Source of the DNA: Frankiaceae bacterium
GTDB taxonomy: Bacteria; Actinomycetota; Actinomycetes; Mycobacteriales; SCTD01
Length of the DNA: 64,000 nt
Direction of reading: 5' to 3'
Assembly: GCA_016650445.1 (NCBI GenBank)
Contig: JAENVS010000002.1
Location: forward strand, 10,980 to 74,979
Shown here: positions 1 to 64,000 of the stretch, one piece after another
How positions within the stretch are numbered: the stretch's first letter is position 1
Layout of the letters: every line of letters starts with the position of its first letter
Notes under the pieces: model-generated
What the model saw: the letters and a program-made list of their open reading frames with translations, nothing else
What the model was told of the DNA's origin: nothing
The model's database searches: none
Made by a program: the position numbers and the translations under genes

Positions 1-756
1 GACCTCGACTCGAAGTTCTACGCCGCCACGCAGACCATGGACGAGGCTCGGCACGCGGAGACCTACGCGCGGTTCCTGCAGGAGAAGCTGGGACTGCTGT
101 ACCCCATCAACGACAACCTCTCCAAGCTGCTCGAGGAGACGCTGCGCGACTCGCGCTGGGACATGCCGTACCTCGGCATGCAGGTGCTCATCGAGGGGCT
201 CGCGCTGGCGGCCTTCGGGATGCTGCGCGACATCACGACCAAGCCGCTGCCCAAGCAGATCCTTGCCTACGTCATGCAGGACGAGGCGAGGCACGTCGCA
301 TTCGGCCGGCTTGCCCTGAAGGACGCCTATCGCGACCTGACGTCGAAGGAGCGCGACGAGCGCGAGGAGTTCGTGGTCGAGGCGTGCTACCTGATGCGCG
401 ACCGCATCCGGGGCCGCGAGGTCTGGGCGCTGTGCGGGCTGGACGAGAAGGAGTGCGACGGCTACGTCGACCAGTCGGAGTTCATGAAGCTGTTCCGCAA
501 CCAGCTCTTCACCCGCATCGTCCCGATCGTCAAGGACATCGGCCTGTGGGGCCCGAAGGTCCAGCGGGCCTACGCCGACATGGGCGTGCTGGAGATGGGC
601 GACGCCGACCTCGACCTGCTGATGAAGAACGACGAGGACCTGGCCGAGCAGATCGACCGCGACAAGCAGGAGGCCGCCGAGGTCGAGCGCCGGATCACCG
701 AGATCGAGCAGACGATCGCCATCGGTGCCGACGAGCAGCCGGTCGCTGTCGACTGA
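1..756 (+). CDS. Ferritin-like diiron-carboxylate domain protein (5' end lies upstream of window)
   Basis: Frame is open from nt 1 to the stop at 754-756. Two DEARH motifs (MDEARHAE, QDEARHVA) lie about 80 aa apart, as in diiron four-helix-bundle proteins. GC3-rich codon usage. Confidence 0.7.
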   Translation, partial: DLDSKFYAATQTMDEARHAETYARFLQEKLGLLYPINDNLSKLLEETLRDSRWDMPYLGMQVLIEGLALAAFGMLRDITTKPLPKQILAYVMQDEARHVAFGRLALKDAYRDLTSKERDEREEFVVEACYLMRDRIRGREVWALCGLDEKECDGYVDQSEFMKLFRNQLFTRIVPIVKDIGLWGPKVQRAYADMGVLEMGDADLDLLMKNDEDLAEQIDRDKQEAAEVERRITEIEQTIAIGADEQPVAVD

Positions 757-792
757 TTCCCCCTAGCCTGGTCGCCATGGCGTGGGTGTCGC

Positions 793-1323
793 GTGGCTGA
801 GCTGTGGGGGCTCCTCGCGGATGAGGACCGGCTTCGGGTGTTCTCGGCCATCGCACTCGGTGCCCGGTCGGTGCCCGACATCGCCGACCACACCGGTATG
901 GACCCGCGCACCGTCGTGAAGGCGTTGCAGCGGCTGGAGTCGGGCGGCGTCGTGCGCACCGACGGGCCCGAGTGGGAGCTGTGCCGCGACGTCATCGCCG
1001 CCGAGGCTCGGCGTACGTCCAAGTCGTTCGAGCCGTACGACGAGGAGGGCCTCGCGCCGCAGCAAGCCTCCGTGCTGCGTGCGTTCCTGCGCGACGGGAG
1101 ACTGGCGTCGATCCCGTCGGTCCGCTCCAAGCGGCTCGTCGTCCTGGACCACATCGCGAAGGTCTTCGAGGTCGGCGTCCGTTACAAGGAGCGAGACGTG
1201 GATGCCCTGCTTCGGGCGTTCCACGACGACTACGCGGCCTTGCGCCGGTATCTCGTCGACGAGGGCTTTATGTCGAGGGAGCACGCCGAGTACTGGCGGA
1301 CCGGAGGCAGTGTCAGGGTCTGA
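793..1323 (+). CDS. HTH / DUF2087-like putative transcriptional regulator
   Basis: GTG start. N-terminal winged-helix-like segment (RVFSAIALGARSVPDIADHTGMDPRTVVKALQRLESGGVV). C-terminal part resembles DUF2087 (KRLVVLDHIAKVFEVGVRYKERDVDALL..YAALRRYLVDEGFMSRE). Confidence 0.55.
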   Translation: MAELWGLLADEDRLRVFSAIALGARSVPDIADHTGMDPRTVVKALQRLESGGVVRTDGPEWELCRDVIAAEARRTSKSFEPYDEEGLAPQQASVLRAFLRDGRLASIPSVRSKRLVVLDHIAKVFEVGVRYKERDVDALLRAFHDDYAALRRYLVDEGFMSREHAEYWRTGGSVRV

Positions 1324-1333
1324 ATATGGTGGT

Positions 1334-1357
1334 CCCGGATTGGGCGAGAAATCCGGG
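1334..1357 (+). terminator. Stem-loop downstream of the DUF2087-like gene
   Basis: CCCGGATT-gggcgaga-AATCCGGG is an 8-bp perfect stem starting 11 nt after the stop codon. There is no U-tract, which is common in actinobacteria. Confidence 0.35.
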
Positions 1358-1376
1358 TGATCCGTCCACGGGATTG

Positions 1377-1580
1377 GTCCGATCGGGTGATGCGCGGCCA
1401 ATCGGCTGCGCACGAGGCTTTCCCGTGCAACGGCACGAAATCTGCCGTCCGGCCACCAGGCCGGCGGGCAGGGGGCGAAGATCCGCGCGGTCCTCACCGA
1501 CACCGCACCGGTGCACGGAGGCAGACGGTCGCCTAGACCGGCGGGGAGCCAACGGCGAGCCCGACTTGTCCGGCTGGACG
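1377..1580 (+). promoter_or_regulatory. Conserved structured 5' leader, copy A (upstream of LPFTG surface-protein gene 1)
   Basis: Shares long identical blocks with 3038-3238: GTCCGA-n-CGGGTGATGCGCGGCCA, CTGCCGTCCGGCC, CACCGACACC, GGTGCACGGAGG-n-AGACGGTCGCCTAGACCG, GGGGAGCCA, GGCGAGCCCGA, TGTCCGG. Hairpins at 1430-1448, 1449-1464 and 1526-1540. Confidence 0.55.
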
Positions 1581-1616
1581 AGCGTCGCGGCGCTCCCGCC
1601 TGGATGGACGACGACA

Positions 1617-2852
1617 GTGACCCCTCGTACGCGCCATGTCCCGACAACCAGCACAGTTCACGGGTTTCGGGCACTCGTCGGCGCGGTGGCGCTCCTTGTG
1701 CCGCTGACGCTGTTGTTGTCAGCTTCGCCGGCCGCGGCCGCGGTGCTCACCACGCACGACAAAGTCGGGATCTGCCATGCAATCGGCGGTCCCAAGGCGT
1801 ACGTGACGAACAGCCCGAACATCGACAGCATCGTCAAGGGAACCGGTCACGGCGGCCACGTCGACGACATCATTCCGGCGTTCGACTACGACCTGGGCGC
1901 GGGCGTCAAGCACTACGCAGGCCAGAACGTCGCGCTGATCAGCATCCTGAACAACAACTGCGGTCTGCCCGCGACTGCGCGGGCGGTGGCCCCGACTGTC
2001 GTTCAGTCGCAGTGCGTCAACAACGCGGGCACCGTGCCCACGTACACGATCGTCCCGGTCGCCGGGGTGGTCTACAGCGTCGGCGGCACCCCGGTGACGG
2101 GTACGAACAACGGCGCGGCGGGCAGCGCGATCACCGTCGTGGCAACGGCTGCGTCCGCAGCCATCACCTTGACGGGGAGCACGAGCTTCCCGATCACCTT
2201 CGCCGCGACCCCGACTCCGTGCGGCAGCACCCCCGCAGGCCCAGGACCGGGGAGCACAGGCGATGGGGGCGGCCCGGCACTGGACGGCAACCTCGGTGTG
2301 ACCAAGACGGGGACAGCCACGGCGCAGCCGGACGACGAGCTCGTGTGGAGCATCGTCGTGACCAACACGTCGGGTGCGGCTGCTACCGGCTTCACGGTCG
2401 CCGACAGGCTGGCTCCGGGGCTGTCGTTCAGCCAGGTTCAGGGCAACGACTTCGTCTGCACGCTCGCGGGCCCGAACATCAGCTGCGGTTACACCGGGTC
2501 GCTGGCGGTAGGCGCGAGCGCGACGATCTCGGTGCGGGCCCTCCTCGACGCCGGCTACAAGCCGGATGCGGTCACGAACACCGCTGTTCTGACTCCGGGC
2601 CGGCCGGACACCGACAGCGCGGACAACAGCTCCACAGCGATCACCGCTGTCACGCACCCCGCTGAGGAGTTCACTGGGGGCGGCGGCGGTGCGGTTGTGG
2701 CCCCGCCGGCTGAGACGGCGGGCGGCGGCGCGGCCCTGCCGTTCACGGGGTCGAGCACCGCGCGACTCGCCCAAGCAGCGCTGGCACTCCTGCTGCTCGG
2801 CGGATACCTGCAGGTCCTCGGTCGTCGACGCCGCCCGGAGGTCATCGGGTAG
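1617..2852 (+). CDS. Sortase-anchored surface protein, DUF11-type repeat, LPFTG sorting signal
   Basis: GTG 1617 gives a signal peptide (RALVGAVALLVPLTLLLSASPAAAA). There is a DUF11-like repeat (GVTKTGTATAQPDDELVWSIVVTNTSG..). The C-terminus is LPFTG plus a hydrophobic stretch plus RRRR. The upstream part of the 972..2852 ORF is judged a GC artefact. Confidence 0.8.
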   Translation: MTPRTRHVPTTSTVHGFRALVGAVALLVPLTLLLSASPAAAAVLTTHDKVGICHAIGGPKAYVTNSPNIDSIVKGTGHGGHVDDIIPAFDYDLGAGVKHYAGQNVALISILNNNCGLPATARAVAPTVVQSQCVNNAGTVPTYTIVPVAGVVYSVGGTPVTGTNNGAAGSAITVVATAASAAITLTGSTSFPITFAATPTPCGSTPAGPGPGSTGDGGGPALDGNLGVTKTGTATAQPDDELVWSIVVTNTSGAAATGFTVADRLAPGLSFSQVQGNDFVCTLAGPNISCGYTGSLAVGASATISVRALLDAGYKPDAVTNTAVLTPGRPDTDSADNSSTAITAVTHPAEEFTGGGGGAVVAPPAETAGGGAALPFTGSSTARLAQAALALLLLGGYLQVLGRRRRPEVIG

Positions 2853-2876
2853 TTCGTCGCCGCCGGCGCGGCCCAG

Positions 2877-2906
2877 GCCCCCTGCCCTGCACCGAGGGGA
2901 GGGGGC
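2877..2906 (+). terminator. Imperfect GC-rich stem-loop after surface-protein gene 1
   Basis: GCCCCCTgCCC-tgcaccga-GGGgAGGGGGC forms 10 bp with one G/G mismatch, 25 nt after the stop codon. Confidence 0.35.
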
Positions 2907-3037
2907 TGTGGCCTGCCCGGAGCACCTTCATGATCCCGCGGAACCAATTTCTCACTCTGAGTATCTCGAGCCGTGCGTTCCGTCACTCTCTGAGGTCGAT
3001 TCGGCCCGGAAAGATAGGAAGTACGCACGCGAAGATT

Positions 3038-3238
3038 GTCCGAACGGGTGATGCGCGGCCATCCGCCGTGGAGAACGCTCAACGGGCACGGCAAAACCTG
3101 CCGTCCGGCCGAGCGATCGGCTGGCGGGTGGGGGGCACGGATCCGAGTGGTCCACACCGACACCCACAAGGTGCACGGAGGAAGACGGTCGCCTAGACCG
3201 CTCGGGGAGCCAGTGGCGAGCCCGATCTGTCCGGTACG
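3038..3238 (+). promoter_or_regulatory. Conserved structured 5' leader, copy B (upstream of LPFTG surface-protein gene 2)
   Basis: Collinear with 1377-1580. Core block 3170-3200 matches 1510-1540 at 30/31 positions. Hairpins at 3088-3104, 3105-3124 (an extended version of the copy-A stem) and 3186-3200. Distance to the start codon is the same as in copy A. Confidence 0.55.
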
Positions 3239-3276
3239 ACCAAAGCGCCGCTGCGCTTCGCCGGACGGATGTCGCC

Positions 3277-5661
3277 GTGAACGTTCTCCCTCAGTCCCTC
3301 GCGACCGGCCTGCGACGCCGTGCTGCGCGGCGGGGCGCTGCGCTTGCCCTGGCCGTCGCCGTAGTCGCCCTGTTCGGTGGGGTGCCAGCCTCGGCCGGTG
3401 GCAGCGGGACGGTCAAGGTCGACGGTGACGACGTCGGCGGTCCCGGCAACGCGCCGCACCAGGCGTGCGGGCTGCAGGTCTCCCTGTACGACTTCGACGC
3501 GGGCGCGCACAACGCGGTGGTTACGTGGACCGCGAAGGACACGGGTCTGCCGATCGTCACCACCCCCGCGAGCGGCGCGACCAACCCCTACCCGTTTAAC
3601 GCGAGCGGCAACTCCGAGCTCAACATCTCCCTCCCCTTTGCCCTGCACACCGCCGGTCTCACGTTCCACGCCGGCCTCGGGTACCACGTCACGCTGGACG
3701 TGAGCGTCGACGGCGTCGGCAAGAGCAAGGTCATCTACGTCGGCGCCTGCTCGACGGACGTGGCCCTGTCCAAGACGACGTCGACTCCGACCGTCGCAGT
3801 CGGCGACGCGGTGCACTACACGCTGACCGTCACCAACAACGGCCCGCTGAACGGCGTGGGCTTCCAGGTCACCGACACGCTGCCGGCCGGGTTCACCCTG
3901 ACCTCCATCACGGCCCCCCTGTGGGACTGCGTCGGCACGGGTGTCGACTGCACGTACAAGCCCTCGAGTCCGCCGGTCCTGGTGGGCTCGTCGACGTCCT
4001 TCACCGTCAACGGCACGGCAACGGCCGCGGGCATCCCGTCCATGACGAACAACGCGCACCTTGACCCGCAGGACACGGACAACACCAACAACGCGGCCTC
4101 GGTGGTCGTCAACGTGAACGGCCTCGCGACCTCGCAGGCCGTGACCTTCGCGGACTCGGCCTGTGTGGCCAACCAGTCGACGGCGAACACCTACACGATC
4201 CCTGACCCGATCCCGACCGGTGTGGTCTACAAGATCGGTGCCGCCACCCAGACCGCGGGGCAGCACGCCGCCAGCCCCGGTCTGCTCACGGTCGACGTGA
4301 CTGCGGCTCCCGGCTACACCCTGTCTGGACTGGCGCAGTACACCCACACCTTCCCGGCCGTGGCGACCGGCTGCGAAGCCCCCACGGCGGCGGTGACGAA
4401 GGCCAACAACGCGAACGGGGATGAGACCTTCAGCATCTCGGAGGAGGCGACCTCGGTCTCACAGCCCGTGCAGTTCAAGCTGACGGTCACCAACACCAGC
4501 CCCTACGCGATCGACGTCAACCCGTCGATCTCCGACCAGGTGTGGGTAGGTGCGGAGCCCACGGAGGGCCCCAACCCCACGTCGTACAACTGCCTGCCGG
4601 CGATCACCAACCTGGCGCCCACGGTCAGTGCTTCCTGCGTGTTCACCGCGGACAGCTACTCGCCGGAGGACGGCGTGACCAAGTCCAACCGGGCGACGGT
4701 CACGTTGACCAAGTTCGTTCCTGTGGACGTTGACGTTCCGGGCCTGCGGCGCTTCAGGGCAGCGGCGCTGGTCGCGCCGTTCACCGCCGTCAGCAACGTC
4801 TCGACGGTGAAGACGGTGAAGCCCGTGATCCGCGTCGTCCTGCCGACCCCGGCTGCGGCGGTTGCCCCGACGGCGTCGCAGTCGACGTGCACCAACGGCA
4901 CCGCAACGACTCCCTCGTTCACCGTCCCGACGACGACGGGTGTGGTCTACACGCCGGCCACCGGCGGGACCGCGACGCCGGGCTCGACGGTGACCGTGAC
5001 GGCTGCTGCGGCTCCCGGCTACGTCCTGAGCGGACCGAGCAGCTTCCCGCTGGTCTTCGCAGCGCTGGCGGACTGCAGCATCACGGACAACGTCGGCGTC
5101 AGCAAGACCGGCCCCGGCACCGCACAGCCGGGTGACGAACTGGTCTACGCGATCGACGTGACCAACGTGCGGGGTACGCCGGCCACCGCCTTCACGGTCG
5201 TCGACACCCTGCCCGCGGGGCTGTCGTTCAGCTCCGCCGTCGGCTCCGGCTTCGCCTGCACCAACGCCGCCCAGGTCATCACGTGCGTGTACGGCGGTCC
5301 GGCGCTCACCGTCGGTCAGTCGGCCACCATCTCGGTCCGGGCACTGCTCGACAGCACCTTCAGCGGGACGTCGGTCGCCAACACGGCGGTCGTCGACCCG
5401 GGCCGGGCCGACTCCGACGCCGGTGACAACAGCGCGACCGCGACCACTGCGGTCGTCCCGCTGCCGATCTCCGGCGGTGGAGGCGGCGCCGTGGAGGAGC
5501 CCGCCGCCTCACCGTCGCCCGAGCCCGTCGCCGGTGGTGGAGGGGCCCTGCCGTTCACCGGCATCGACGGCGCCCAGCTCCTGCAGCTCGGAGTCTCGCT
5601 CCTGCTGGCCGGCCTGTTCGTGTCGCTGGCCACCCGCCGGCGGCGGACCAGCGCGGAGTAG
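3277..5661 (+). CDS. Large sortase-anchored surface protein with DUF11-type repeats, LPFTG sorting signal
   Basis: GTG start with signal peptide (RRGAALALAVAVVALFGGVPASA). DUF11-like repeats (VALSKTTSTPTVAVGDAVHYTLTVTNNG; GVSKTGPGTAQPGDELVYAIDVTN). Repeated GVVY..APGY.LSG modules are shared with gene 1. C-terminus is LPFTG plus TM plus RRRR. Confidence 0.85.
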   Translation: MNVLPQSLATGLRRRAARRGAALALAVAVVALFGGVPASAGGSGTVKVDGDDVGGPGNAPHQACGLQVSLYDFDAGAHNAVVTWTAKDTGLPIVTTPASGATNPYPFNASGNSELNISLPFALHTAGLTFHAGLGYHVTLDVSVDGVGKSKVIYVGACSTDVALSKTTSTPTVAVGDAVHYTLTVTNNGPLNGVGFQVTDTLPAGFTLTSITAPLWDCVGTGVDCTYKPSSPPVLVGSSTSFTVNGTATAAGIPSMTNNAHLDPQDTDNTNNAASVVVNVNGLATSQAVTFADSACVANQSTANTYTIPDPIPTGVVYKIGAATQTAGQHAASPGLLTVDVTAAPGYTLSGLAQYTHTFPAVATGCEAPTAAVTKANNANGDETFSISEEATSVSQPVQFKLTVTNTSPYAIDVNPSISDQVWVGAEPTEGPNPTSYNCLPAITNLAPTVSASCVFTADSYSPEDGVTKSNRATVTLTKFVPVDVDVPGLRRFRAAALVAPFTAVSNVSTVKTVKPVIRVVLPTPAAAVAPTASQSTCTNGTATTPSFTVPTTTGVVYTPATGGTATPGSTVTVTAAAAPGYVLSGPSSFPLVFAALADCSITDNVGVSKTGPGTAQPGDELVYAIDVTNVRGTPATAFTVVDTLPAGLSFSSAVGSGFACTNAAQVITCVYGGPALTVGQSATISVRALLDSTFSGTSVANTAVVDPGRADSDAGDNSATATTAVVPLPISGGGGGAVEEPAASPSPEPVAGGGGALPFTGIDGAQLLQLGVSLLLAGLFVSLATRRRRTSAE

Positions 5662-5677
5662 CCGCGCAGCTCCCGGA

Positions 5678-5703
5678 GGCCGCGTCCCACACAGGACGCG
5701 GCC
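5678..5703 (+). terminator. Intrinsic-terminator-like hairpin after surface-protein gene 2
   Basis: GGCCGCGTCC-cacaca-GGACGCGGCC is a perfect 10-bp stem followed by TTCGGTGT, 17 nt after the stop. Confidence 0.55.
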
Positions 5704-5836
5704 TTCGGTGTACGACGGGGATGCTCACGCCCGCGAAAATGGTCCTCCTGTAGTCCGAACGGGCCATGACGGCGGGCGCCCGTCTCGCGCACTCTGACAG
5801 CGGCAACAAAACGGACAGTTCAGTCAGGAGTACATC

Positions 5837-6286
5837 GTGGCCACATCAGCCCCACAGCGCCGCCTCGCCCACGCCGTCGTGGCGCTGGCCGTCGCCGGCC
5901 CTGCCGTGCTGCTCGGCGGGGTGGCTTGGGCCGACCCCACGCCGCCGCCGGACGCTGTCACGGCGACGGACACCGCCGCGGCCACCGAGGCGCCGGTCGT
6001 CCAGCCGAGCGTCGGCACCTGGATCATCGGCGGCACCTTGCTGGAGGGCTCCGCGGCCAAGCCGGCGGCCAAGCCGGCCGCCAAGCCCGTCGCCAAGCCG
6101 GCCGCCGTCGCGCCGGCCCGCACCTCCACCCGCACGGGGGCGCGCACGCAGCGGGCGACCAGCCAGCCGACCGCGCTGGCTTTCACCGGCGGCCACGTCG
6201 AGGCGCTCCTGCCTGCCGGCATCAGCCTGCTCGTCGGCGGTGTCGCGCTGATGCTCGCCGCCCGCCCCCGCCGCGCCGTCGCCTAG
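5837..6286 (+). CDS. Small secreted Ala/Pro-rich protein with LAFTG sortase (class E-like) sorting signal
   Basis: AGGAG lies 7 nt before the GTG. Signal peptide (LAHAVVALAVAGPAVLLGGVAWA), an AKPA repeat, and LAFTG plus TM plus RPRR at the C-terminus. Confidence 0.7.
   Translation: MATSAPQRRLAHAVVALAVAGPAVLLGGVAWADPTPPPDAVTATDTAAATEAPVVQPSVGTWIIGGTLLEGSAAKPAAKPAAKPVAKPAAVAPARTSTRTGARTQRATSQPTALAFTGGHVEALLPAGISLLVGGVALMLAARPRRAVA
6056..6103 (+). repeat. In-frame 12-nt tandem repeat (x4) encoding AKPA units
   Basis: GCCAAGCCGGCG / GCCAAGCCGGCC / GCCAAGCCCGTC / GCCAAGCCGGCC, read directly from the sequence. Confidence 0.85.
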
Positions 6287-7254
6287 GTCGCGCCTTCCGC
6301 GAGCGCGACCAGCAGCCTGCGCAACGAATCCAGTCTGGCCGCGCTGACCCCCACCTCGTCCAGGGCGCAGCCCGTTGTGCCCGGCAGGTGGCTGCACCCC
6401 GGCGGGCACCGCTCGGCGGCCACGGCGAGGTCAGGGAACGCCGCGAGCACCCGGGCCGGCGTCACCGCGCCCAGGCCGAACGACCGGATCCCAGGGGTGT
6501 CGATAACGGTGCCGCCCCCCGGCAGCTCCAGCGCGATCACGGACGACGAGATGTGCCGGCCCTTGCCGATCCCGCTGACGTCCCCCACCGCGCGCTGCGC
6601 GTCCGGGACGAGCTGGTTGACGAGCGTCGACTTGCCGACCCCCGACTGCCCGAACAGCACGCTGGTCCGTCCCGCGAGCCGGGCCTTCAGCTCCGGGACC
6701 CCGGTCGCCGGTCCCGTGACGACGGCCTCCACACCCAGCGGCCGGTAGAGCGCGAGCAGCTCCTCGGGTGACGCGAGGTCGGACTTCGTCAGGCACAGCA
6801 GCGGCTCCAGACCTCCGTCGTACGCCGCGACGAGGCAGCGGTCCACGAGCCGAGGCCGCGGTGGAGGGTCGGCGAGCGCGGTGACGACGACGAGCAGGTC
6901 GGCGTTGGCGACGACGGCGCGCTCGACCGGGTCGCTGTCGTCGGGTGTGCGCCGCAGCAGGCTGCTGCGCGGCTCGATCCGCACGATCCGGCCGAGCGCA
7001 TCCGGACCGCCGGCGATGTCGCCGACCACCCCGACCCGGTCGCCGACGACGACCGCGCGCCGCCCGAGCTCGCGGGCCCGGACCGACGTGATGATCGAGC
7101 CGTCCGCGAGCCGGAGCCGGTAGCGACCGCGGTCGACGGTGACGACCGTCGCGGCGACGGCCTCCTCGTGGGCAGGGCGGATGCGCGTGCGCGGACGCGA
7201 GCTGCGCCCGGGGCGGACCCGGACGTCGTCCTCGTCCAGCTCGCGCGCGGTCAC
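6283..7254 (-). CDS. rsgA: Ribosome small-subunit-dependent GTPase A
   Basis: GTG start overlaps the aroA stop (GTGA). Permuted GTPase motifs TKSDL, GQSGVGKSTLVN and DTPG. C-terminal Cys/His zinc cluster (CPPGCSHLPGTTGC). Confidence 0.9.
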   Translation of the reverse strand: MTARELDEDDVRVRPGRSSRPRTRIRPAHEEAVAATVVTVDRGRYRLRLADGSIITSVRARELGRRAVVVGDRVGVVGDIAGGPDALGRIVRIEPRSSLLRRTPDDSDPVERAVVANADLLVVVTALADPPPRPRLVDRCLVAAYDGGLEPLLCLTKSDLASPEELLALYRPLGVEAVVTGPATGVPELKARLAGRTSVLFGQSGVGKSTLVNQLVPDAQRAVGDVSGIGKGRHISSSVIALELPGGGTVIDTPGIRSFGLGAVTPARVLAAFPDLAVAAERCPPGCSHLPGTTGCALDEVGVSAARLDSLRRLLVALAEGAT

Positions 7255-8525
7255 TCGCCGCCCAGCATGCGGTGCCAGGAGCCCGCGAAGTCCGGCACGG
7301 TCTTGCGCGTCGTGGCGATGTTCTCGACCTCGATGGCGTCCACGCCCAGGCCCAGCACGGCCCAGGCCATCGCGAGCCGGTGGTCGTCGTAGCTGTTCAT
7401 GACGCCACCCGTGAGCGGCCTGGGCCGCACCTCGAGGCCGTCGCTTCGCTCCCGGACGTCCCCACCGCGGGCGTTGATCTCGGTCGCGAGTGCGGCGAGG
7501 CGGTCGGTCTCCTGAAGCCTGATGTGGGCGATGCCGCGCAGGCGGCTCGGTCCGTCGGCGAGCGCGGCCAGCGCGGTGATCACGGTGGCGAGCTCGGGGG
7601 CGTCCCGCAGGTCGGTGTCGATCCCGTGCAGACCCGCTCCGGCCGACACGGTGAGGGAGGTGTCGTCCCTGGAGATCTCGGCGCCCATCGCGGCGAGCAC
7701 ATCGGGCAGCACAGCACCGGGCTGGGCGGTGTGCCGCGGCCATCCCCGCACCGTGACGGAGCCGCCGGCCACGAGCGCCGCCGCGAGGTAGGCCGCCGCT
7801 GTCGACAGGTCGGGCTCGACCGCGGCGTCCCGCGGCACGAGGGGCCCCGGCTGGACCGTCCACTCTCCGGGAGTCGCGTCGTCGACGAGCGCACCTGCAG
7901 CGCGCAGCGCCTCGACGGTCATGGCCAGGTGCGGCGCGCTGGGCAGCGGCGGGCCGTCGTGGCGCACGCGGATGCCGTCGTCGTACCGAGGTGCGCTGAG
8001 CAGGAGCCCGCTGACCAGCTGGCTGGACTCGGAGGCGTCCACGACGACGGCCCCGCCACGCAGGCCCCCGCCGCCCCGGACGGTCACGGGGAGCGCATCC
8101 ACCCGGTCCAGGTCGGCGCCGAGGTCGCGCAGGGCGGCCAGCAGCGGTCCGAGCGGTCGCAGCCGCACCCGGGGGTCGCCGTCGAACCGCACGGTGCCCT
8201 TCGCGAGGGTCGCGACCGGCGGCAGGAAGCGCGCGACCGTGCCCGCATTGCCCACGTCGACGTGGTCGGCTGCCGGCAGCAGCGGGCCGCCCACGCCGTC
8301 GACCACCCAGTCGGTGCCGTCGTCGGCGACCCCGACGCCGAGCGCGCGCAGGCCGGCTGCCATGAGCTCGGTGTCGCGGCTGCGCAGCGGCCGGCGAACG
8401 ACGGAGCGCCCGGGGGTGAGGGCGGCGAGGACGAGCGCGCGGTTGGTCACGCTCTTGGACCCCGGCAGCTCCACCACCGCGGCGAGCGGGTGCGTCGCGC
8501 GCGGTGCAGGCCACAGATCGGTCAC
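7251..8525 (-). CDS. aroA: 3-phosphoshikimate 1-carboxyvinyltransferase (EPSP synthase)
   Basis: LPGSKSVTNRAL, NAGTVARFL, SSQLVSGLLL and DHRLAMA motifs. The GTG at 8525 (GGGAG upstream) is preferred. An in-frame ATG at 8579 is an alternative start. Confidence 0.9.
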   Translation of the reverse strand: MTDLWPAPRATHPLAAVVELPGSKSVTNRALVLAALTPGRSVVRRPLRSRDTELMAAGLRALGVGVADDGTDWVVDGVGGPLLPAADHVDVGNAGTVARFLPPVATLAKGTVRFDGDPRVRLRPLGPLLAALRDLGADLDRVDALPVTVRGGGGLRGGAVVVDASESSQLVSGLLLSAPRYDDGIRVRHDGPPLPSAPHLAMTVEALRAAGALVDDATPGEWTVQPGPLVPRDAAVEPDLSTAAAYLAAALVAGGSVTVRGWPRHTAQPGAVLPDVLAAMGAEISRDDTSLTVSAGAGLHGIDTDLRDAPELATVITALAALADGPSRLRGIAHIRLQETDRLAALATEINARGGDVRERSDGLEVRPRPLTGGVMNSYDDHRLAMAWAVLGLGVDAIEVENIATTRKTVPDFAGSWHRMLGGE

Positions 8526-8639
8526 TCGCTCAGTCTCCCAGGTGACATCGGCGACAGGCTGTAACCGGAATCCGGACATCTCGGTCGTGAAGTCACGCGT
8601 TGTAGTCAAGGATTCGCCCGAACCCGCCGAGGGGACAGC

Positions 8640-9500
8640 ATGCGCCTTCCGCTCACGTCCCCCGCGCTCCGTCGACTGCTGGCCGCTCTTGCGCTCGGTG
8701 CGACCGCCGCGGCGGGGCCCGTCCCAGCCGCGACGGCCGTCGCCGGCGGCCTGGCAGAGGGTCGCGACGTCGCGCCCGTCGTCGTCTCCGTAGGCGCCGA
8801 GAGCGCCGCGCACTGGATCCCCGCCCCGCGCCGCCGCCTGGCCACCCCGACGCTCAGCACCAGCGCGACGGTCGTGTCCGCGCCCGTCGTCGCCGCTGCA
8901 CCGAACCTCACCCCCGCGCACGCGGGCAGCTACAGCTTCATGGCCGAGCCGACCGCCGGCGACCCGATCCGCTGGGACGCCTGCGGCACCGTGCACTGGG
9001 TCTTCAACCCCGCCAACGCCCCGGCCGGTGGGCTCGCCGCGGTGCAGAGCGCCGTCGCCAGGGTCTCCAGCGCGACCGGACTGCACTTCGCGTACGACGG
9101 AACGACCACGGCGGTCCCCAGCGGCGCCTACCTCGATGGCCAGAGCGGCGTGACCGGGTTCAAGCCGCTGCTCATCGGGTGGAGCACCGCGTCGGCGTCG
9201 AGCCTGCTGGCGAACCAGCCGGCCAACCTGGTCGGCATGAACCAGACGATCTGGGCCCGTCCGGCGACCGGGGCGACCCACATCGTCAGCGGCGTCGTCG
9301 CCCTCAACGCCGGTGTGAAGGCAGCGACGACCGGCGGCAACTCGTGGTTCACGTTCGCGCTGCACGAGCTCGCTCACGGGGTGGGCCTCGGCCACACCTC
9401 CGACGCGACGCAGATCATGGCGCCGACGATCCCGGCGGCGGCCACGGACTTCGGCAGTGGTGACCTGGCCGGCCTGGCGAAGCTCGGCGGCACCTGCTGA
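8640..9500 (+). CDS. Secreted zinc metalloprotease (matrixin/M10-like)
   Basis: Signal peptide, then the HELAHGVGLGH zinc-binding motif (HExxHxxGxxH) followed by a Met-turn-like IMAP. Confidence 0.7.
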   Translation: MRLPLTSPALRRLLAALALGATAAAGPVPAATAVAGGLAEGRDVAPVVVSVGAESAAHWIPAPRRRLATPTLSTSATVVSAPVVAAAPNLTPAHAGSYSFMAEPTAGDPIRWDACGTVHWVFNPANAPAGGLAAVQSAVARVSSATGLHFAYDGTTTAVPSGAYLDGQSGVTGFKPLLIGWSTASASSLLANQPANLVGMNQTIWARPATGATHIVSGVVALNAGVKAATTGGNSWFTFALHELAHGVGLGHTSDATQIMAPTIPAAATDFGSGDLAGLAKLGGTC

Positions 9501-9528
9501 GGCAGGCAATCGCACCTATCCTGACCGC

Positions 9529-10059
9529 ATGCGCCGCTCTGCACCGATCCTCGCCGGCGTCGCTCTGCTGCTGCTGACTGCCTGCTCGGGCGGCAGTGAG
9601 CCGCAGGCCCTGCCCTCGCCGGTGCCGACGTTCGCGGCCCCGTCGCCGTCCCCCTTGCCGACGTGCGCCCCCGCGCCGAACACGACCTACTCCTGGCCCA
9701 AGCAGATCCCCCAGGACCTGCCGAAGATCCCGGGTGCGGTGATCGAGTCGACCCGGCAGACCCAGGACGGTCTGTTCATCGTCCTGTTCTCCACGAAGGC
9801 CTCGCTGCGCGATGGTGTGCTGTTCATCGTGAAGAAGCTGCCACCCGCCGGGTTCGTCCTTGGGCGCGGTGACGCAGAGGCGTCCGAGGCGGACGCGCCG
9901 TTCAACAAGGGGGACCTGCGCGGCGTGCTGCGCGGCGCGGCCGTGGCGTTGTGTGAGACGAAGTGGGTGCTGGCGGTGACGCGACAGAGCCGGAGCACGG
10001 GCACGCCGCTGCTCCCGGCCCACACCGGCCCGTCGCCCTCGCCACTGCCGTTCGGCTGA
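9529..10059 (+). CDS. Lipoprotein, unknown function
   Basis: ATG 9529 gives MRRSAPILAGVALLLLTAC, a lipobox LLTAC. No recognisable catalytic motif. Confidence 0.6.
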   Translation: MRRSAPILAGVALLLLTACSGGSEPQALPSPVPTFAAPSPSPLPTCAPAPNTTYSWPKQIPQDLPKIPGAVIESTRQTQDGLFIVLFSTKASLRDGVLFIVKKLPPAGFVLGRGDAEASEADAPFNKGDLRGVLRGAAVALCETKWVLAVTRQSRSTGTPLLPAHTGPSPSPLPFG

Positions 10060-10088
10060 GGGCGGCCCGCACGCACTAGGGTCCGCGC

Positions 10089-11015
10089 GTGGATCCCGGC
10101 GTGCTGCTGCAGGCACTCGTCGGTGGGCTCGCGACGGGTGCCGTCCTGGGCCTGGTCGCCCTCGGCTTCACGCTCATCGCGGGCACGGTGCGGGTGCTGC
10201 ACCTGGCTCACGGTGACCTCGTCGTGGCCGCCGTGTTCACCGGGGTTCTGGTGGTTCTCGGCCGTACGCCGGTCGCGACGACGCTCGACCCCGGCCCCGC
10301 CCTCGGCTTCGCGCTGCTCGTCCTCGCCGCGGGTGCCGTGCTCTCCGGAGCCGTCGGGTGGCTCGCGGTCCGGCCGCACCTGCCGGACGTCGCCTCCGGC
10401 CGCCAGGGCGACGCCCTGGGGTGGGTCGCCGCGCTCGTCGCTGCCGGGCTCTTGCTGCGCGAGGTCCTGGGGGTGCTGCTCCCGCAGGAGGCGTACGCCG
10501 TCCCGGACCCGCTGCGGCTCGACGCCCTGAGCGCCACCGGCGTCTTCTCGCTGCCCGGGGGCGGGTCGCTGCCGGCGCGTGTCCCGGCGGTTCTCGTGAT
10601 CGCCCTGGTGGTCGGCGTGACCGCCGAGCGGGTGCTCGTGCGAAGCCGGTTCGGCAAGGCGCTGCGCGCGGTCGCGGACGACCCGGACGCGGCTGCCCTG
10701 TGCGGCATCCCGGCCAGGCGCGTCGTACTCACCGCGTTCGTCGCCGCGGGCCTCCTCGCCGGCATCGCTGGGCTGCTGGACGCGCCTGGCCGCGCGATCG
10801 GCGTCGACGACGGGGTCGTCCTCGGACTGGCGGGGATCGGTGCCGCGCTGCTCGGCGGACTCGGGTCCCTACGCGGCGCGCTCGCCGGCGGTCTGGTCGT
10901 GGGAGTTGCGCAGTCGCTTGCGGTCACGTCGCTGGGGGCGGAGTACGCCGACGTCGTACCGCTGGGTCTGGTCGTCGTCCTGCTCGCCGTACGTCCGCTG
11001 GGGTTGCGCCGGTGA
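10089..11015 (+). CDS. Branched-chain amino acid ABC transporter permease (LivH-like)
   Basis: Polytopic membrane protein with a typical LivH N-terminus (LLQALVGGLATGAVLGLVALGFTLI) and a TGA/GTG overlap with the next gene. Symbol withheld: family-level call only. Confidence 0.75.
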   Translation: MDPGVLLQALVGGLATGAVLGLVALGFTLIAGTVRVLHLAHGDLVVAAVFTGVLVVLGRTPVATTLDPGPALGFALLVLAAGAVLSGAVGWLAVRPHLPDVASGRQGDALGWVAALVAAGLLLREVLGVLLPQEAYAVPDPLRLDALSATGVFSLPGGGSLPARVPAVLVIALVVGVTAERVLVRSRFGKALRAVADDPDAAALCGIPARRVVLTAFVAAGLLAGIAGLLDAPGRAIGVDDGVVLGLAGIGAALLGGLGSLRGALAGGLVVGVAQSLAVTSLGAEYADVVPLGLVVVLLAVRPLGLRR

Positions 11016-12703
11016 GTGCCGTCGAGCTGGCTCAGGCACTGTGGCTGCTGGTCGCGGCTCTCGGGCTCGCCCTGTCGGTGCAGCACGCGGGTCTGCCGGT
11101 CCTGGGCCAGGGCGCCTTCGTCGCCGTGGGCGGTGTCGGCACGGCGCTGCTCGGCCCGGGTGGCAGGGGCTGGCCCCTGCTGGTCGCTGCCCTCGTGTCG
11201 ATCCTCGCCGCGGCGGTGCTCGGGCACCTCGTCGCGCTCGCCGCGAGCCGGCTCGAGGGCGCCTATCTGGCGCTCGCGACGTGGGCGCTGGCGTGGCTGG
11301 TCTACCGGATGATGCTGGCGTTCCCCTCGACCTTCGGCGGAGCGCAGGGGCTGGTCCGGCAGTCGCCGGCGCATCTGGTCTCGCCGTGGCTGGGGCTCGA
11401 CCTGACCCTGACACCCGCGGTCCATGTCGTGGTCGCCGCGGTGACGTGCGCGCTCGTCGTCGTGGCGGGCATCCGCATGACACGCGGGCCGGCCGGCCTC
11501 GATCTCGCCGCTCTGCGCGAGGGGCCGGAGCTGGCCGCGTCGCTCGGCATCCCGGTGGCCGCGCGCCGTCGCGCTGTCCTGACCGTCACCGCGGCGCTCG
11601 GTGCGCTGTCCGGTGCCGGCACGGTCGTGCTCCTGGGACTGGTCGCGCCGGCCGACGTCAGCCCGCTGCTGTCGCTGCAGCTGTTCGTCGCCGTCCTCGT
11701 CGGCGGTACGACGTCGTGGTGGGGACCAGCCCTCGGCGTTGCGCTGCTGACGGCCCTGCCGCACGTCGCGGACGCGCTGCCCGGCGACGCCGAACGAGGA
11801 CGCGGAGTGCTCACCGCGGCGCTGCTCGTCGTCGTGCTTCTCGTCCGCCGGGTACTGGCGCAGGGCCGGCGCACCGCGGCCGCCGCGCCGCGCGGCGCCG
11901 CGGTGCCGGATCTGCCGCACCCGGTCCGCGACGCCGACACGGTGCTGCTGCGCGCCCGAAGCATCACGGCGTCGTACGGGTCGTTGCGCGCCCTCGACGG
12001 TGTCACGCTGGAGCTGTGGAGCGGCCACGTGCACGCCCTCATCGGCCCGAACGGCTCGGGGAAGTCCACGCTCATCAAGGTCCTGTCCGGCGAGCTCGAG
12101 CCCGACAGCGGTGAGGTCGAGGTGCGCGGAACCACCATGACCGCTCCGGGGCCGGAGCAGCGCGTGCTCGAAGGGGTTGCGGCCACACCGCAGCGCACGA
12201 TCATCCTGCCCGGGTTGACGCCGGAACGGCAGGTCGCGGTTGGGCTGCGCGGGGGCTCGCGACCGCGTCAGGCGGTGCTGCGGCACCTGCTGGCGACGCC
12301 GTCGTCGCGCGTCGCCGCGCGACGGACGGCATCGTTGGTCGCCGAGCTCCTTCGGGAGACGCGGCTCACGCCGGTCGCGAGGCTGGACCCCGCGGAGCTC
12401 ACCGTCGGCGAGCAGCGCATCCTGCAGATCGCGCGCGCACTGGCCACCGGCGCCCGTGTTCTGCTGCTCGACGAGCCCGCGGCCGGCATGTCCTCCGACG
12501 AGCGGACCACGTTGCGGCACGTCCTTCGGCGGCTGGCGGGGAACGGCATCGCCGTGCTGCTCGTCGAGCACGACATGACGCTCGTCAACGCAGTGGCCGA
12601 CCACGTCACGGTTCTCGATGCCGGTCAGGTGATCGCCACTGGTCGACCCAGTGAGGTGCGAGCCGACCCCGCGGTTCAGCGCGCCTATCTTGGGACCCCA
12701 TGA
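11012..12703 (+). CDS. Fused LivM-like permease / LivG-like ATP-binding protein
   Basis: One uninterrupted frame. The N-terminal half is polytopic. The C-terminal half has Walker A GPNGSGKST, signature LTVGEQR and Walker B LLLDEPAAG. Confidence 0.75.
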   Translation: MSAVELAQALWLLVAALGLALSVQHAGLPVLGQGAFVAVGGVGTALLGPGGRGWPLLVAALVSILAAAVLGHLVALAASRLEGAYLALATWALAWLVYRMMLAFPSTFGGAQGLVRQSPAHLVSPWLGLDLTLTPAVHVVVAAVTCALVVVAGIRMTRGPAGLDLAALREGPELAASLGIPVAARRRAVLTVTAALGALSGAGTVVLLGLVAPADVSPLLSLQLFVAVLVGGTTSWWGPALGVALLTALPHVADALPGDAERGRGVLTAALLVVVLLVRRVLAQGRRTAAAAPRGAAVPDLPHPVRDADTVLLRARSITASYGSLRALDGVTLELWSGHVHALIGPNGSGKSTLIKVLSGELEPDSGEVEVRGTTMTAPGPEQRVLEGVAATPQRTIILPGLTPERQVAVGLRGGSRPRQAVLRHLLATPSSRVAARRTASLVAELLRETRLTPVARLDPAELTVGEQRILQIARALATGARVLLLDEPAAGMSSDERTTLRHVLRRLAGNGIAVLLVEHDMTLVNAVADHVTVLDAGQVIATGRPSEVRADPAVQRAYLGTP

Positions 12704-13926
12704 GACCGAGGACGGCGGTGCTCCACCGGCTGCTGCTCGTGGTGCTCGTCTGCGCCGCAGCGGCCTGCTCCGGGAGCGACGCCGCGTCCTCGAAGAACGG
12801 CGAGGTGCTGATCGTCGTGTCCGCGCCACTGACGGCGCAGCCGTGGATCGGCCGGTTCGCCGAGCGGGGCGCGAAGCTCGCCGCCCAGGAGCTCAACGCC
12901 GATGGCGGGGTCGAGGGAAAGAAGGTCGTGGTCTCGGTCCTCGACAACGGCGGGTCACCGCAGCGTGCCGTCGCCAACGCGCGCACCGCGGTCGCGCAGG
13001 GCGCGGCGGCACTCATCATCGACGGCGTCGGCGCCGTGGCTACAGCTGACGTGACCGACCCGGTGTCGCTGCCCGTCTTCATGGTGTTCGAAGGCGGTGC
13101 CTCGCTCGTCGACGCGACCCAGCGCCCGACCCTGTTCAGGATGGCGCCGGCCAACAAGCCCATGGCCACCAGGCTCTCCGACTACATGTCGGAGAAGTAC
13201 AAGGTCGTCGCGCTGCTCGCGGACGACTCGACCTACGGACGCGAAGGCGCCGTCCAGTCACGTATCGCCTTCACACGCAACGAGATCCGGGTCGCCTCCG
13301 ACAAGACCGTTCCCGAGGGGGCGAGCGACGTCGCGACGCAGGTGCTCGACGCCCGGCGGGCGGGTGCCCAGGCGCTCGTCGTGTGGACTCGCGCGACAGG
13401 TCTCGCGGCCGCGATGCGGGCAGCCCGGTCCAGTGGCTGGGACGTGCCGATCTACAGCGGGCCGACCGGTGAGGACCCACTCGTCCGGCAGCGGCTGGCG
13501 GACCACCCCGAGTGGGTGGAGGGCCTGACGTTCGTGTCGTTCCGCATCACGAGCGAGACCGGGCCGGCGCCGTTCGCGGCGTACCGCAAGGCCTACGTGA
13601 AGGCCTTCGGCGAGGACGAGGTCGGTGTGACCGCTGGTGGCCGACGGGTCCTCATGCCGCCGGACTGGTCGATGTACTCCTACGACTCGGTGAAGCTCGT
13701 CGCCGCGGTGCTGAAGAACTCCGGCGGCAAGCTGGGTGGGCCGTTCATGGACGCGATGGAGCGGACCGTCATCACCGGTGCCAACGGCGACGAGCGCGGG
13801 TTCGGTGCCGAGGACCGCGAGGGCGTCAGCCCGGATGACATGTACTTCGGCGTGTTCAAGGACATGCGGTTCGCCTCGGTCACCGACGACATCCTCTCGA
13901 CCAACCTCCCCGTCGTCGAGCAGTAG
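12700..13926 (+). CDS. ABC transporter substrate-binding lipoprotein (Leu/Ile/Val-binding family)
   Basis: ATGA overlap with the upstream gene. Lipobox LVCAAAAC. Type-I periplasmic binding fold signature regions. Confidence 0.75.
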   Translation: MRPRTAVLHRLLLVVLVCAAAACSGSDAASSKNGEVLIVVSAPLTAQPWIGRFAERGAKLAAQELNADGGVEGKKVVVSVLDNGGSPQRAVANARTAVAQGAAALIIDGVGAVATADVTDPVSLPVFMVFEGGASLVDATQRPTLFRMAPANKPMATRLSDYMSEKYKVVALLADDSTYGREGAVQSRIAFTRNEIRVASDKTVPEGASDVATQVLDARRAGAQALVVWTRATGLAAAMRAARSSGWDVPIYSGPTGEDPLVRQRLADHPEWVEGLTFVSFRITSETGPAPFAAYRKAYVKAFGEDEVGVTAGGRRVLMPPDWSMYSYDSVKLVAAVLKNSGGKLGGPFMDAMERTVITGANGDERGFGAEDREGVSPDDMYFGVFKDMRFASVTDDILSTNLPVVEQ

Positions 13927-13937
13927 CGGCAGCAGCC

Positions 13938-14624
13938 ATGTGCGGGCGCTACGCGAGCAGCGCGAACCCGGACGACCTCGCGTCGTACTTCACGGTGGAG
14001 GAGCCGCCCGAGGAGGTGCTGCCTGCGTCGTACAACGTTGCTCCGACCGATCCCGTCTACGTCGTCATGGAGCGGCACGAGAAGCGCCAGCTGCGGGTCG
14101 TGCGATGGGGGCTCGTGCCGTCGTGGGCGAAGGACGCCAAGGGCGGTGCGCGGTTCATCAATGCGCGCCGCGAGACGGTCGCGGAGAAGCCGGCGTTTCG
14201 CGCGGCCTATTCGCGCCGGCGATGCCTCGTTCCGGCCGACGGCTACTACGAGTGGCAGGTGCAGGGACCGCACAAGCAGCCGTGGTTCCTGGCCGCGCGC
14301 GACCGCTCGCCGCTGGCGATGGCGGGGCTGTACGAGGTCTGGAAGGCGCCGGACGAGACGCTGCTCTGGACCTGCACGATCCTGACCACGGACGCGCCCG
14401 ACGAGCTCGGTCAGATCCACGACCGCACGCCGCTCCTGGTGCCCAAGAACGACTGGGCGAGGTGGCTCGACCCGTCGGTCGAGGACCCGGGCCCGGACCT
14501 CCTCGTCCCGGGTACGCCGGGCTTTCTCGACGCCTGGCCGGTGTCGAAGGCCGTCGGCAACGTGAAGAACAACGGCCCCGAGCTCGTCGAGCCGCAGGCC
14601 GTCGAGGACGCGCCCCTGTTCTGA
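13938..14624 (+). CDS. SOS response-associated peptidase (SRAP/YedK family, abasic-site processing)
   Basis: N-terminal MCGRY with catalytic Cys2. Also NVAPT, RWGLVPSW, INARRET and YYEW motifs. Confidence 0.85.
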   Translation: MCGRYASSANPDDLASYFTVEEPPEEVLPASYNVAPTDPVYVVMERHEKRQLRVVRWGLVPSWAKDAKGGARFINARRETVAEKPAFRAAYSRRRCLVPADGYYEWQVQGPHKQPWFLAARDRSPLAMAGLYEVWKAPDETLLWTCTILTTDAPDELGQIHDRTPLLVPKNDWARWLDPSVEDPGPDLLVPGTPGFLDAWPVSKAVGNVKNNGPELVEPQAVEDAPLF

Positions 14625-15890
14625 TCAGCTACGGCGCCAGACCGCGGTTCCGGCGGCGAACAGCAGGGCGACAGCCGCCAGCACGATGGCGATCGGACCG
14701 GGTCTCGGGTGCAGCACGGGTCGCGCGGCTGACACCGTGTCCGGCGGCGTGAACGCGTAGCGGAACACGGTCGACCCGGTGCCGGGCAGGTCGGCACCGA
14801 GGTAGGGCGAGTACGACGAGGCCCGCGCGCCGGTGGCTGCCGTGGCGACGAGCAGGTCGAGGGCGGCCCGCCGCTCCGCAAGCGGCGGCTTCGACCGCGA
14901 CCACGCGGCCCACGACGGCAGGTCGCGTGGCGGAGCGAGAACGCGTTCGTCCAGCGCCGGCACGACGTTGAGATCCAGCCGCAGCGTGCCCGCGCCGTCG
15001 ACCTCGGCTGCGAGCTCGACGGTGCGGAGCTCGGCGGTGAGTGTGCCCGCGACGACGCCACCGTCGGGCAGGGCCGTGACCCCGGGCCCGGTCACCTTGG
15101 CCGCAGCGCCGGTCACGCGCAACGAGCCGCTGATGTGCAGCGGGACCGACTGAGTCCCCTGGCGCCGCGCGGGTCCGCTGACGTCCAGCGTCTTCGGGAG
15201 TGTCGTCTCGGTGGTGGGCAGCCGCGGACCGGGCGGAGCCTTGGCGGTGCGCAGCGCCAGGTCCAGCGGTCCAGCGAGGACGGCCGCGTCGGCGTCGCTG
15301 CCCGTCGGGAGCTCGGCCGGCTGGGCGGTCCGGTTCTCCAGGACGACGCGGACCGTGCCGGGGCCAGGAAGCTGCCCTCCGGGTGCCAGCGGCTGCGGGC
15401 CGTCGCCGCCGTCGAAGCTGACGGTCGCGCGCAGCGGGAGCCGCTCGGCCTCGAGCCCCGCATCGAGGGTGAGGCGGGCGCCGAGCTTGCGGTTCCCTGG
15501 CGTGAAGCCCTGGAAGACGACCGCGCCGAACTTCGTGTTCGGGGGGTCGGAGTCCGGCACCAGCCCGACGGCGGCGCGAGCCGGCCCGCGCTCCCGGATC
15601 ACGTAGTCACCGACCTTGGTCAGCAGCAGGCGCTGCTCCAGCAGTACGCGATGGGGAGTCCCTGCGCCGTCGACTCCCACCAGCACGACCTCGTCGTTGA
15701 CGACCGGCCCGGGCACCGACGACGCCTTGCACCGGTCCGGCAGCGCGCCGACGACCTTGTTGCAGACGAGCGCGAGCTCCTGCGCGCGCGAGGCGCCCGG
15801 CACCGGGAGCTCTATCGTGGCGGCGTACGCCGGTGCTGCCGAGGCCAGGACGGCCGTCAGCGCAAGCGTGACCGCCGTGACCCTTTGCAC
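14625..15890 (-). CDS. Secreted protein with C-terminal transmembrane anchor, unknown function
   Basis: Signal peptide (TLALTAVLASAAPAYA) and a C-terminal hydrophobic helix (PIAIVLAAVALLFAAGTAVW) followed by RRS. GC3-rich. No family recognised. Confidence 0.6.
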   Translation of the reverse strand: MQRVTAVTLALTAVLASAAPAYAATIELPVPGASRAQELALVCNKVVGALPDRCKASSVPGPVVNDEVVLVGVDGAGTPHRVLLEQRLLLTKVGDYVIRERGPARAAVGLVPDSDPPNTKFGAVVFQGFTPGNRKLGARLTLDAGLEAERLPLRATVSFDGGDGPQPLAPGGQLPGPGTVRVVLENRTAQPAELPTGSDADAAVLAGPLDLALRTAKAPPGPRLPTTETTLPKTLDVSGPARRQGTQSVPLHISGSLRVTGAAAKVTGPGVTALPDGGVVAGTLTAELRTVELAAEVDGAGTLRLDLNVVPALDERVLAPPRDLPSWAAWSRSKPPLAERRAALDLLVATAATGARASSYSPYLGADLPGTGSTVFRYAFTPPDTVSAARPVLHPRPGPIAIVLAAVALLFAAGTAVWRRS

Positions 15891-15978
15891 ATCGGCAGGC
15901 TAGATGCTGTCCGTCCACGCGTGCCCGCGCCGCGGAAGGGCAGAGTGACTGTTACACCAACGATCGAGGAGCACCCCC

Positions 15979-16329
15979 GTGGACGTGCAGGACGCCCGCC
16001 AGCAGCTCGAGCAGATGCTGCATGAGCTCGACACCGCGACGACGACGCTCGAGAGCGAGGGCGCGGGAGACAACGCGGAGCTCAGCCACGTCGACCAGCA
16101 CCCGGCGGACAACGCGAGCGACCTCGTCGACCAGGACCGCGAGAACGCGCTGCTCGAGGCGGCAGACACCCAGCGGGCCCAGATCCGCGCCGCGCTCGCG
16201 CGGATCGACGACGGCACGTACGGCACCTGCACCGACTGCGGCGCCGCGATCAGCGAGGCGCGGCTGTCCGTCCGGCCCGAGGCCGCCCGGTGCGTGGAGT
16301 GCCAGTCGAAGGCGGAAGACGCCGCCTGA
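15979..16329 (+). CDS. DksA/TraR-family C4 zinc-finger protein
   Basis: GAGGAG lies 8 nt before the GTG. Acidic coiled-coil region, then CTDCG..x17..CVEC. Confidence 0.75.
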   Translation: MDVQDARQQLEQMLHELDTATTTLESEGAGDNAELSHVDQHPADNASDLVDQDRENALLEAADTQRAQIRAALARIDDGTYGTCTDCGAAISEARLSVRPEAARCVECQSKAEDAA

Positions 16330-16420
16330 CCCCCCGCTCCTTGATCATCGGCGAGCTACCTGTATCCCAAGGCGCTGATGCGGACAGCTCGCCGTTGATC
16401 ATGGGCTTGTGGGTCGGACG

Positions 16421-17035
16421 ATGAGCGAAATGCGGGAGGTCGAGACTCCTCGCGGGCCGGCGCGGGTGCACCTGGACCCGGGGGAGCGCGGGTTGCTCGT
16501 GCTGGGGCATGGCGCGGGCGGTGGTCCGGAGGCGCCGGACCTGCTCGCCGCGAGAGAGGGCGCGCTGGCAGCGGGCTTGTCGGTGGCACGCGTGGAGCAG
16601 CCGTGGCGGGTGGCCGGGAAACGAGTGGCCGAGGCGGCACCCAAGCTGGATGAAGCCTGGCTCGCTGTCATTGCGCAGTTGCAGTACGACGGCACCCTGG
16701 TCCTCGGTGGTCGCAGCAGTGGCGCCCGGGTGGCGTGCCGTACGGCGACAGAGCTACGAGCCAGCGCCGTACTCGCACTGGCCTTTCCCCTTGTGCCACC
16801 GGGAAGAGCGACCAGTCGGGCGCACGAGCTCGCGCTGCCCACGGTGCCGCGCCTCGTCGTACAAGGACGTCGTGACACCTTCGGCCTGCCGGCCGAGAGC
16901 GACGGCGTTTCCCTGCACGTCGTCGACGGGGCGGACCACTCGTTCGCTGTACGACGGCAGGACGGGCGCACCCGCAGTGAGGTGCTGACCGAGGTGCGCG
17001 AGACCGTGCGGGACTGGCTTCAGACCGTCACGTAG
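16421..17035 (+). CDS. Alpha/beta hydrolase (KANL3/Tex30-like small hydrolase)
   Basis: LVLGHGAGGG, nucleophile elbow GGRSSG, GRRDTFG and DGADHSF. Start ambiguous (GTG 16409, ATG 16421 or ATG 16430). Confidence 0.65.
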   Translation: MSEMREVETPRGPARVHLDPGERGLLVLGHGAGGGPEAPDLLAAREGALAAGLSVARVEQPWRVAGKRVAEAAPKLDEAWLAVIAQLQYDGTLVLGGRSSGARVACRTATELRASAVLALAFPLVPPGRATSRAHELALPTVPRLVVQGRRDTFGLPAESDGVSLHVVDGADHSFAVRRQDGRTRSEVLTEVRETVRDWLQTVT

Positions 17036-17679
17036 ACGTTGGCCGCCACGTCGTGCTCGAGCAGCACGTCGACACCGTTCACGCGGACCGACAGCTCGCC
17101 GGACGCCGTCTCGCCGACCAGCACCTCCTGGCCGGGCATGAGGTGCGCCGACTCCAGCTCTCGCATGTGCACGATCTGCGTCTGCAGGTGCTCGTCGATC
17201 CGGCGTACGACGCAGGACCGGCCGGCCTGAACCGTCGACAGCGGCTGCAGCGGTCCCGGGTCGACCGCGTTGGCCGAGCCCGGGATGGGGTTGCCGTGCG
17301 GGCAGGCCCCCGGATCGCCGAGCAGGGTGACCAGGTGCGCTTCGAGGGTCGGGCTGATGGCGTGCTCCAAGCGGCAGGCCTCCTCGTGCACCTGCGACCA
17401 GGGCACCTTCAGGACGTCGACCAGCAGCAGCTCGGCGAGCCGGTGGCGCCGCAGCATCGAGGTGGCGTAGGCCCGGCCGGTCTCGGTCAGGTGCATGACC
17501 CGGTCCCCGTCGAGGGTCAGGTAGCCCTCTCGCTCCAGCCGCTTGACGGTCTCGCTCACCGCCGGTGCGGAGACCCCGAGGCGCTCGACCAGCCGGGCCC
17601 GCATCGGGACGACGCCGGACTCCTCGAGCTCCAGGATGGTCTCGAGGTACTGCTCGACTGCCGGGTGGTGGCCTTCCAC
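17020..17679 (-). CDS. DtxR/IdeR/MntR-family metal-dependent transcriptional regulator
   Basis: GTG start. Typical N-terminus ([40 protein letters not shown]), metal-site region ([18 protein letters not shown]) and a C-terminal FeoA/SH3-like domain. Confidence 0.8.
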
Positions 17680-17707
17680 GCCCCGAATCGTACGTGCGAC
17701 GGCTCCG

Positions 17708-17734
17708 GGAATCGCCGGCCGAAGGCCCGGTGTT
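17708..17734 (+). promoter_or_regulatory. Candidate SigH/SigR-type autoregulatory promoter
   Basis: GGAAT (17708-17712), a 19-nt spacer, then GTT (17732-17734), in the ideR-like/sigH intergenic region. This resembles the GGAAT-N18-GTT class known for SigR/SigH regulons. Confidence 0.45.
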
Positions 17735-17845
17735 GCAGCACCAGGACGTGTTGCGGGAGGAGAGCGAATGCTTGCCCACGGGCTGGTGAGGGATGAGTGG
17801 CCCGCGCCCGCGACGGTAGGCTGGTTCTTCGGGCAGCGCGAGGAG

Positions 17846-18457
17846 GTGGGCAGGGTTCCGCAGTCAGCAGAGAGCGAGACCAGCGAGCAGCGCACTGCCC
17901 GCTTCGAACGCGATGCCCTGCCGTTCCTCGACCAGCTCTACGCCGCGGCGATGCGGATGACGCGCAACCCCGCCGACGCCGAGGACCTCGTCCAGGAGAC
18001 GTTCGTCAAGGCGTTCGCGGCGTTCCACCAGTTCCAGGAGGGCACCAACCTCAAGGCCTGGCTGTATCGCATCTTGACCAACACGTTCATCAACACCTAC
18101 CGCAAGAAGCAGCGTCAGCCGCAGCAGTCACCGGCCGACGAGATCGCCGACTGGCAGCTGGCCGCGGCGGAGGGGCACCAGAGCACGGGCCTGCGCAGCG
18201 CCGAGATGGAGGCGCTCGACCACCTGCCCGACTCCGATGTCAAGAACGCCCTGCAGGAGCTGCCCGAGGACTTCAGAATGGCGGTCTACCTCGCCGACGT
18301 GGAGGGCTTCTCCTACAAGGAGATCGCCGAGATCATGGGTACGCCGATCGGGACCGTCATGAGTCGGTTGCATCGCGGTCGCCGCGGCCTGAAGAAGCTC
18401 CTTGGTGACTACGCCGTCGAGCGTGGCCTCGTGAAGGCGGGTGCTGAGGACTCATGA
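17846..18457 (+). CDS. sigH: ECF sigma factor SigH/SigR
   Basis: Close colinear match, from memory, to M. tuberculosis SigH ([81 protein letters not shown]). Start uncertain (GTG 17846 or upstream). Confidence 0.9.
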
Positions 18458-18738
18458 GCTGTGGCGAGCCGCACGAGACCCCCTGCGACGAGGTCCTCGA
18501 GAAGGTCTACCTGTACCTCGACGGCGAGGCGGGTTCCGAGGACCACCAGCACGTGCGGCTCCACCTCGACGAGTGCGCCCCCTGCCTGCGGCAGTACGGC
18601 CTGGAGAACGCCGTGAAGGCGCTCGTCGCGCGATGTTGCGGTGGGGATGCCCCGCCGGAGGATCTCAAGCAGCGGGTGATGGTCCGCATCCAGGAGGTTC
18701 GCCTGGAGATCGAGCACGTGGAGTTCCGCGCCGAGTGA
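18454..18738 (+). CDS. rshA: Zinc-associated anti-sigma factor (ZAS; RshA/RsrA)
   Basis: ATGA overlap with sigH. HxxxCxxC motif (HLDECAPC) plus upstream Cys residues. Confidence 0.85.
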
Positions 18739-18753
18739 CCTAACCTCGCCGGC

Positions 18754-19713
18754 ATGACGTGGCTGGTGACCGGAGGCGCGGGCTACATCGGTGCGCATGT
18801 CGTGCGTGCCATGGTCGAGGACGCGACGAGCGTCATCGCGCTCGACGACCTGTCGACCGGCGGGGCCGATCGCGTCCAGGGCGCAGCGTTGGTCGTCGGC
18901 AGCGTTCTCGACGGTCCGCTGCTGGATCGCACGATCGCCGAGCACGGCGTCACGGGGGTCGTGCACATCGCCGCGAAGAAGCAGGTCGGTGAGTCGGTCG
19001 AGGACCCGCTGAAGTACTACCGGGAGAACCTCAGCGGGCTCGTCACCCTCCTTGAGTCGTGCCGTTCCGCCGGAGTGGACCGCTTCGTCTTCTCCTCGAG
19101 TGCCGCGACGTACGGGCTGCCCGATGTCGACCTGGTCACCGAGGACATCCCGGGGGTCCCGCTGTCGCCGTACGGCGAGACCAAGCTCGTCGGCGAGTGG
19201 CTCATGCGCGACTGCGCGACGGCGTTCGGCCTGCGCTACATGGCATTGCGCTACTTCAACGTCGCGGGGGCTGCCACGGACGACCTCGCCGACCCCGGGG
19301 TGTTCAACCTGATCCCGATGGTCTTCCGCGAGCTGGAAGCGGGCTCTCGGCCGAAGGTGTTCGGTATCGACTACCCGACCCCGGACGGCACCTGCATCCG
19401 CGACTACGTGCACGTCGCCGACATCGCGGCGGCGCACCTCGCGGCGGCCCGTGCGCTCGACGACGGTGCGCAGCCGGCGACGTACAACATCGGCTGCGGT
19501 GAGGGCTCCTCGGTGCTCGAGGTGCTTGACGTGATCGGCCAGGTCACCGGGCGCGATGTGACGCCGGAGTTCGTCGCGCGCCGCCCGGGTGACCCGGCAC
19601 GCGTCGTCGCGGCGGTCGACAGCATCCGCGACGGCCTCGGCTTCATCGCGACGCGCGACCTCGAGGACATGGTCGCGACCGCCTGGTCCGGCTGGCGCGC
19701 CGCCCGCGACTGA
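18754..19713 (+). CDS. galE: UDP-glucose 4-epimerase
   Basis: TGGAGYIG Rossmann motif, SSSAATYG, YGETK catalytic motif and DGTCIRDYVHV. Confidence 0.85.
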   Translation: MTWLVTGGAGYIGAHVVRAMVEDATSVIALDDLSTGGADRVQGAALVVGSVLDGPLLDRTIAEHGVTGVVHIAAKKQVGESVEDPLKYYRENLSGLVTLLESCRSAGVDRFVFSSSAATYGLPDVDLVTEDIPGVPLSPYGETKLVGEWLMRDCATAFGLRYMALRYFNVAGAATDDLADPGVFNLIPMVFRELEAGSRPKVFGIDYPTPDGTCIRDYVHVADIAAAHLAAARALDDGAQPATYNIGCGEGSSVLEVLDVIGQVTGRDVTPEFVARRPGDPARVVAAVDSIRDGLGFIATRDLEDMVATAWSGWRAARD

Positions 19714-19734
19714 TCGGCGTCAGCCGCCGCGCCG

Positions 19735-20664
19735 TCACTGCGCTCGGTCGCGCTGTCCCGGGGTGCGGCGGTCCCAGGACTCGAGCAGGGTGCCGAGGAT
19801 CTCCTCGGCGACGCCGAGCGTCCCGAGGTGGCTTTCGCCCGGGCGGACGTAGAAGTGCCCGTCGGGCACCCGGCTGACAACGTGTCGGCCGTGTGCCAGC
19901 GGAACGATGTGGTCGGCGTCGCCGTGCCACCAGTGCAGCGGGATGGTGACGTCGGCCAGCGCGAAGCCCCAAGGCCGACCGAACAGCACGACGTCGTAGA
20001 CCGGAGCCCGCAGGCCTGGCCGACCGCCGGTCAGCAGGTCGTCGAGGAACATCGCCCGCATCTCGGGGCGCGCGAACACCGCCCGATCGCCCGGCGGTGA
20101 GAAGCGCGCGTACAGGTGGATCGCCGGGACGGCGACCGGCCTCGCGCTCCAGAAGAACGCGGCCAGCGCCCACGACAGGGGCACGCGGAGTGCGGCGAGC
20201 GCAGGTGCGAACGTCGCCGCCAGGGCCGTGACGCCCCCCGCCGCTGCGTCGTCGCCGACAGTGGGCGCGACGCCGCCGAGAACGCCGGCGACCTTCATCC
20301 GGTCGGGCATCGCCGCGGCGCAGCCGAGGACGTAGGGCCCGCCGCCGGACAGGCCGAGCATCGAGAACTCGCCGATGCCCAGTCGGTCGAGCACGTCCTC
20401 GAGGTCGCCGGCGAAGCCGATGATCCGGTCGTAGAGGTGTGGTGTCGAGTGGCCGACGCCCGGTCGGTCGATGCCGATGAGCCGGACGCCGAGCTCGACC
20501 GCAGCCAGGCGGGCCGCCTGCGGGATCTGGCGGCGGGCGCCGGGGGTGCCGTGCATCCACAGGACGGCGCGCCCGTGCGGATCACCGAACTCTGCGAAGC
20601 CGAGTCGCCGCCCGTCCCTGACCGTGACGGTGCCTTCGACGAACGGGTCGAGGAGAGTGGCCAC
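19735..20664 (-). CDS. Alpha/beta hydrolase
   Basis: HGTPG oxyanion region, nucleophile elbow GLSGGG and C-terminal GESHLG. Confidence 0.7.
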   Translation of the reverse strand: MATLLDPFVEGTVTVRDGRRLGFAEFGDPHGRAVLWMHGTPGARRQIPQAARLAAVELGVRLIGIDRPGVGHSTPHLYDRIIGFAGDLEDVLDRLGIGEFSMLGLSGGGPYVLGCAAAMPDRMKVAGVLGGVAPTVGDDAAAGGVTALAATFAPALAALRVPLSWALAAFFWSARPVAVPAIHLYARFSPPGDRAVFARPEMRAMFLDDLLTGGRPGLRAPVYDVVLFGRPWGFALADVTIPLHWWHGDADHIVPLAHGRHVVSRVPDGHFYVRPGESHLGTLGVAEEILGTLLESWDRRTPGQRDRAQ

Positions 20665-20766
20665 GCCGTCATCCTCGCAGCCGCCCGCCCCGTCTCGGAG
20701 CTGCCGGTCCGACCCGCCGGCGCGGCGGCCCGGTCACTCCGAGGTCAGCAGTGGCTGGACATGCGA

Positions 20767-20798
20767 GGAGCCCGCACCCTTCGTGGGTGACGGGCTCC
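20767..20798 (-). terminator. Stem-loop downstream of the bL37 gene
   Basis: GGAGCCCGCACCC / GGGTG(A)CGGGCTCC forms a 13-bp stem with one bulge, 17 nt after the TAA of the small gene on the minus strand. Confidence 0.5.
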
Positions 20799-20814
20799 TC
20801 GTCGTACGACGCTG

Positions 20815-20889
20815 TTACGCGTTGGGGCGCTTGCCGTGGTTGGCGGCGTTCTTCTTGCGCCCGCGGCGCTTGCGGCCTCTCTTCGCCAT
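20815..20889 (-). CDS. 24-aa basic peptide, ribosomal protein bL37-like
   Basis: MAKRGRKRRGRKKNAANHGKRPNA. GAGGAG lies 6 nt upstream of the ATG. Matches my recollection of actinobacterial 50S protein bL37 (MAKRGRK..ANHG.RPN.). Confidence 0.7.
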   Translation of the reverse strand: MAKRGRKRRGRKKNAANHGKRPNA

Positions 20890-20936
20890 GACGGACTCCT
20901 CTGTGTCTTCAGTTCGATGGGCGGCGACGTACAGGG

Positions 20937-21506
20937 TTACACAACCGGCGCTGGGGCTATCGCGCGACGGGCGTGCTTGGCCGGTCCGCGCCCGGTCCGC
21001 ATGCCCAGCAAGACCAGCTGGGCCAGACCGGCCGCGACCAGGATGTCGCCCGGACTGACCACCTCCGGCCAGCGCGGCGCCGGCAGCGGGATGACGTCGC
21101 CGAGGAAGCCCAGCCGGGTGTTCCGGTCGGCCAGCTCGTGCCGCGGGTCCTCGCCGCTGAGGATGTGCTGGGTCGTCGTCCCGGCCCGCCCGGCGGCGTC
21201 GACGGACACCGGCATCGCTCCGTTCAGGCCGACCACCAGGGCGTTGGCCAGCAGCCCCAGCGCGATCAGCCCGGTGCCGCGGATCCCGCGGTTGTGCAGG
21301 AGGAACCACGCGACCAACCCGGCTGACACAGCGAGCCCGAGTGGGTAGACCGGCCCGCCGATGAGCGTCGCCGCCGCCTGGACCGCGAACGCCGACCAGA
21401 CCAGCCGCCGCGACCGCATCGGCATCGCTCCCAGCCGGTCCAGGCTGCCGCCGGTGAGCCAGCCGAGCACGACCGCGATGAGCAGCGCGACTCCGGCCAG
21501 GACCAC
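20937..21506 (-). CDS. DUF5317-like integral membrane protein
   Basis: Only the 3' 570 nt of the 536-aa ORF look coding. Multiple TM helices and an NGAMPV motif. GTG start at 21506 is a guess. Confidence 0.55.
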   Translation of the reverse strand: MVLAGVALLIAVVLGWLTGGSLDRLGAMPMRSRRLVWSAFAVQAAATLIGGPVYPLGLAVSAGLVAWFLLHNRGIRGTGLIALGLLANALVVGLNGAMPVSVDAAGRAGTTTQHILSGEDPRHELADRNTRLGFLGDVIPLPAPRWPEVVSPGDILVAAGLAQLVLLGMRTGRGPAKHARRAIAPAPVV

Positions 21507-21554
21507 CTCGCTAGTGTCGCCGGTCGAACCTCTCCCGCTCTGGAAGGACCCCGC

Positions 21555-22892
21555 GTGTTCGACACCGTCCTGGTCGCCAACCGCGGCGAGATCGCCCGCC
21601 GGGTCGTGCGCACCTGCCAGCGGCTGGGTGTGAAGGCCGTGACGGTGCACTCCGAGGCCGACGCGCACGCGCTGCACGTCGTCGAGTCCGACGAGTCGGT
21701 GCTGATCGGCCCGGCGCCGCCGACCGAGTCCTACCTCGACCAGCTGAAGGTCCTCGAGGCGGCGCGGCAGACCGGCGCGCAGGCTGTCCACCCGGGCTAC
21801 GGCTTCCTCGCCGAGAACGCGACGTTCGCGCAGGCAGTCATCGACGCCGGGCTCACCTGGATCGGCCCGTCGCCCGATGCGATCGACCGCATGGGCGACA
21901 AGATCAACGCCCGCAACCTGATGTCTGCCGCCGGCGTTCCCGTCGCCGTCGGGACGCCGGAGCCGCTGGCCGACGTCGAGGCGGCCGTCAGCGCGGCCAA
22001 GGAGATCGGCTACCCGGTGATGGTCAAGGCGTCCGCGGGAGGCGGCGGCATCGGCATGGGCGTCGCTCGCGACGAGGCGGAGCTGCGCACGTCCTTCGAC
22101 ACCGCCCGCACGCGCGCGGAGCGCTTCTTCGGCTCGCCCGCGATCCTGCTCGAGCGCTACATGGAGAAGGCACGGCACGTCGAGGTTCAGGTGCTCGGGC
22201 TTGCCGACGGCCGGGTCGTCACGTTGGGCGAGCGCGACTGCTCCGTGCAGCGACGGCACCAGAAGGTCGCGGAGGAGACGCCGTCGCCGGGCGTCTCGCC
22301 GGAGCTGCGCGCGCGGATGCTGGCCGGCGCCGTGCGCGCCGGCGAAGCCGTCGGCTACCGCAACGCGGGCACCGTGGAGTGCCTGGTCTCCGGTGACGAG
22401 TTCGTGTTCCTCGAGATGAACACGCGACTGCAGGTCGAGCACCCTGTGACCGAGCTCGTGCACGGCGTCGATCTCGTCGAGCAGCAGCTGCTGGTGGCCG
22501 CGGGTGAGCCTGCGTCGTACGACGTGAACGTGCAGTCTGACGGGCACGCGATCGAGCTGCGGATCTACGCCGAGGACCCGGTGCGCTTCCTGCCGGGGCC
22601 GGGCACGATCACGCGCTGGGAGGAGCCGAGCGGTGAAGGCATCCGCGTGGACGCCGGCTACCGCAAGGGTGACGTCGTGACGCCGTACTACGACCCGTTG
22701 CTCGCCAAGCTCGCGGTCTGGGCACCTGACCGCGACGAGGCCCTGCAGCGCACGCGCGACGCCGTCGCTGCCTTTGCGGTCGAGGGGCCGAAGGTCAACC
22801 TGCCGTTCTTCACCGAGCTGCTCGCGAACGCGGAGTTCGTCAGCGGCGACTACGACACCGGGCTGGTCGAGCGGATGAGGGCCAAGAAGTGA
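21555..22892 (+). CDS. Biotin carboxylase subunit of an acyl-CoA carboxylase (BC domain only, no fused BCCP)
   Basis: LVANRGEIA, HPGYGFLAEN, GYPVMVKASAGGGGIGM, ERDCSVQRRHQKV.EE and EMNTRLQVEH. Ends after the BC C-terminal domain. Confidence 0.85.
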   Translation: MFDTVLVANRGEIARRVVRTCQRLGVKAVTVHSEADAHALHVVESDESVLIGPAPPTESYLDQLKVLEAARQTGAQAVHPGYGFLAENATFAQAVIDAGLTWIGPSPDAIDRMGDKINARNLMSAAGVPVAVGTPEPLADVEAAVSAAKEIGYPVMVKASAGGGGIGMGVARDEAELRTSFDTARTRAERFFGSPAILLERYMEKARHVEVQVLGLADGRVVTLGERDCSVQRRHQKVAEETPSPGVSPELRARMLAGAVRAGEAVGYRNAGTVECLVSGDEFVFLEMNTRLQVEHPVTELVHGVDLVEQQLLVAAGEPASYDVNVQSDGHAIELRIYAEDPVRFLPGPGTITRWEEPSGEGIRVDAGYRKGDVVTPYYDPLLAKLAVWAPDRDEALQRTRDAVAAFAVEGPKVNLPFFTELLANAEFVSGDYDTGLVERMRAKK

Positions 22893-23650
22893 GTGACCTG
22901 GCGGTCAGCAACAAGGGTCGCGTGCTGCGACTGCACATCGACCGGGAGCCGAAGCGCAACGCCCTCAACGGCGAGGTGCTCCGCGGAATGCTCGATGCCT
23001 TGCGGTCACCGGGCGACGCACGCGTCGTGCTCGTCAGCAGCGCGGGGGAGAAGGTCTTCTGCTCCGGCGCCGACCTCGTGGCGATGGCACCCAACGCCAC
23101 CGGGCTCGAGGTGCACGAGGGTCGTGGCCTGCTGCGTGAGGTCGTGCTGGAGATGCGCGCGTGCCCGCTCCCGGTGGTCGCTTCGGTGCAGGGACTGTGC
23201 CTGGCCGGCGGGGTCGGCCTGGTGATGGGTTGCGACATCGTGCTTGCCGCGGAGTCGGCTGCCTTCGGGCTCCCGGAGGTCGACCTCGGGCTCTGGCCGT
23301 TCATGGTCAGTGCGCTGCTCGGTCGGCATGTCAGCCCGAAGCGCGCACTCGAGATGATGCTGTCGGCCCGCCGCGTGCCAGCCCGAGAGGCACTCGAGAT
23401 GGGGCTGATCTCGCGCGTCGTCGACGACCTTCCCGCGGAGACCGACGCCTTGGTTGCCGCACTCGCCGCCAAGCCGCCCGTCGCCGTACGGCTCGGCAAG
23501 AAGGCCTTCTTCGCCGCGATGGACAGCTCGCTCGAAGCCGGGTTGGAAGCCATGCAGGCCCAGCTGTCCCTTCTCAACACCACGCAGGACGCCGCCGAAG
23601 GCGTCGGTGCCTTCCTCGAGAAGCGCAAGCCGGAGTGGAAGGGCCGCTGA
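22889..23650 (+). CDS. Enoyl-CoA hydratase/isomerase (crotonase) family protein
   Basis: GTGA overlap with the upstream gene. FCSGADL oxyanion motif and G.C.AGG..L.M.CD. Confidence 0.8.
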   Translation: MSDLAVSNKGRVLRLHIDREPKRNALNGEVLRGMLDALRSPGDARVVLVSSAGEKVFCSGADLVAMAPNATGLEVHEGRGLLREVVLEMRACPLPVVASVQGLCLAGGVGLVMGCDIVLAAESAAFGLPEVDLGLWPFMVSALLGRHVSPKRALEMMLSARRVPAREALEMGLISRVVDDLPAETDALVAALAAKPPVAVRLGKKAFFAAMDSSLEAGLEAMQAQLSLLNTTQDAAEGVGAFLEKRKPEWKGR

Positions 23651-23690
23651 TCGGCTCTGATCCGGCCCTGATCGGCGTAACCTCGACGGC

Positions 23691-25130
23691 ATGACGGAGA
23701 CGCCTCAGGAAGCCACTGCCGCGGCGACGCACGACCCCGACCGCCCGGCGGCGCTGCTGGAGTTCATGAGCACCGGCTGGGCCCCCCGCGAGGAGTCGCT
23801 GCCGGCTGCGGCGCCCGCATCGTCGTACTGCTCCGCTCGTCGGCGGGCCCTCGCCGAGCGCTTCCCGGGTGAGGTCCTCGTCGTACCGACCGGGGGTTAC
23901 AAGACCCGCGCGAACGACACGGAGTTCCGGTTCCGACCGGGCACCGAGTTCGCCTACCTCGCCGGCTCGCACGAGCCCGACGCCGTGCTGGTCATCGACG
24001 CCAAGGGGGACGCCGTCCTCTACCAAGCACCGTCGATGGACCGCTCGACGCCGTCGTTCTTCACCGACCGGATGTACGGCGAGCTGTGGGTCGGGCCGCG
24101 GCCGACGCTCGCCGCGACGAGCGCGCTATTGGGCATCGAGACGCGCCCGCTCGAGGAGCTGGACAAGCTGTCCGGCAAGGCCCGCGTCGTGCGTGGCTTC
24201 GACGCCCGCATCGAGTCGCTGTTCGACTCGGAGGAGGAGAACGACACCGAGCTGGCGGTCTTCCTGTCCGAGCAGCGGCTGGTCAAGGACGAGCACGAGG
24301 TCGCGCAGCTGCAGGAAGCCGTCGACGCGACGATCCTGGGCTTCGAGGACGTCGTGCGGCAGCTGCCGGCCGCGGTGCAGACGACCGAGCGCTGGATCGA
24401 GGGCGTGTTCGGGCTGCGCGCTCGGGTCGAGGGCAACGACGTGGGCTACGGCTCCATCTGCGCGGCCGGCACGCACGCGTGCATCCTGCACTGGACAGAC
24501 AACGACGGCGAGGTGCGCGAGGGCGATCTGGTACTGCTCGACATGGGCGTCGAGGGCCACGAGCTCTACACCGCCGACGTCACCCGGACTCTGCCGGTCA
24601 ACGGCACCTTCACGCCGCGGCAGCGCGAGGTCTACACCCTCGTCTACGAGTCGCAGGAAGCGGCAATCGCAGCGTGCAAGCCGGGCGCCGACTTCCTCGA
24701 CCCGCACCGGGCCGCCATGAAGGTGCTCGCCGAGGGCCTCGAGCGGATGGGGATCCTCGAGTCGGCCGAGTCCGCCCTGGCCGAGGACAGCCAGCTCTAC
24801 CGCCGCTACACCCTGCACGGCGTCAGCCACATGCTCGGCCTCGACGTGCACGACTGCGCGCACGCGCGCAAGGAGATGTACACGAAGGGGACCCTCGCCG
24901 AGGGCTACGTCCTCACGATCGAGCCCGGTCTGTACTTCCAGCCCGACGACCTCACCGTGCCGGCGGACCTGCGCGGGATCGGTGTGCGGATCGAGGACGA
25001 CGTCGTCGTGACGAAGGACGGCTGCCGCAACCTTTCCGCGGCCCTGCCCAGGCACCCGGACGAGGTCGAGGCGTGGATGTCGGGTCTTCGCGAGGAGTCG
25101 CTCGACCACCCCCCTCTACGAGAGCACTGA
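23691..25130 (+). CDS. Xaa-Pro aminopeptidase (M24B, PepP-like)
   Basis: Creatinase-like N-terminal domain plus M24 metal ligands (DMG..Y.ADVTRT, HG.SH.LGLDVHD, EPGLY, GIGVRIEDDV). Confidence 0.85.
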   Translation: MTETPQEATAAATHDPDRPAALLEFMSTGWAPREESLPAAAPASSYCSARRRALAERFPGEVLVVPTGGYKTRANDTEFRFRPGTEFAYLAGSHEPDAVLVIDAKGDAVLYQAPSMDRSTPSFFTDRMYGELWVGPRPTLAATSALLGIETRPLEELDKLSGKARVVRGFDARIESLFDSEEENDTELAVFLSEQRLVKDEHEVAQLQEAVDATILGFEDVVRQLPAAVQTTERWIEGVFGLRARVEGNDVGYGSICAAGTHACILHWTDNDGEVREGDLVLLDMGVEGHELYTADVTRTLPVNGTFTPRQREVYTLVYESQEAAIAACKPGADFLDPHRAAMKVLAEGLERMGILESAESALAEDSQLYRRYTLHGVSHMLGLDVHDCAHARKEMYTKGTLAEGYVLTIEPGLYFQPDDLTVPADLRGIGVRIEDDVVVTKDGCRNLSAALPRHPDEVEAWMSGLREESLDHPPLREH

Positions 25131-25330
25131 CCCAAATGGGCTCCGTGCGCGTGTAGAGCGCCCCTGTCCGGGGCGTCCAGTTCTTATGCCACGAGTGGCT
25201 GGCTGGTGCCTGCTTCATCGGGTGGCACCGACCAGACAGCCTGGGCTGCCGGGTCTGACGTCCACCCTCCACAGGCGTGACGAGCGGGCTCGTCTGACCG
25301 GCCTGCTGGGTGCAGGTCCCGGGCCTGGGA
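25131..25330 (-). ncRNA. Candidate TnpB-associated omega (reRNA) scaffold and guide region
   Basis: By analogy with characterised TnpB loci, the RNA overlaps the tnpB 3' end and the right end. Hairpins are seen at 25279-25294 (GACGAG-cggg-CTCGTC), 25205-25229 (GGTGCC..GGCACC) and 25158-25176. Not verified. Confidence 0.3.
25158..25176. terminator. GC stem-loop between the convergent pepP and tnpB genes
   Basis: GCGCCCC-tgtcc-GGGGCGT (7 bp including one G-U), followed on the plus strand by CCAGTTCTTAT. Could be a pepP terminator, a bidirectional terminator, or part of the IS right end / omega-RNA. Confidence 0.4.
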
Positions 25331-26569
25331 GTCATCGCAGGGGCAGGTGCCCCGTTGGTGCTCGCCCCAGGCGGCGAGGGTCGCGGCAGCGTTCAGGTCG
25401 CGGTCAAGGACCAGACCGCAGCGGTCGCAGGTGTAGGTGCGCTCGGACAGGGCCAGCTTGGCTTTCACTGATCCGCAGCTCGAGCACGTCTTGGACGAGG
25501 GGAAGAAGCGGGGGGCGAGCAGCACCGTGCCGCCGGCCCAGTCGGCTTTGTAGGTGAGCTGCCGGCCGAGCTCCCCCCAGCCTTCGTCGGCGATGGAACG
25601 GGCCAGCCGCGAGTTCGCCATCAGGTTCTTGGTCGACAGGGTCTCCAGCACGAGCACCAGGTGCGTCTGGATGAGGGCGCTCGAGTAGGCGTGGAGGGCG
25701 TTCTTACGTTGCTGCGCGACCTTCTCGTGTAGCCGTCCAACCCTGGCGACAGCCTTGCGTCGGTTCCGGCTCGATGCTTGTCCGCGCACGGTGCGGCGAC
25801 TGACGGTGCGCTGCGCCCGAGCGAGCTTCCGCGAGGTCTGACGCAGATACCGCCCGGAGTCGAGCGCGAGAACCGCTGCTCCGTCGGCGGTTGCGGCGAC
25901 CGCGCCCGTCCGGATCCCCCGGTCGACCCCGACGATCGGCATGCAGGCGGCCGCCGCCACTGCCGGCGCCCGCAACTGTTGCTCGATCTTGCACGACGCC
26001 CACCACGAACCGTCCGCATGCCGCGCGATCGTCACACTCGTGATCCGGGCCCGGCCGCGACGGATGAGCCGGCGGAGCCTCGCTTGGTCGGGGTCGGGGC
26101 CAGCAATCCGGATCTCGCCTATCTTCGGCAGGCGCAGCGCCCCGGCCGCCAGCCGGCAATCCCGGCCCCACTCGGTCCAACGCTCCCGAGCCTTGCCCTT
26201 CTTCGCGAACTTCGGGAACCGCGTCCGGCCCGACAGGAACCCGTTCGAAGCCGCTGCCGCGTCGACAGCGGCGAACTCCAAGACCCACACGCTGAGCTCA
26301 CGCAGCCATTCCGGCCGATCCGCCTTCAGCGCGTTGCGCAGATCCATCGCCGACAGCGGCTTGACCCGCTCCTTCGCGTCAATGCCTGCATCACGCTGCG
26401 CCTGCCAGACGGCGTGGTTCTGGGCGATCAGCGCAACGGACTGGTTGAAGCACCACCGACGCGAACCAGCCGACCGCGCGAACCAACCGGTCTGCATGTT
26501 GGTCGGATCCAGCTTGAACGACACCCCGTACCGGCGAAGTCTCGCCTGCGGCCTAGCCACCTCGCCCAT
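25184..26569 (-). CDS. tnpB: TnpB RNA-guided endonuclease (OrfB_IS605 / Cas12 ancestor family)
   Basis: RuvC-like residues in IVGVDRGI, VLETLS and LDRDLNAA. Zinc finger CSSCG..CDRCG. Typical PKFAKKGK and RLPKIGEIR segments. ATG 26569 preferred over the TTG at 26599. Confidence 0.9.
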   Translation of the reverse strand: MGEVARPQARLRRYGVSFKLDPTNMQTGWFARSAGSRRWCFNQSVALIAQNHAVWQAQRDAGIDAKERVKPLSAMDLRNALKADRPEWLRELSVWVLEFAAVDAAAASNGFLSGRTRFPKFAKKGKARERWTEWGRDCRLAAGALRLPKIGEIRIAGPDPDQARLRRLIRRGRARITSVTIARHADGSWWASCKIEQQLRAPAVAAAACMPIVGVDRGIRTGAVAATADGAAVLALDSGRYLRQTSRKLARAQRTVSRRTVRGQASSRNRRKAVARVGRLHEKVAQQRKNALHAYSSALIQTHLVLVLETLSTKNLMANSRLARSIADEGWGELGRQLTYKADWAGGTVLLAPRFFPSSKTCSSCGSVKAKLALSERTYTCDRCGLVLDRDLNAAATLAAWGEHQRGTCPCDDSQARDLHPAGRSDEPARHACGGWTSDPAAQAVWSVPPDEAGTSQPLVA

Positions 26570-26666
26570 GTCGGCGATGGTGCCCGGCCCGTCCGACAAA
26601 TTTCAGGTCAGTGCAGTCGAAAGGTGCTGGCACTAGGGTCGGAGCGACATCGAGCGAGGAGTGCAG

Positions 26667-26879
26667 ATGGCCGAGGTACGCGCCGAAATGGTCGCGAACG
26701 TCTGGAAGGTCGTGGTCGCCGAAGGGGACCCTGTCGCCGACGGGGACACCCTGGTCATCCTCGAGTCGATGAAGATGGAGATCCCGGTGCTGGCGGAGGG
26801 CGACGGGACCGTCTCCACGCTCGCCGTGAGCGAGGGCGACGTCGTCCAGGAAGGCGACGTGATCGCGGTCATCTCGTGA
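26667..26879 (+). CDS. Small biotin/lipoyl-attachment domain protein (TB7.3-like orphan BCCP)
   Basis: 70 aa with the biotinylation motif ESMKME. GGAG lies 6 nt before ATG 26667 (GTG 26661 is an alternative start). Confidence 0.8.
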   Translation: MAEVRAEMVANVWKVVVAEGDPVADGDTLVILESMKMEIPVLAEGDGTVSTLAVSEGDVVQEGDVIAVIS

Positions 26880-26957
26880 GCGAGGTGTGACGGCAGCGCT
26901 CAGACTGACCCTTTCGGGTGGGTCAAGCCGGGGCCGTCGTACGCCGAAGAGCAGAAC

Positions 26958-28037
26958 GTGACCAACTCCATCGAGCCTTTCCTGCGCGCGCTCGTCGAGT
27001 GCGGCGGCTCCGACTTGCACTGCAAGGTCGGGTCCCCGCCCCGGGTGCGCATCGACGGCCGGCTGCGCAAGCTGCAGACGCGTGACCTGAGCGCGGCGGA
27101 CACCTCGCAGATGGTCAGCGAGGTGCTGCGCGAGGACCTCGTCGAGGAGTTCCATAAGTCCAACGAGGCCGACTTCGCCTACTCGCTGTCCGGCGTCGGC
27201 CGCTTCCGCGTCAACGCCTTCCGCTCCCGCGGGTCCTGCGGACTGGTCTTCCGGCGCGTCAGCGTGGGTGCCATCCCGCTGCAGGACCTGGGCCTGCCGG
27301 CGGTACTCGCCTCGCTCGCCATGGAGCCCCGAGGTCTGGTCCTCGTCACCGGCCCGACCGGGTCCGGGAAGACGACGACGCTGGCCGGCATGATCGACCA
27401 CATCAACAGCAACAAAGAGGTCCACGTCGTCACGATCGAGGACCCGATCGAGGTCCTGCACTTCGACAAGATGGCGATGATCAACCAGCGCGAGGTCCGC
27501 GTCGACACCGAGGACTTCGTGACAGCGATGCGCGCCGCCATGCGGCAGGACCCCGACGTCATCCTCGTCGGTGAGATGCGCGACCACGAGACCGTGAAGG
27601 CGGGACTGGCCGCGGCCGAGACCGGCCACTTCGTCATGTCGACGCTGCACACGACCGACGCGGCCGAGACCGTCAACCGCATCATCGACTTCTTCCCGCC
27701 GCACGAGCAGAAGCAGATCCGGCTCGCGCTCGCCGGCGCCCTGCGCGGCATCATCTGCCAGCGCCTCGTGCCGCGGGCCGATGGCGAGGGCCGCTGCGTG
27801 GTCATGGAGATCGCGGTCAACACCGGCCGTATCGCCGACGCGATCGCCGACCCCGACAAGACCTCGTCGCTGCCGCAGCTGATCGCCGAGGGCGGCTACT
27901 ACGGCATGCAGACCTTCGACCAGCACCTGGTCACGTTCATCCGCGACGGCGTCATCACGCTCGAGGCCGCGATGGCCGCCAGCACGAGCCCGCACGACCT
28001 CACCGTCGAGCTGCGCCGCCTCGGCCTCGTCGCCTGA
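26958..28037 (+). CDS. pilT: PilT-family type IV pilus retraction-type ATPase
   Basis: Walker A GPTGSGKTTT, Asp box IEDPIE, Walker B DVILVGEMRD, His box TGHFVMSTLHT. Confidence 0.85.
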   Translation: MTNSIEPFLRALVECGGSDLHCKVGSPPRVRIDGRLRKLQTRDLSAADTSQMVSEVLREDLVEEFHKSNEADFAYSLSGVGRFRVNAFRSRGSCGLVFRRVSVGAIPLQDLGLPAVLASLAMEPRGLVLVTGPTGSGKTTTLAGMIDHINSNKEVHVVTIEDPIEVLHFDKMAMINQREVRVDTEDFVTAMRAAMRQDPDVILVGEMRDHETVKAGLAAAETGHFVMSTLHTTDAAETVNRIIDFFPPHEQKQIRLALAGALRGIICQRLVPRADGEGRCVVMEIAVNTGRIADAIADPDKTSSLPQLIAEGGYYGMQTFDQHLVTFIRDGVITLEAAMAASTSPHDLTVELRRLGLVA

Positions 28038-28150
28038 CACCTGCCCGCCTCGTCATCTCGGAGATGCCGGGCTGACACGCCGGCGAGTCGGCCCGGTTGC
28101 TCCGAGACCAGTCACCGGCGATGGGCTGAAGGTTTCCCGGCGACCTGCCG

Positions 28151-28984
28151 ATGACTCGGGGCATGCGCCACGCACCGGTCGCTGACTCGTCCGGGTCCTC
28201 GCCTGAGGTCCGGATCGCTGCCGTCATGGTGGGCGCCGGCGCGGTGCTCGGCGTGCTGCTCCTCGTCGCCGGCGGCATGCTCTTCACGGTTGACCCGGGG
28301 TTTCTGTTCGCCGTGCTGCCCGTCATCATCGGCGCCGTTCTCGTCGCCGGGTTCCAGCTGCTCACCGTGTCGGTGTCGCTGTCCCGCCAGCTGCTGAAGC
28401 ACCAGCCCGGAGCACGGCTGCAGGCCGCGGTCATCGGTGGCTGCGTCATGCTCTCCGGTCTGGTCGGCTGCACCATCGCGCCACTGATGGGCCTGCCGAT
28501 CGCCGTCTACGGCGCCGTTCTGTTCTGGCTCATGACGACTTCCGCAGCATCCCGCGATCTCGGTCCGTGGGTTGTCGTCAGGGCGCCGCGCAATCGATCG
28601 CAGCAGATGCCGCGTTGGGTGCCGCGCTCGTGGCGGCCGGCGCCGACACCTACCGAGCAGCCGCCCTCCTTCTTCACCGGGTCGCAGCCGCTACCGGGCG
28701 GCCAGCCGCCGTTCTTCACCGGCGCGGGTCCGGGAGCGAAGCGGCAGCGACCCGCGACCTGGATGGAGCTCTGGCAGGAGGGCCTCGGTCGAATCCCGCT
28801 TGCGGATCTCGTCGCGGTGGTGATCGGTCTCGTCGCTTTCGTCGTCGGCGACGTGCTGATGTTCATGACGCTCGTCGGTGCTCACCACGGCGGCCTCCCG
28901 GTGGCGCTGCTCCTCATCGGAGCAGCCATCGCGATCCACGTCGTGCTCGAGCGGCGGATGCTCGCGCGCCTCGGCTACGCCTGA
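28151..28984 (+). CDS. Polytopic membrane protein, unknown function
   Basis: About six hydrophobic helices split by a Pro/Gln-rich loop (PPSFFTGSQPLPGGQPPFFTG). GC3-rich. Confidence 0.55.
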   Translation: MTRGMRHAPVADSSGSSPEVRIAAVMVGAGAVLGVLLLVAGGMLFTVDPGFLFAVLPVIIGAVLVAGFQLLTVSVSLSRQLLKHQPGARLQAAVIGGCVMLSGLVGCTIAPLMGLPIAVYGAVLFWLMTTSAASRDLGPWVVVRAPRNRSQQMPRWVPRSWRPAPTPTEQPPSFFTGSQPLPGGQPPFFTGAGPGAKRQRPATWMELWQEGLGRIPLADLVAVVIGLVAFVVGDVLMFMTLVGAHHGGLPVALLLIGAAIAIHVVLERRMLARLGYA

Positions 28985-29195
28985 GTTCGGCAGCAAGCAC
29001 GGATGAGGGGCGCAAACGACGGCGCCGCGCGTGATCGGCGTGCGCACCGCACGTGTATGACGTGAGCGTGCCGTGCGCACGGCGATCTTGGAACCAGCCG
29101 CGCAGGGCGGCGACCGCGCCTCACCTCGGTCGGGCTGGTCTCCGTTCCGGAGGTCTCCTCACGCACCATCGATCCGAGCCCGCTGCCGAACCCAG

Positions 29196-29687
29196 CTACA
29201 TCTGAAGGTCGAGGCGGTAGCCGAGCAGGGTGACGCCCGGCACCGGTTCCCAGTCGTCGGACGGCGTTCGGACGAAGCCGATGCGCTCGTACAGCCGGTG
29301 CGCCACGGTCATCGTGGGCTCCGTCGACAGCCGGATGCGCGTGCAACGGTCGGCGCGCGCGACGTCGACGCAGGCGCGGACCAGGGCTTCGCCGGTGCCG
29401 GCGCCACGAACATCGGGGTGGACAGCCAACATCCGGATGACGGCTTCAGCGGGCTCGGCCGCTTCGGCCCAGTCACTTCCGTACGGCGCGAGCGTGACCG
29501 CTCCGACGACCCGGCCGTCGAGGACCGCGACCAGCACGTGCGCGGCTGCATCGCGGCCGGCGACGTCGCGCAGTCGGGGCTCGTACTCCGGTGACCCGTA
29601 GCCCTCGTCCAGGTAGACCCGGGCCGTCAGCTCGGCGACGGCGGCGTAGTCCTCCGGCCGGACGGCGCGGATCTGCGGTGTGCCCAC
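29196..29687 (-). CDS. GNAT-family N-acetyltransferase
   Basis: Acetyl-CoA binding motif VHPDVRGAGTGEALVRA and a typical GNAT length. Confidence 0.75.
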   Translation of the reverse strand: MGTPQIRAVRPEDYAAVAELTARVYLDEGYGSPEYEPRLRDVAGRDAAAHVLVAVLDGRVVGAVTLAPYGSDWAEAAEPAEAVIRMLAVHPDVRGAGTGEALVRACVDVARADRCTRIRLSTEPTMTVAHRLYERIGFVRTPSDDWEPVPGVTLLGYRLDLQM

Positions 29688-29761
29688 GCCATCGTGTCTA
29701 CCTCAGAGCGAACGAGAGCGATGTCATGGTCGTGCCGGGCTGCGCGGGGTATGCGGAAGAC

Positions 29762-29863
29762 ATGTTCTTCTTCTTCTCCAACCGGCTGGGCTGTCTGCCG
29801 AGCCTGCTGCTGTCCGCCGCCGTGACCCTGGTCCTGCTGTTCCTGCTCGGCGTCATCCGCTGA
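29762..29863 (+). CDS. Possible 33-aa hydrophobic peptide
   Basis: MFFFFSNRLGCLPSLLLSAAVTLVLLFLLGVIR, with GGAAGA just upstream of the ATG. The 3' end overlaps the convergent tauE-like gene by 11 nt. Weak support. Confidence 0.35.
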   Translation: MFFFFSNRLGCLPSLLLSAAVTLVLLFLLGVIR

Positions 29864-30569
29864 CGATGCTGCGGAGCAGGACCACGAGGCCGCCGACCCC
29901 CGCCAGCGACAGCGTCAGCCGCCGGGCGGCCGGTTCCGAGACTCGCTGAGCCACCACCGCGCCCAGAGGCAGGCCGACGGCGAGAGCCGCCACGCAGCCG
30001 GCGAGCAGCGCACCGGCGACATGGGGGAAGCCGAGGCTGACGAGCGCGACGACGTTGAGCCCGACGAAGTAGATCTGCGCCGTGGAGCGCATCGCCGTGG
30101 CCGGCCAGTCCGCGTTGCCGGCGTACAGCGCGATCGCGGGACCGCCGATCCCGGCCGCCACGTTCATCACCGCGCTGACGATGCCGGCGAGCACGGCGCC
30201 GGCACGACCCCGAGCCGCGCGCCACCGGAGCCCGATGGCCAGTGCCGCCGCGGCCACGACCGCCGACGCACCGGCGAGACCTTCCGCGAGCCGGTCCGGT
30301 GCCGACCGCAGCAGCCGCGCGGCGAGCGGTGTCGCGAGCGCTGCCGGGGCGAGGAGGAGCAGCGCCGTTCGCAGCTCGGCGTCGCGCCAGGTCCGGGCCA
30401 GCATCGCGGAGTTGACGACCAGCGACAGCACCACCGCCAGTCGGACGCCGTCGTCGGGCCCGAGGGCCGCGACGAGCAGCGGTCCGCACACCAGCACGAA
30501 GCCGATGCCGCTCAGTGACTGCGCCACCGCCCCCACCAGCACGGCCAGCGCCGTGAGGACTCCCGTCAC
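29853..30569 (-). CDS. TauE/SafE-family sulfite/anion exporter
   Basis: Seven to eight TM helices. The GTG at 30569 overlaps the tag stop (GTGA), so it is preferred over the longer ORF start at 30644. Confidence 0.7.
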   Translation of the reverse strand: MTGVLTALAVLVGAVAQSLSGIGFVLVCGPLLVAALGPDDGVRLAVVLSLVVNSAMLARTWRDAELRTALLLLAPAALATPLAARLLRSAPDRLAEGLAGASAVVAAAALAIGLRWRAARGRAGAVLAGIVSAVMNVAAGIGGPAIALYAGNADWPATAMRSTAQIYFVGLNVVALVSLGFPHVAGALLAGCVAALAVGLPLGAVVAQRVSEPAARRLTLSLAGVGGLVVLLRSIVSG

Positions 30570-31126
30570 CACGCGCGGACGCGCTCCGCTTCGACGTCCA
30601 CCCGCACGGGACACGTCGTGAGGTGGTCGTTCACCAGCCCGCACGCCTGCATGAGCGAGTAGACCGTGGTGGGTCCGACGAAGGTGAAGCCCGCCTTCTT
30701 CAGCCGCTTGGCGAGGTCGGCGGACGCAGGTGTCGTGGGTGGCACCTCAGCCCAGCCCCGGTACGCCGGCGACGGCAGTGCCGCGGCGTTCCACAGCAGC
30801 TCCGGGAGCCCGCCCGACGCTCGTAGCGCGACCGTGGCGCGGGCGTTGCGCACGCACGCCTCGAGCTTGGCCCGCGAGCGGATCAGCCGGGCGTCGGTCA
30901 GCAGGTGGTCGATGCTGTCGTACTCCGCGACCTTGTCGGGGTCGAAGCCGTCGAAGACCTCGCGGAACGCTTCTCGCTTGCGCAGCACGGTGATCCACGA
31001 CAGGCCGGCCTGCATGCCCTCCAGACAGAGCTTCTCGTAGAGCGCCTGCTCGCTGCGCCGCGGCCGCCCCCACTCCGTGTCGTGGTACCGCTCGTAAAGC
31101 GGGTCACCCGCACCGAAGCAGCGCAC
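30566..31126 (-). CDS. tag: DNA-3-methyladenine glycosylase I
   Basis: Colinear with E. coli Tag from memory (RC.W...DPLY..YHD.EWG, CLEG.QAGLSWITVL.KRE, GFKFVGPT..YSFMQA.G.VNDH). Confidence 0.9.
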   Translation of the reverse strand: MRCFGAGDPLYERYHDTEWGRPRRSEQALYEKLCLEGMQAGLSWITVLRKREAFREVFDGFDPDKVAEYDSIDHLLTDARLIRSRAKLEACVRNARATVALRASGGLPELLWNAAALPSPAYRGWAEVPPTTPASADLAKRLKKAGFTFVGPTTVYSLMQACGLVNDHLTTCPVRVDVEAERVRAW

Positions 31127-31241
31127 TGGGCGATCCTCGCAGCGGTCGACTGTGGCGAAGACGACAGGTGTCTCGACGCCGACTCCTGGATTGCCGCGAC
31201 GAACCCGGGGAAGCCTGCAGGTAACGGACCCGGGAGGCGCT

Positions 31242-31562
31242 GTGCACGTGACCTGGCCAGACGAGCAGGCGTTCCACGCGGCCGACCCGCGCCGTCGGCA
31301 GTCCGCCGAGGTCGACCTCGGGGCCACGTGGCGCTACGCGGACGCCCCCGACGCCCACCGGGTCGCCTGGCTCCAAGACACCGGTGAGCTCTACGTCTGC
31401 AAGGCGGACGGGTACGACGGTTCGTGCACGGACGTCTCGGTCCTGGCCGTGGTCCGCGACGAGGACCTGATGGACACGCTGCTGTTCGGCTGGCGAGACG
31501 CCCGCCTGGCGCCGGACGGCCTCGACTGGTTGCTCAGCCGGCTCGAGCTCGTCGCCGCCTGA
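31242..31562 (+). CDS. Conserved hypothetical protein
   Basis: GGGAGG lies 4 nt before the GTG. GC3-rich 106-aa ORF. No family recognised. Confidence 0.5.
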   Translation: MHVTWPDEQAFHAADPRRRQSAEVDLGATWRYADAPDAHRVAWLQDTGELYVCKADGYDGSCTDVSVLAVVRDEDLMDTLLFGWRDARLAPDGLDWLLSRLELVAA

Positions 31563-31592
31563 TCCGCCCGGCGGCAGCTCTAGGCTGCCGGA

Positions 31593-33053
31593 GTGTCGAC
31601 CCTCGGCGACCTGGTGCGCGCCCGCACCGATCTCGGTGACGACGACGTCGACTGGCTGCACCGGCTGGTCGCCGAGTGGCAGCTCGTCGCCGACCTGTCG
31701 TTCGCCGACCTGGTGCTCTGGGTCCATACGAACGAGGCCACCTGGCTGGCGGTCGCGCACATGCGACCGACGACCGGCCCCACGGCGTACCCGCTTGACG
31801 TCGTCGGCTCCCTGCTCGACGAGAGCCTGAGCTTCCGGGTCGAGCGCGCCTGGCGCGAGGGACGGATCGTCCGTGACGGCGAGCCGGAGTGGCGCGCGCG
31901 CACGCCGGTCCGTCAGGAGGCCGTGCCCGTCCGTCGCGGCGACCGGCTGCTGGCCGTCCTGTCCCGGGACACCAACCTGTCGGCGGCGCGGATGCCCAGC
32001 CAGCTGGAGCTGTCGTACCTGACGTCGGCGGGCGAGCTGCTCCAGATGGTCTCCGAGGGCACGTTCCCGTTCCCCGGTCCGGATCGCGAGCCCGAGCACT
32101 CCCCGCGCGTGGGGGACGGCTACCTGCGGCTCGACCGCACCGGCCACGTCGTCTACGCCAGCCCGAACGCGCTCTCGGCGTACCGCCGGCTAGGGGTCAG
32201 CGCCGACCTGATCGGAGTGCACCTGGGACGCACGATCGCCAGGCTGGCCGGGGGGAGCGGGCTCGACGAGCCGCGCGGGTCCGCCGCCCTGGCGGCCGTG
32301 CTGCGGTTCCAGGAGCCGCGCGACTCCGAGGTGGAGGCACAGGGGGCGACCGTGCTGCTGCGGGCGTTGCCGCTCGTGCCGGGGGGCGAGCCCCGAGGGG
32401 CGCTTGTGCTGATGCGCGACGTCACCGAGCTGCGGCGGCGCGACCGCCAGATCCTGGGCAAGGACGCGACGATCCGCGAGATCCACCACCGGGTGAAGAA
32501 CAACCTGCAGACCGTGGCCGCTCTCCTGCGCCTGCAGGCCCGCCGGCTGGACGAGCCGCGGGCCCGCGCCGCGCTGGAGGAGTCAGTACGCCGGGTGGCG
32601 TCGATCGCGATGGTGCACGAGACGCTGTCGCTCGCCGTCGACGAGTCGGTTCGGTTCGACGGCATCGCCGACCGCGTGCTGGCGATGTGCGCCGAGGTGG
32701 CGGCCCCGGAGTCGGAGGTCACCGTCGTACGCCGGGGTGAGTTCGGTGTCCTCGCCGCCGATGTCGCGACGCCGCTGGCGATGGTGCTCACCGAGCTGGT
32801 CCAGAACGCGGTGGAGCACGCCGCCGCCAGTCGCATCGAGGTGGAGGTGGAGCGCACCGACGACGCACTGGCCGTCGTGGTCCGCGACGACGGTCAGGGG
32901 CTGCCCGACGGCTTCACGCTCGATGCCTCGACGCGCCTCGGGCTGACGATCGTCCGGACGCTGGTCGAGGGTGAGCTGCGCGGCACGATCGACCTGGCTC
33001 CCGGCGAGCGCGGCGGCACGGCAGCGCGGCTGCGGCTCCCCCTGGCAACCTGA
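31593..33053 (+). CDS. pdtaS: Sensor histidine kinase PdtaS (GAF/PAS - HisKA_2 - HATPase)
   Basis: EIHHRVKNNLQ H-box, LTELVQNAVEHA N-box, DDGQGLP, and adjacency to whiB1 as in mycobacteria. Confidence 0.85.
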   Translation: MSTLGDLVRARTDLGDDDVDWLHRLVAEWQLVADLSFADLVLWVHTNEATWLAVAHMRPTTGPTAYPLDVVGSLLDESLSFRVERAWREGRIVRDGEPEWRARTPVRQEAVPVRRGDRLLAVLSRDTNLSAARMPSQLELSYLTSAGELLQMVSEGTFPFPGPDREPEHSPRVGDGYLRLDRTGHVVYASPNALSAYRRLGVSADLIGVHLGRTIARLAGGSGLDEPRGSAALAAVLRFQEPRDSEVEAQGATVLLRALPLVPGGEPRGALVLMRDVTELRRRDRQILGKDATIREIHHRVKNNLQTVAALLRLQARRLDEPRARAALEESVRRVASIAMVHETLSLAVDESVRFDGIADRVLAMCAEVAAPESEVTVVRRGEFGVLAADVATPLAMVLTELVQNAVEHAAASRIEVEVERTDDALAVVVRDDGQGLPDGFTLDASTRLGLTIVRTLVEGELRGTIDLAPGERGGTAARLRLPLAT

Positions 33054-33059
33054 CGGCCG

Positions 33060-33257
33060 CTACCTGAAGGCTGGGGCCGAGGACAGGCCGGGGTCCTGGT
33101 CGGTGGCGCCGGACAGGTGCTGGAACGCGTCGTACCCGAGGATCAGCACGACGACGAGCAGCGCGAGCGCCGTGACGCGGAAGCGCCACACGGCGTGCCA
33201 GCGCGGCGGCGCCTCACGCGGCACCAGGGGTGGCCGGACGTACTGCTCGCCGCTCAC
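33060..33257 (-). CDS. Small single-pass membrane protein
   Basis: 65 aa with one TM helix (VTALALLVVVLILGY). Position and codon bias support it. No family recognised. Confidence 0.45.
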   Translation of the reverse strand: MSGEQYVRPPLVPREAPPRWHAVWRFRVTALALLVVVLILGYDAFQHLSGATDQDPGLSSAPAFR

Positions 33258-33281
33258 GAAGATCGCAGCCGGACCGTCGAC

Positions 33282-33536
33282 TCAGGCGGAGCTGGAGGTT
33301 TGCAGGCGGACGCTGTGGCGCTTGAGCGCGCGCCGCTCGTCCTCGCTCGTGCCGCCCCACACGCCGGCGTCCTGACCGGTCTCGAGCGCCCACGACAGGC
33401 AGTCGTCGAGGACCGAACAGCGGTGACAGACCTGCTTGGCCTCATCCACCTGTGTCGCGGCCGGCCCGGTCGTCCCGATCGGGAAGAACAGCTCCGGGTC
33501 CTCGTTACGGCAGAGCGCGAGGTGGCGCCAGTCCAT
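33282..33536 (-). CDS. whiB1: WhiB-family [4Fe-4S] transcription factor (WhiB1/WblE-like)
   Basis: MDWRHLALC..x..C.RC.V...C with the G(V/I)WGG turn and a basic tail. Confidence 0.9.
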   Translation of the reverse strand: MDWRHLALCRNEDPELFFPIGTTGPAATQVDEAKQVCHRCSVLDDCLSWALETGQDAGVWGGTSEDERRALKRHSVRLQTSSSA

Positions 33537-33631
33537 GCGGTCCAACTCCTTCGTGGGCGACCCGGCCTGGCATGGCGGGCTGCTGGGTCCCGACAGCCGC
33601 TGCCCTCGGGGCGGCACCCTCGCGGGCACCT

Positions 33632-33647
33632 TGTGAAGCGTTTCACG
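33632..33647. promoter_or_regulatory. CRP/FNR-family (Crp/Cmr/GlxR-like) binding site upstream of whiB1
   Basis: TGTGA-agcgtt-TCACG, about 100 nt upstream of the whiB1 ATG. The whiB1 promoter is a known Crp target in M. tuberculosis. Confidence 0.55.
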
Positions 33648-33846
33648 ATCACGTTGTCAGAAGTCCGGTGGAGACCGAGCCGCTTACGCCCCGCTTCCTG
33701 AGGCGCTCAGCAACCCAAGCACCCCACCGGTCGACCTGGCAAGGGTTTCCGAACGTCATTCGGTTCGTCCCGGGTGTCGTCTTCGTCACCCGTGGCCGGG
33801 CTGTCCCCGCACCCGACCGGTTCATGCGTGGAACGCCCCGATTTGT

Positions 33847-34767
33847 TCAGACCAGGACGTCGAGCGCGCGTGGCACGGCGCGGAAGGTCACGGACGTCCG
33901 CTCGCCCAGGTCGTCGCCGTCGAGCTGGAACGGCAGCGGTGTCTGCGCCGAGATCGTGAACGCGTCGACGTCGTGCAGCGCGAGCAGGTGCTTGCCGCGG
34001 ACCTTCGGCTCCAAGGACAGGATCTGGCGCAGGTGGCGCAGGGTCGTGGCTGTGCGTAGGCGGCGCAGGCCGAAGACGTCGAGTCCGGTGTCGAAGGAGG
34101 CCTCGGGGCAGGGCAGCACCGGTCGACCGCCGAGGTAGGTCCACGGGGCGGTGTTGCAGACCAGCGCCAGGCCGAGCTGCTCCGGCTCGGCCCCTTCGCG
34201 GGTGAGCGTGAGCGGCGGCGTCTTGCGCTCCGCCGACAGGAAGAACTCGCGCAGCGCCTCGGTGACGAACAACGTGGGGGTGGCCTTGCGTCCCTTGGCC
34301 CGGCGACGGTCGGTACGGCGTACGACGGCGGCGTCGAGCCCGAGCCCGGCGCAGAAGGTGAACCACCGGTCGTCGGCGAGGGCGAGCCCAAGCGTGCGTC
34401 GGCGGTTGATGCGCAGTGCCTCGAGGAGATCACCCGTGGCTTCGACGGGCGACTCCGGCAGGCCGAGCGCACGCGCGAACACGTTGGTGCTGCCGCCCGG
34501 GACGACAGCCAGGGCCGGTACGCCGGGACCCGGACCGTTGGTCAGCAGGCCGTTGACGACCTCGTTGACGGTGCCGTCGCCGCCGAGAGCGACGACGAGG
34601 TCGAGACCGTCGGCGGCAGCTTGCCGGGCCAGCTGCATCGCATGGCCGCGGGCGGTGGTGTGGACGACGTCGAGCTTCGTCTCGCTGGCCAGTGCATGCG
34701 CGAGGACGTCGCGGGCCCGCTCGGTGGTGGCTGTGGCCTTGGGGTTGACGACCAGCAGCGCGCGCAT
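33847..34767 (-). CDS. Diacylglycerol kinase-family lipid kinase
   Basis: ATG 34767 gives MRALLVVNPKA. Also has the GGDGTVNEV motif and PGGSTN. Confidence 0.8.
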   Translation of the reverse strand: MRALLVVNPKATATTERARDVLAHALASETKLDVVHTTARGHAMQLARQAAADGLDLVVALGGDGTVNEVVNGLLTNGPGPGVPALAVVPGGSTNVFARALGLPESPVEATGDLLEALRINRRRTLGLALADDRWFTFCAGLGLDAAVVRRTDRRRAKGRKATPTLFVTEALREFFLSAERKTPPLTLTREGAEPEQLGLALVCNTAPWTYLGGRPVLPCPEASFDTGLDVFGLRRLRTATTLRHLRQILSLEPKVRGKHLLALHDVDAFTISAQTPLPFQLDGDDLGERTSVTFRAVPRALDVLV

Positions 34768-34801
34768 GGGCACCAGCGTATCCGCGGCTAACCTCATCGC
34801 C

Positions 34802-35173
34802 GTGGAGCGTGCGACCCCCGTAGTGCGCCGTGCAGCGGTGCTCCTGGCCGTCGAGGGCGTCGCCCTCATCGTGCTTGGCGGCGTCGACGCTGTGGCCACG
34901 ACCATCGGCTCACCGGCGCGGCGCGGCTTCTCCTACGGCCAGGCCGCTCTCGCCGTCGCTGCCGGCGTCGTCCTGCTCGTGCTGGCCCGTGCGATCGACG
35001 GTCGCCGCGGTTGGGCCCGGTCGCCCGCGATCGTGCTGCAGCTGCTGGCTGTGCCGGTCGGGATCGGCCTGCTGCAGGGCGGGGTGTGGGCGGCCGGGGT
35101 GCCGGTGCTGCTGCTCGCCGGCGTGACGATGGTGCTGGTGCTGGCGGGCGGCGCCGACGCCGAGGCGACCTGA
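34802..35173 (+). CDS. Integral membrane protein (4 TM), unknown function
   Basis: GTG start, divergent from the kinase gene. Four hydrophobic helices. Confidence 0.5.
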   Translation: MERATPVVRRAAVLLAVEGVALIVLGGVDAVATTIGSPARRGFSYGQAALAVAAGVVLLVLARAIDGRRGWARSPAIVLQLLAVPVGIGLLQGGVWAAGVPVLLLAGVTMVLVLAGGADAEAT

Positions 35174-36082
35174 CTACTCCTCGACGAGCAGGCCCTCGCG
35201 GAGCTGGGCGAGGGTGCGCGCGAGCAGCCGGGAGACGTGCATCTGGCTGATCCCGAGCTCGGCGGCGATCTGCGACTGCGTCATGTTGCCGAAGAACCGC
35301 AGCAGCAGGATGCGCTTCTCCCGCGGCGGGAGCTTCTCGAGCAGCGGCTTGAGCGACTCGCGGTACTCCACGCCCTCGAGCGACTCGTCCATGATCCCGA
35401 GCGTGTCCGCGACGGCGGGGGAGTCGTCGTCGCCGCCGTCGGGTGCGTCGAGCGACAGCGCCGAGTAGGCGTTGGCCGACTCCAGGCCCTCGAGGATCTC
35501 CTCCTCGGTCATCTGCAGGTGCGCGGCCAGCTCCGCCACCGTGGGGGACCGGCCGTTCTTCTGCGACAGCTCGCTGGTTGCCTTGGTCAGGCTGAGCTTG
35601 AGCTCCTGCAGTCGACGCGGAACCCGGATCGCCCAGCCCTTGTCGCGGAAGTGCCGCTTGATCTCCCCGACGATCGTCGGGGTCGCGTACGTCGAGAACT
35701 CGACGGCGCGCTCGAGGTCGAACCGGTCCACCGACTTGATCAGCCCGATGGTGGCCACCTGGATCAGGTCGTCGAGCGGCTCGCCTCGGTTGCGGAAGCG
35801 GCGGGCGAGGTACTCCACGAGCGGCAGGTGCGCCTCGACGAGCTCATCGCGCAGCCGGTGGCGTTCCGCGTCGCCCTCGGGCAGCGCGGCGAGCCGCACG
35901 AACATCTCGCGGGCCTTGGCCCGGTCGGCGGCACTGCGCTCGGAGCGCGTCGGGATCGTGGCGATCTCTGCCTCGGAGGGCACTTCTGCCTCGGGTCCGG
36001 TCACGAGATCGACGTCGGGCTGCACGGGCACGTCGGAGGTGTCTACGGACGTGGTGGTGCCGTCCCCGGTGTGTCCGCTCAC
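35174..36082 (-). CDS. Group 3 sigma factor (SigB/SigF/SigG-type)
   Basis: Region 2 (DLIQVATIGLIKSVDRFD..FSTYATPTIVGEIKRHFRD), region 3 and region 4 (TQSQIAAELGISQMHVSRL). GTGA overlap with the upstream anti-sigma gene. Confidence 0.85.
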   Translation of the reverse strand: MSGHTGDGTTTSVDTSDVPVQPDVDLVTGPEAEVPSEAEIATIPTRSERSAADRAKAREMFVRLAALPEGDAERHRLRDELVEAHLPLVEYLARRFRNRGEPLDDLIQVATIGLIKSVDRFDLERAVEFSTYATPTIVGEIKRHFRDKGWAIRVPRRLQELKLSLTKATSELSQKNGRSPTVAELAAHLQMTEEEILEGLESANAYSALSLDAPDGGDDDSPAVADTLGIMDESLEGVEYRESLKPLLEKLPPREKRILLLRFFGNMTQSQIAAELGISQMHVSRLLARTLAQLREGLLVEE

Positions 36083-36528
36083 GAGCCGGAGGGGGTCTCG
36101 CCCAGGAACTCCCCACGCCGCTTGCGCAGAGAGAGGGCGACGCGGTTCTCGGCGTCGACGGAGCTGTCGACCTCGCCGGCCAGCGCGGTCAGGACGGTCC
36201 AGGCGAACGTGTCGCGCGACGGCTGCTGCCCGTCGAGGGTGAGCACCGCGACGGAGACCGCGATGGAGTCACCGGTGAGCTCGAAGCTGCACTCGAGGTC
36301 GGCGCCCGGGACGGCCTGGGCCAGCAGCATCGCGCAGGCCTCGTCGACGGCGATGCGCAGGTCCTCGATGTCGTCGATCGTGAAGTCCAGGCGCGACGCC
36401 AGGCTCGCCGTCGCGGTGCGCAGCACGGACAGGTAGGCGCCCGCGGCGGGCAGCCGAAGGGTGACGACGTCTCGGCCGGCTCCCGACAGCGCGTCGCCAG
36501 CCTTCGTCGTACCCACCTGCTCAGTCAT
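36079..36528 (-). CDS. Anti-sigma factor (RsbW/UsfX-like)
   Basis: Translationally coupled upstream partner of the SigF-type sigma factor. Size and acidic profile resemble mycobacterial UsfX. Family call rests mainly on context. Confidence 0.6.
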   Translation of the reverse strand: MTEQVGTTKAGDALSGAGRDVVTLRLPAAGAYLSVLRTATASLASRLDFTIDDIEDLRIAVDEACAMLLAQAVPGADLECSFELTGDSIAVSVAVLTLDGQQPSRDTFAWTVLTALAGEVDSSVDAENRVALSLRKRRGEFLGETPSGS

Positions 36529-36642
36529 GCCCCGATCCTATGTCGGACGGGTGCCCACCGCGATGCGCCGGGGCGCCACAGTCGTACTTCGCCCGGAGCC
36601 CGCTCCGGGATGGCACGCTTCGGGCCGAGGACGGGAGGTGGC

Positions 36643-38556
36643 ATGGACGCCAGCCGGCGGCAGGTCTTGAAGGGCATCGCGCGGGGGACTGCCGCAGCGG
36701 CGGCGTACGGCGGTCTCCGGGCCTTCCCGGCTCGGGCGGCCCTCGCGGCTCCCGCGGTCGCGCGACCGGAGGGCACGACGCTCGACAGCACCGTCGTGCG
36801 CGGAGCGAAGATCAACGCCCAGGGCTATCTCCGGCTCGCGTCAGGGGCCGGTGAGCCGTTCCGGGTGCGGGACGAGCTCGGGACAAAGGCGAAGTCAGGT
36901 CGGGAGGCCCGGCGGCGCGAAGTCCTGTCGTTCGCCCAGCTGACGGACATCCACGTCGTCGACGCCCAGTCGCCGGCTCGGGTGGAGTACCTCGACCGCT
37001 ACAACGACGGGCCGGGCGCGCCGCTGATCTTCGGGGCTGCCTACCGCGCCCACGAGTTCCTCACCACGCAGGTCGCCGACTCGATCGTGGCCGCCGTGGC
37101 GCAGGTCGGCGTCGGTCCGGCCGCGGGCCGGCCGCTGACGTTCGCCATCTGCACGGGCGACAACAACGACAACTGCCAGGGCAACGAGCTGCAGTGGCAG
37201 ATCGCCGTCCTCAACGGCACCCCACTGACGCCGACGTCGGGCGATCCGAAGACGTTCGAGGGCGTCGCGGACCAGAACGCCGACACGTACGACGAGCACT
37301 ACTGGCACCCGGACGGCACACCGGTCGGGAAGACCGACGACAACCCGCGTCGGGTGTTCGGCTTCCCAGTCGTGAAGGGGCTGCTCGACGCGGCGACCCG
37401 CCCCTTCACGCCGCAGGGGATCGGGATGCCTTGGTACACCTGCTACGGCAACCACGACGGGCTCGTGCAGGGCAACTTCCCGCAGTCGTTCCAGCTGAGC
37501 AACGCCGCCACCGGGCCGCTGAAGGTGTTCACGCTCCCCGCTGGTGTCTCGCCCGACGAGCTCCAGCGAGGCGACCCGGCCGCGGGCGCGGCTGTCGCGG
37601 TGGCGCCTGCGCGCGTGGTCACGGCTGACGCGAGCCGCAAGGTCGTCACGCGCACCGAGACGGTCAAGCAGCACTTCACCAGCGGCGGTGTGCCGCTCGG
37701 CCACGGCTACACCTCGAAGAACGTGACGGACGGTACGGCGTACTACACGTTCGACCCGGATCCGCAGGTGCGCGCCATCGTCCTCGACACGGTCAACCCG
37801 AACGGCGAGTCCGGCGGCTCGCTCGACCAGGCGCAGTTCGCGTGGCTGAGGACACAGCTCGAGGCGGTCAGCGGGGCCGGCAAGAACAAGCTGGTCATCG
37901 TCTTCAGCCACCACCCGCCGAGCTCGATGGACAACCGGATCGTCTTCGCCGACAGCCCGGGGCAGCGGGTGCTCGGGCCCGAGGTAGTAGCTCTGCTGCT
38001 GCAGTTCCCCAACGTCGTCCTGTGGGTCAACGGGCACACCCACCAGAACCGCGTGACGCCGTACAAGGCCACCGGTGAGGGCGGCTTCTGGGAGGTCAAC
38101 ACGGCGGCGCACGTCGACTGGCCCTGCCAGGCGCGGCTGCTCGAGCTCGTCGACAACCGCGACGGAACGCTCTCCATCTTCGCCACCGTTGTCGACGCTG
38201 CAGCGCCGCTGTCGTACGGCGGTCGCCTCGACAGCCCGACGTCGCTCGCGTCGCTCGGCCGCGAGCTCGCGGCCAACGACTGGCAGGAGCAGTCGGACGC
38301 CCGGCGCGGAAAGGTCGAGGACCGCAACGTCGAGCTGCTCGTCAAGGCGCCGTTCGCCCTGGGCGTCGCAGCTCCTGTCGAGCGCCCGCCGACAGCCGTG
38401 CCGCCGACGGCGCCCGGCGAGCTGCCGGCAACCGGCACGGACGTCGCCGTGCCGATCGCGGCTGCGGCTGCCGTTGCGGCCGGCCTGGCCCTGCGCTGGT
38501 CGCACCGGGTCGACGACGTCGCCGCGACCGCTCGCACGGAGCCTGCGCCGGAGTGA
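36643..38556 (+). CDS. Tat-exported metallophosphoesterase (TIGR03767-like) with C-terminal LPATG sorting signal
   Basis: GGGAGG RBS. Twin-arginine signal SRRQVLKG. Phosphoesterase motifs (LTDIHVVD, GDNNDN, GNHD, SHHPP, NGHTHQN). C-terminal LPATG plus hydrophobic segment plus RWSHR. Confidence 0.8.
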   Translation: MDASRRQVLKGIARGTAAAAAYGGLRAFPARAALAAPAVARPEGTTLDSTVVRGAKINAQGYLRLASGAGEPFRVRDELGTKAKSGREARRREVLSFAQLTDIHVVDAQSPARVEYLDRYNDGPGAPLIFGAAYRAHEFLTTQVADSIVAAVAQVGVGPAAGRPLTFAICTGDNNDNCQGNELQWQIAVLNGTPLTPTSGDPKTFEGVADQNADTYDEHYWHPDGTPVGKTDDNPRRVFGFPVVKGLLDAATRPFTPQGIGMPWYTCYGNHDGLVQGNFPQSFQLSNAATGPLKVFTLPAGVSPDELQRGDPAAGAAVAVAPARVVTADASRKVVTRTETVKQHFTSGGVPLGHGYTSKNVTDGTAYYTFDPDPQVRAIVLDTVNPNGESGGSLDQAQFAWLRTQLEAVSGAGKNKLVIVFSHHPPSSMDNRIVFADSPGQRVLGPEVVALLLQFPNVVLWVNGHTHQNRVTPYKATGEGGFWEVNTAAHVDWPCQARLLELVDNRDGTLSIFATVVDAAAPLSYGGRLDSPTSLASLGRELAANDWQEQSDARRGKVEDRNVELLVKAPFALGVAAPVERPPTAVPPTAPGELPATGTDVAVPIAAAAAVAAGLALRWSHRVDDVAATARTEPAPE

Positions 38557-38996
38557 CGGCCGCGCACCCGGACCTCCCTGTGGTGCCGGGAACCCACACC
38601 GTCGACCCGGATCTGCCGCCCGATCCGGTGCCGCTCCTCCCGCTGCTCCTCGTCGTCGCGGTCGGCGGGGTCCTCGGATCGCTGGCGCGCTACGGCATCG
38701 GGGTGGCGATGCCGCACGGCCGGGCCGATCTGCCGCTGGCCACGTTGCTGGTCAACGTCCTCGGCTGCCTGCTGCTCGGCGTTCTCGTCGCGGCGCGCCC
38801 GCACGCGATGTGGATGCGGCCGTTCCTCGGCACGGGTGTGCTCGGCGGGTTCACCACCTTCTCGGCGTTCGCGCTCGAGACCGACCGGCTGCTCGAGCGC
38901 GCACCCGTCGTCGCCGTCGTCTACGTCGCCCTGTCGCTCGCTGTCGGTCTGTCCGCGGCCGGCGTCGGGCTGCGTCTGGGGGTGCGGCTGCGATGA
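38553..38996 (+). CDS. crcB: Fluoride channel CrcB/FluC (subunit 1, N-terminally extended)
   Basis: GTGA overlap with the upstream gene. GG.LGSLARY and GGFTTFSAF motifs. Confidence 0.85.
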   Translation: MTAAHPDLPVVPGTHTVDPDLPPDPVPLLPLLLVVAVGGVLGSLARYGIGVAMPHGRADLPLATLLVNVLGCLLLGVLVAARPHAMWMRPFLGTGVLGGFTTFSAFALETDRLLERAPVVAVVYVALSLAVGLSAAGVGLRLGVRLR

Positions 38997-39307
38997 CCGC
39001 GCTGCTGGTCGCCCTCGGTGCCGGACTGGGCGCGCCCGCGCGGCTCGTCGTCTCGCGCGTCGTTGCCGACGAGCGAGGGACGCTGGTCGTCAACGTGCTG
39101 GGCAGCCTGCTGATCGGTCTGTTCGCAGGGCTCTCTCACTCGGCGTACGCGCTCCTGGGTGTCGGCTTCTGCGGCGCCTTCACGACGTACTCGACCTTCG
39201 CGGTCGAGGCCGTGACCCTGCGGGCTCGATCGGACGTGCGCTTCGTCGCGATGAGCGTGCTGCTGTGCTGCCTTGCCTGCGCTCTCGGCCTGGCTGTCAC
39301 CGGCTGA
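38993..39307 (+). CDS. crcB: Fluoride channel CrcB/FluC (subunit 2)
   Basis: ATGA overlap. TLVVNVLGSLLIG and GAFTTYSTF motifs. Confidence 0.85.
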   Translation: MTALLVALGAGLGAPARLVVSRVVADERGTLVVNVLGSLLIGLFAGLSHSAYALLGVGFCGAFTTYSTFAVEAVTLRARSDVRFVAMSVLLCCLACALGLAVTG

Positions 39308-39343
39308 GCTCGATCTGTCGTACGCCGCTGGGAGGGTCGCGGC

Positions 39344-39790
39344 ATGAGCTCATGGCAGCAGTTCGAAGCTGATGCGCCCGACCTGGCGCGACGGGTTCGT
39401 GAGCGGTTCGCAGCGCGCAAGCACTGCACGATGGCGACGCTGCGCCGCGACGGCTCGCCGCGCATCAGCGGCACCGAAGTCGAGATCACCGACGGCGAGC
39501 TGCGGATCGGGAGCATGCCTGGCGCGGTGAAGGCGAAGGACCTGCTGCGCGACCCGCGCTTGGCCATTCACTCTGCGACCGTCGACCCACCTGACGGGAA
39601 TCCTGCGGCGTGGGACGGCGAGGCGAAGGTCGCAGGGACAGCCGTCGTGCGCCCGTCCTTAGACGACTCGCATGCGTTCGCCGTCGACGTGACGGAGGTC
39701 GTCCTGACCCACCTCGATGACGCCGGCACCCAGCTCGTCATCACGTCCTGGCACCCCGACCGCGGCGTCCGCGAAATCCGCCACAGCTAG
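39344..39790 (+). CDS. Pyridoxamine 5'-phosphate oxidase-family (FMN-binding split barrel) protein
   Basis: The profile MATLRRDGSPR.SG.E, with size and pattern, is typical of the PNPOx-like family. Confidence 0.65.
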   Translation: MSSWQQFEADAPDLARRVRERFAARKHCTMATLRRDGSPRISGTEVEITDGELRIGSMPGAVKAKDLLRDPRLAIHSATVDPPDGNPAAWDGEAKVAGTAVVRPSLDDSHAFAVDVTEVVLTHLDDAGTQLVITSWHPDRGVREIRHS

Positions 39791-39857
39791 GCGGTTGGTT
39801 GCCGGAGCCGCAAGAGCTGCAGGATCGTCGGCACGTCGTCGGGGGTGGCCGAGCGGA

Positions 39858-40412
39858 TCACGTGTTCCACCGCACGACGACGGGCAGCTCGTGCTCGCTG
39901 CCGAGAACGCTGATCGCGCCAGCCGACAGGGCGAACAGCCGGCCGTCCGCAGCCGGCAGGCCGAGCCACACGGCGGCCAGGATGCGCAGCGCGTGCCCGT
40001 GCCCGACGAGACAGACGTCACCCGCCGCGAGCGCCGGCGCGACGAGCTCGAGCAGCCGTTCGGCCCGCCGCCCCACGTCGTCGGGCGTCTCGGGCAGGTC
40101 GCGGTCGGTCCAGATGCTCCAACCGCCCTGCTCCCGGTTCAGGTCGGCCGTCGTGCGCCCCTCGGCGTGCCCGTAGTCCCACTCGAGCAGGTCGTCGTTC
40201 TCCATGGCGGCCAACCCGGCCAGCTCGGCCGTCTTGCTGGCGCGTACGAGCGGGGACGTCAGGACGAGAGTCCACGGTCGGTCGAGGCGTGGCCGCAGGC
40301 TACGGGCCTGCTTCTCGCCGTGAGGTGTCAGCGGGACGTCGGTGCGGCCGGTGTGCTGGCCCGTCCTCGACCAGTGCGTCTCGCCGTGCCTGACCAACCA
40401 CAGCTCGCCCAT
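39858..40412 (-). CDS. Histidine phosphatase (phosphoglycerate mutase-like) family protein
   Basis: LVRHGET catalytic RHG motif and a second His in GHGH. Confidence 0.8.
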   Translation of the reverse strand: MGELWLVRHGETHWSRTGQHTGRTDVPLTPHGEKQARSLRPRLDRPWTLVLTSPLVRASKTAELAGLAAMENDDLLEWDYGHAEGRTTADLNREQGGWSIWTDRDLPETPDDVGRRAERLLELVAPALAAGDVCLVGHGHALRILAAVWLGLPAADGRLFALSAGAISVLGSEHELPVVVRWNT

Positions 40413-40422
40413 GAGGAAAGCG

Positions 40423-40836
40423 TCAGGCCTTCTTCGTCTCCCAGAAGATCCGGTCGATCTCCTTGATGTTGTCCAGCAGCTTCTGGCCGTCGGCGGGGTC
40501 CATCGACTGCTTTGCCCCGGTGCCGCTGGCCTGCTTGATGGTGTCGTTGAACAGGTTGTGCAGCTCGGGGTACTTCTCGAAGTGCGGGGGCTTGAAGTAG
40601 TCGTGCCACAACACGGCGAGGTGGTGCTTCACGAGCTCGGACCGCTGCTCCTTGATGAGCACGGCGCGCTGTCGGAAGACCGCGTCCTCGTTGCCCTGGT
40701 ACTTCTCCTGGATCGCCTTCACCGACTCCGCCTCGATGCGGGCCTGCGCCGGGTCGTAGACGCCGCAGGGCAGGTCGCAGTGCGCGGAGACGATGGTCTG
40801 GGGTCCAAGGTCTTTGATCCAGCTAAGGGCACGCAT
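40423..40836 (-). CDS. sodN: Nickel superoxide dismutase
   Basis: A propeptide is followed by the Ni-hook HCDLPCGVYDPAQA. The rest is colinear with Streptomyces SodN from memory (..YFKPPHFEKYPELH..IFWETKKA). Confidence 0.95.
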   Translation of the reverse strand: MRALSWIKDLGPQTIVSAHCDLPCGVYDPAQARIEAESVKAIQEKYQGNEDAVFRQRAVLIKEQRSELVKHHLAVLWHDYFKPPHFEKYPELHNLFNDTIKQASGTGAKQSMDPADGQKLLDNIKEIDRIFWETKKA

Positions 40837-40889
40837 GATGTGTTCCTTCCGGTTCGGTTTCTTCCAGCGACCTTAGTGCGAGGTGGGCG

Positions 40890-41180
40890 GTGCGCTTCGC
40901 GTCGGTCCGCGTCAGCGGTCCGTCGATGGTGCCCGCGGTCCGCGACGGCGACTGGCTCGTGGTGCTCCGCGGCGCCCGGATCCGTCCCGGGCAGGTCGTG
41001 GTGGCCTGCTACCGCAGCCGACCGGACCTGCTTGTCGTGAAGCGAACCGTCGCGCCACGGGACGGCGGCTGGCTGCTCTCGTCGGACAACCCGTTCGTCG
41101 AAGGACCGACCGGGGTCGCCGACGTGGAGGCGCGGGTGCTCCTGCGCTACCGACCGCTGCCGCCGCGCAGGGTGTCGTAG
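40890..41180 (+). CDS. sodX: Ni-SOD maturation protease SodX (S26 signal-peptidase-like)
   Basis: Divergent from sodN. SGPSM catalytic Ser motif and KRV region. 96 aa. Confidence 0.8.
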   Translation: MRFASVRVSGPSMVPAVRDGDWLVVLRGARIRPGQVVVACYRSRPDLLVVKRTVAPRDGGWLLSSDNPFVEGPTGVADVEARVLLRYRPLPPRRVS

Positions 41181-41758
41181 AAGGCGAGACACGCGTCGTA
41201 CGACGGCAGCAGCCCTTGGGCCTCCGCTTCGGCGAGGGTCGGGGCGGCGGCGTCCTTGTCGGACAGGAGCGGTTCGACCCCGTCGGGCAGCGGGAGGTCG
41301 AGGGCCGGGTCCAGCGGGTTGATGCCGCGCTCGCGTTCGGGGGCATACGGCTGCGTGACGAGGTAGTTGAGGTTGACGTCGTCGGTCAGCGCGATGACAG
41401 CGTGACCGAGGCCCTCTGCGACGTACACCGCCCGTCGGTCGACGTCGTCGAGCCGCACCGACTCGACGACCCCGAACGTCGGCGAACCGACCCGGATGTC
41501 GACGATGATGTCGAGCGCCGCGCCACGCGTGACGTAGACGTACTTCGCCTGGCTCGGTGGCACGTCGGCGTAGTGGATGCCGCGCAGGGTGCCCAGGCTG
41601 CTCGTCGAGTGGTTGACCTGACGCAGCACGAACGGGTGACCGATCGCCTCCTCGACGACGGCGCCCTTGAACCACTCGAGGAAAACCCCACGCGGGTCGG
41701 GGAACTGGCGCGGTGTGAAGACCCAGGACCCCGCGATCTTCAGCTCGGCGACGTCCAC
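41147..41758 (-). CDS. rmlC: dTDP-4-dehydrorhamnose 3,5-epimerase
   Basis: Colinear with mycobacterial RmlC from memory (RG.F.EW, LRG.H.A..PPSQAKYV, DIR.GSPTFG, LSD.DAAAP). The 3' end overlaps sodX by 34 nt. Confidence 0.9.
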   Translation of the reverse strand: MDVAELKIAGSWVFTPRQFPDPRGVFLEWFKGAVVEEAIGHPFVLRQVNHSTSSLGTLRGIHYADVPPSQAKYVYVTRGAALDIIVDIRVGSPTFGVVESVRLDDVDRRAVYVAEGLGHAVIALTDDVNLNYLVTQPYAPERERGINPLDPALDLPLPDGVEPLLSDKDAAAPTLAEAEAQGLLPSYDACLAFYDTLRGGSGR

Positions 41759-41759
41759 G

Positions 41760-42524
41760 TCACAGCACCTTTCCCAGGAACGCCTTCGTGCGCTCCTCTT
41801 GCGGGTTGTTGATGACCGACTTCGGATCGCCCTGCTCGACGACCACGCCGCCGTCCATGAACACGACGGTGTCGCCCACTTCGCGCGCAAAGCCCATCTC
41901 ATGGGTGACCACGACCATGGTCATGCCGTCCTCGGCGAGCCCGCGCATGACGTCGAGGACGTCGCCGACGAGCTCGGGATCGAGGGCGCTGGTCGGCTCG
42001 TCGAACAGCATCAGCTTCGGCTGCATCGCCAGCGCGCGTGCGATCGCGACCCGCTGCTGCTGCCCACCGGACAGCTGGGCGGGGTAGGCGTCCACCTTGT
42101 CGGCGAGACCTACCCGGTCGAGCAGGGCGCGCGCTCTGTCTGCGGCCGCCGACTTCGACTCGCCCTTCACCCTGATCGGCGCCTCGACCACGTTGCCCAG
42201 CGCCGTCATGTGCGGGAACAGGTTGAAGCGCTGGAAGACCATGCCGATCTCCGAGCGGGCCTGCGCCGTCTCGCGCTCCTTGAGCTCGTAGAGCTTGTCC
42301 CCCTGCTGCCGGTATCCGACGAGCTTGCCGTCCACCGACAGCCGGCCGGCGTCGACCTTCTCCAGGTGGTTGATGCACCGCAGGAAGGTCGACTTGCCCG
42401 ACCCCGACGGCCCGAGCAGGCAGCACACCTCGCCGCGCCGCACCTCGAGGTCGATGCCCTTGAGCACCTCGACCCGACCGAAGGACTTGTGGACGTTCTC
42501 CGCGAGCACCATGAGCCCACTCAT
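41760..42524 (-). CDS. Polar amino acid ABC transporter ATP-binding protein (GlnQ-like)
   Basis: Walker [10 protein letters not shown], signature LSGGQQQR, Walker [13 protein letters not shown] and H-loop VTHEM. Confidence 0.9.
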
Positions 42525-43390
42525 ATGCGTGGCCCTCCGCGCAGGTTGGCCAGCACTCTCGACAGGGGTGTCGCGGGTAGGTCGCGCAGCGCTCCCCGGG
42601 CGAACCGGCGCTCCAGGTAGTACTGGCCGATGCTGAACACGCTCGTGAGCACGAGGTACCAGAGCGAGACGGTGAACAGCAGCTCGATGACCTGCAGGTT
42701 GCGCGTGTAGACCGACACGGCCGACAGCAGCAGCTCGCCGTACTGGATGGTGTAGGCCAGCGAGGACGTCTTGAGCATGTTGATGAACTCGTTGCCCGTC
42801 GGCGGGATGATGACCCGCATCGCCTGCGGAAGGACGACCCGGCGAAGGGTCTGCCCCTGGGTCATCCCGAGCGCCTGAGATGCCTCCGTCTGCCCTTCGT
42901 CGACCGAGGCGATGCCGGCCCGGACGATCTCGGCCATGTACGCGCCCTCGTTGATGCCCAGGCCGAGAAGCGCAGCGACGAAAGGCGTCATGAGATCGCT
43001 GGTCGGGTGGCCGAACATCGTCGGGAAGACGAGCGCGAGGTTGTACCAGATGAGCAGCTGCACGAGCACCGGAGTGCCGCGGAACAGCCAGATGTAGCAC
43101 CAGGAGACCGTGCTCGTCACGGGGTTCTTCGACAGGCGCATCACCGCGAACACGACACCGAGCGCGATGCCGATGGCCTGGGCCAGGACGCTGATGAGCA
43201 GCGTCCGGCCGGCACCGCGCACGATGTTGTCTGCCGTGAAGAACTCGCCGGTTGTGCCGTAGTCGATCTCCGCCTGCGAGAAGGCGTAAACGACCGCGGC
43301 CAAGCCGGCGAGGACGGCGACGGCACTGACCCACCGTCCGTAGTGGCGGACCGGTACGGCGACGAGGCGCTCCGGCGCCCCGGCGCTCAT
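42521..43390 (-). CDS. Polar amino acid ABC transporter permease
   Basis: ATGA overlap with the ATPase gene. EAA-type loop ([22 protein letters not shown]). Confidence 0.85.
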
Positions 43391-43403
43391 CTGGACGCGC
43401 TCC

Positions 43404-44306
43404 CTATCCGCCGTTGACGGTGGCGCTGGTCACTGCGCCTGCCTTCACGTTCCACTTCTCCAGGATCTTGGCGTACTCACCGTTGTCGATGATCGCCTGG
43501 AGGGCCTTCTGCAGCGCATCGCGGATCGCCGTGTCCTCCTTGCGGACGCCGATGCCGTACGGTCCCGCCTCGATCTGCTCGCCGACGACCTCGAAGTCGT
43601 TGCCGCCGCCAGAGGTCTGGGCGTTGTACGCCGCGACCGGGAAGTCGTTCATGTCGGCCACCGCGCGCCCCTGCTTCACCTGCAGCAGCGCCTCGGTGTC
43701 GCGGTCGAACTTGAGGACCTTCAGCTCCTTACCCGCCGTCTTGCACGTGGCCTGCTGAGCTGTGGCCACGTCGTCCTGGGTCGTTCCCCGCTGCAGCGCG
43801 ATCGTCTTGCCGCAGAAGTCGTCGAGGCTCGCGATCTTCTCCGGATTGCCCTTCTTCACGAGGATGGACGTGCCGGCGGTGAAGTAGTCGACGAAGTCGA
43901 TCTGCTGCTGCCGCTCCTTCGTGTCGCTCATCGACGACATGATCAGGTCGATCCGCTTGGACCGCAGCTGGGTGATGAGCCCGTCGAACGTGCCGTTCTG
44001 GAACGTCAGCTTGACGCCGAGCTGGTCTCCGATCGCCTTGCCGATGTCAGGGTCCACGCCGATGATGGTCTTGCCGTCCTTGTCGAAGAACTCGATCGGC
44101 GCGTAGGCGACGTCGGAGCCGACCTTGAGAACGCCCGCGTCCCGGATGGCCTGCGGCAGGAGCTCTGCCAGGGAGGTGCCGCTCGCCGTGCCGGATGGCT
44201 GGGACAGCGTCGGGTCGTCGCCGTCGGACGAGCCTCCACAGCCGCTCAGGACAAGCGCCGCGGCGGCGGCCAGGGCAGGAAGCAAGCGGGATCCGGTACG
44301 ACGCAC
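43404..44306 (-). CDS. Polar amino acid ABC transporter substrate-binding lipoprotein (family 3)
   Basis: GAGGAG lies 5 nt before GTG 44306. Lipobox LVLSGC. Also has the YAPIEF and DLIMSSMS motifs. Confidence 0.85.
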   Translation of the reverse strand: MRRTGSRLLPALAAAAALVLSGCGGSSDGDDPTLSQPSGTASGTSLAELLPQAIRDAGVLKVGSDVAYAPIEFFDKDGKTIIGVDPDIGKAIGDQLGVKLTFQNGTFDGLITQLRSKRIDLIMSSMSDTKERQQQIDFVDYFTAGTSILVKKGNPEKIASLDDFCGKTIALQRGTTQDDVATAQQATCKTAGKELKVLKFDRDTEALLQVKQGRAVADMNDFPVAAYNAQTSGGGNDFEVVGEQIEAGPYGIGVRKEDTAIRDALQKALQAIIDNGEYAKILEKWNVKAGAVTSATVNGG

Positions 44307-44425
44307 GTGCGCTCCTCTGACAAGGCGCCCCCTGGACGCGAATGCGCACATCTTGGCAGTCCCGGGCCCACGGTGCTCGGCCCGTCCTGGCTGTGCCACG
44401 ATCGAGAGGTGTCGGAAACCGGGTC

Positions 44426-45607
44426 GTGACGTCGTCTGAGGCCGCAGATCGTGCCCGGGACCCGGCGTTCGTCCTGCACCGCGGCGGCAAGATCGAGGTC
44501 CGCTCCACGGTCCCGCTGGAGTCACGTGAGGACCTGTCGCTGGCCTACACGCCCGGCGTCGCACGCGTGTGCACCGCGATCGCGGAGGACCGCACGCTGG
44601 CTTACGACTACACCTGGAAGTCCCACACCGTCGCGGTGGTCACTGACGGCACAGCCGTGCTCGGGCTCGGCGACATCGGCCCCGAGGCCGCGCTGCCGGT
44701 GATGGAGGGCAAGGCCCTGCTCTTCAAGCACTTCGGCGGCATCGACGCCGTACCGATCTGCTTGGACGTCACCGACGTCGACGGGCTGGTCGAGACCGTC
44801 GCCCGGCTCGCGCCCGCCTTCGGAGGCATCAACCTCGAGGACATCAGCGCCCCGCGCTGCTTCGAGGTCGAGCGCCGCCTGCAGGACAGGCTCGACATCC
44901 CGGTCTTCCATGACGACCAGCACGGCACCGCGATCGTGGTGCTGGCGGCACTGAAGAACGCCGCTCGGCTCAGCGGTCGTCCGCTCAGCGACCTGCGCGT
45001 CGTCGTGAGCGGGGCGGGGGCGGCCGGCATCGCGGTCTCGCGGATGGTGATCGAGGCAGGGATCGGGGACCTCGCGGTCGCCGACAGCAAGGGGATCGTC
45101 CACATCGGTCGCCAGGACCTGAACGACGAGAAGCGGCTGTTCGCCGCCATCAGCAACAAGGGCGGACTGACGGGCAGCTTCGACGAGGCGCTCGTCGGGG
45201 CGGACGTCTTCATCGGCCTGTCCGCCGGCACCATCCCAGCCGAGGCGGTGCGCACTATGGCGAAGGACTGCATCATCTTCGCGATGGCCAACCCCGACCC
45301 CGAGATCCACCCCGACGTCGCGCACGCCGTCGGCGCCCGCGTCGTTGCCACGGGTCGGAGCGACTTCCCGAACCAGATCAACAACGTGCTCGCCTTCCCC
45401 GGCGTGTTCAAGGGCGCGCTCGCCGTGCGCGCGTCGCGGATCACCGAACACATGAAGCTGGCCGCCTCCGACGCCCTCGCCGGAGTGGTCGGCGACGAGC
45501 TGTCCGCCGACTGCGTCATCCCGAGTGTGTTCGACCCGCGCGTCGCCCCTGCCGTCGCGGACGCCGTCGCCGCAGCCGCCCGCGAAGACGGTGTCGCCCG
45601 GCTCTAG
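44426..45607 (+). CDS. NAD(P)-dependent malic enzyme (short form)
   Basis: LSLAYTPGVA, VTDGTAVLGLGDIG, FGGINLEDI, FHDDQHGTA, GAGAAG and ANPDPEI. Start is a guess (GTG 44426). Confidence 0.85.
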   Translation: MTSSEAADRARDPAFVLHRGGKIEVRSTVPLESREDLSLAYTPGVARVCTAIAEDRTLAYDYTWKSHTVAVVTDGTAVLGLGDIGPEAALPVMEGKALLFKHFGGIDAVPICLDVTDVDGLVETVARLAPAFGGINLEDISAPRCFEVERRLQDRLDIPVFHDDQHGTAIVVLAALKNAARLSGRPLSDLRVVVSGAGAAGIAVSRMVIEAGIGDLAVADSKGIVHIGRQDLNDEKRLFAAISNKGGLTGSFDEALVGADVFIGLSAGTIPAEAVRTMAKDCIIFAMANPDPEIHPDVAHAVGARVVATGRSDFPNQINNVLAFPGVFKGALAVRASRITEHMKLAASDALAGVVGDELSADCVIPSVFDPRVAPAVADAVAAAAREDGVARL

Positions 45608-45617
45608 GGTCATTCGC

Positions 45618-46583
45618 ATGCTCGCCGTCACCTGCGTGTCTCAATCCGCCGACGACCCGCTGAGCGGTCTCGAGGTGGGGGACAGCCCCGATCCCGACGT
45701 GCCCGAGGGCTGGGCCCGGGTGCACGTGAAGGCCGCCGCCCTCAACCACCACGACCTGTGGTCGCTCAAGGGCGTCGGGCTGCCGGCGGACCGCCTGCCG
45801 ATGGTGCTCGGCTGCGATGCCGCGGGGGTGACCGACGACGGGCACGAGGTCGTCGTCCATGCCGTCATCAGCACCCCAGGGTGGACCGGCGACGAGACGC
45901 TCGACCCGCGTCGCACGCTGCTCTCGGAGCTCTACGACGGCGCCCTGGCCGAGACGGTCGTCGTCCCCGCCCGCAACCTGCTGCCCAAGCCGACAGCTCT
46001 GTCGTGGACGGAGGCAGCATGCCTGCCGACCGCGTGGCTGACGGCGTACCGGATGCTCTTCACGCAAAGCGGCCTGCGGCCCGGTGACCGGGTGCTCGTG
46101 CAGGGCGCCGGCGGGGGAGTTGCCACTGCCGCGATCGCGCTGGCCAAGGCCGCGGGCTACGTCGTCTACGCGACCAGCCGCGACGAGGCCAAGCGCGCGA
46201 AGGCGCTCGAGCTCGGTGCGCATGAGGTGTTCGACAGCGGTGCTCGGCTGCCCGAGCGGGTCGACGCCGTGATCGAGACGGTCGGCAAGGCCACCTGGGC
46301 GCACTCGATGAAGTCGCTCCGGCCGGGCGGCACGCTCGTTGTCTCCGGCGCCACCAGCGGACCGGACCCGGGTGCCGACCTCAACCGGCTGTTCTTCCTG
46401 CAGCTGCGTGTGCACGGCTCGACGATGGGCACCCGCGACGAGCTGGTCGCGCTGCTTCGGTTCTGCGAGGCCACCGGCGTGCGCCCGCTCATCGACGAGA
46501 CGCTGCCACTCAGTGACGCACGTCGCGGCTTCGAACGGCTCGCATCGGGCACGGTGTTCGGCAAGATCGTCCTGACGACCTAG
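45618..46583 (+). CDS. Zinc-type alcohol dehydrogenase / quinone oxidoreductase (MDR superfamily)
   Basis: GCDAAG, VQGAGGGVATAAIALAKAAG Rossmann motif and C-terminal GKIVL. Confidence 0.8.
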   Translation: MLAVTCVSQSADDPLSGLEVGDSPDPDVPEGWARVHVKAAALNHHDLWSLKGVGLPADRLPMVLGCDAAGVTDDGHEVVVHAVISTPGWTGDETLDPRRTLLSELYDGALAETVVVPARNLLPKPTALSWTEAACLPTAWLTAYRMLFTQSGLRPGDRVLVQGAGGGVATAAIALAKAAGYVVYATSRDEAKRAKALELGAHEVFDSGARLPERVDAVIETVGKATWAHSMKSLRPGGTLVVSGATSGPDPGADLNRLFFLQLRVHGSTMGTRDELVALLRFCEATGVRPLIDETLPLSDARRGFERLASGTVFGKIVLTT

Positions 46584-46592
46584 GAGTCCGCC

Positions 46593-47390
46593 GTGGTGCT
46601 GCCAGTCCACGACGTCAACCCGACGCGGCGTACGCCCTGGGTGACGTACGTCCTCATCACGATCAACGTCATCGCCTTCCTCTACAGCCCCGTGTCGCAC
46701 CACATCATCGGCGAGAGCGCGCAGGCGACCCAGTGCCGTCAGGTGGAGTTCTTCGACAGGTACGCCGCCGAGCCGAAGGAGGTCCTGTCCAACGAGGCGC
46801 AGCCGCAGCGGCGCATCGTGCTGACCGATGGCGAACGGCAGTACGTGTGCCCGACCCCCGAGCCGTTCGAGAAGTCACCGTTCCTCTCGGTGCTGACGGC
46901 GATGTTCCTGCACGGCGGGTGGCTGCACCTGCTCGGCAACCTGCTCTTCCTCTACGTGTTCGGCAACAACGTGGAGGACCGCCTCGGCCGGCTCACGTAC
47001 CTGCTGTTCTACCTGGGTTGCGGCTACGCCGCGACGTACGGCTTCTCGCTCTTCCAGGCCGGCTCGACTGAGCCGCTGGTCGGCGCATCCGGGGCGATCG
47101 CCGGGGTGCTCGGTGCCTACATCGTGCTGTTCCCGCGCGCGAAGGTGTGGTCGCTCCTGACGTTCTTCTTCTTCCTCCCCGTCCGGCTCCCGGCATGGCT
47201 GGTGCTCGGAACCTGGTTCGTCCTTCAGTACCTCTACTTCCGCGGTGCCGGGCTCGCCACGGGATCAGGCGTGGCGTACGGCGCACACGTCGTCGGTTTC
47301 GTCGTCGGAGCGGCCCTGGTCTGGCGGATCCGCAACACGGCGCGGTCCCGCGAGCTGCACCCGCGGTGGGGCCCGTACGCCGGTCGCTGA
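46593..47390 (+). CDS. Rhomboid-family intramembrane serine protease
   Basis: FLHGGWLHLLGN and GASGAI catalytic Ser motifs, with a His in AHVVGF. Confidence 0.85.
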   Translation: MVLPVHDVNPTRRTPWVTYVLITINVIAFLYSPVSHHIIGESAQATQCRQVEFFDRYAAEPKEVLSNEAQPQRRIVLTDGERQYVCPTPEPFEKSPFLSVLTAMFLHGGWLHLLGNLLFLYVFGNNVEDRLGRLTYLLFYLGCGYAATYGFSLFQAGSTEPLVGASGAIAGVLGAYIVLFPRAKVWSLLTFFFFLPVRLPAWLVLGTWFVLQYLYFRGAGLATGSGVAYGAHVVGFVVGAALVWRIRNTARSRELHPRWGPYAGR

Positions 47391-47452
47391 GCTACCCGGC
47401 GCTGCTCCACCTCATGTGGCCCCCTCGGGCTATCAAGCCATACCCTCGTCTC

Positions 47453-47954
47453 ATGTTCGCGGTCGTCGCCGGGCAGCGGCAAGACGACGCTGGCGGAGCC
47501 GCTGGCGACCAAACTGGCGCTGCCGCTCATCTCCAAAGACCACATCAAGGAGATGCTGGCCGACCAGCTGGGACTCGGGCCGCTGGCGGAGCAGTACGGG
47601 CGAGCGGCGGTGCACGTCATGCTCGGGTTGGCAGCCAGGTCGCCCGAGGTAGTGCTGGAGTCGTTCTTCTGGCCCGGCTTGTCGGAGCCAGAACTCCTTG
47701 CGCTGCATCGACCGCTGGTACAGGTCCACTGCCGCTGCGACCCCGCCTTGGCGCGTGAGCGGTTTGAGCGGCGGGCGCGAGTGGGCCGACGGCATGCGGT
47801 GCACAACGCGATGGACGACTGGGATCGCTTCTCCGACGGAGGCGGGCTGCTCGACCTCCCTGGGCCGCTTATCGCTGTGGACACTTCCACGGCTCTTGAC
47901 GTTGCCGGGGTCGCCCGAGAGGTCGTCGCAGCGTTGGCGGCAGTCAGCGCATAG
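47453..47954 (+). pseudogene. P-loop kinase-like (AAA_33-type) gene with apparent frameshift between start codon and Walker A
   Basis: ATG 47453 (MFAVVAG) is in one frame. The Walker A and the rest (PGSGKTTLAEPLATKLALPLISKDHIKEMLADQ...) are in the next frame, which has no ATG/GTG/TTG between the rhomboid stop and the P-loop. The first in-frame ATG (47553) lies after the P-loop. Confidence 0.45.
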
Positions 47955-48095
47955 GGATGCCGTTAGCCCATGTCCGTGACGGACGTGGACGTGCGAGCTC
48001 TTGGCGGAGCGGCAATGTTCTCCACAGCGAGGAATGCCTTGCACAGCAGGGGAATCCGTTCCGGTTTTGTCGGAGGTCGTCAGTAGGTTTCTCGC

Positions 48096-49532
48096 ATGCC
48101 CACCGCCGCCTCGCCCGTCGACTGGTCTACACGACCGGGGCCCTCGGCGATGTCGCCTGAGAAGCTGGCGGCGTTCGTAGACAAGGCGGTCGCCCGCACG
48201 GACGGCATGTTGTTCACGGCGACGCCGACCGAGGAGCTTGACGCAATCGGACGCTGGCAGCAGATCAAGGACCGGGCGTTCGCTGGTCTGATGCGCGAGA
48301 TCGTGGCGGCCTACAACCGGGCGGGCACCGAGGAGCGGGAGTTCGCTGCCGACGAGGTCGGTCTGGCGGTCGGGGCGGCGTCGACGACAGGCGGCAACCT
48401 GGTCGCGCAAGCACTCGCGGTGTCGGCGCTGCCCGGTTTGCTCGAAGCGGTCGATGCCGGGCAGCTCACCGAGCGGCACGTGCTGGCGGTTGTGCGCGAG
48501 CTGGACAGGGTCGAGCTCACGCTCGAGCAGCGGCAGGCGGTCGTGCTCGTCATGCTCGCGCGTTACCAGGGGCAGACACCCGGTGAGCTCGGCGCGCTGG
48601 TGGCCCGGCTGATCGTGCAGGTCGACCGGGCGGCTGCTGCCGCGCGGGACGCCAAGGCCACCGGGGAGCGCAAGGTGTGGTTCTCCCGCGACGTCGACGG
48701 CCAAGCGCTGGTGCTCGCCCGCGGGCCGGCCGCGAAGATCGCCGCGATCCGCGCGTCGCTCGAGGCGACCTTGCCGGACGAGGCCGAGCCCGGGGATGAG
48801 CGCAGCCGGGACGCGCGAGAGTTCGACCTGTTCGTCGACCTGCTGACCGGCGGCGCGGAGGCCGGATCCTGGAGTGCCGAAGTTGTCGTCCCGTTCTCTG
48901 TCGCGCAGGCCGGTGACGTGGAGCTGGCCGATATCCCGGGCCTCGGCCCGATCCTGCCCTCGACCGCCCGTGACCTGCTCGGCCAGTGCGACACAATCAC
49001 CCAGATCGCTGTCGACCAGGACGGCAAGGTCATCGCGGTCGGCGACCCGATCCGACCCGACTCCCCACCGGGACGACCCGCCGACGAGCCGCCGGTCGAA
49101 GAGCCGCCGGTCGACGAGCCGCCGGCCAGCGAGCCGCCGGCCAGCGAGCCGCCGGCCGACGAGCCGCTGGTCCAGCGATCGGGCATGACGCCGCTGTCAC
49201 CGCGGGTGCTGCGCCGCATCGCTTCCCCTCCGTCGATGCGGGACATGGCTGGCAGCGGCTACCGATTCCCACCCCGGCTCCGCCGGTTCCTCGAGGAGCG
49301 CGACCGCACCTGCGTGTTCCCGGGCTGCGGCCGACCCGCCCGCAAGACCGACAAAGACCACCGAAGGCCCTGGCCGGCCGGTCCGACCAGCGCCGACAAC
49401 GGCGACTGCCTGTGCCGACATCACCATCGCGCCAAGCACACGATCTTCACCGTCCTACGCGACACTGACGGCAGCTACATCTGGATTACCCGCGGCGGGT
49501 GGCAGTTCCGCCGACATCCCAAGGGCTACTGA
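48096..49532 (+). CDS. DUF222 / HNH endonuclease domain protein (13E12-repeat-like family)
   Basis: N-terminal DUF222-like region. C-terminal HNH/zinc motif (CVFPGCGRPARKTDKDH...NGDCLCRHHHRAKH). Preceded by a lower-GC spacer. Confidence 0.8.
   Translation: MPTAASPVDWSTRPGPSAMSPEKLAAFVDKAVARTDGMLFTATPTEELDAIGRWQQIKDRAFAGLMREIVAAYNRAGTEEREFAADEVGLAVGAASTTGGNLVAQALAVSALPGLLEAVDAGQLTERHVLAVVRELDRVELTLEQRQAVVLVMLARYQGQTPGELGALVARLIVQVDRAAAAARDAKATGERKVWFSRDVDGQALVLARGPAAKIAAIRASLEATLPDEAEPGDERSRDAREFDLFVDLLTGGAEAGSWSAEVVVPFSVAQAGDVELADIPGLGPILPSTARDLLGQCDTITQIAVDQDGKVIAVGDPIRPDSPPGRPADEPPVEEPPVDEPPASEPPASEPPADEPLVQRSGMTPLSPRVLRRIASPPSMRDMAGSGYRFPPRLRRFLEERDRTCVFPGCGRPARKTDKDHRRPWPAGPTSADNGDCLCRHHHRAKHTIFTVLRDTDGSYIWITRGGWQFRRHPKGY
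49083..49172 (+). repeat. In-frame 15-nt tandem repeat x6 inside the HNH gene (encodes [DES]EPP[VA] units)
   Basis: GACGAGCCGCCGGTC / GAAGAGCCGCCGGTC / GACGAGCCGCCGGCC / AGCGAGCCGCCGGCC / AGCGAGCCGCCGGCC / GACGAGCCGCTGGTC, read directly from the sequence. Confidence 0.9.
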
Positions 49533-49628
49533 CATCGTCACAGCCCGCCCCGCCAACCGTCAGCCCGAACCCGCAGACGAGCAGCCGCCCGCCAGCGGCT
49601 TCGGCATGCCCGCAGCCGCTGACCCTGT

Positions 49629-49805
49629 CTAGTCCTCGTCGTCGTCGAGGCGGGCGAGCCAGGTGGCCAGTCGCTCGACCGGCACCTCGAAGTCGGGGTT
49701 GAGGTCGACGAACTCGCGCAGCCGCTCGGCCAGCCAGGCCAGCGACACCGACTCGTCGCCGCGCCGCTGGGCGAGCTCCTCGAGCCCACGGTCGGTGAAG
49801 TACAT
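49629..49805 (-). CDS. Small acidic protein (DUF6104-like)
   Basis: 58 aa (MYFTDRGLEELAQRRGDESVSLAWLAERLREFVDLNPDFEVPVERLATWLARLDDDED), beginning 2 nt after the kgd stop. Family name is from memory. Confidence 0.55.
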   Translation of the reverse strand: MYFTDRGLEELAQRRGDESVSLAWLAERLREFVDLNPDFEVPVERLATWLARLDDDED

Positions 49806-49807
49806 CG

Positions 49808-52800
49808 CTACCTCGCGAAGACGCCCTCGATGAGGGCCGCCTGCTCTGCCTCGTGCACCTTGCTGGAGCCGGCCGCGGGAGAGGCGGCCGACGTGCGCGA
49901 GATGCGCCGCAGCGTGACGTGGTCCGGCAGGTGGTCGGGCAAGGACAGGGCGATGTGCGACCACGCGCCCTGGTTGGCCGGCTCTTCCTGGGCCCAGACG
50001 ACGTCGCGGGCGTTGGGGTACGCCGAGAGCACGTCGGTCACCTCTTCGCCGGGCAGGGGGTAGAGCTGCTCCACTCGGATGAGCGCGGTGGAGGTGTCCC
50101 CGGACTTGCGTCGCGCGGCCAGCAGGTCGTAGTAGACCTTGCCCGCGGTCAGGACGACGCGCGTGACGCCGGACGGCTCCGGCGCGTCAGGGTCGCCGAG
50201 CACCGGCGCGAACGTCCCTGAGGTGAAGTCGTCGATCGACGATGAGGCAGCGCGCAGCCGCAGCATCGACTTCGGCGACATGACGATCAGCGGGCGCTGG
50301 TGCGACGCCAGCGCCTGGCGCCGCAGGAGGTGGAAGTAGTTGGCGGGCGACGTCGGCGCCGCGACGGTCATGTTGTCGTCGGCACACAGCTGCAGGTAGC
50401 GCTCGAGCCGAGCGGAGGAGTGGTCCGGCCCCTGGCCCTCGTAGCCGTGCGGGAGCAGCAGCGTCACGCCGGAGCGCTGGCCCCACTTCGCCTCGCCGCT
50501 CGCGATGAACTCGTCGATGATCGTCATCGCGCCGTTCGTGAAGTCGCCGAACTGCGCCTCCCACACCACGAGCGCTTCCGGTCGGGCGACGGCGTAGCCG
50601 TACTCGAAGCCCATCGCGGCGTACTCGCTCAGCAGCGAGTCGTAGACGTAGAACGTCCCCTGGCTCTCCGACAAGTGCGCGAGCGGTGTGTGCTCGTTGC
50701 CGTTCGTACGGTCTACGAGGACGGCATGACGGTGACCGAACGTCCCGCGCCGTGAGTCCTGGCCCGCTAGTCGGACCGGCCGACCCTCGAGCAGCAGCGA
50801 GCCGAAGGCCAGCGTCTCGCCGAGCGCCCAGTCGATCGTCGCGTCGTTGATCATGGCGGCGCGCTTCTGCAGCTGCGGCAGCAGGCGCGGGTGCACCGTG
50901 AACGCCTCCGGCAGGTTGACCTGGGAGTCGACGATCGTCTTCACGACCTCCATCGGGATCGCGGTCTGCACCGCCTCCGGTGCCGGCGTCTCCATCACCG
51001 GCTCGACGGAGGGTGCGGTCGATGCTTCGCGCGTGCCCTGGAACACCTTCTCGAGCTGCTCCTGGTAGTCGCGCAGCGCTGCCTCGGCCTGCTCGACGGT
51101 GATGTCGCTGCGCCCGATGAGGGCCTCTGTGTAGATCTTGCGCACCGACCGCTTGGCGTCGATCGTGTCGTACATCAGCGGCTGCGTGAACGAGGGCTCG
51201 TCGACCTCGCTGTGTCCGCGGCGGCGGTAGCAGACCATGTCGATGACGACGTCCTTCTTGAACGCCTGCCGGTAGTCGAACGCGAGCTTCGCCACGCGAA
51301 CACACGCCTCCGGGTCGTCCCCGTTGACGTGGAAGATCGGCGCCTGCACCATGCGCGCGACGTCGGTCGCGTAGACCGACGACCGTGCGCTGTGCGGCCC
51401 CGTCGTGAACCCCACCTGGTTGTTGACGACCACGTGGATCGTGCCGCCCGTGCGGTAGCCCCGCAGCTGGCCCATCTGGAGCGTCTCGGCCACGACGCCC
51501 TGGCCGGCGAAGGCGGCATCGCCGTGCAGCAGCAGCGGGAGGACCGTGAAGCCCTCCTCGCCCTTGTTGATGACGTCCTGCTTGGCGCGCACGACACCCT
51601 CGAGAACCGGATCGACGGCTTCGAGGTGCGAGGGGTTGGCCTGCAGGCTCACGTTGACCGCGTTGCCGTCGGGTGAGACGAAGACTCCCTCGGCCCCCAG
51701 GTGGTACTTCACGTCGCCGGAGCCGTGGGCCGTGCGCGGGTCGATGTTGCCCTCGAACTCACGGAAGATCTGCGCGTGGCTCTTGCCGACGATGTTGGCC
51801 AGCACGTTGAGCCGGCCTCGGTGCGGCATGGCGATCGCCACCTCGTCCAGGCCGGCCGCTGCAGCCTTTCTCAACACGCCGTCGAGCAGCGGGATCACCG
51901 ACTCCGCGCCCTCGAGCGAGAAGCGCTTCTGCCCGACGTACTTCGTCTGCAGGAAGGTCTCGAAAGCCTCTGCCGCATTGAGTCGCTTGAGCACGTGCAG
52001 CTGGTCGTCGCGGTCTGGGGCCTCCGCCTTGCGCTCTACCCGCTGCTGGAGCCACGCCCGCTCGGCTGGGTCCTGGATGTGCATGTACTCCAGGCCGACG
52101 GTCCGGCAGTAGGAGTCGCGCAGTACGCCGAGGATGTCGCGCAGTTTCTTGACGCGCTTTCCGGCGAAGCCGCCGACCGGGAACTCGCGGTCCAGGTCCC
52201 ACAGCGACAGGCCGTGGTTGACGACGTCGAGGTCGGGGTGGGCGCGGACCTTGAAGTTGAGCGGATCGGTGTCGGCGAGCAGATGCCCGCGGACCCGGTA
52301 GGCGTGGATGAGCTCGTGGACGCGGGTCGCCTTGTCGAGCTCGCCCTCGGCGGTCGCGTGCTGGTCGTGCACCCAGCGCACCGGCTCGTACGGGATCCGC
52401 AGCGAGTGGAAGACCTCGTCGTAGAACCCGTCCTCGCCGAGCAGCAGCTCGTGCATCCGGCGCAGGAACTCACCGGACTGGGCGCCCTGGATCACCCGGT
52501 GGTCGTAGGTCGACGTCAGCGTGATGATCTTGCTGATCGCGAGCGCCGCGAGCGTCTCCTCCGACGCGCCCTGGAACTCCGCGGGGTACTCCATCGCCCC
52601 GACGCCGAGGATCGCGCCCTGCCCCTTCATCAGGCGGGGCACGGAGTGGACGGTGCCGATGCCGCCGGGGTTGGTCAGGCTGATCGTGGCGCCTTGGAAG
52701 TCCTCGGTCGTCAGCTTGCCGCCACGTGCGCGGCGCACGATGTCCTCGTACGCCGCCCAGTAGGCGGCGAAGTCCATCGTGTCGGCGTCGCGGATGGCCG

Positions 52801-53485
52801 CCACGACGAGCGAGCGGGTGCCGTTGGGGTTCTGCAGGTCGATCGCCAGCCCCAGCCCGACGTGCTCCGGCGTCATCAGCGCCGGCTTGCCGCCGACCTC
52901 GGCGAACGCGTTGTTCATGACCGGGACGTCGGCGACGGCCTTCACGAGGGCGTAACCGATCAGGTGCGTGAAGGACACCTTGCCGCCGCGGCTGCGACGC
53001 AGGTGGTTGTTGATCACCGTGCGGTTGTCGGCCAGCAGCTTGGCCGGCACAGCCCGCACGCTGGTCGCGGTCGGCACGGTCAGGCTCGACTCCATGTTGG
53101 CGACGACGCGGGCCGCGGCGCCCTTCAACGGCGTGCTTGCCGTGCCCGCAGGGGCGGCGACCTCAGGGGTCGGTGCGGAAGGGGCAGGCGCGGGGGCGAT
53201 CGGCGCAGCCGGTGGGGCCGCGATCACGGGGGCTGGGGCAGCCGGCGCGGGAGCGGGCGTCGCGGGCGCCTCGGCCACCGGCGCGGGAGTCGATGCCGCC
53301 GTGCCGTTGGCCGTGCCGCTGGGCCCGCCGTTGGCGGTCGGGCCCTCGCCTGGGGAGTAGTCGGAGAGGAACTCACGCCACTCGGCTGACACGCTCGAGG
53401 GGTCCTTGAGGTACTGCTGGTGGATCTCGTAGACGAGCCACTCGTTGGCACCGAAGTCGGTCTGCTGTCCCGGCTGCGTGGACAC
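49808..53485 (-). CDS. kgd: Multifunctional 2-oxoglutarate decarboxylase/dehydrogenase E1 with N-terminal E2-like acyltransferase domain (Kgd/OdhA)
   Basis: 1225 aa. Ala/Pro-rich linker, then an acyltransferase-like segment ([23 protein letters not shown]), then a TPP E1 domain ([21 protein letters not shown]). Confidence 0.95.
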
Positions 53486-53652
53486 GCTGGGCTTCGCCTC
53501 TTCCCGGAAGATCCCTCAGGCGCCGAGCTGGCTGGCCTGGCGACCCCTCAGGTTACCTGTGAGGAAGTACGCGACGACACCCCTGGGGTGACTCCGAAGT
53601 CGGCAAGGATCGGGGACAGTACGCCCAGACCGCGCGGATTCGGAGGAGGCGC

Positions 53653-54804
53653 ATGGACAGGGATCGACCATCGCTCGTGGTCGGGGTGCTGCGCGAGCAG
53701 GCGCCGGCCGAGCGCCGAGTCGCGCTGACGCCCGAAGTCGTGGGCCGGGTGCAGGCCCTGGGGCTGGAGGTGCTCGTGGAGCGCGGCGCCGGCGAGCGGG
53801 CCATGTACAGCGACGGCGACTACACCGCCACGGGTGCGCTGCTCGTGGCCCGCGAGGAGCTGCTGTCCCGTGCGGACGTGCTGGTGTCCGTCCGCGCGCC
53901 GGACCGCCCAACGATGCTGGCACTGCGGCCGCGGCAGGCGCTGATCGGCATGCTGCGTCCCGATCTCGACCTCGAGCTGGCGGCGACGCTCGCGGACACG
54001 AAGGCCACCACGCTCAGCTTCGAGGGGCTGCCGCGCACTCTGTCGCGGGCACAGTCGATGGACGCGCTGACGTCGCAGGCCAACGTGGCCGGCTACAAGG
54101 CCGCCCTCGTTGCCGCCGATGCCTACGGCGGGTTCTTCCCGATGCTCATGACCGCTGCCGGCACCACCCGGCCGGCGTCCGTCCTCGTGCTCGGCGCGGG
54201 CGTCGCCGGGCTCCAGGCGATCGCCACCGCGAAGCGCCTCGGCGCCCGGGTCACCGGCTACGACGTCCGCGCGGAGGCGCGGGGCGACGTGCTGTCGCTC
54301 GGCGCCGCCTTCCTCGACCTCGGCGGCGTGAGCGTGGCCAGCGAAGGGGGATACGCCCGACCGCTGACCGCGGAGGAGAGCGCGGCGCAGCAGCAGGCGC
54401 TGGTCGACGCGATCAGCGGCTTCGACGTCATCATCACCACGGCGCAGGTGCCGGGCCGGCGACCGCCGGTGCTGGTTCCGCGTGAGGCGCTGGACCGCCT
54501 CGGGACCGGGTCGGTCGTCGTCGACATCGCGGCCAGCCCGCTCGGCGGCAACGTCGACGGCTCGGCCCCGGACGTGACGATCGTCACCGACCGCGGTGTG
54601 ACGGTGATCGGTGCCGGCAACCTGCCGTCCCAGGTCCCGCGCGCGGCGTCCACCGCGTATGCGCGCAACGTCACCGCTCTGCTCGGTCTGCTCGTCCGCG
54701 ACGGCGCCTTGAGCGTCGATCTGCAGGATGAGGTGCTCGCCGGACTCGTCGTCACTCACGACGGCGTCGTCAACCGCCCCGAGACGCTGGGAGGCAGCCG
54801 ATGA
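53653..54804 (+). CDS. pntAA: NAD(P) transhydrogenase subunit alpha part 1
   Basis: Alanine-dehydrogenase-like fold. VLGAGVAGLQAIATAKRLGA Rossmann motif. Confidence 0.9.
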   Translation: MDRDRPSLVVGVLREQAPAERRVALTPEVVGRVQALGLEVLVERGAGERAMYSDGDYTATGALLVAREELLSRADVLVSVRAPDRPTMLALRPRQALIGMLRPDLDLELAATLADTKATTLSFEGLPRTLSRAQSMDALTSQANVAGYKAALVAADAYGGFFPMLMTAAGTTRPASVLVLGAGVAGLQAIATAKRLGARVTGYDVRAEARGDVLSLGAAFLDLGGVSVASEGGYARPLTAEESAAQQQALVDAISGFDVIITTAQVPGRRPPVLVPREALDRLGTGSVVVDIAASPLGGNVDGSAPDVTIVTDRGVTVIGAGNLPSQVPRAASTAYARNVTALLGLLVRDGALSVDLQDEVLAGLVVTHDGVVNRPETLGGSR

Positions 54805-55097
54805 CGGCAGCCCTGCTCGCCACGATCACAGTCTTCGTGCTCGGTCTGCTCGTCGGCTTCGAGGTGATCAGCAAGGTCCCGCAGAGCTTGCACACGCCGC
54901 TGATGTCGGGCGCCAACGCCATCCACGGTGTGATCGTGGTCGGTGTGATGGTGATCGCCGCGTCCTGCGACTCGGTGCTCGGCCGGATCCTGCTGTTCAT
55001 TGCGGCGGTGTTCGCCGCGATGAACGTCGTCGGCGGCTACGTCGTCACGGACCGGATGCTGGAGATGTTCCGGGCGAAGCGGGGCGGCGGCTCATGA
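54801..55097 (+). CDS. pntAB: NAD(P) transhydrogenase subunit alpha part 2 (membrane)
   Basis: ATGA overlap. 98-aa, 3-TM protein with the PLMSGANAIHG motif. Confidence 0.9.
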   Translation: MTAALLATITVFVLGLLVGFEVISKVPQSLHTPLMSGANAIHGVIVVGVMVIAASCDSVLGRILLFIAAVFAAMNVVGGYVVTDRMLEMFRAKRGGGS

Positions 55098-56503
55098 GCG
55101 CGTTCGACAGCACCGTCGCGCTGATCTACCTCGCCGCTGCGACGTCGTTCGTCGTCGGCCTGCACCTGATGAACTCCCCGGCCAGCGCCCGCCGCGGCAA
55201 CGCGGTGTCCGCAACGGGGATGGCCGTCGCGATCCTCACCACCGGGGTCGTCCTGGTCCGTGACGACGTCATCTCCGGCGGGTCTGTCGGCGTGCTCGTT
55301 GCGGGGCTGGTCGTGGGCGCGGTCGCCGGTCTGATCGGTGCCCGGCGCGTGAAGATGACGGAGATGCCGCAGCTGGTGTCGCTGTTCAACGCGGTCGGTG
55401 GCGGCGCGGCAGCGCTGGTCGCACTCGTCGAGGTGGTCGACGGCGAGGGCCTGCGGGACGCCGCCGTCAGCCTGTCGCTGCCCACGGTGCTCGACGTCCT
55501 CATCGGCGCCATCACCTTCAGCGGCTCGCTGGTCGCCGCAGGCAAGCTCGCTGGTCGAGTGTCGGGTGCACCGGTGACATCGGCGCTCGGCCGGGCGGCG
55601 TCAATGGTTCTGGCGGTCGTCGCTGTGGTCGGCTCCCTGGTGATCCTCACCGGACACGGCGGTGGAGCCGTCCTCGTCGTCGTCGGGGTGGCCGCGCTCG
55701 GGCTGGGCGTGCTGCTCACGCTGCCGATCGGCGGCGCCGACATGCCCGTCGTCATCTCGCTGCTCAACGCGTTCACCGGCACCGCGGTCGCGATGGCCGG
55801 CTTCGTCCTCGAGAACACGCTGCTGGTGGTTGCCGGAGCCCTCGTCGGCGCGGCCGGCGCGATCCTCACGCTCCTCATGGCGGAAGCGATGAACCGCTCG
55901 TTGATGAGCATCATGCTCGGCGGCTTCGGCACGGGAGACGAGGTCGTTGCCGTGGGCGCCGGTGGTGCTTCCGTGCGAGAGACCACGACGGACGACGCAG
56001 CCTTGCAGCTGGCCTACGCATCCAAGGTCGTCATGGTGCCCGGCTACGGGCTGGCCGCGGCGCAGGCACAGCACGAGATGGTCGACCTCGCGACCGCTCT
56101 CGAGGCACATGGCGTGGAGGTCAGCTACGGCATCCACCCGGTCGCCGGCCGGATGCCCGGGCACATGAACGTCCTGCTTGCCGAGGCCGACGTTCCCTAC
56201 ACCCAGCTGCGCGACCTGGAGGAGATCAACGGCGAGTTCAGCCGCACCGATGTCGTCCTCGTCGTCGGGGCCAACGACGTGACCAACCCGGCAGCCCGCC
56301 GCCCGGGCAACGCCGTCTCCGGAATGCCGATCCTGGACGTCGACCACGCCAAGAGCGTCATCGTCATCAAGCGCTCGATGGGGCACGGCTACGCGGGCAT
56401 CGAGAACGAGCTCTACGGCGACCCGAAGACCTCGATGCTCTTCAGCGACGCGAAGGCCGGCCTGCGTGAGCTGCGCACGGCGCTGTCGGCGTACGTCAAG
56501 TAG
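55094..56503 (+). CDS. pntB: NAD(P) transhydrogenase subunit beta
   Basis: ATGA overlap. Polytopic N-terminus plus a C-terminal NADP(H) domain (PGYGLAAAQAQH, HPVAGRMPGHMNVLLAEA, GANDV.NPAA). Confidence 0.9.
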   Translation: MSAFDSTVALIYLAAATSFVVGLHLMNSPASARRGNAVSATGMAVAILTTGVVLVRDDVISGGSVGVLVAGLVVGAVAGLIGARRVKMTEMPQLVSLFNAVGGGAAALVALVEVVDGEGLRDAAVSLSLPTVLDVLIGAITFSGSLVAAGKLAGRVSGAPVTSALGRAASMVLAVVAVVGSLVILTGHGGGAVLVVVGVAALGLGVLLTLPIGGADMPVVISLLNAFTGTAVAMAGFVLENTLLVVAGALVGAAGAILTLLMAEAMNRSLMSIMLGGFGTGDEVVAVGAGGASVRETTTDDAALQLAYASKVVMVPGYGLAAAQAQHEMVDLATALEAHGVEVSYGIHPVAGRMPGHMNVLLAEADVPYTQLRDLEEINGEFSRTDVVLVVGANDVTNPAARRPGNAVSGMPILDVDHAKSVIVIKRSMGHGYAGIENELYGDPKTSMLFSDAKAGLRELRTALSAYVK

Positions 56504-56519
56504 CTCTTGTACGACGGCG

Positions 56520-57569
56520 TCAGCGGAAGCCGGCTTGGAGCTTCGCCAGGGCGTCGGACCCCGGGCACAGCCGGTCGTAGGTGATCGACGCGAGCGCGGC
56601 GGCCGGCGTCTTGTTCAGGTCGTGCAGGTCGGCGACCTCGTCGTTGGCGTAGAGCAGGCCGGTGACGACCTCGCCGCGGGCGCGGTGTTCCTCGACGAAG
56701 CGGGCGACGGCCTGCCGGTCGGTCGGGTCGTAACCCTTCGGCACGGCCCGGAAGCGCATCGCGGTGCCGTCGTGCATCGTGACGCTGATCGCCCCCTCGG
56801 CGGGTACGGCCGCCACGATCTCCTCCCGCGGCGGCACGAAGTCGGTTGCCGTCACCTCGTGCTGGCGGGTGAACAGGTAGCTCTTCGTCGAGCCCTCGTG
56901 GTCGTTGAACTGGATGCACGGCGAGATGACGTCGATGAGGGCGAAACCGCGATGCGAGATGCCGGCCTGCAGGATTGGGATGAGCCGGTCCTTGTCGCCG
57001 GAGAACGCCCGCGCGACGAACGTGGCGCCGAGGCTGAGGGCCATGACGATCGGGTCGATCGGGGGCAGCAGGTTCGGCTCGCCCTTCTTCGACGTCGAGT
57101 CGATGTCGGCCGACGCGGAGAACTGGCCTTTCGTGAGCCCGTAGACGCCGTTGTTCTCGATGACGTAGAGCATGTTGATGTTGCGGCGGATCGCGTGAGC
57201 CAGGTGCCCGAGCCCGATCGACAGCGAATCGCCGTCTCCGGAGATGCCGAGGTAGGTGAGCTCGCGATTCGCGGCGTTCGCCCCGGTCGCGATCGTGGCC
57301 ATCCGGCCGTGGACCGAGTTGAACCCGTGTGCCCCGCGAACGAAGTACGCCGGCGTCTTGGACGAGCAGCCGATGCCCGACAGCTTGGCGATCTTGTGCG
57401 GCGGGATGCCGAGCTTGAACAACGCCTCGATCAGCGCGGCGGTCACCGAGTCGTGGCCGCAACCACCGCAGAGCGTCGACGGCGCGCCCTCGTAGTCGCG
57501 CACGGTCAGCCCCAGGTCGTTGTGCTGGAGGTGCGCCAGCGGGACCAGCGGCTTGGCGATCGAGGGCAC
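56520..57569 (-). CDS. korB: 2-oxoacid:ferredoxin oxidoreductase subunit beta (TPP-binding)
   Basis: CGGCGH cluster and TPP motifs (GDGD..IG, NN.VYGLTKGQ). Confidence 0.9.
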   Translation of the reverse strand: MPSIAKPLVPLAHLQHNDLGLTVRDYEGAPSTLCGGCGHDSVTAALIEALFKLGIPPHKIAKLSGIGCSSKTPAYFVRGAHGFNSVHGRMATIATGANAANRELTYLGISGDGDSLSIGLGHLAHAIRRNINMLYVIENNGVYGLTKGQFSASADIDSTSKKGEPNLLPPIDPIVMALSLGATFVARAFSGDKDRLIPILQAGISHRGFALIDVISPCIQFNDHEGSTKSYLFTRQHEVTATDFVPPREEIVAAVPAEGAISVTMHDGTAMRFRAVPKGYDPTDRQAVARFVEEHRARGEVVTGLLYANDEVADLHDLNKTPAAALASITYDRLCPGSDALAKLQAGFR

Positions 57570-57572
57570 GGT

Positions 57573-59423
57573 TCAGCCTCCCAGCTGGTTGCGGACGCCG
57601 TCGACGACGTGCTCGGCACTGAGCGGGAAGCCGCCGTACACGAGGACGGACTTCAGTCTGCTCTGATCGGCACCTGTCTCGAGCACGAGCAGGGAGCGCA
57701 GCTGCGCGTCACGGTTCTGCTCGATGACGAAGCAGGTCTCGTGGGCGTCGAGGAACTCCCGAACCTCGGCCTGGAACGGGAAGGAGCGGATGCGCATGAC
57801 ATCGACGGGGATACCTCCGTCGTCCAGCAGCTCTGCTGCCTCCCGCACGGCCAGGTCGCAGCTGCCCACGGTCACGATGCCGACCCGCGCCTCCGCGCGT
57901 CGCTCGACGGCCGGGCCGGGCATGTGGTCGGCGGCTGCCCTGTGCTTGTGCGCCAGGCGGTCGACGACCTCCTGGTACTTGTCCGGGATCTCGGTGTAGC
58001 CGCCGTACTTGTCGTGACCGGACCCGCGGACGAAATATGCACCGCGGGAGTCCTCGCCCGGGAACGTGCGCGGCGTGACGAAGTCGGCATCCTCGTCGGC
58101 GAAGCGGTGGAACTCCGTCATCAGGTCCAGATCGGCGCTCGTCAGCACCCGCCCGCGGTCGGGGAGGTAGGTGTCGTCCCACGTCAGGGTCGGCACCACC
58201 CAGTCGTTCATGCCGATGTCGAGGTCGGTCAGCACGATCACCGGTGTCTGAAAGCGCTCGGCCAGGTCGAACGCCTGGACAGCGAAGTCGAAGCACTCGG
58301 CCGGGTTCGCCGGGAACAGCAGCAGGTGCTTGGTGTCGCCGTGCGAGGCGTAGGCGCAGGCGAGGATGTCGCCTTGCTGGGTTCGCGTCGGCATCCCTGT
58401 CGAAGGACCGGTCCGCTGGACGTCGATGAGGACGGCGGGGATCTCGGTGTAGTAGCCGAACCCGAGCAGCTCGTTCATCAGCGAGATGCCCGGGCCGGAC
58501 GTGGCGGTGAAGGCCCGTGCGCCGTTCCAGTTGGCGCCGAGCACCATGCCCAGAGCCGCCAGCTCGTCCTCCGCCTGCAGGATCAGGTAGTCGTTGCGGT
58601 AGTCCGTCGTGCCGTCCGGCCGGTGCACGGCCTCGCGGCGGTACGTGCGGCACAGCGAGGTGAAGTTGTCCATGACGGACGTGGACGGGGTGATGGGGTA
58701 CCAGGCCGCGACGGTCGCTCCGGCGTACAGGCATCCGAGGGCCGTCGCGGTGTTGCCGTCGATGAGGATGCTGTCGCGGGTCGCGTCGATCGCGCTGAGG
58801 TGGAAGGGCAAGGGGCAGGCGAGGTGCTCCCGCGCGTAGTCGTAGCCGAGCCGCAGCGCGCGCTGGTTGGCCTCCCGCAGCTTCTCCTTCTTGGCGAAGG
58901 TCTCATCGAGCAGCGTTGAGACGACCTCGAGATCCACGTCGAGCAGTGCGACGAGGACGCCGGCGTAGCAGATGTTCTTCAGCAGCAGCCGCTCACGTGG
59001 CTTGTCGAACGCGTCCACGCACATCTGCGCCAGCGGTACGCCGAGGAAGGTGACGTCCTCGCGGTCGAGGGCCGCGTCGAGCGGCCAGGTCGAGTCGTAG
59101 AGGACGTAGCCACCGCTGCGGACCTCGGTGATGTCGGCGGCGTAGGTCTGGGCGTTCATCGCGACCATGAGGTCGTAGTCGAGCGCCCTCGCGGTCCAGC
59201 CGCTGCCGTTGACGCGGATCTCGTACCAGGTCGGCAACCCCTGGATGTTCGACGGGAACAGGTTCTTGCCCGACACCGGGATGCCCATCCGGAAGATCGC
59301 TCGCATGAGCAGGCCGTTGGCGCTCGCGGAGCCGGTGCCGTTGACGTTGGCGAGCTTGACGGCGAAGTCGTTGACCCGCACCTGCGCCGGGGCAACGTCC
59401 TGCGCGTTGTCGAGCGTCGTCAT
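57573..59423 (-). CDS. korA: 2-oxoacid:ferredoxin oxidoreductase subunit alpha
   Basis: ATG 59423 overlaps the stop of the upstream gene (ATGA). Typical KorA segments (NGTGSASAN, YPITPST, TSGPGISLM). Confidence 0.9.
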   Translation of the reverse strand: MTTLDNAQDVAPAQVRVNDFAVKLANVNGTGSASANGLLMRAIFRMGIPVSGKNLFPSNIQGLPTWYEIRVNGSGWTARALDYDLMVAMNAQTYAADITEVRSGGYVLYDSTWPLDAALDREDVTFLGVPLAQMCVDAFDKPRERLLLKNICYAGVLVALLDVDLEVVSTLLDETFAKKEKLREANQRALRLGYDYAREHLACPLPFHLSAIDATRDSILIDGNTATALGCLYAGATVAAWYPITPSTSVMDNFTSLCRTYRREAVHRPDGTTDYRNDYLILQAEDELAALGMVLGANWNGARAFTATSGPGISLMNELLGFGYYTEIPAVLIDVQRTGPSTGMPTRTQQGDILACAYASHGDTKHLLLFPANPAECFDFAVQAFDLAERFQTPVIVLTDLDIGMNDWVVPTLTWDDTYLPDRGRVLTSADLDLMTEFHRFADEDADFVTPRTFPGEDSRGAYFVRGSGHDKYGGYTEIPDKYQEVVDRLAHKHRAAADHMPGPAVERRAEARVGIVTVGSCDLAVREAAELLDDGGIPVDVMRIRSFPFQAEVREFLDAHETCFVIEQNRDAQLRSLLVLETGADQSRLKSVLVYGGFPLSAEHVVDGVRNQLGG

Positions 59424-61210
59424 GAGCCGTTCCCGTTCGAGCAGGGCTTTCCGGCGTACGGGAGAATGAGGTCGAAGCGCTGCATGTCCCAGGCGGCGGT
59501 GGGACAGCGCTCGGCGCACAGGCCGCAGTGCACGCAGAGGTTCTCGTCCTTGACCATGACCCGCGCGGTCTGGGGGAGGTCCTCGGAGACGAACAAGCCC
59601 TGGTCCGGGTTGAGCCGTGGTGCCTTGAGGCGAAGGGAGAGCTCGGCCTCCTCGCCGTCGGCCGTCATGGTCAGGCACTCGACGGGGCAGATGTCGATGC
59701 ACGCGTCACACTCGATGCACAGCGAGGTGTTGAAGACCGTCTGTATATCGCAGTTCAGGCAGCGCTGCACCTCACGTACGGTCTGCTCGACGGTGAACCC
59801 GAGCTCGACCTCCAGGCCGATGTCCTTGAAGCGCTTGGTGAGCTCGACGTGCTCCATCTTCTGGCGGCCCGCTGGGTTGTAGTCGTTGTGGTAGCTCCAC
59901 TCGCTGAGCCCCATCTTCGCGCTGATGAGGTTCATGCCTTCCTCGAGCCGATCGGTGAGCGGCCGGTCCTCGCAGCGGTTGTGGATGGAGATCGCGGCCT
60001 GGTGCGCGTGCGCGACGGCCCAGATGATGTTCTTCGGCCCGAAGGCCGAGTCACCGCCGAAGAAGACGCCGGGCAGCGTCGACTCCATCGTTGTCTCGTT
60101 GACGACCGGCACGTCCCAGTCGCCGAACTCGAGCCCGACGTCCCGCTCGATCCACGGGAAGGCGTTCTCCTGGCCGATCGCGAGGATGACATCGGTGCAC
60201 GGGAGTACGACGGTGTCGACCCGGCGCGACTTCGTCGCGTTCTCGTCCCACTCGAGCACCTCGAACTCCACGCCGGTCAGTCGGCCGTCCTCGACGATGA
60301 AGCGGGTCGGGGAGTGGTTGATGAGGATCTCGACGCCTTCCTCCTCGGCGTCGTCGAGCTCCCACGGCGAGGCTTTGAAGAAGCGCCTCGGCCGACGCGC
60401 GATAACCGTGATGTCCTTGCCACCGAGTCGGAGCGAGGAGCGGCAGCAGTCCATCGCCGTGTTGCCGACGCCGATGATGATCACCTGCTCACCGACCGAG
60501 GTGATGTGCTCGAACGCGATGGACTCGAGCCAGTCGATCCCGATGTGGATGCGCGAGTCGCCGGTCTCGTCCCAGCGGCCGGGCAGGTCGAGCTCCTTCC
60601 CGCGGGGTGCGCCGGTGCCGACGAAGACGGCGTCGTATCCCTCCTTGAGCAGCGCGCCGAGGCTCTCGACCGGCGTGCCGTAGCGGATGTCGACGCCCAT
60701 GTCGAGGATGACCTGGGTCTCCTCGTCGAGCACCTCGGCGGGCAGCCGGAAGGCCGGGATGTTGGTGCGCATGAGGCCACCGGCCTTCTCGAACTGCTCG
60801 TAGATCGTCACCGAGTAGCCGAGCGGCAGCAGGTCGTTGGCGACGGTGAGCGAGGCCGGGCCCGCGCCGACGCAGGCGATCCGCTTGCCGTTGCCCTGCT
60901 CCGGCGCCCGAGGGAGGCGATCGCTGATGTCGCCGCGCAGGTCGGCGGCGACCCGCTTGAGCCGGCAGATCGCGACCGGCTCCCCGTCGATGCGCTCGCG
61001 GCGGCAGGCCGGCTCGCAGGGCCGGTCGCACGTCCGGCCGAGGATCGCCGGGAAGACGTTGGACTCCCGGTTGACCATGTACGCGTCGTCGAAGCGGCCC
61101 TGGGCGATCAGCCGGATGTACTCGGGGACGTTCGTGTGCGCCGGGCAGGCGTACTGGCAGTCCACGACCTGGTGGAAGTAGTCCGGATCCCCGACGTCCG
61201 TTGGTTTCAC
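59420..61210 (-). CDS. GltD-like NAD(P)H-dependent FAD oxidoreductase fused to a C-terminal 2x[4Fe-4S] ferredoxin domain
   Basis: N-terminal GltD-type Fe-S region (CQYACP..GRTCDRPCEPAC), dinucleotide motifs (VGAGPASL, IIGVGNTAMD), and C-terminal CIECDACIDICP and CVHCGLCAERCP. Confidence 0.8.
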   Translation of the reverse strand: MKPTDVGDPDYFHQVVDCQYACPAHTNVPEYIRLIAQGRFDDAYMVNRESNVFPAILGRTCDRPCEPACRRERIDGEPVAICRLKRVAADLRGDISDRLPRAPEQGNGKRIACVGAGPASLTVANDLLPLGYSVTIYEQFEKAGGLMRTNIPAFRLPAEVLDEETQVILDMGVDIRYGTPVESLGALLKEGYDAVFVGTGAPRGKELDLPGRWDETGDSRIHIGIDWLESIAFEHITSVGEQVIIIGVGNTAMDCCRSSLRLGGKDITVIARRPRRFFKASPWELDDAEEEGVEILINHSPTRFIVEDGRLTGVEFEVLEWDENATKSRRVDTVVLPCTDVILAIGQENAFPWIERDVGLEFGDWDVPVVNETTMESTLPGVFFGGDSAFGPKNIIWAVAHAHQAAISIHNRCEDRPLTDRLEEGMNLISAKMGLSEWSYHNDYNPAGRQKMEHVELTKRFKDIGLEVELGFTVEQTVREVQRCLNCDIQTVFNTSLCIECDACIDICPVECLTMTADGEEAELSLRLKAPRLNPDQGLFVSEDLPQTARVMVKDENLCVHCGLCAERCPTAAWDMQRFDLILPYAGKPCSNGNGS

Positions 61211-61295
61211 GTGGCTATCATTGACCCTGACGCCGCCGAGCGCGGGAAGTCACCCGAAACCGGTACCCGTCCGTGTCGTGACGCAAGATGTCACG

Positions 61296-62864
61296 GTGAG
61301 ACGCCACCCCCTGTCCGCCATCGTGATCTTCCTCGCCGCGTTCAGCACGGCATGCGCGGGGAGCTCGAGCCCGGACGCGGCGTCGCCGGCCCCGACCGCT
61401 CCTTCGCCGACCGTGTCTGAGGCGGCGTCACCGGTCGCGTCGCCGTCGAGGACGGCAACAGGTTCACCCGGCGTCGCCGTGCCCCAGCCGCCGCCGTTGG
61501 CCTGGGATGGTTGTCGCGACGGGTTCCAGTGCTCCAACCTGACGGTCCCTCTCGACTACGCCAACCCGGCCGCAGGCTCGGTCACGCTGCGGCTCATCCG
61601 GATCCGGGCCAGTCGCCCGGCGCAGCGGGTCGGCTCGCTCGTCGTCAACCCGGGCGGGCCCGGGGTGTCGGCGGTCGACTTCCTGCGCGGCTTCGCCAAG
61701 GGCTCGGCGCCGGCGTCCGTCCGGCAGCGGTTCGACCTCGTCGCCTTCGACCCTCGAGGGACGACCGGCAGCTCGCCCGTCCACTGCGCGACGACCGCCG
61801 AGTTCGACCGCTTCGTGCACGTCGACCCCGATCCCGACAACGCGCAGGAGATCGATGCGCTGGTCGCCGCCAACCGCAGCTTCGACGCGGGCTGCCAGCG
61901 ACGGTCCGGCCGGATCCTGCCGCACATGTCGACGGCGGTCGCCGCCCGAGACATGGAGAGCCTGCGGGCCGCGCTGCGCGAGCCGAAGCTCACCTACCTG
62001 GGCTACTCCTACGGGACTTCGCTGGGCGCCGCCTACCTCGACCAGTTCCCCACCCACGTCAGGGCGATGGTGCTGGACGGCGCCCTGGACCCCCGCTCGA
62101 CCTGGGAGCAGCTCCTCGCCGGACAGGCTCGCGGCTTCGACCAGGCGCTCGGGTCTTTCCTGTCCTGGTGCGACAAGCACCGCTCGCAGTGCGAGTTCCG
62201 GGAGGCCGTCAGCGGAGACCTCGGTGCTGCTTTCGACGCACTGCGCGACCGGGTGGAGGGCGAGCCGCTGCCTGGGGACGGCAAGCGGGACGTGGGGCCG
62301 GGTGAGTTCTCGTACGGCACCGGTCAGGCGCTCTACAGCACCAGCTACTGGGAGTTCCTGGGAACGGCGCTCGCCGACGCCCAACAGGGCGACGGCGGCC
62401 TGATCCTGCAGCTGAGCGACATCTACCTCGACCGCACCGAGCGCGGCTACGCCAACACGATCGACGCCAACAACGCCGTCAACTGCATCGACAAGCCGTT
62501 CCCGAAGGACACCGCGGCCTACCAGCAGCTCGCGGAGAAGACGAAGGCCTACGCGCCTCGGTTCGGGCCGGCCATTGCGTGGTCGGGCTCGACCTGCGCC
62601 CTGTGGCCGGTGCCCGCGACCGGCACGCCGCACGCCGTGTCCGGCACCGGGTCGCCGCCGATCGTCGTCATCGGCACCACCCGTGACCCGGCCACTCCCT
62701 ACATCTGGGCGCAGGGCCTGGCCGAGCAGCTCGACAACGGCATCCTGCTGACGCACGTGGGCGACGGGCACACCGCCTACCGGGCCGGTGCGCCGGCCTG
62801 CATCGTCAACCCGGTCAACGCCTACCTGCTCACCGGACGCGCTCCGGCCGAGGCCCGCTGTTAG
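61296..62864 (+). CDS. Secreted alpha/beta hydrolase lipoprotein (tripeptidyl aminopeptidase / TAP-like, S33)
   Basis: GTG 61296 gives the lipobox FSTAC. NPGGPG, nucleophile elbow GYSYGT, and a C-terminal TAP-like region with GDGH. Confidence 0.8.
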   Translation: MRRHPLSAIVIFLAAFSTACAGSSSPDAASPAPTAPSPTVSEAASPVASPSRTATGSPGVAVPQPPPLAWDGCRDGFQCSNLTVPLDYANPAAGSVTLRLIRIRASRPAQRVGSLVVNPGGPGVSAVDFLRGFAKGSAPASVRQRFDLVAFDPRGTTGSSPVHCATTAEFDRFVHVDPDPDNAQEIDALVAANRSFDAGCQRRSGRILPHMSTAVAARDMESLRAALREPKLTYLGYSYGTSLGAAYLDQFPTHVRAMVLDGALDPRSTWEQLLAGQARGFDQALGSFLSWCDKHRSQCEFREAVSGDLGAAFDALRDRVEGEPLPGDGKRDVGPGEFSYGTGQALYSTSYWEFLGTALADAQQGDGGLILQLSDIYLDRTERGYANTIDANNAVNCIDKPFPKDTAAYQQLAEKTKAYAPRFGPAIAWSGSTCALWPVPATGTPHAVSGTGSPPIVVIGTTRDPATPYIWAQGLAEQLDNGILLTHVGDGHTAYRAGAPACIVNPVNAYLLTGRAPAEARC

Positions 62865-63253
62865 CGATCAGCCAGCCGGCGTACGAAGGCCAGTCCCGAC
62901 CAGGTGTCGTCGATCGCGCAGACCTTCACGTCGACGAGTCCCTGTGCCAGGCCGTAGTCACGGACGTCGTTCTCCGACAGGTCGGTCTGCCGGCCGCTCG
63001 CCCGCTTCGGCCAGCACACCCAGAGCCGTCCGGGAACGGTCAGTCGCGAGGCCAGTGGGCCCCAGCGCTGCTCCAGCCTGCGTCGGTCCGGCGCGAAGAG
63101 CAGAACGATGTCGTACGGCGATGTGCCCGCCCGGCGGTGCGTGTCGACCCCGGCCAGCGCGAAGCCAGCCGGCGCCCCGTCGAGCAGCACCCGGCCGGCG
63201 GGCTTCACCCCGAGCTTGCGTGGCAACGGCGTGCCGCTGTACCCGGCTGTCAC
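62861..63253 (-). CDS. DUF3052-like protein
   Basis: N-terminus GYSGTPLPRKLGVKPG, typical of DUF3052 as I recall it. 130 aa. Confidence 0.6.
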   Translation of the reverse strand: MTAGYSGTPLPRKLGVKPAGRVLLDGAPAGFALAGVDTHRRAGTSPYDIVLLFAPDRRRLEQRWGPLASRLTVPGRLWVCWPKRASGRQTDLSENDVRDYGLAQGLVDVKVCAIDDTWSGLAFVRRLADR

Positions 63254-63288
63254 GAGTGGCAGGGTAAGCGGATGCGGCGGACCAAGGC

Positions 63289-64000
63289 GTGAGCAGCACG
63301 AAGCGCCGTCCGAGCGTCCGACGGAAGATCGCGGTCGCGACCTGGCGCGCCTCGAAGGAGGGCCGCCTCTACGCGCGGATGGCCGTCGACGCGACGGCCC
63401 TGCTGGCTTTCTGCGCGGAGCAGCGCGCCCTCACGGGGATCCCCGTGACGCCGGCCGCTGTTGTCGGGCTGGCGTTCCAGCGCGGCGTCGAGCAGGTCCC
63501 GGCCTTCCACAACCGCGTCGTGTTCGGGCGGATCGTGCCGTTCCCGTCGTACGACGTCGCCTTCGCCGTCGACATCGAGGGCGGCGACGACCTCGCGCCG
63601 ACCAAGGTCCGCGACGCGGACAGGAAGACCGTCGCCGAGGTGGGGGCAGAGCTCGTCGCGGGCGCGGAGCGGCTGCGGGCTCGGGCCGACCGCGACTTCC
63701 AGACGACCAACGGCATCGCGCGGCTCGTCCCGTGGTTCCTGCTGCGGCCGCTGCTCGCGCTGGCGTCGCTGCTGAACGGCGGCATCGGCGTCCGGGCCTT
63801 CGGCCAGCCGGCGCACCCACTCGGCTCGCTCTTCGTCACCAACATCGGGTCGTTCGGCCTCGACGAGGGCTATGTCGCGCCGGTGCCGCTCGCGCGGGTG
63901 CCGCTGTACATCTGCGTCGGCGCCGTCTCGGACGCGGCGCTGGTCGTGCACGGCGAGGTGGTGGTCCGCCCGCAGCTCGTCATCACTGCGACCGCCGACC
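63289..64000 (+). CDS. 2-oxoacid dehydrogenase acyltransferase catalytic-domain protein (3' end beyond window)
   Basis: Not in the ORF track because there is no stop in the window. GTG 63289 opens a GC3-rich frame to nt 64000 (SSTKRRPSVRRKIAVATW...SLFVTNIGSFG...LVITATAD). It ends just before the expected DHR..DG catalytic motif. No lipoyl domain at the N-terminus. Confidence 0.65.
   Translation, partial: MSSTKRRPSVRRKIAVATWRASKEGRLYARMAVDATALLAFCAEQRALTGIPVTPAAVVGLAFQRGVEQVPAFHNRVVFGRIVPFPSYDVAFAVDIEGGDDLAPTKVRDADRKTVAEVGAELVAGAERLRARADRDFQTTNGIARLVPWFLLRPLLALASLLNGGIGVRAFGQPAHPLGSLFVTNIGSFGLDEGYVAPVPLARVPLYICVGAVSDAALVVHGEVVVRPQLVITATAD

Follow-up and report, generated by a model that had tools for sequence, protein, structure and literature searches.

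Several enzymes join an OFOR core to a pyridine nucleotide through a dedicated flavoprotein, which thereby replaces free ferredoxin: the NADH-dependent phenylglyoxylate dehydrogenase PadEFGHI of Aromatoleum evansii and the pyruvate:NADP+ oxidoreductase fusions of Euglena and Cryptosporidium follow this logic, while Mycobacterium tuberculosis and Thauera aromatica have two-gene KorAB systems. The closest described system is a three-subunit 2-oxoglutarate:NADP+ oxidoreductase (KGOR), which Ebenau-Jehle, Boll and Fuchs reportedly purified from Azoarcus (Aromatoleum) evansii in 2003 (J Bacteriol 185:6119). This enzyme is reported to be highly specific for 2-oxoglutarate, to reduce NADP+ directly, and to contain ~12 Fe per protomer. 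The title of the 2003 paper implies that it acts oxidatively and is tied to anaerobic aromatic degradation. In A. aromaticum EbN1, the GenBank entries CAI10532-CAI10534 are deposited as the gamma, alpha, and beta subunits of “2-ketoglutarate: NADP oxidoreductase,” and the corresponding alpha/beta/gamma annotation is also found in Azoarcus sp. CIB. The flavoprotein, termed the gamma subunit in the EbN1 annotation and “KGOR-alpha” in PMC10134865, is placed by the latter in the GltD/NfnB/DsrL/NsoC family.

The window analyzed here (64,000 nt of contig JAENVS010000002.1, from a Frankiaceae MAG) encodes three contiguous genes, korC, korA, and korB (Table 1). With a probability that we put at about 77%, their products make up an enzyme like the KGOR of Azoarcus/Aromatoleum evansii, a 2-oxoglutarate:NADP+ oxidoreductase with three subunits; this assignment is drawn from sequence comparison. 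The stop codon of korC (TGA, 59422-59420) and the start codon of korA (ATG, 59423-59421) have three bases in common (...ggc tcA TGA cg...), giving an ATGA overlap, and the tight packing noted in the preliminary description, including the short korA-korB spacer, is confirmed on the minus strand. Predicted masses of KorC, KorA, and KorB are 66.1, 67.6, and 37.1 kDa.

Table 1. Features of the korCAB locus and its neighborhood (positions in the window).
Feature	Position	Strand	Basis or remark
Putative kgd/sucA-type 2-oxoglutarate dehydrogenase E1, 1225 aa	49808..53485	minus	ORF and translation
pntAa	53653-54804	plus	ORF; proton-translocating NAD(P) transhydrogenase
pntAb	54801-55097	plus	ORF; proton-translocating NAD(P) transhydrogenase
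pntB	55094-56503	plus	ORF; proton-translocating NAD(P) transhydrogenase
korB, 349 aa, beta subunit (domain VI)	56520..57569	minus	GTG start at 57569
korA-korB spacer, 3 nt (acc)	57570..57572	minus	between korA TGA and korB GTG
korA, 616 aa, 2-oxoacid:acceptor oxidoreductase alpha subunit	57573..59423	minus	TGA stop at 57573; TIGR03710, Pfam
ATGA overlap, korC stop/korA start	59420..59423	minus	translational coupling
korC-type gene, 596 aa	59420..61210	minus	GTG start; ORF list; Pfam and NCBIfam
KorC C-terminal 2x[4Fe-4S] ferredoxin domain, residues 496-575	59486..59725	minus	Pfam Fer4_7 and Fer4
KorC Cys484-x-x-Cys487 pair (RCLNC), past the flavoprotein core	59750..59761	minus	conserved 80/80; aligns with RCLEC of 9bov_A
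KorC FAD and NAD(P)H dinucleotide-binding domains, residues 110-402	60005..60883	minus	PF07992
KorC N-terminal Fe-S domain (Fer4_20), residues 17-91	60938..61162	minus	PF14691, 61.4 bits (cutoff 25.8)

The Aromatoleum operons resemble this locus closely. On plasmid 2 of EbN1, the flavoprotein gene, korA, and korB lie in identical order with ATGA overlaps like that between korC and korA here, and the full-length products are 56, 53, and 53% identical to KorC (counterpart CAI10532.1), KorA, and KorB. A. evansii (CP141259.1) has the same order of genes for 592, 618, and 351 aa (65.5, 68.0, and 37.4 kDa), with full-length identities of 58% (P0187), 51%, and 54%; its korA and korB share an ATGA overlap, and a 1-nt gap (TGAGATG) separates korC from korA. 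The Aromatoleum and Frankiaceae proteins have in common every Fe-S Cys, the motifs for FAD, NADPH, and TPP, and an insertion in KorB. The preliminary description was aware of no characterized three-gene version, which is incorrect in view of the A. evansii enzyme and the named EbN1 genes (51-58% identity); as the former was reportedly purified in 2003, the present operon adds a new, poorly annotated member to a known kind. Two differences lie in the surroundings: the host is an actinobacterium without benzoyl-CoA pathway context, in contrast to the link of the Aromatoleum enzyme to anaerobic aromatic degradation, and the operon adjoins pntAB, kgd, and malic enzyme genes. Because identity is only 51-58%, substrate and nucleotide specificity could also differ.

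KorA contains domains III, I, and II (Pfam POR, POR_N, and PFOR_II) with a YPITP motif at residues 242-246, and scores 544 bits against TIGR03710 (cutoff 483). KorB, an exact match to MBK5305222.1, has the Pfam domain TPP_enzyme_C, the TPP motif GDGD...ENNG at residues 111-141, and four conserved Cys (34, 37, 68, and 218) for one [4Fe-4S] cluster. This make-up (III-I-II plus VI), with the same motifs, a single cluster, and no domain V, is that of the two-subunit OFORs (architecture described in PMC12337175), among which the Magnetococcus marinus OGOR (6n2n; KorA match 6n2n_A) is the best solved relative of both proteins and the broad-specificity Sulfolobus tokodaii OFOR (5b46) the second best. 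Compared with these enzymes, KorB has a longer C-terminus and an extra segment (about 224-274; ~40-50 residues relative to Magnetococcus KorB), which is present in Aromatoleum too. A further difference is that two-subunit OFORs have free ferredoxin as electron acceptor and no accompanying flavoprotein gene. Where the plasmid collection contains two-gene systems, their KorA is at most 32% identical to the KorA of this locus. Both KorA and KorB reach subfamily-level NCBIfam models only, falling under every equivalog cutoff.

KorC (exact match to MBK5305224.1 of the Frankiaceae MAG in a database search) is a fusion of a GltD/NfnB-family NAD(P)H/FAD flavoprotein with a 2x[4Fe-4S] ferredoxin domain at the C-terminus (Pfam and NCBIfam). 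The domains Fer4_20 (residues 17-91), Pyr_redox_2 (110-402), and a Fer4_7 dicluster (498-573), together with the motifs CIECDACIDICP (498-509) and CVHCGLCAERCP (559-570), bear out the domain reading given in the preliminary description. With Fer4_20 and two dinucleotide folds, KorC resembles the Fe-S flavoprotein family of NfnB, SudA, GltD, and the N-terminal module of DPD, and the PDB matches (E 1e-44 to 1e-73) include NfnI-L 5jca_L, NfnB 4ylf_B, GltD 2vdc_G, and DPD 1h7x; for the dinucleotide-binding part, NfnB, GltD, and DPD are listed at E 1e-44 to 1e-65. In contrast to the NfnB/GltD proteins, KorC lacks the N-terminal CxxC, retaining only Cys18 and Cys22 of the usual CxxC...CxxxCP motif, and it has a CxxC past the flavoprotein core in addition to the ferredoxin domain; this Cys484/Cys487 pair may supply the two cluster ligands missing from the truncated N-terminus. 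Its partner is KorAB, with the NfnA or GltB partner absent. As a candidate GltD, KorC was rejected (152-200 bits against GltD equivalog/subfamily cutoffs of 448-483, NCBIfam). For the operon as a whole, the matches to PadG (E 7e-12) and PadI (4.5e-5) are weak and fall far under the cutoff of the profile search, and PadEFGHI and the Euglena and Cryptosporidium fusions differ from KorCAB in flavoprotein family and subunit composition.

Conservation of the cofactor sites in KorC is nearly complete. Cys18, 22, 61, 65, 69, and 82 are kept in all 80 family members covering these positions, and the eight Cys of the ferredoxin domain in at least 80 of 81 sequences; altogether, 17 Cys are conserved in essentially all of the ~80 covering sequences, with 16 assigned to four predicted clusters and Cys512 as the other. 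The subunit sequences predict five [4Fe-4S] clusters, more than the ~12 Fe per protomer reported for the A. evansii enzyme would allow. The dinucleotide folds contain the motifs GAGPAS (115-120) and GVGNTAMD (247-254), and in the family alignment the second β-strand is followed by an invariant Arg272 and lacks an acidic residue at this point; such a signature appears to favor NADPH. An AlphaFold model of KorC (pLDDT 54.8) is too poor for cluster geometry.

These features suggest a mechanism centered on KorAB, a 2-oxoacid oxidoreductase core of two subunits without domain V, to which KorA contributes the domains for CoA and substrate, and KorB contributes TPP and one [4Fe-4S] cluster. The core would convert 2-oxoglutarate and CoA to succinyl-CoA and CO2 by oxidative decarboxylation, and the two electrons would enter the C-terminal ferredoxin domain of KorC, bypassing free ferredoxin. 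This domain is predicted to replace OFOR domain V or the free ferredoxin, and may dock where either normally sits. Electrons would then move through the N-terminal Fe-S clusters to FAD and on to NADP+ as hydride, although this order of carriers is read from the sequences, as are 2-oxoglutarate as the substrate and NADP rather than NAD as the nucleotide. The proposal that the fusion couples NAD(P)(H) to a 2-oxoacid with no need of free ferredoxin gains support from its homology to the named Aromatoleum genes.

The neighboring genes are consistent with this assignment. The pntAa-pntAb-pntB genes are convergent with korB across a 16-nt gap, and pntAB also flanks the operon elsewhere, at 11 of 80 loci from genomes and 7 of 80 from metagenomes. 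At least four different arrangements occur, spread over Frankiales, Chloroflexota, and Acidobacteriota. The transhydrogenase is a recurrent neighbor that lies outside the enzyme itself, and its recurrence agrees with a role of NADP(H) as partner. The product of the gene at 49808..53485 is, judged from its sequence, presumably a kgd/sucA-type E1, so that both routes of 2-oxoglutarate oxidation would be encoded within 8 kb, and KorCAB probably runs alongside the Kgd/ODH route in this genome. The NADPH formed could serve biosynthesis or pass via PntAB to the NADH pool. A malic enzyme gene is also among the neighbors of the operon and belongs, like kgd and pntAB, to TCA and NADPH metabolism.

An enzyme of the same architecture and NADP(H) coupling may instead act on pyruvate, on a branched-chain or aromatic 2-oxoacid, or on a broad range of substrates, which we consider unlikely. 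The subfamily-level rank of the KorA and KorB matches, the broad specificity of the S. tokodaii relative, and the acyl-CoA dehydrogenase genes beside the EbN1 copy would allow for this, but the nearest solved relative of both subunits is a 2-oxoglutarate enzyme, the Aromatoleum homologs are named for 2-ketoglutarate, the A. evansii enzyme is reportedly highly specific, and the neighbors belong to TCA/NADPH metabolism. The direction of the reaction can be questioned as well. Trace-gas-driven CO2 fixation has been discussed for soil lineages, including many hosts of the operon, and with the recurrent pntAB this could fit an NADPH-driven 2-oxoglutarate synthase that adds CO2 to succinyl-CoA while PntAB keeps the NADPH pool highly reduced. 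Although OFOR chemistry is reversible, 2-oxoglutarate-forming carboxylation requires +1.8 to +9.5 kJ/mol even with ferredoxins of -480 to -440 mV (PMC13147460). With NADPH at -320 to -380 mV the cost is therefore ~+20 to +33 kJ/mol (calculated from these ferredoxin values), with ~+20 kJ/mol or more at the physiological -380 mV, and the NADPH-dependent reductive carboxylation suggested earlier is thermodynamically unfavorable. ATP-citrate lyase and other rTCA genes were not seen within the window, and the A. evansii enzyme is oxidative to judge by the title of the 2003 paper. A reductive role is thus very improbable, and the physiological direction of KorCAB is more plausibly oxidative and NADPH-forming.

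KorC might also be a flavoprotein that bifurcates or confurcates electrons in the manner of NfnB: its FAD would divide them over the N- and C-terminal Fe-S branches or merge them, linking NADP(H) to a second acceptor besides KorAB. Its closest solved relatives include 5jca_L (NfnI, the large subunit of the NADH-dependent ferredoxin:NADP oxidoreductase) and 4ylf_B and the large fusion proteins 9bov_A, 9n5u_A, and 8oh5_C, all of which we take to be NfnB-type modules of electron-bifurcating complexes; it has two separate Fe-S modules, and distant homologs attach to Rieske/cytochrome b complexes. However, no fourth gene, NfnA-like or other, is conserved beside the operon in 160 loci, with pntAB alone recurring across phyla, and the A. 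evansii enzyme reportedly reduces NADP+ directly. As NADP+ oxidizes 2-oxoglutarate in a strongly exergonic reaction, bifurcation would be unneeded, and we regard it as highly doubtful. Scarcely credible is an incidental adjacency, with the flavoprotein serving another enzyme and KorAB using free ferredoxin, despite public names of relatives such as “glutamate synthase small subunit” and “formate dehydrogenase beta subunit.” Among GTDB species representatives, the flavoprotein gene is followed immediately by korA at 78 of 79 testable loci, and at 74 of 76 testable metagenome loci retrieved with KorA alone it immediately precedes korA. Separate occurrence of the fusion and korAB, posed at the outset as evidence against a shared function, was thus looked for and found in one of 79 loci in one direction and two of 76 in the other (L008, L103, and L113, which lack the partner genes). 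Such conservation indicates an arrangement beyond chance. KorC and KorA share the same four best records in the plasmid collection (one Aromatoleum and three Variovorax, 51-56% identity), and all others are at most 34% identical; these matching gaps indicate co-inheritance. With overlapping start and stop codons besides, and glutamate synthase large subunit and molybdopterin genes absent from the flanks of the examined loci, incidental adjacency is largely refuted by the linkage data.

The linkage of korC to korA is still present at 47 and 43% KorC identity, whereas KorC-like proteins at 35-39% (L167-L169) have Rieske, cytochrome b, and cytochrome c partner genes, so that the KorAB-linked clade ends between 43 and 39% identity. 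NAD(P) oxidoreductase subunits of Rieske/cytochrome b complexes have been discussed for anammox and related bacteria. These GltD-ferredoxin proteins (~600 aa) align with KorC over their full length and have the same Fer4_20, Pyr_redox_2, and Fer4_7 domains, but differ in their partners, with korAB absent. The clade of the window is distinct and highly conserved, with 73-95% identity across Actinomycetota, Acidimicrobiia, Chloroflexota, Dormibacterota, and Acidobacteriota and ~57% to Betaproteobacteria. More than 578 species possess the operon, most of them soil members of the Actinomycetota, Acidimicrobiia, Acidobacteriota, Chloroflexota, and Dormibacterota, and the novelty, a modest one, lies in this spread under misleading database names.

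The three genes korC, korA and korB, with korC encoding a flavoprotein-ferredoxin fusion, probably constitute an actinobacterial member of the three-subunit 2-oxoglutarate:NADP+ oxidoreductase (KGOR) family, a reading drawn from sequence comparison to which we assign a probability of roughly three in four. The genes are adjacent and co-oriented, in the order Fe-S flavoprotein with ferredoxin domain, KorA and KorB, as in Aromatoleum aromaticum EbN1 and Aromatoleum (Azoarcus) evansii, and they are tightly packed: the TGA stop of korC has three bases in common with the ATG of korA (...tcATGAcg...), and korA and korB are separated by 3 nt (TGA-acc-GTG). The layout that the preliminary description had drawn from the DNA alone held in all details when compared with the ORF coordinates, both junctions, the Pfam domains, and the motif positions. 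The predicted masses of KorC, KorA, and KorB are 66.1, 67.6, and 37.1 kDa, compared with 65.5, 68.0, and 37.4 kDa in A. evansii. Between 56300 and 61500, a promoter scan returned no promoter-like site and a terminator scan returned one terminator-like match, inside korC; no Rfam RNA element was found near korCAB. The GC content of korCAB (0.67-0.68) is slightly under the window mean (~0.71).

Features of the window and of related loci (window coordinates unless another replicon or locus is named)
Feature	Position	Strand	Remarks
korC	59420..61210	-	ORF, 596 aa, GTG start; protein identical to MBK5305224.1
korA	57573..59423	-	ORF, 616 aa
korB	56520..57569	-	ORF, 349 aa, GTG start; protein identical to MBK5305222.1
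KorB segment (residues about 224-274)	56748-56900	-	~40-50 residues
pntAa-pntAb-pntB	53653-56503	+	proton-translocating transhydrogenase; converges on korB, 16-nt gap
Gene presumed to be kgd/sucA	49808-53485		1225 aa; read from sequence
Malic enzyme gene	44321-45604		
Zn-dependent dehydrogenase gene	45456-46580		
c-di-GMP-II-GAG aptamer match	1462-1575	+	Rfam, 41.2 bits
c-di-GMP-II-GAG aptamer match	3122-3236	+	Rfam, 50.5 bits
Long ORF	3052-5658		product with DUF11 repeats
AT-skew dip	10000-12900		skew -0.42, GC 0.76
Arg-rich ORF	10.2-12.9 kb	-	873-894 aa
Terminal ORF	63268-63999	+	runs off window end
EbN1 flavoprotein gene	plasmid 2, 4890-6677		ATGA overlap with next gene
EbN1 OFOR alpha gene	plasmid 2, 6674-8542		ATGA overlap with next gene
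EbN1 OFOR beta gene	plasmid 2, 8539-9594		
A. evansii flavoprotein gene	chromosome		592 aa; first of three; 6001-7779 of L163 (CP141259.1 3356244-3370022)
A. evansii POR/POR_N gene	chromosome		618 aa; second; 7781-9637 of L163
A. evansii TPP gene	chromosome		351 aa; third; 9634-10689 of L163
Distant KorC relatives, loci L167, L168, L169	5001-10733, 5001-9318, 5001-8176		35-39% identity

KorA has Pfam matches to POR, POR_N, and PFOR_II and KorB to TPP_enzyme_C, and neither protein has a Pfam match to Fer4. KorA scores 544 bits against NCBIfam TIGR03710 (2-oxoacid:acceptor oxidoreductase alpha subunit; curated cutoff 483) and keeps the YPITP motif; KorB matches the PorB/KorB subfamily (NCBIfam) and keeps both the cysteines of a single proximal cluster (34, 37, 68, and 218) and the TPP motif GDGD...ENNG. 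With domains III-I-II in KorA, one four-cysteine cluster in KorB, and no domain V, which where present carries the medial and distal clusters of the larger 2-oxoacid:ferredoxin oxidoreductases (OFORs) (PMC12337175), the pair has the features of an alpha-beta OFOR. A stand-alone two-gene KorAB served by free ferredoxin was nonetheless rejected, as the translationally coupled third gene brings a tethered ferredoxin domain. For both subunits, the closest solved structures by sequence are chains A and B of the Magnetococcus marinus 2-oxoglutarate:ferredoxin oxidoreductase (6n2n), and the next closest is the Sulfolobus tokodaii OFOR. One segment of KorB and its longer C-terminus are absent from the Magnetococcus and Sulfolobus proteins, whereas Aromatoleum KorB has both; column identity within the segment is ~52%, versus 76-82% in the core. 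As a speculation, this insertion may provide a docking surface for the flavoprotein KorC.

KorC has Pfam matches to Fer4_20 (residues 17-91), Pyr_redox_2 (110-402), and the Fer4_7 dicluster domain (498-573). Its dinucleotide-fold glycine motifs lie at 115-120 (GAGPAS) and 247-254 (GVGNTAMD) and the ferredoxin motifs quoted in the preliminary description at 498-509 and 559-570, in agreement with its account of two dinucleotide folds and a C-terminal ferredoxin domain. Matches in the PDB (E 1e-44 to 1e-73) include NfnI-L (5jca_L), NfnB (4ylf_B), and GltD (2vdc_G), and by this sequence similarity KorC belongs to the NfnB/GltD/DPD family. Arg272 is invariant among family members in the conservation columns, and from the sequence we infer a preference of KorC for NADP over NAD. 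In a comparison with 80 relatives, 17 KorC cysteines are kept in essentially every covering sequence: six in the N-terminal domain (18, 22, 61, 65, 69, and 82), two shortly past the flavoprotein core (484 and 487), and nine in the ferredoxin domain (498, 501, 504, 508, 512, 559, 562, 565, and 569). The conserved cluster-ligand cysteines number 16 in KorC and four in KorB. Of the usual GltD/NfnB motif, the KorC N-terminus is missing the first CxxC, and the RC484LNC487 pair aligns to 'RCLEC' of 9bov_A; Cys484 and Cys487 would presumably complete the N-terminal cluster that lacks its first CxxC, so that KorC is predicted to carry four [4Fe-4S] clusters and KorB one. The AlphaFold2 model of KorC, built from a 21-sequence alignment, has a pLDDT of 54.8, with the Fe-S domains below 50.

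Several other assignments of KorC were considered and set aside. Against TIGR01317 and TIGR01318 it scores 152.5 and 200.3 bits, far under the cutoffs of 447.7 and 483, and no GltB-like gene was found in the flanks, either in the window or by neighborhood clustering of 80 loci; KorC is therefore not the glutamate synthase small subunit, GltD. The label of formate dehydrogenase beta subunit, applied by JGI and NCBI to close relatives, was rejected because no gene for a molybdopterin catalytic subunit lies beside korC in the window or among the recurrent neighbors in the 80 loci. For an NfnAB-type bifurcating transhydrogenase, the NfnB-like fold is supported, but an NfnA partner was not found, as no NfnA-like gene (FNR-like, [2Fe-2S]) recurs in the neighborhoods of these loci.

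The link to a characterized enzyme comes from Aromatoleum. Translated searches of a plasmid collection with KorC recovered full-length homologs of 56% identity in four plasmid records (three Variovorax megaplasmids and plasmid 2 of EbN1), with the remaining records at or below 34%; the search with KorA gave the same gap, led by the same four records, with the others again at or below 34%. Over their full lengths, KorC, KorA, and KorB of the window are 56, 53, and 53% identical to their EbN1 counterparts and 58, 51, and 54% identical to those of A. evansii. The EbN1 flavoprotein is deposited as '2-ketoglutarate: NADP oxidoreductase, gamma subunit', a name also used in Azoarcus sp. CIB, and by exact look-up EbN1 KorA and KorB are deposited as alpha and beta subunits of this oxidoreductase. 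The naming in EbN1 and CIB, and the A. evansii homolog, emerged from a protein search with the EbN1 flavoprotein as query. The tie between genes and purified enzyme consists of the GenBank product names in EbN1 and CIB, together with the occurrence of this gene cluster in A. evansii, from which a 2-oxoglutarate:NADP+ oxidoreductase was reportedly purified (Ebenau-Jehle, Boll and Fuchs, J Bacteriol 2003, 185:6119). The preliminary description, aware of no characterized three-gene version, was mistaken on this point, as the family was first purified in 2003 from A. evansii. In another study, the A. evansii 'KGOR-alpha' subunit is placed among GltD/NfnB/DsrL/NsoC homologs (PMC10134865). The window proteins have predicted sites for each of the expected cofactors: FAD, NADP(H), TPP, and Fe-S clusters. 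The A. evansii enzyme reportedly has three subunits of about 63, 62, and 37 kDa, contains FAD, TPP, and Fe-S, and is said to be specific for 2-oxoglutarate and NADP+; the masses predicted for the window and for A. evansii are in keeping with these sizes.

Conservation of the gene cluster was examined by a scan from KorC using one genome per GTDB species, in which at least 578 species had a relative, and the best 80 loci were analyzed. Among these loci (73-95% identity), korA lies directly 3' of korC in 78 of 79 that could be judged; one locus ends too early, and the sole exception is L008. With KorA alone as the query, korC was directly upstream of korA in 74 of 76 testable metagenome loci (58-70% identity), all but L103 and L113. 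Incidental adjacency of korC and korAB is refuted by these linkage counts, and frequent occurrence of the fusion without korAB, or the reverse, which had been proposed as the observation that would count against the idea, was not seen. The proposal that KorAB is served by an NAD(P)(H)-linked flavoprotein-ferredoxin is instead favored by the Aromatoleum homology and the conserved linkage. In ~90% of loci, the upstream stop overlaps an in-frame start candidate or has one within 15 nt, a rough indication of tight packing that is biased to small gaps because the start nearest the upstream stop is taken. The breaks in linkage are real but rare. In L008 (JAJPKF010000030.1), the korC relative is followed by a mycothiol-type maleylpyruvate isomerase-like (MDMPI) gene and a solute-binding protein gene; this contig is binned as 'Proteobacteria' and looks actinobacterial. 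In L103 and L113, no flavoprotein gene is found within 3-4.5 kb upstream of korAB, where a sigma factor and a tetrapyrrole methylase, or a glyoxalase, are encoded.

More distant KorC relatives were sought among 1.84 billion representatives clustered at 50% identity. At 47 and 43% identity, the genes of full-length relatives are still directly followed by korA and korB. At 39, 36, and 35%, proteins with KorC-like architecture have different neighbors, being encoded immediately 5' of genes for Rieske, cytochrome b, and cytochrome c proteins rather than korAB, and the KorAB-linked clade is therefore well delimited. Different Fe-S or heme complexes seem to have recruited the GltD-plus-ferredoxin fusion as a reusable adaptor for NAD(P)H. 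Within the clade, KorC of the window actinobacterium is 73-76% identical to that of Acidobacteriota, Chloroflexota, and Dormibacterota, and ~57% to that of Betaproteobacteria. Strong constraint could account for this pattern and the slightly low operon GC, as could horizontal transfer between soil bacteria.

Clustering of all ORFs from the 80 genome loci identified pntAB as the only korCAB neighbor common to several phyla; it occurs at 11 of these 80 loci and, in the metagenome set, at 7 of 80. At least four arrangements occur across Frankiales, Chloroflexota, and Acidobacteriota (loci including L028, L040, L049, L074, L078, L085, L090, and L093): convergent in Frankiales, divergent in Bryobacteraceae, co-directional and immediately 5' of korCAB in a Chloroflexi MAG (L028), and co-directional and immediately 3' of it in Acidobacteria (L040, L074, L085, L090, and L093). 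By chance, a single-copy locus would be expected within 6 kb in ~0.25% of genomes; the association is thus real, with the reservation that species within a family are not independent, and it provides evidence, separate from homology, that the redox partner is NADP(H). In some Acidobacteria, same-strand pntAB begins ~30-50 nt past korB, and there it may be part of the korCAB operon. Other frequent neighbors (MFS transporter, response regulator, signal peptidase, and cyclopropane-fatty-acid synthase-like and HxlR-like genes) were rejected as lineage-specific synteny, being confined to closely related Acidimicrobiaceae. In the window, the genes from 44321 to 53485 form with pntAB and korCAB a stretch of 17 kb in which genes linked to the TCA cycle and to NADP(H) are abundant. 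The position of korCAB beside pntAB and the presumed kgd suggests a second, NADPH-yielding route of 2-oxoglutarate oxidation in this actinobacterium.

In the most likely scheme, 2-oxoglutarate and CoA would react at TPP in KorA/KorB, and electrons would pass from TPP through the KorB [4Fe-4S] cluster to the two clusters of the KorC ferredoxin domain, then to the two N-terminal clusters, FAD, and finally NADP+. By analogy, we infer this order of carriers and a docking site for the ferredoxin domain like that of domain V in the larger OFORs. A 2-oxoacid other than 2-oxoglutarate is an improbable substrate; the 2-oxoglutarate enzyme as closest solved relative of KorAB, and the recurrence of pntAB nearby, lend indirect support to a putative CoA-dependent oxidation of 2-oxoglutarate with NADP+. 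With ferredoxins at -480 to -440 mV, succinyl-CoA carboxylation costs +1.8 to +9.5 kJ/mol (PMC13147460), values from which we computed about +20 to +33 kJ/mol with NADPH at -320 to -380 mV. Operation of korCAB in reverse, as a carboxylating system, is unlikely at this thermodynamic cost, and the physiological direction should be oxidative.

With its NfnB-type FAD flanked by two separate Fe-S modules, KorC might conceivably be more than a simple wire. A bifurcating mode is nevertheless unlikely, because no fourth partner gene is conserved, and we give very little credence to the far-reaching extension that KorC bifurcates or confurcates and, with PntAB, allows aerobic soil Actinomycetota, Acidobacteriota, and Dormibacterota to fix CO2 onto succinyl-CoA by NADPH. 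In a milder version, korCAB could represent an oxygen-tolerant, lipoate-independent, NADPH-yielding TCA step that is widespread and unrecognized in aerobic soil bacteria.

Many of the at least 578 species representatives with a KorC relative come from soil and peat lineages, and carriers include Frankiales, Mycobacteriales, Acidimicrobiia, Bryobacteraceae, Chloroflexota, and Dormibacterota. The KGOR-type family has many members, shows unusual conservation among soil phyla, and adjoins pntAB; in the literature searched, prior work concerns one anaerobic aromatic degrader only, and no study of the korCAB operon in Actinomycetota was found. The KGOR name of EbN1 and CIB has not spread to close relatives of KorC, its 90% cluster included, which are publicly named 'FAD-dependent oxidoreductase', 'glutamate synthase', 'formate dehydrogenase beta subunit', or 'NADPH-dependent glutamate synthase beta subunit-like oxidoreductase/ferredoxin'. 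As a result of these misleading names, metabolic reconstructions will count the cluster as a KOR that depends on ferredoxin, in some cases as a marker of the rTCA cycle, and overlook NADPH as its most likely product. This is no new kind of enzyme, and the value of the observation is corrective and ecological.

Elsewhere in the window, both c-di-GMP-II-GAG riboswitch aptamer matches exceed the gathering score of 40, and the second lies at the 5' end of the long ORF with DUF11 repeats. The strong AT-skew dip falls over plus-strand LivH/LivM-type ABC permease genes; the Arg-rich minus-strand ORF of this region, for which Pfam returned no match, was rejected as a shadow ORF over these genes. The terminal ORF has a weak match (E 6e-9) to PF00198, the 2-oxoacid dehydrogenase acyltransferase catalytic domain.
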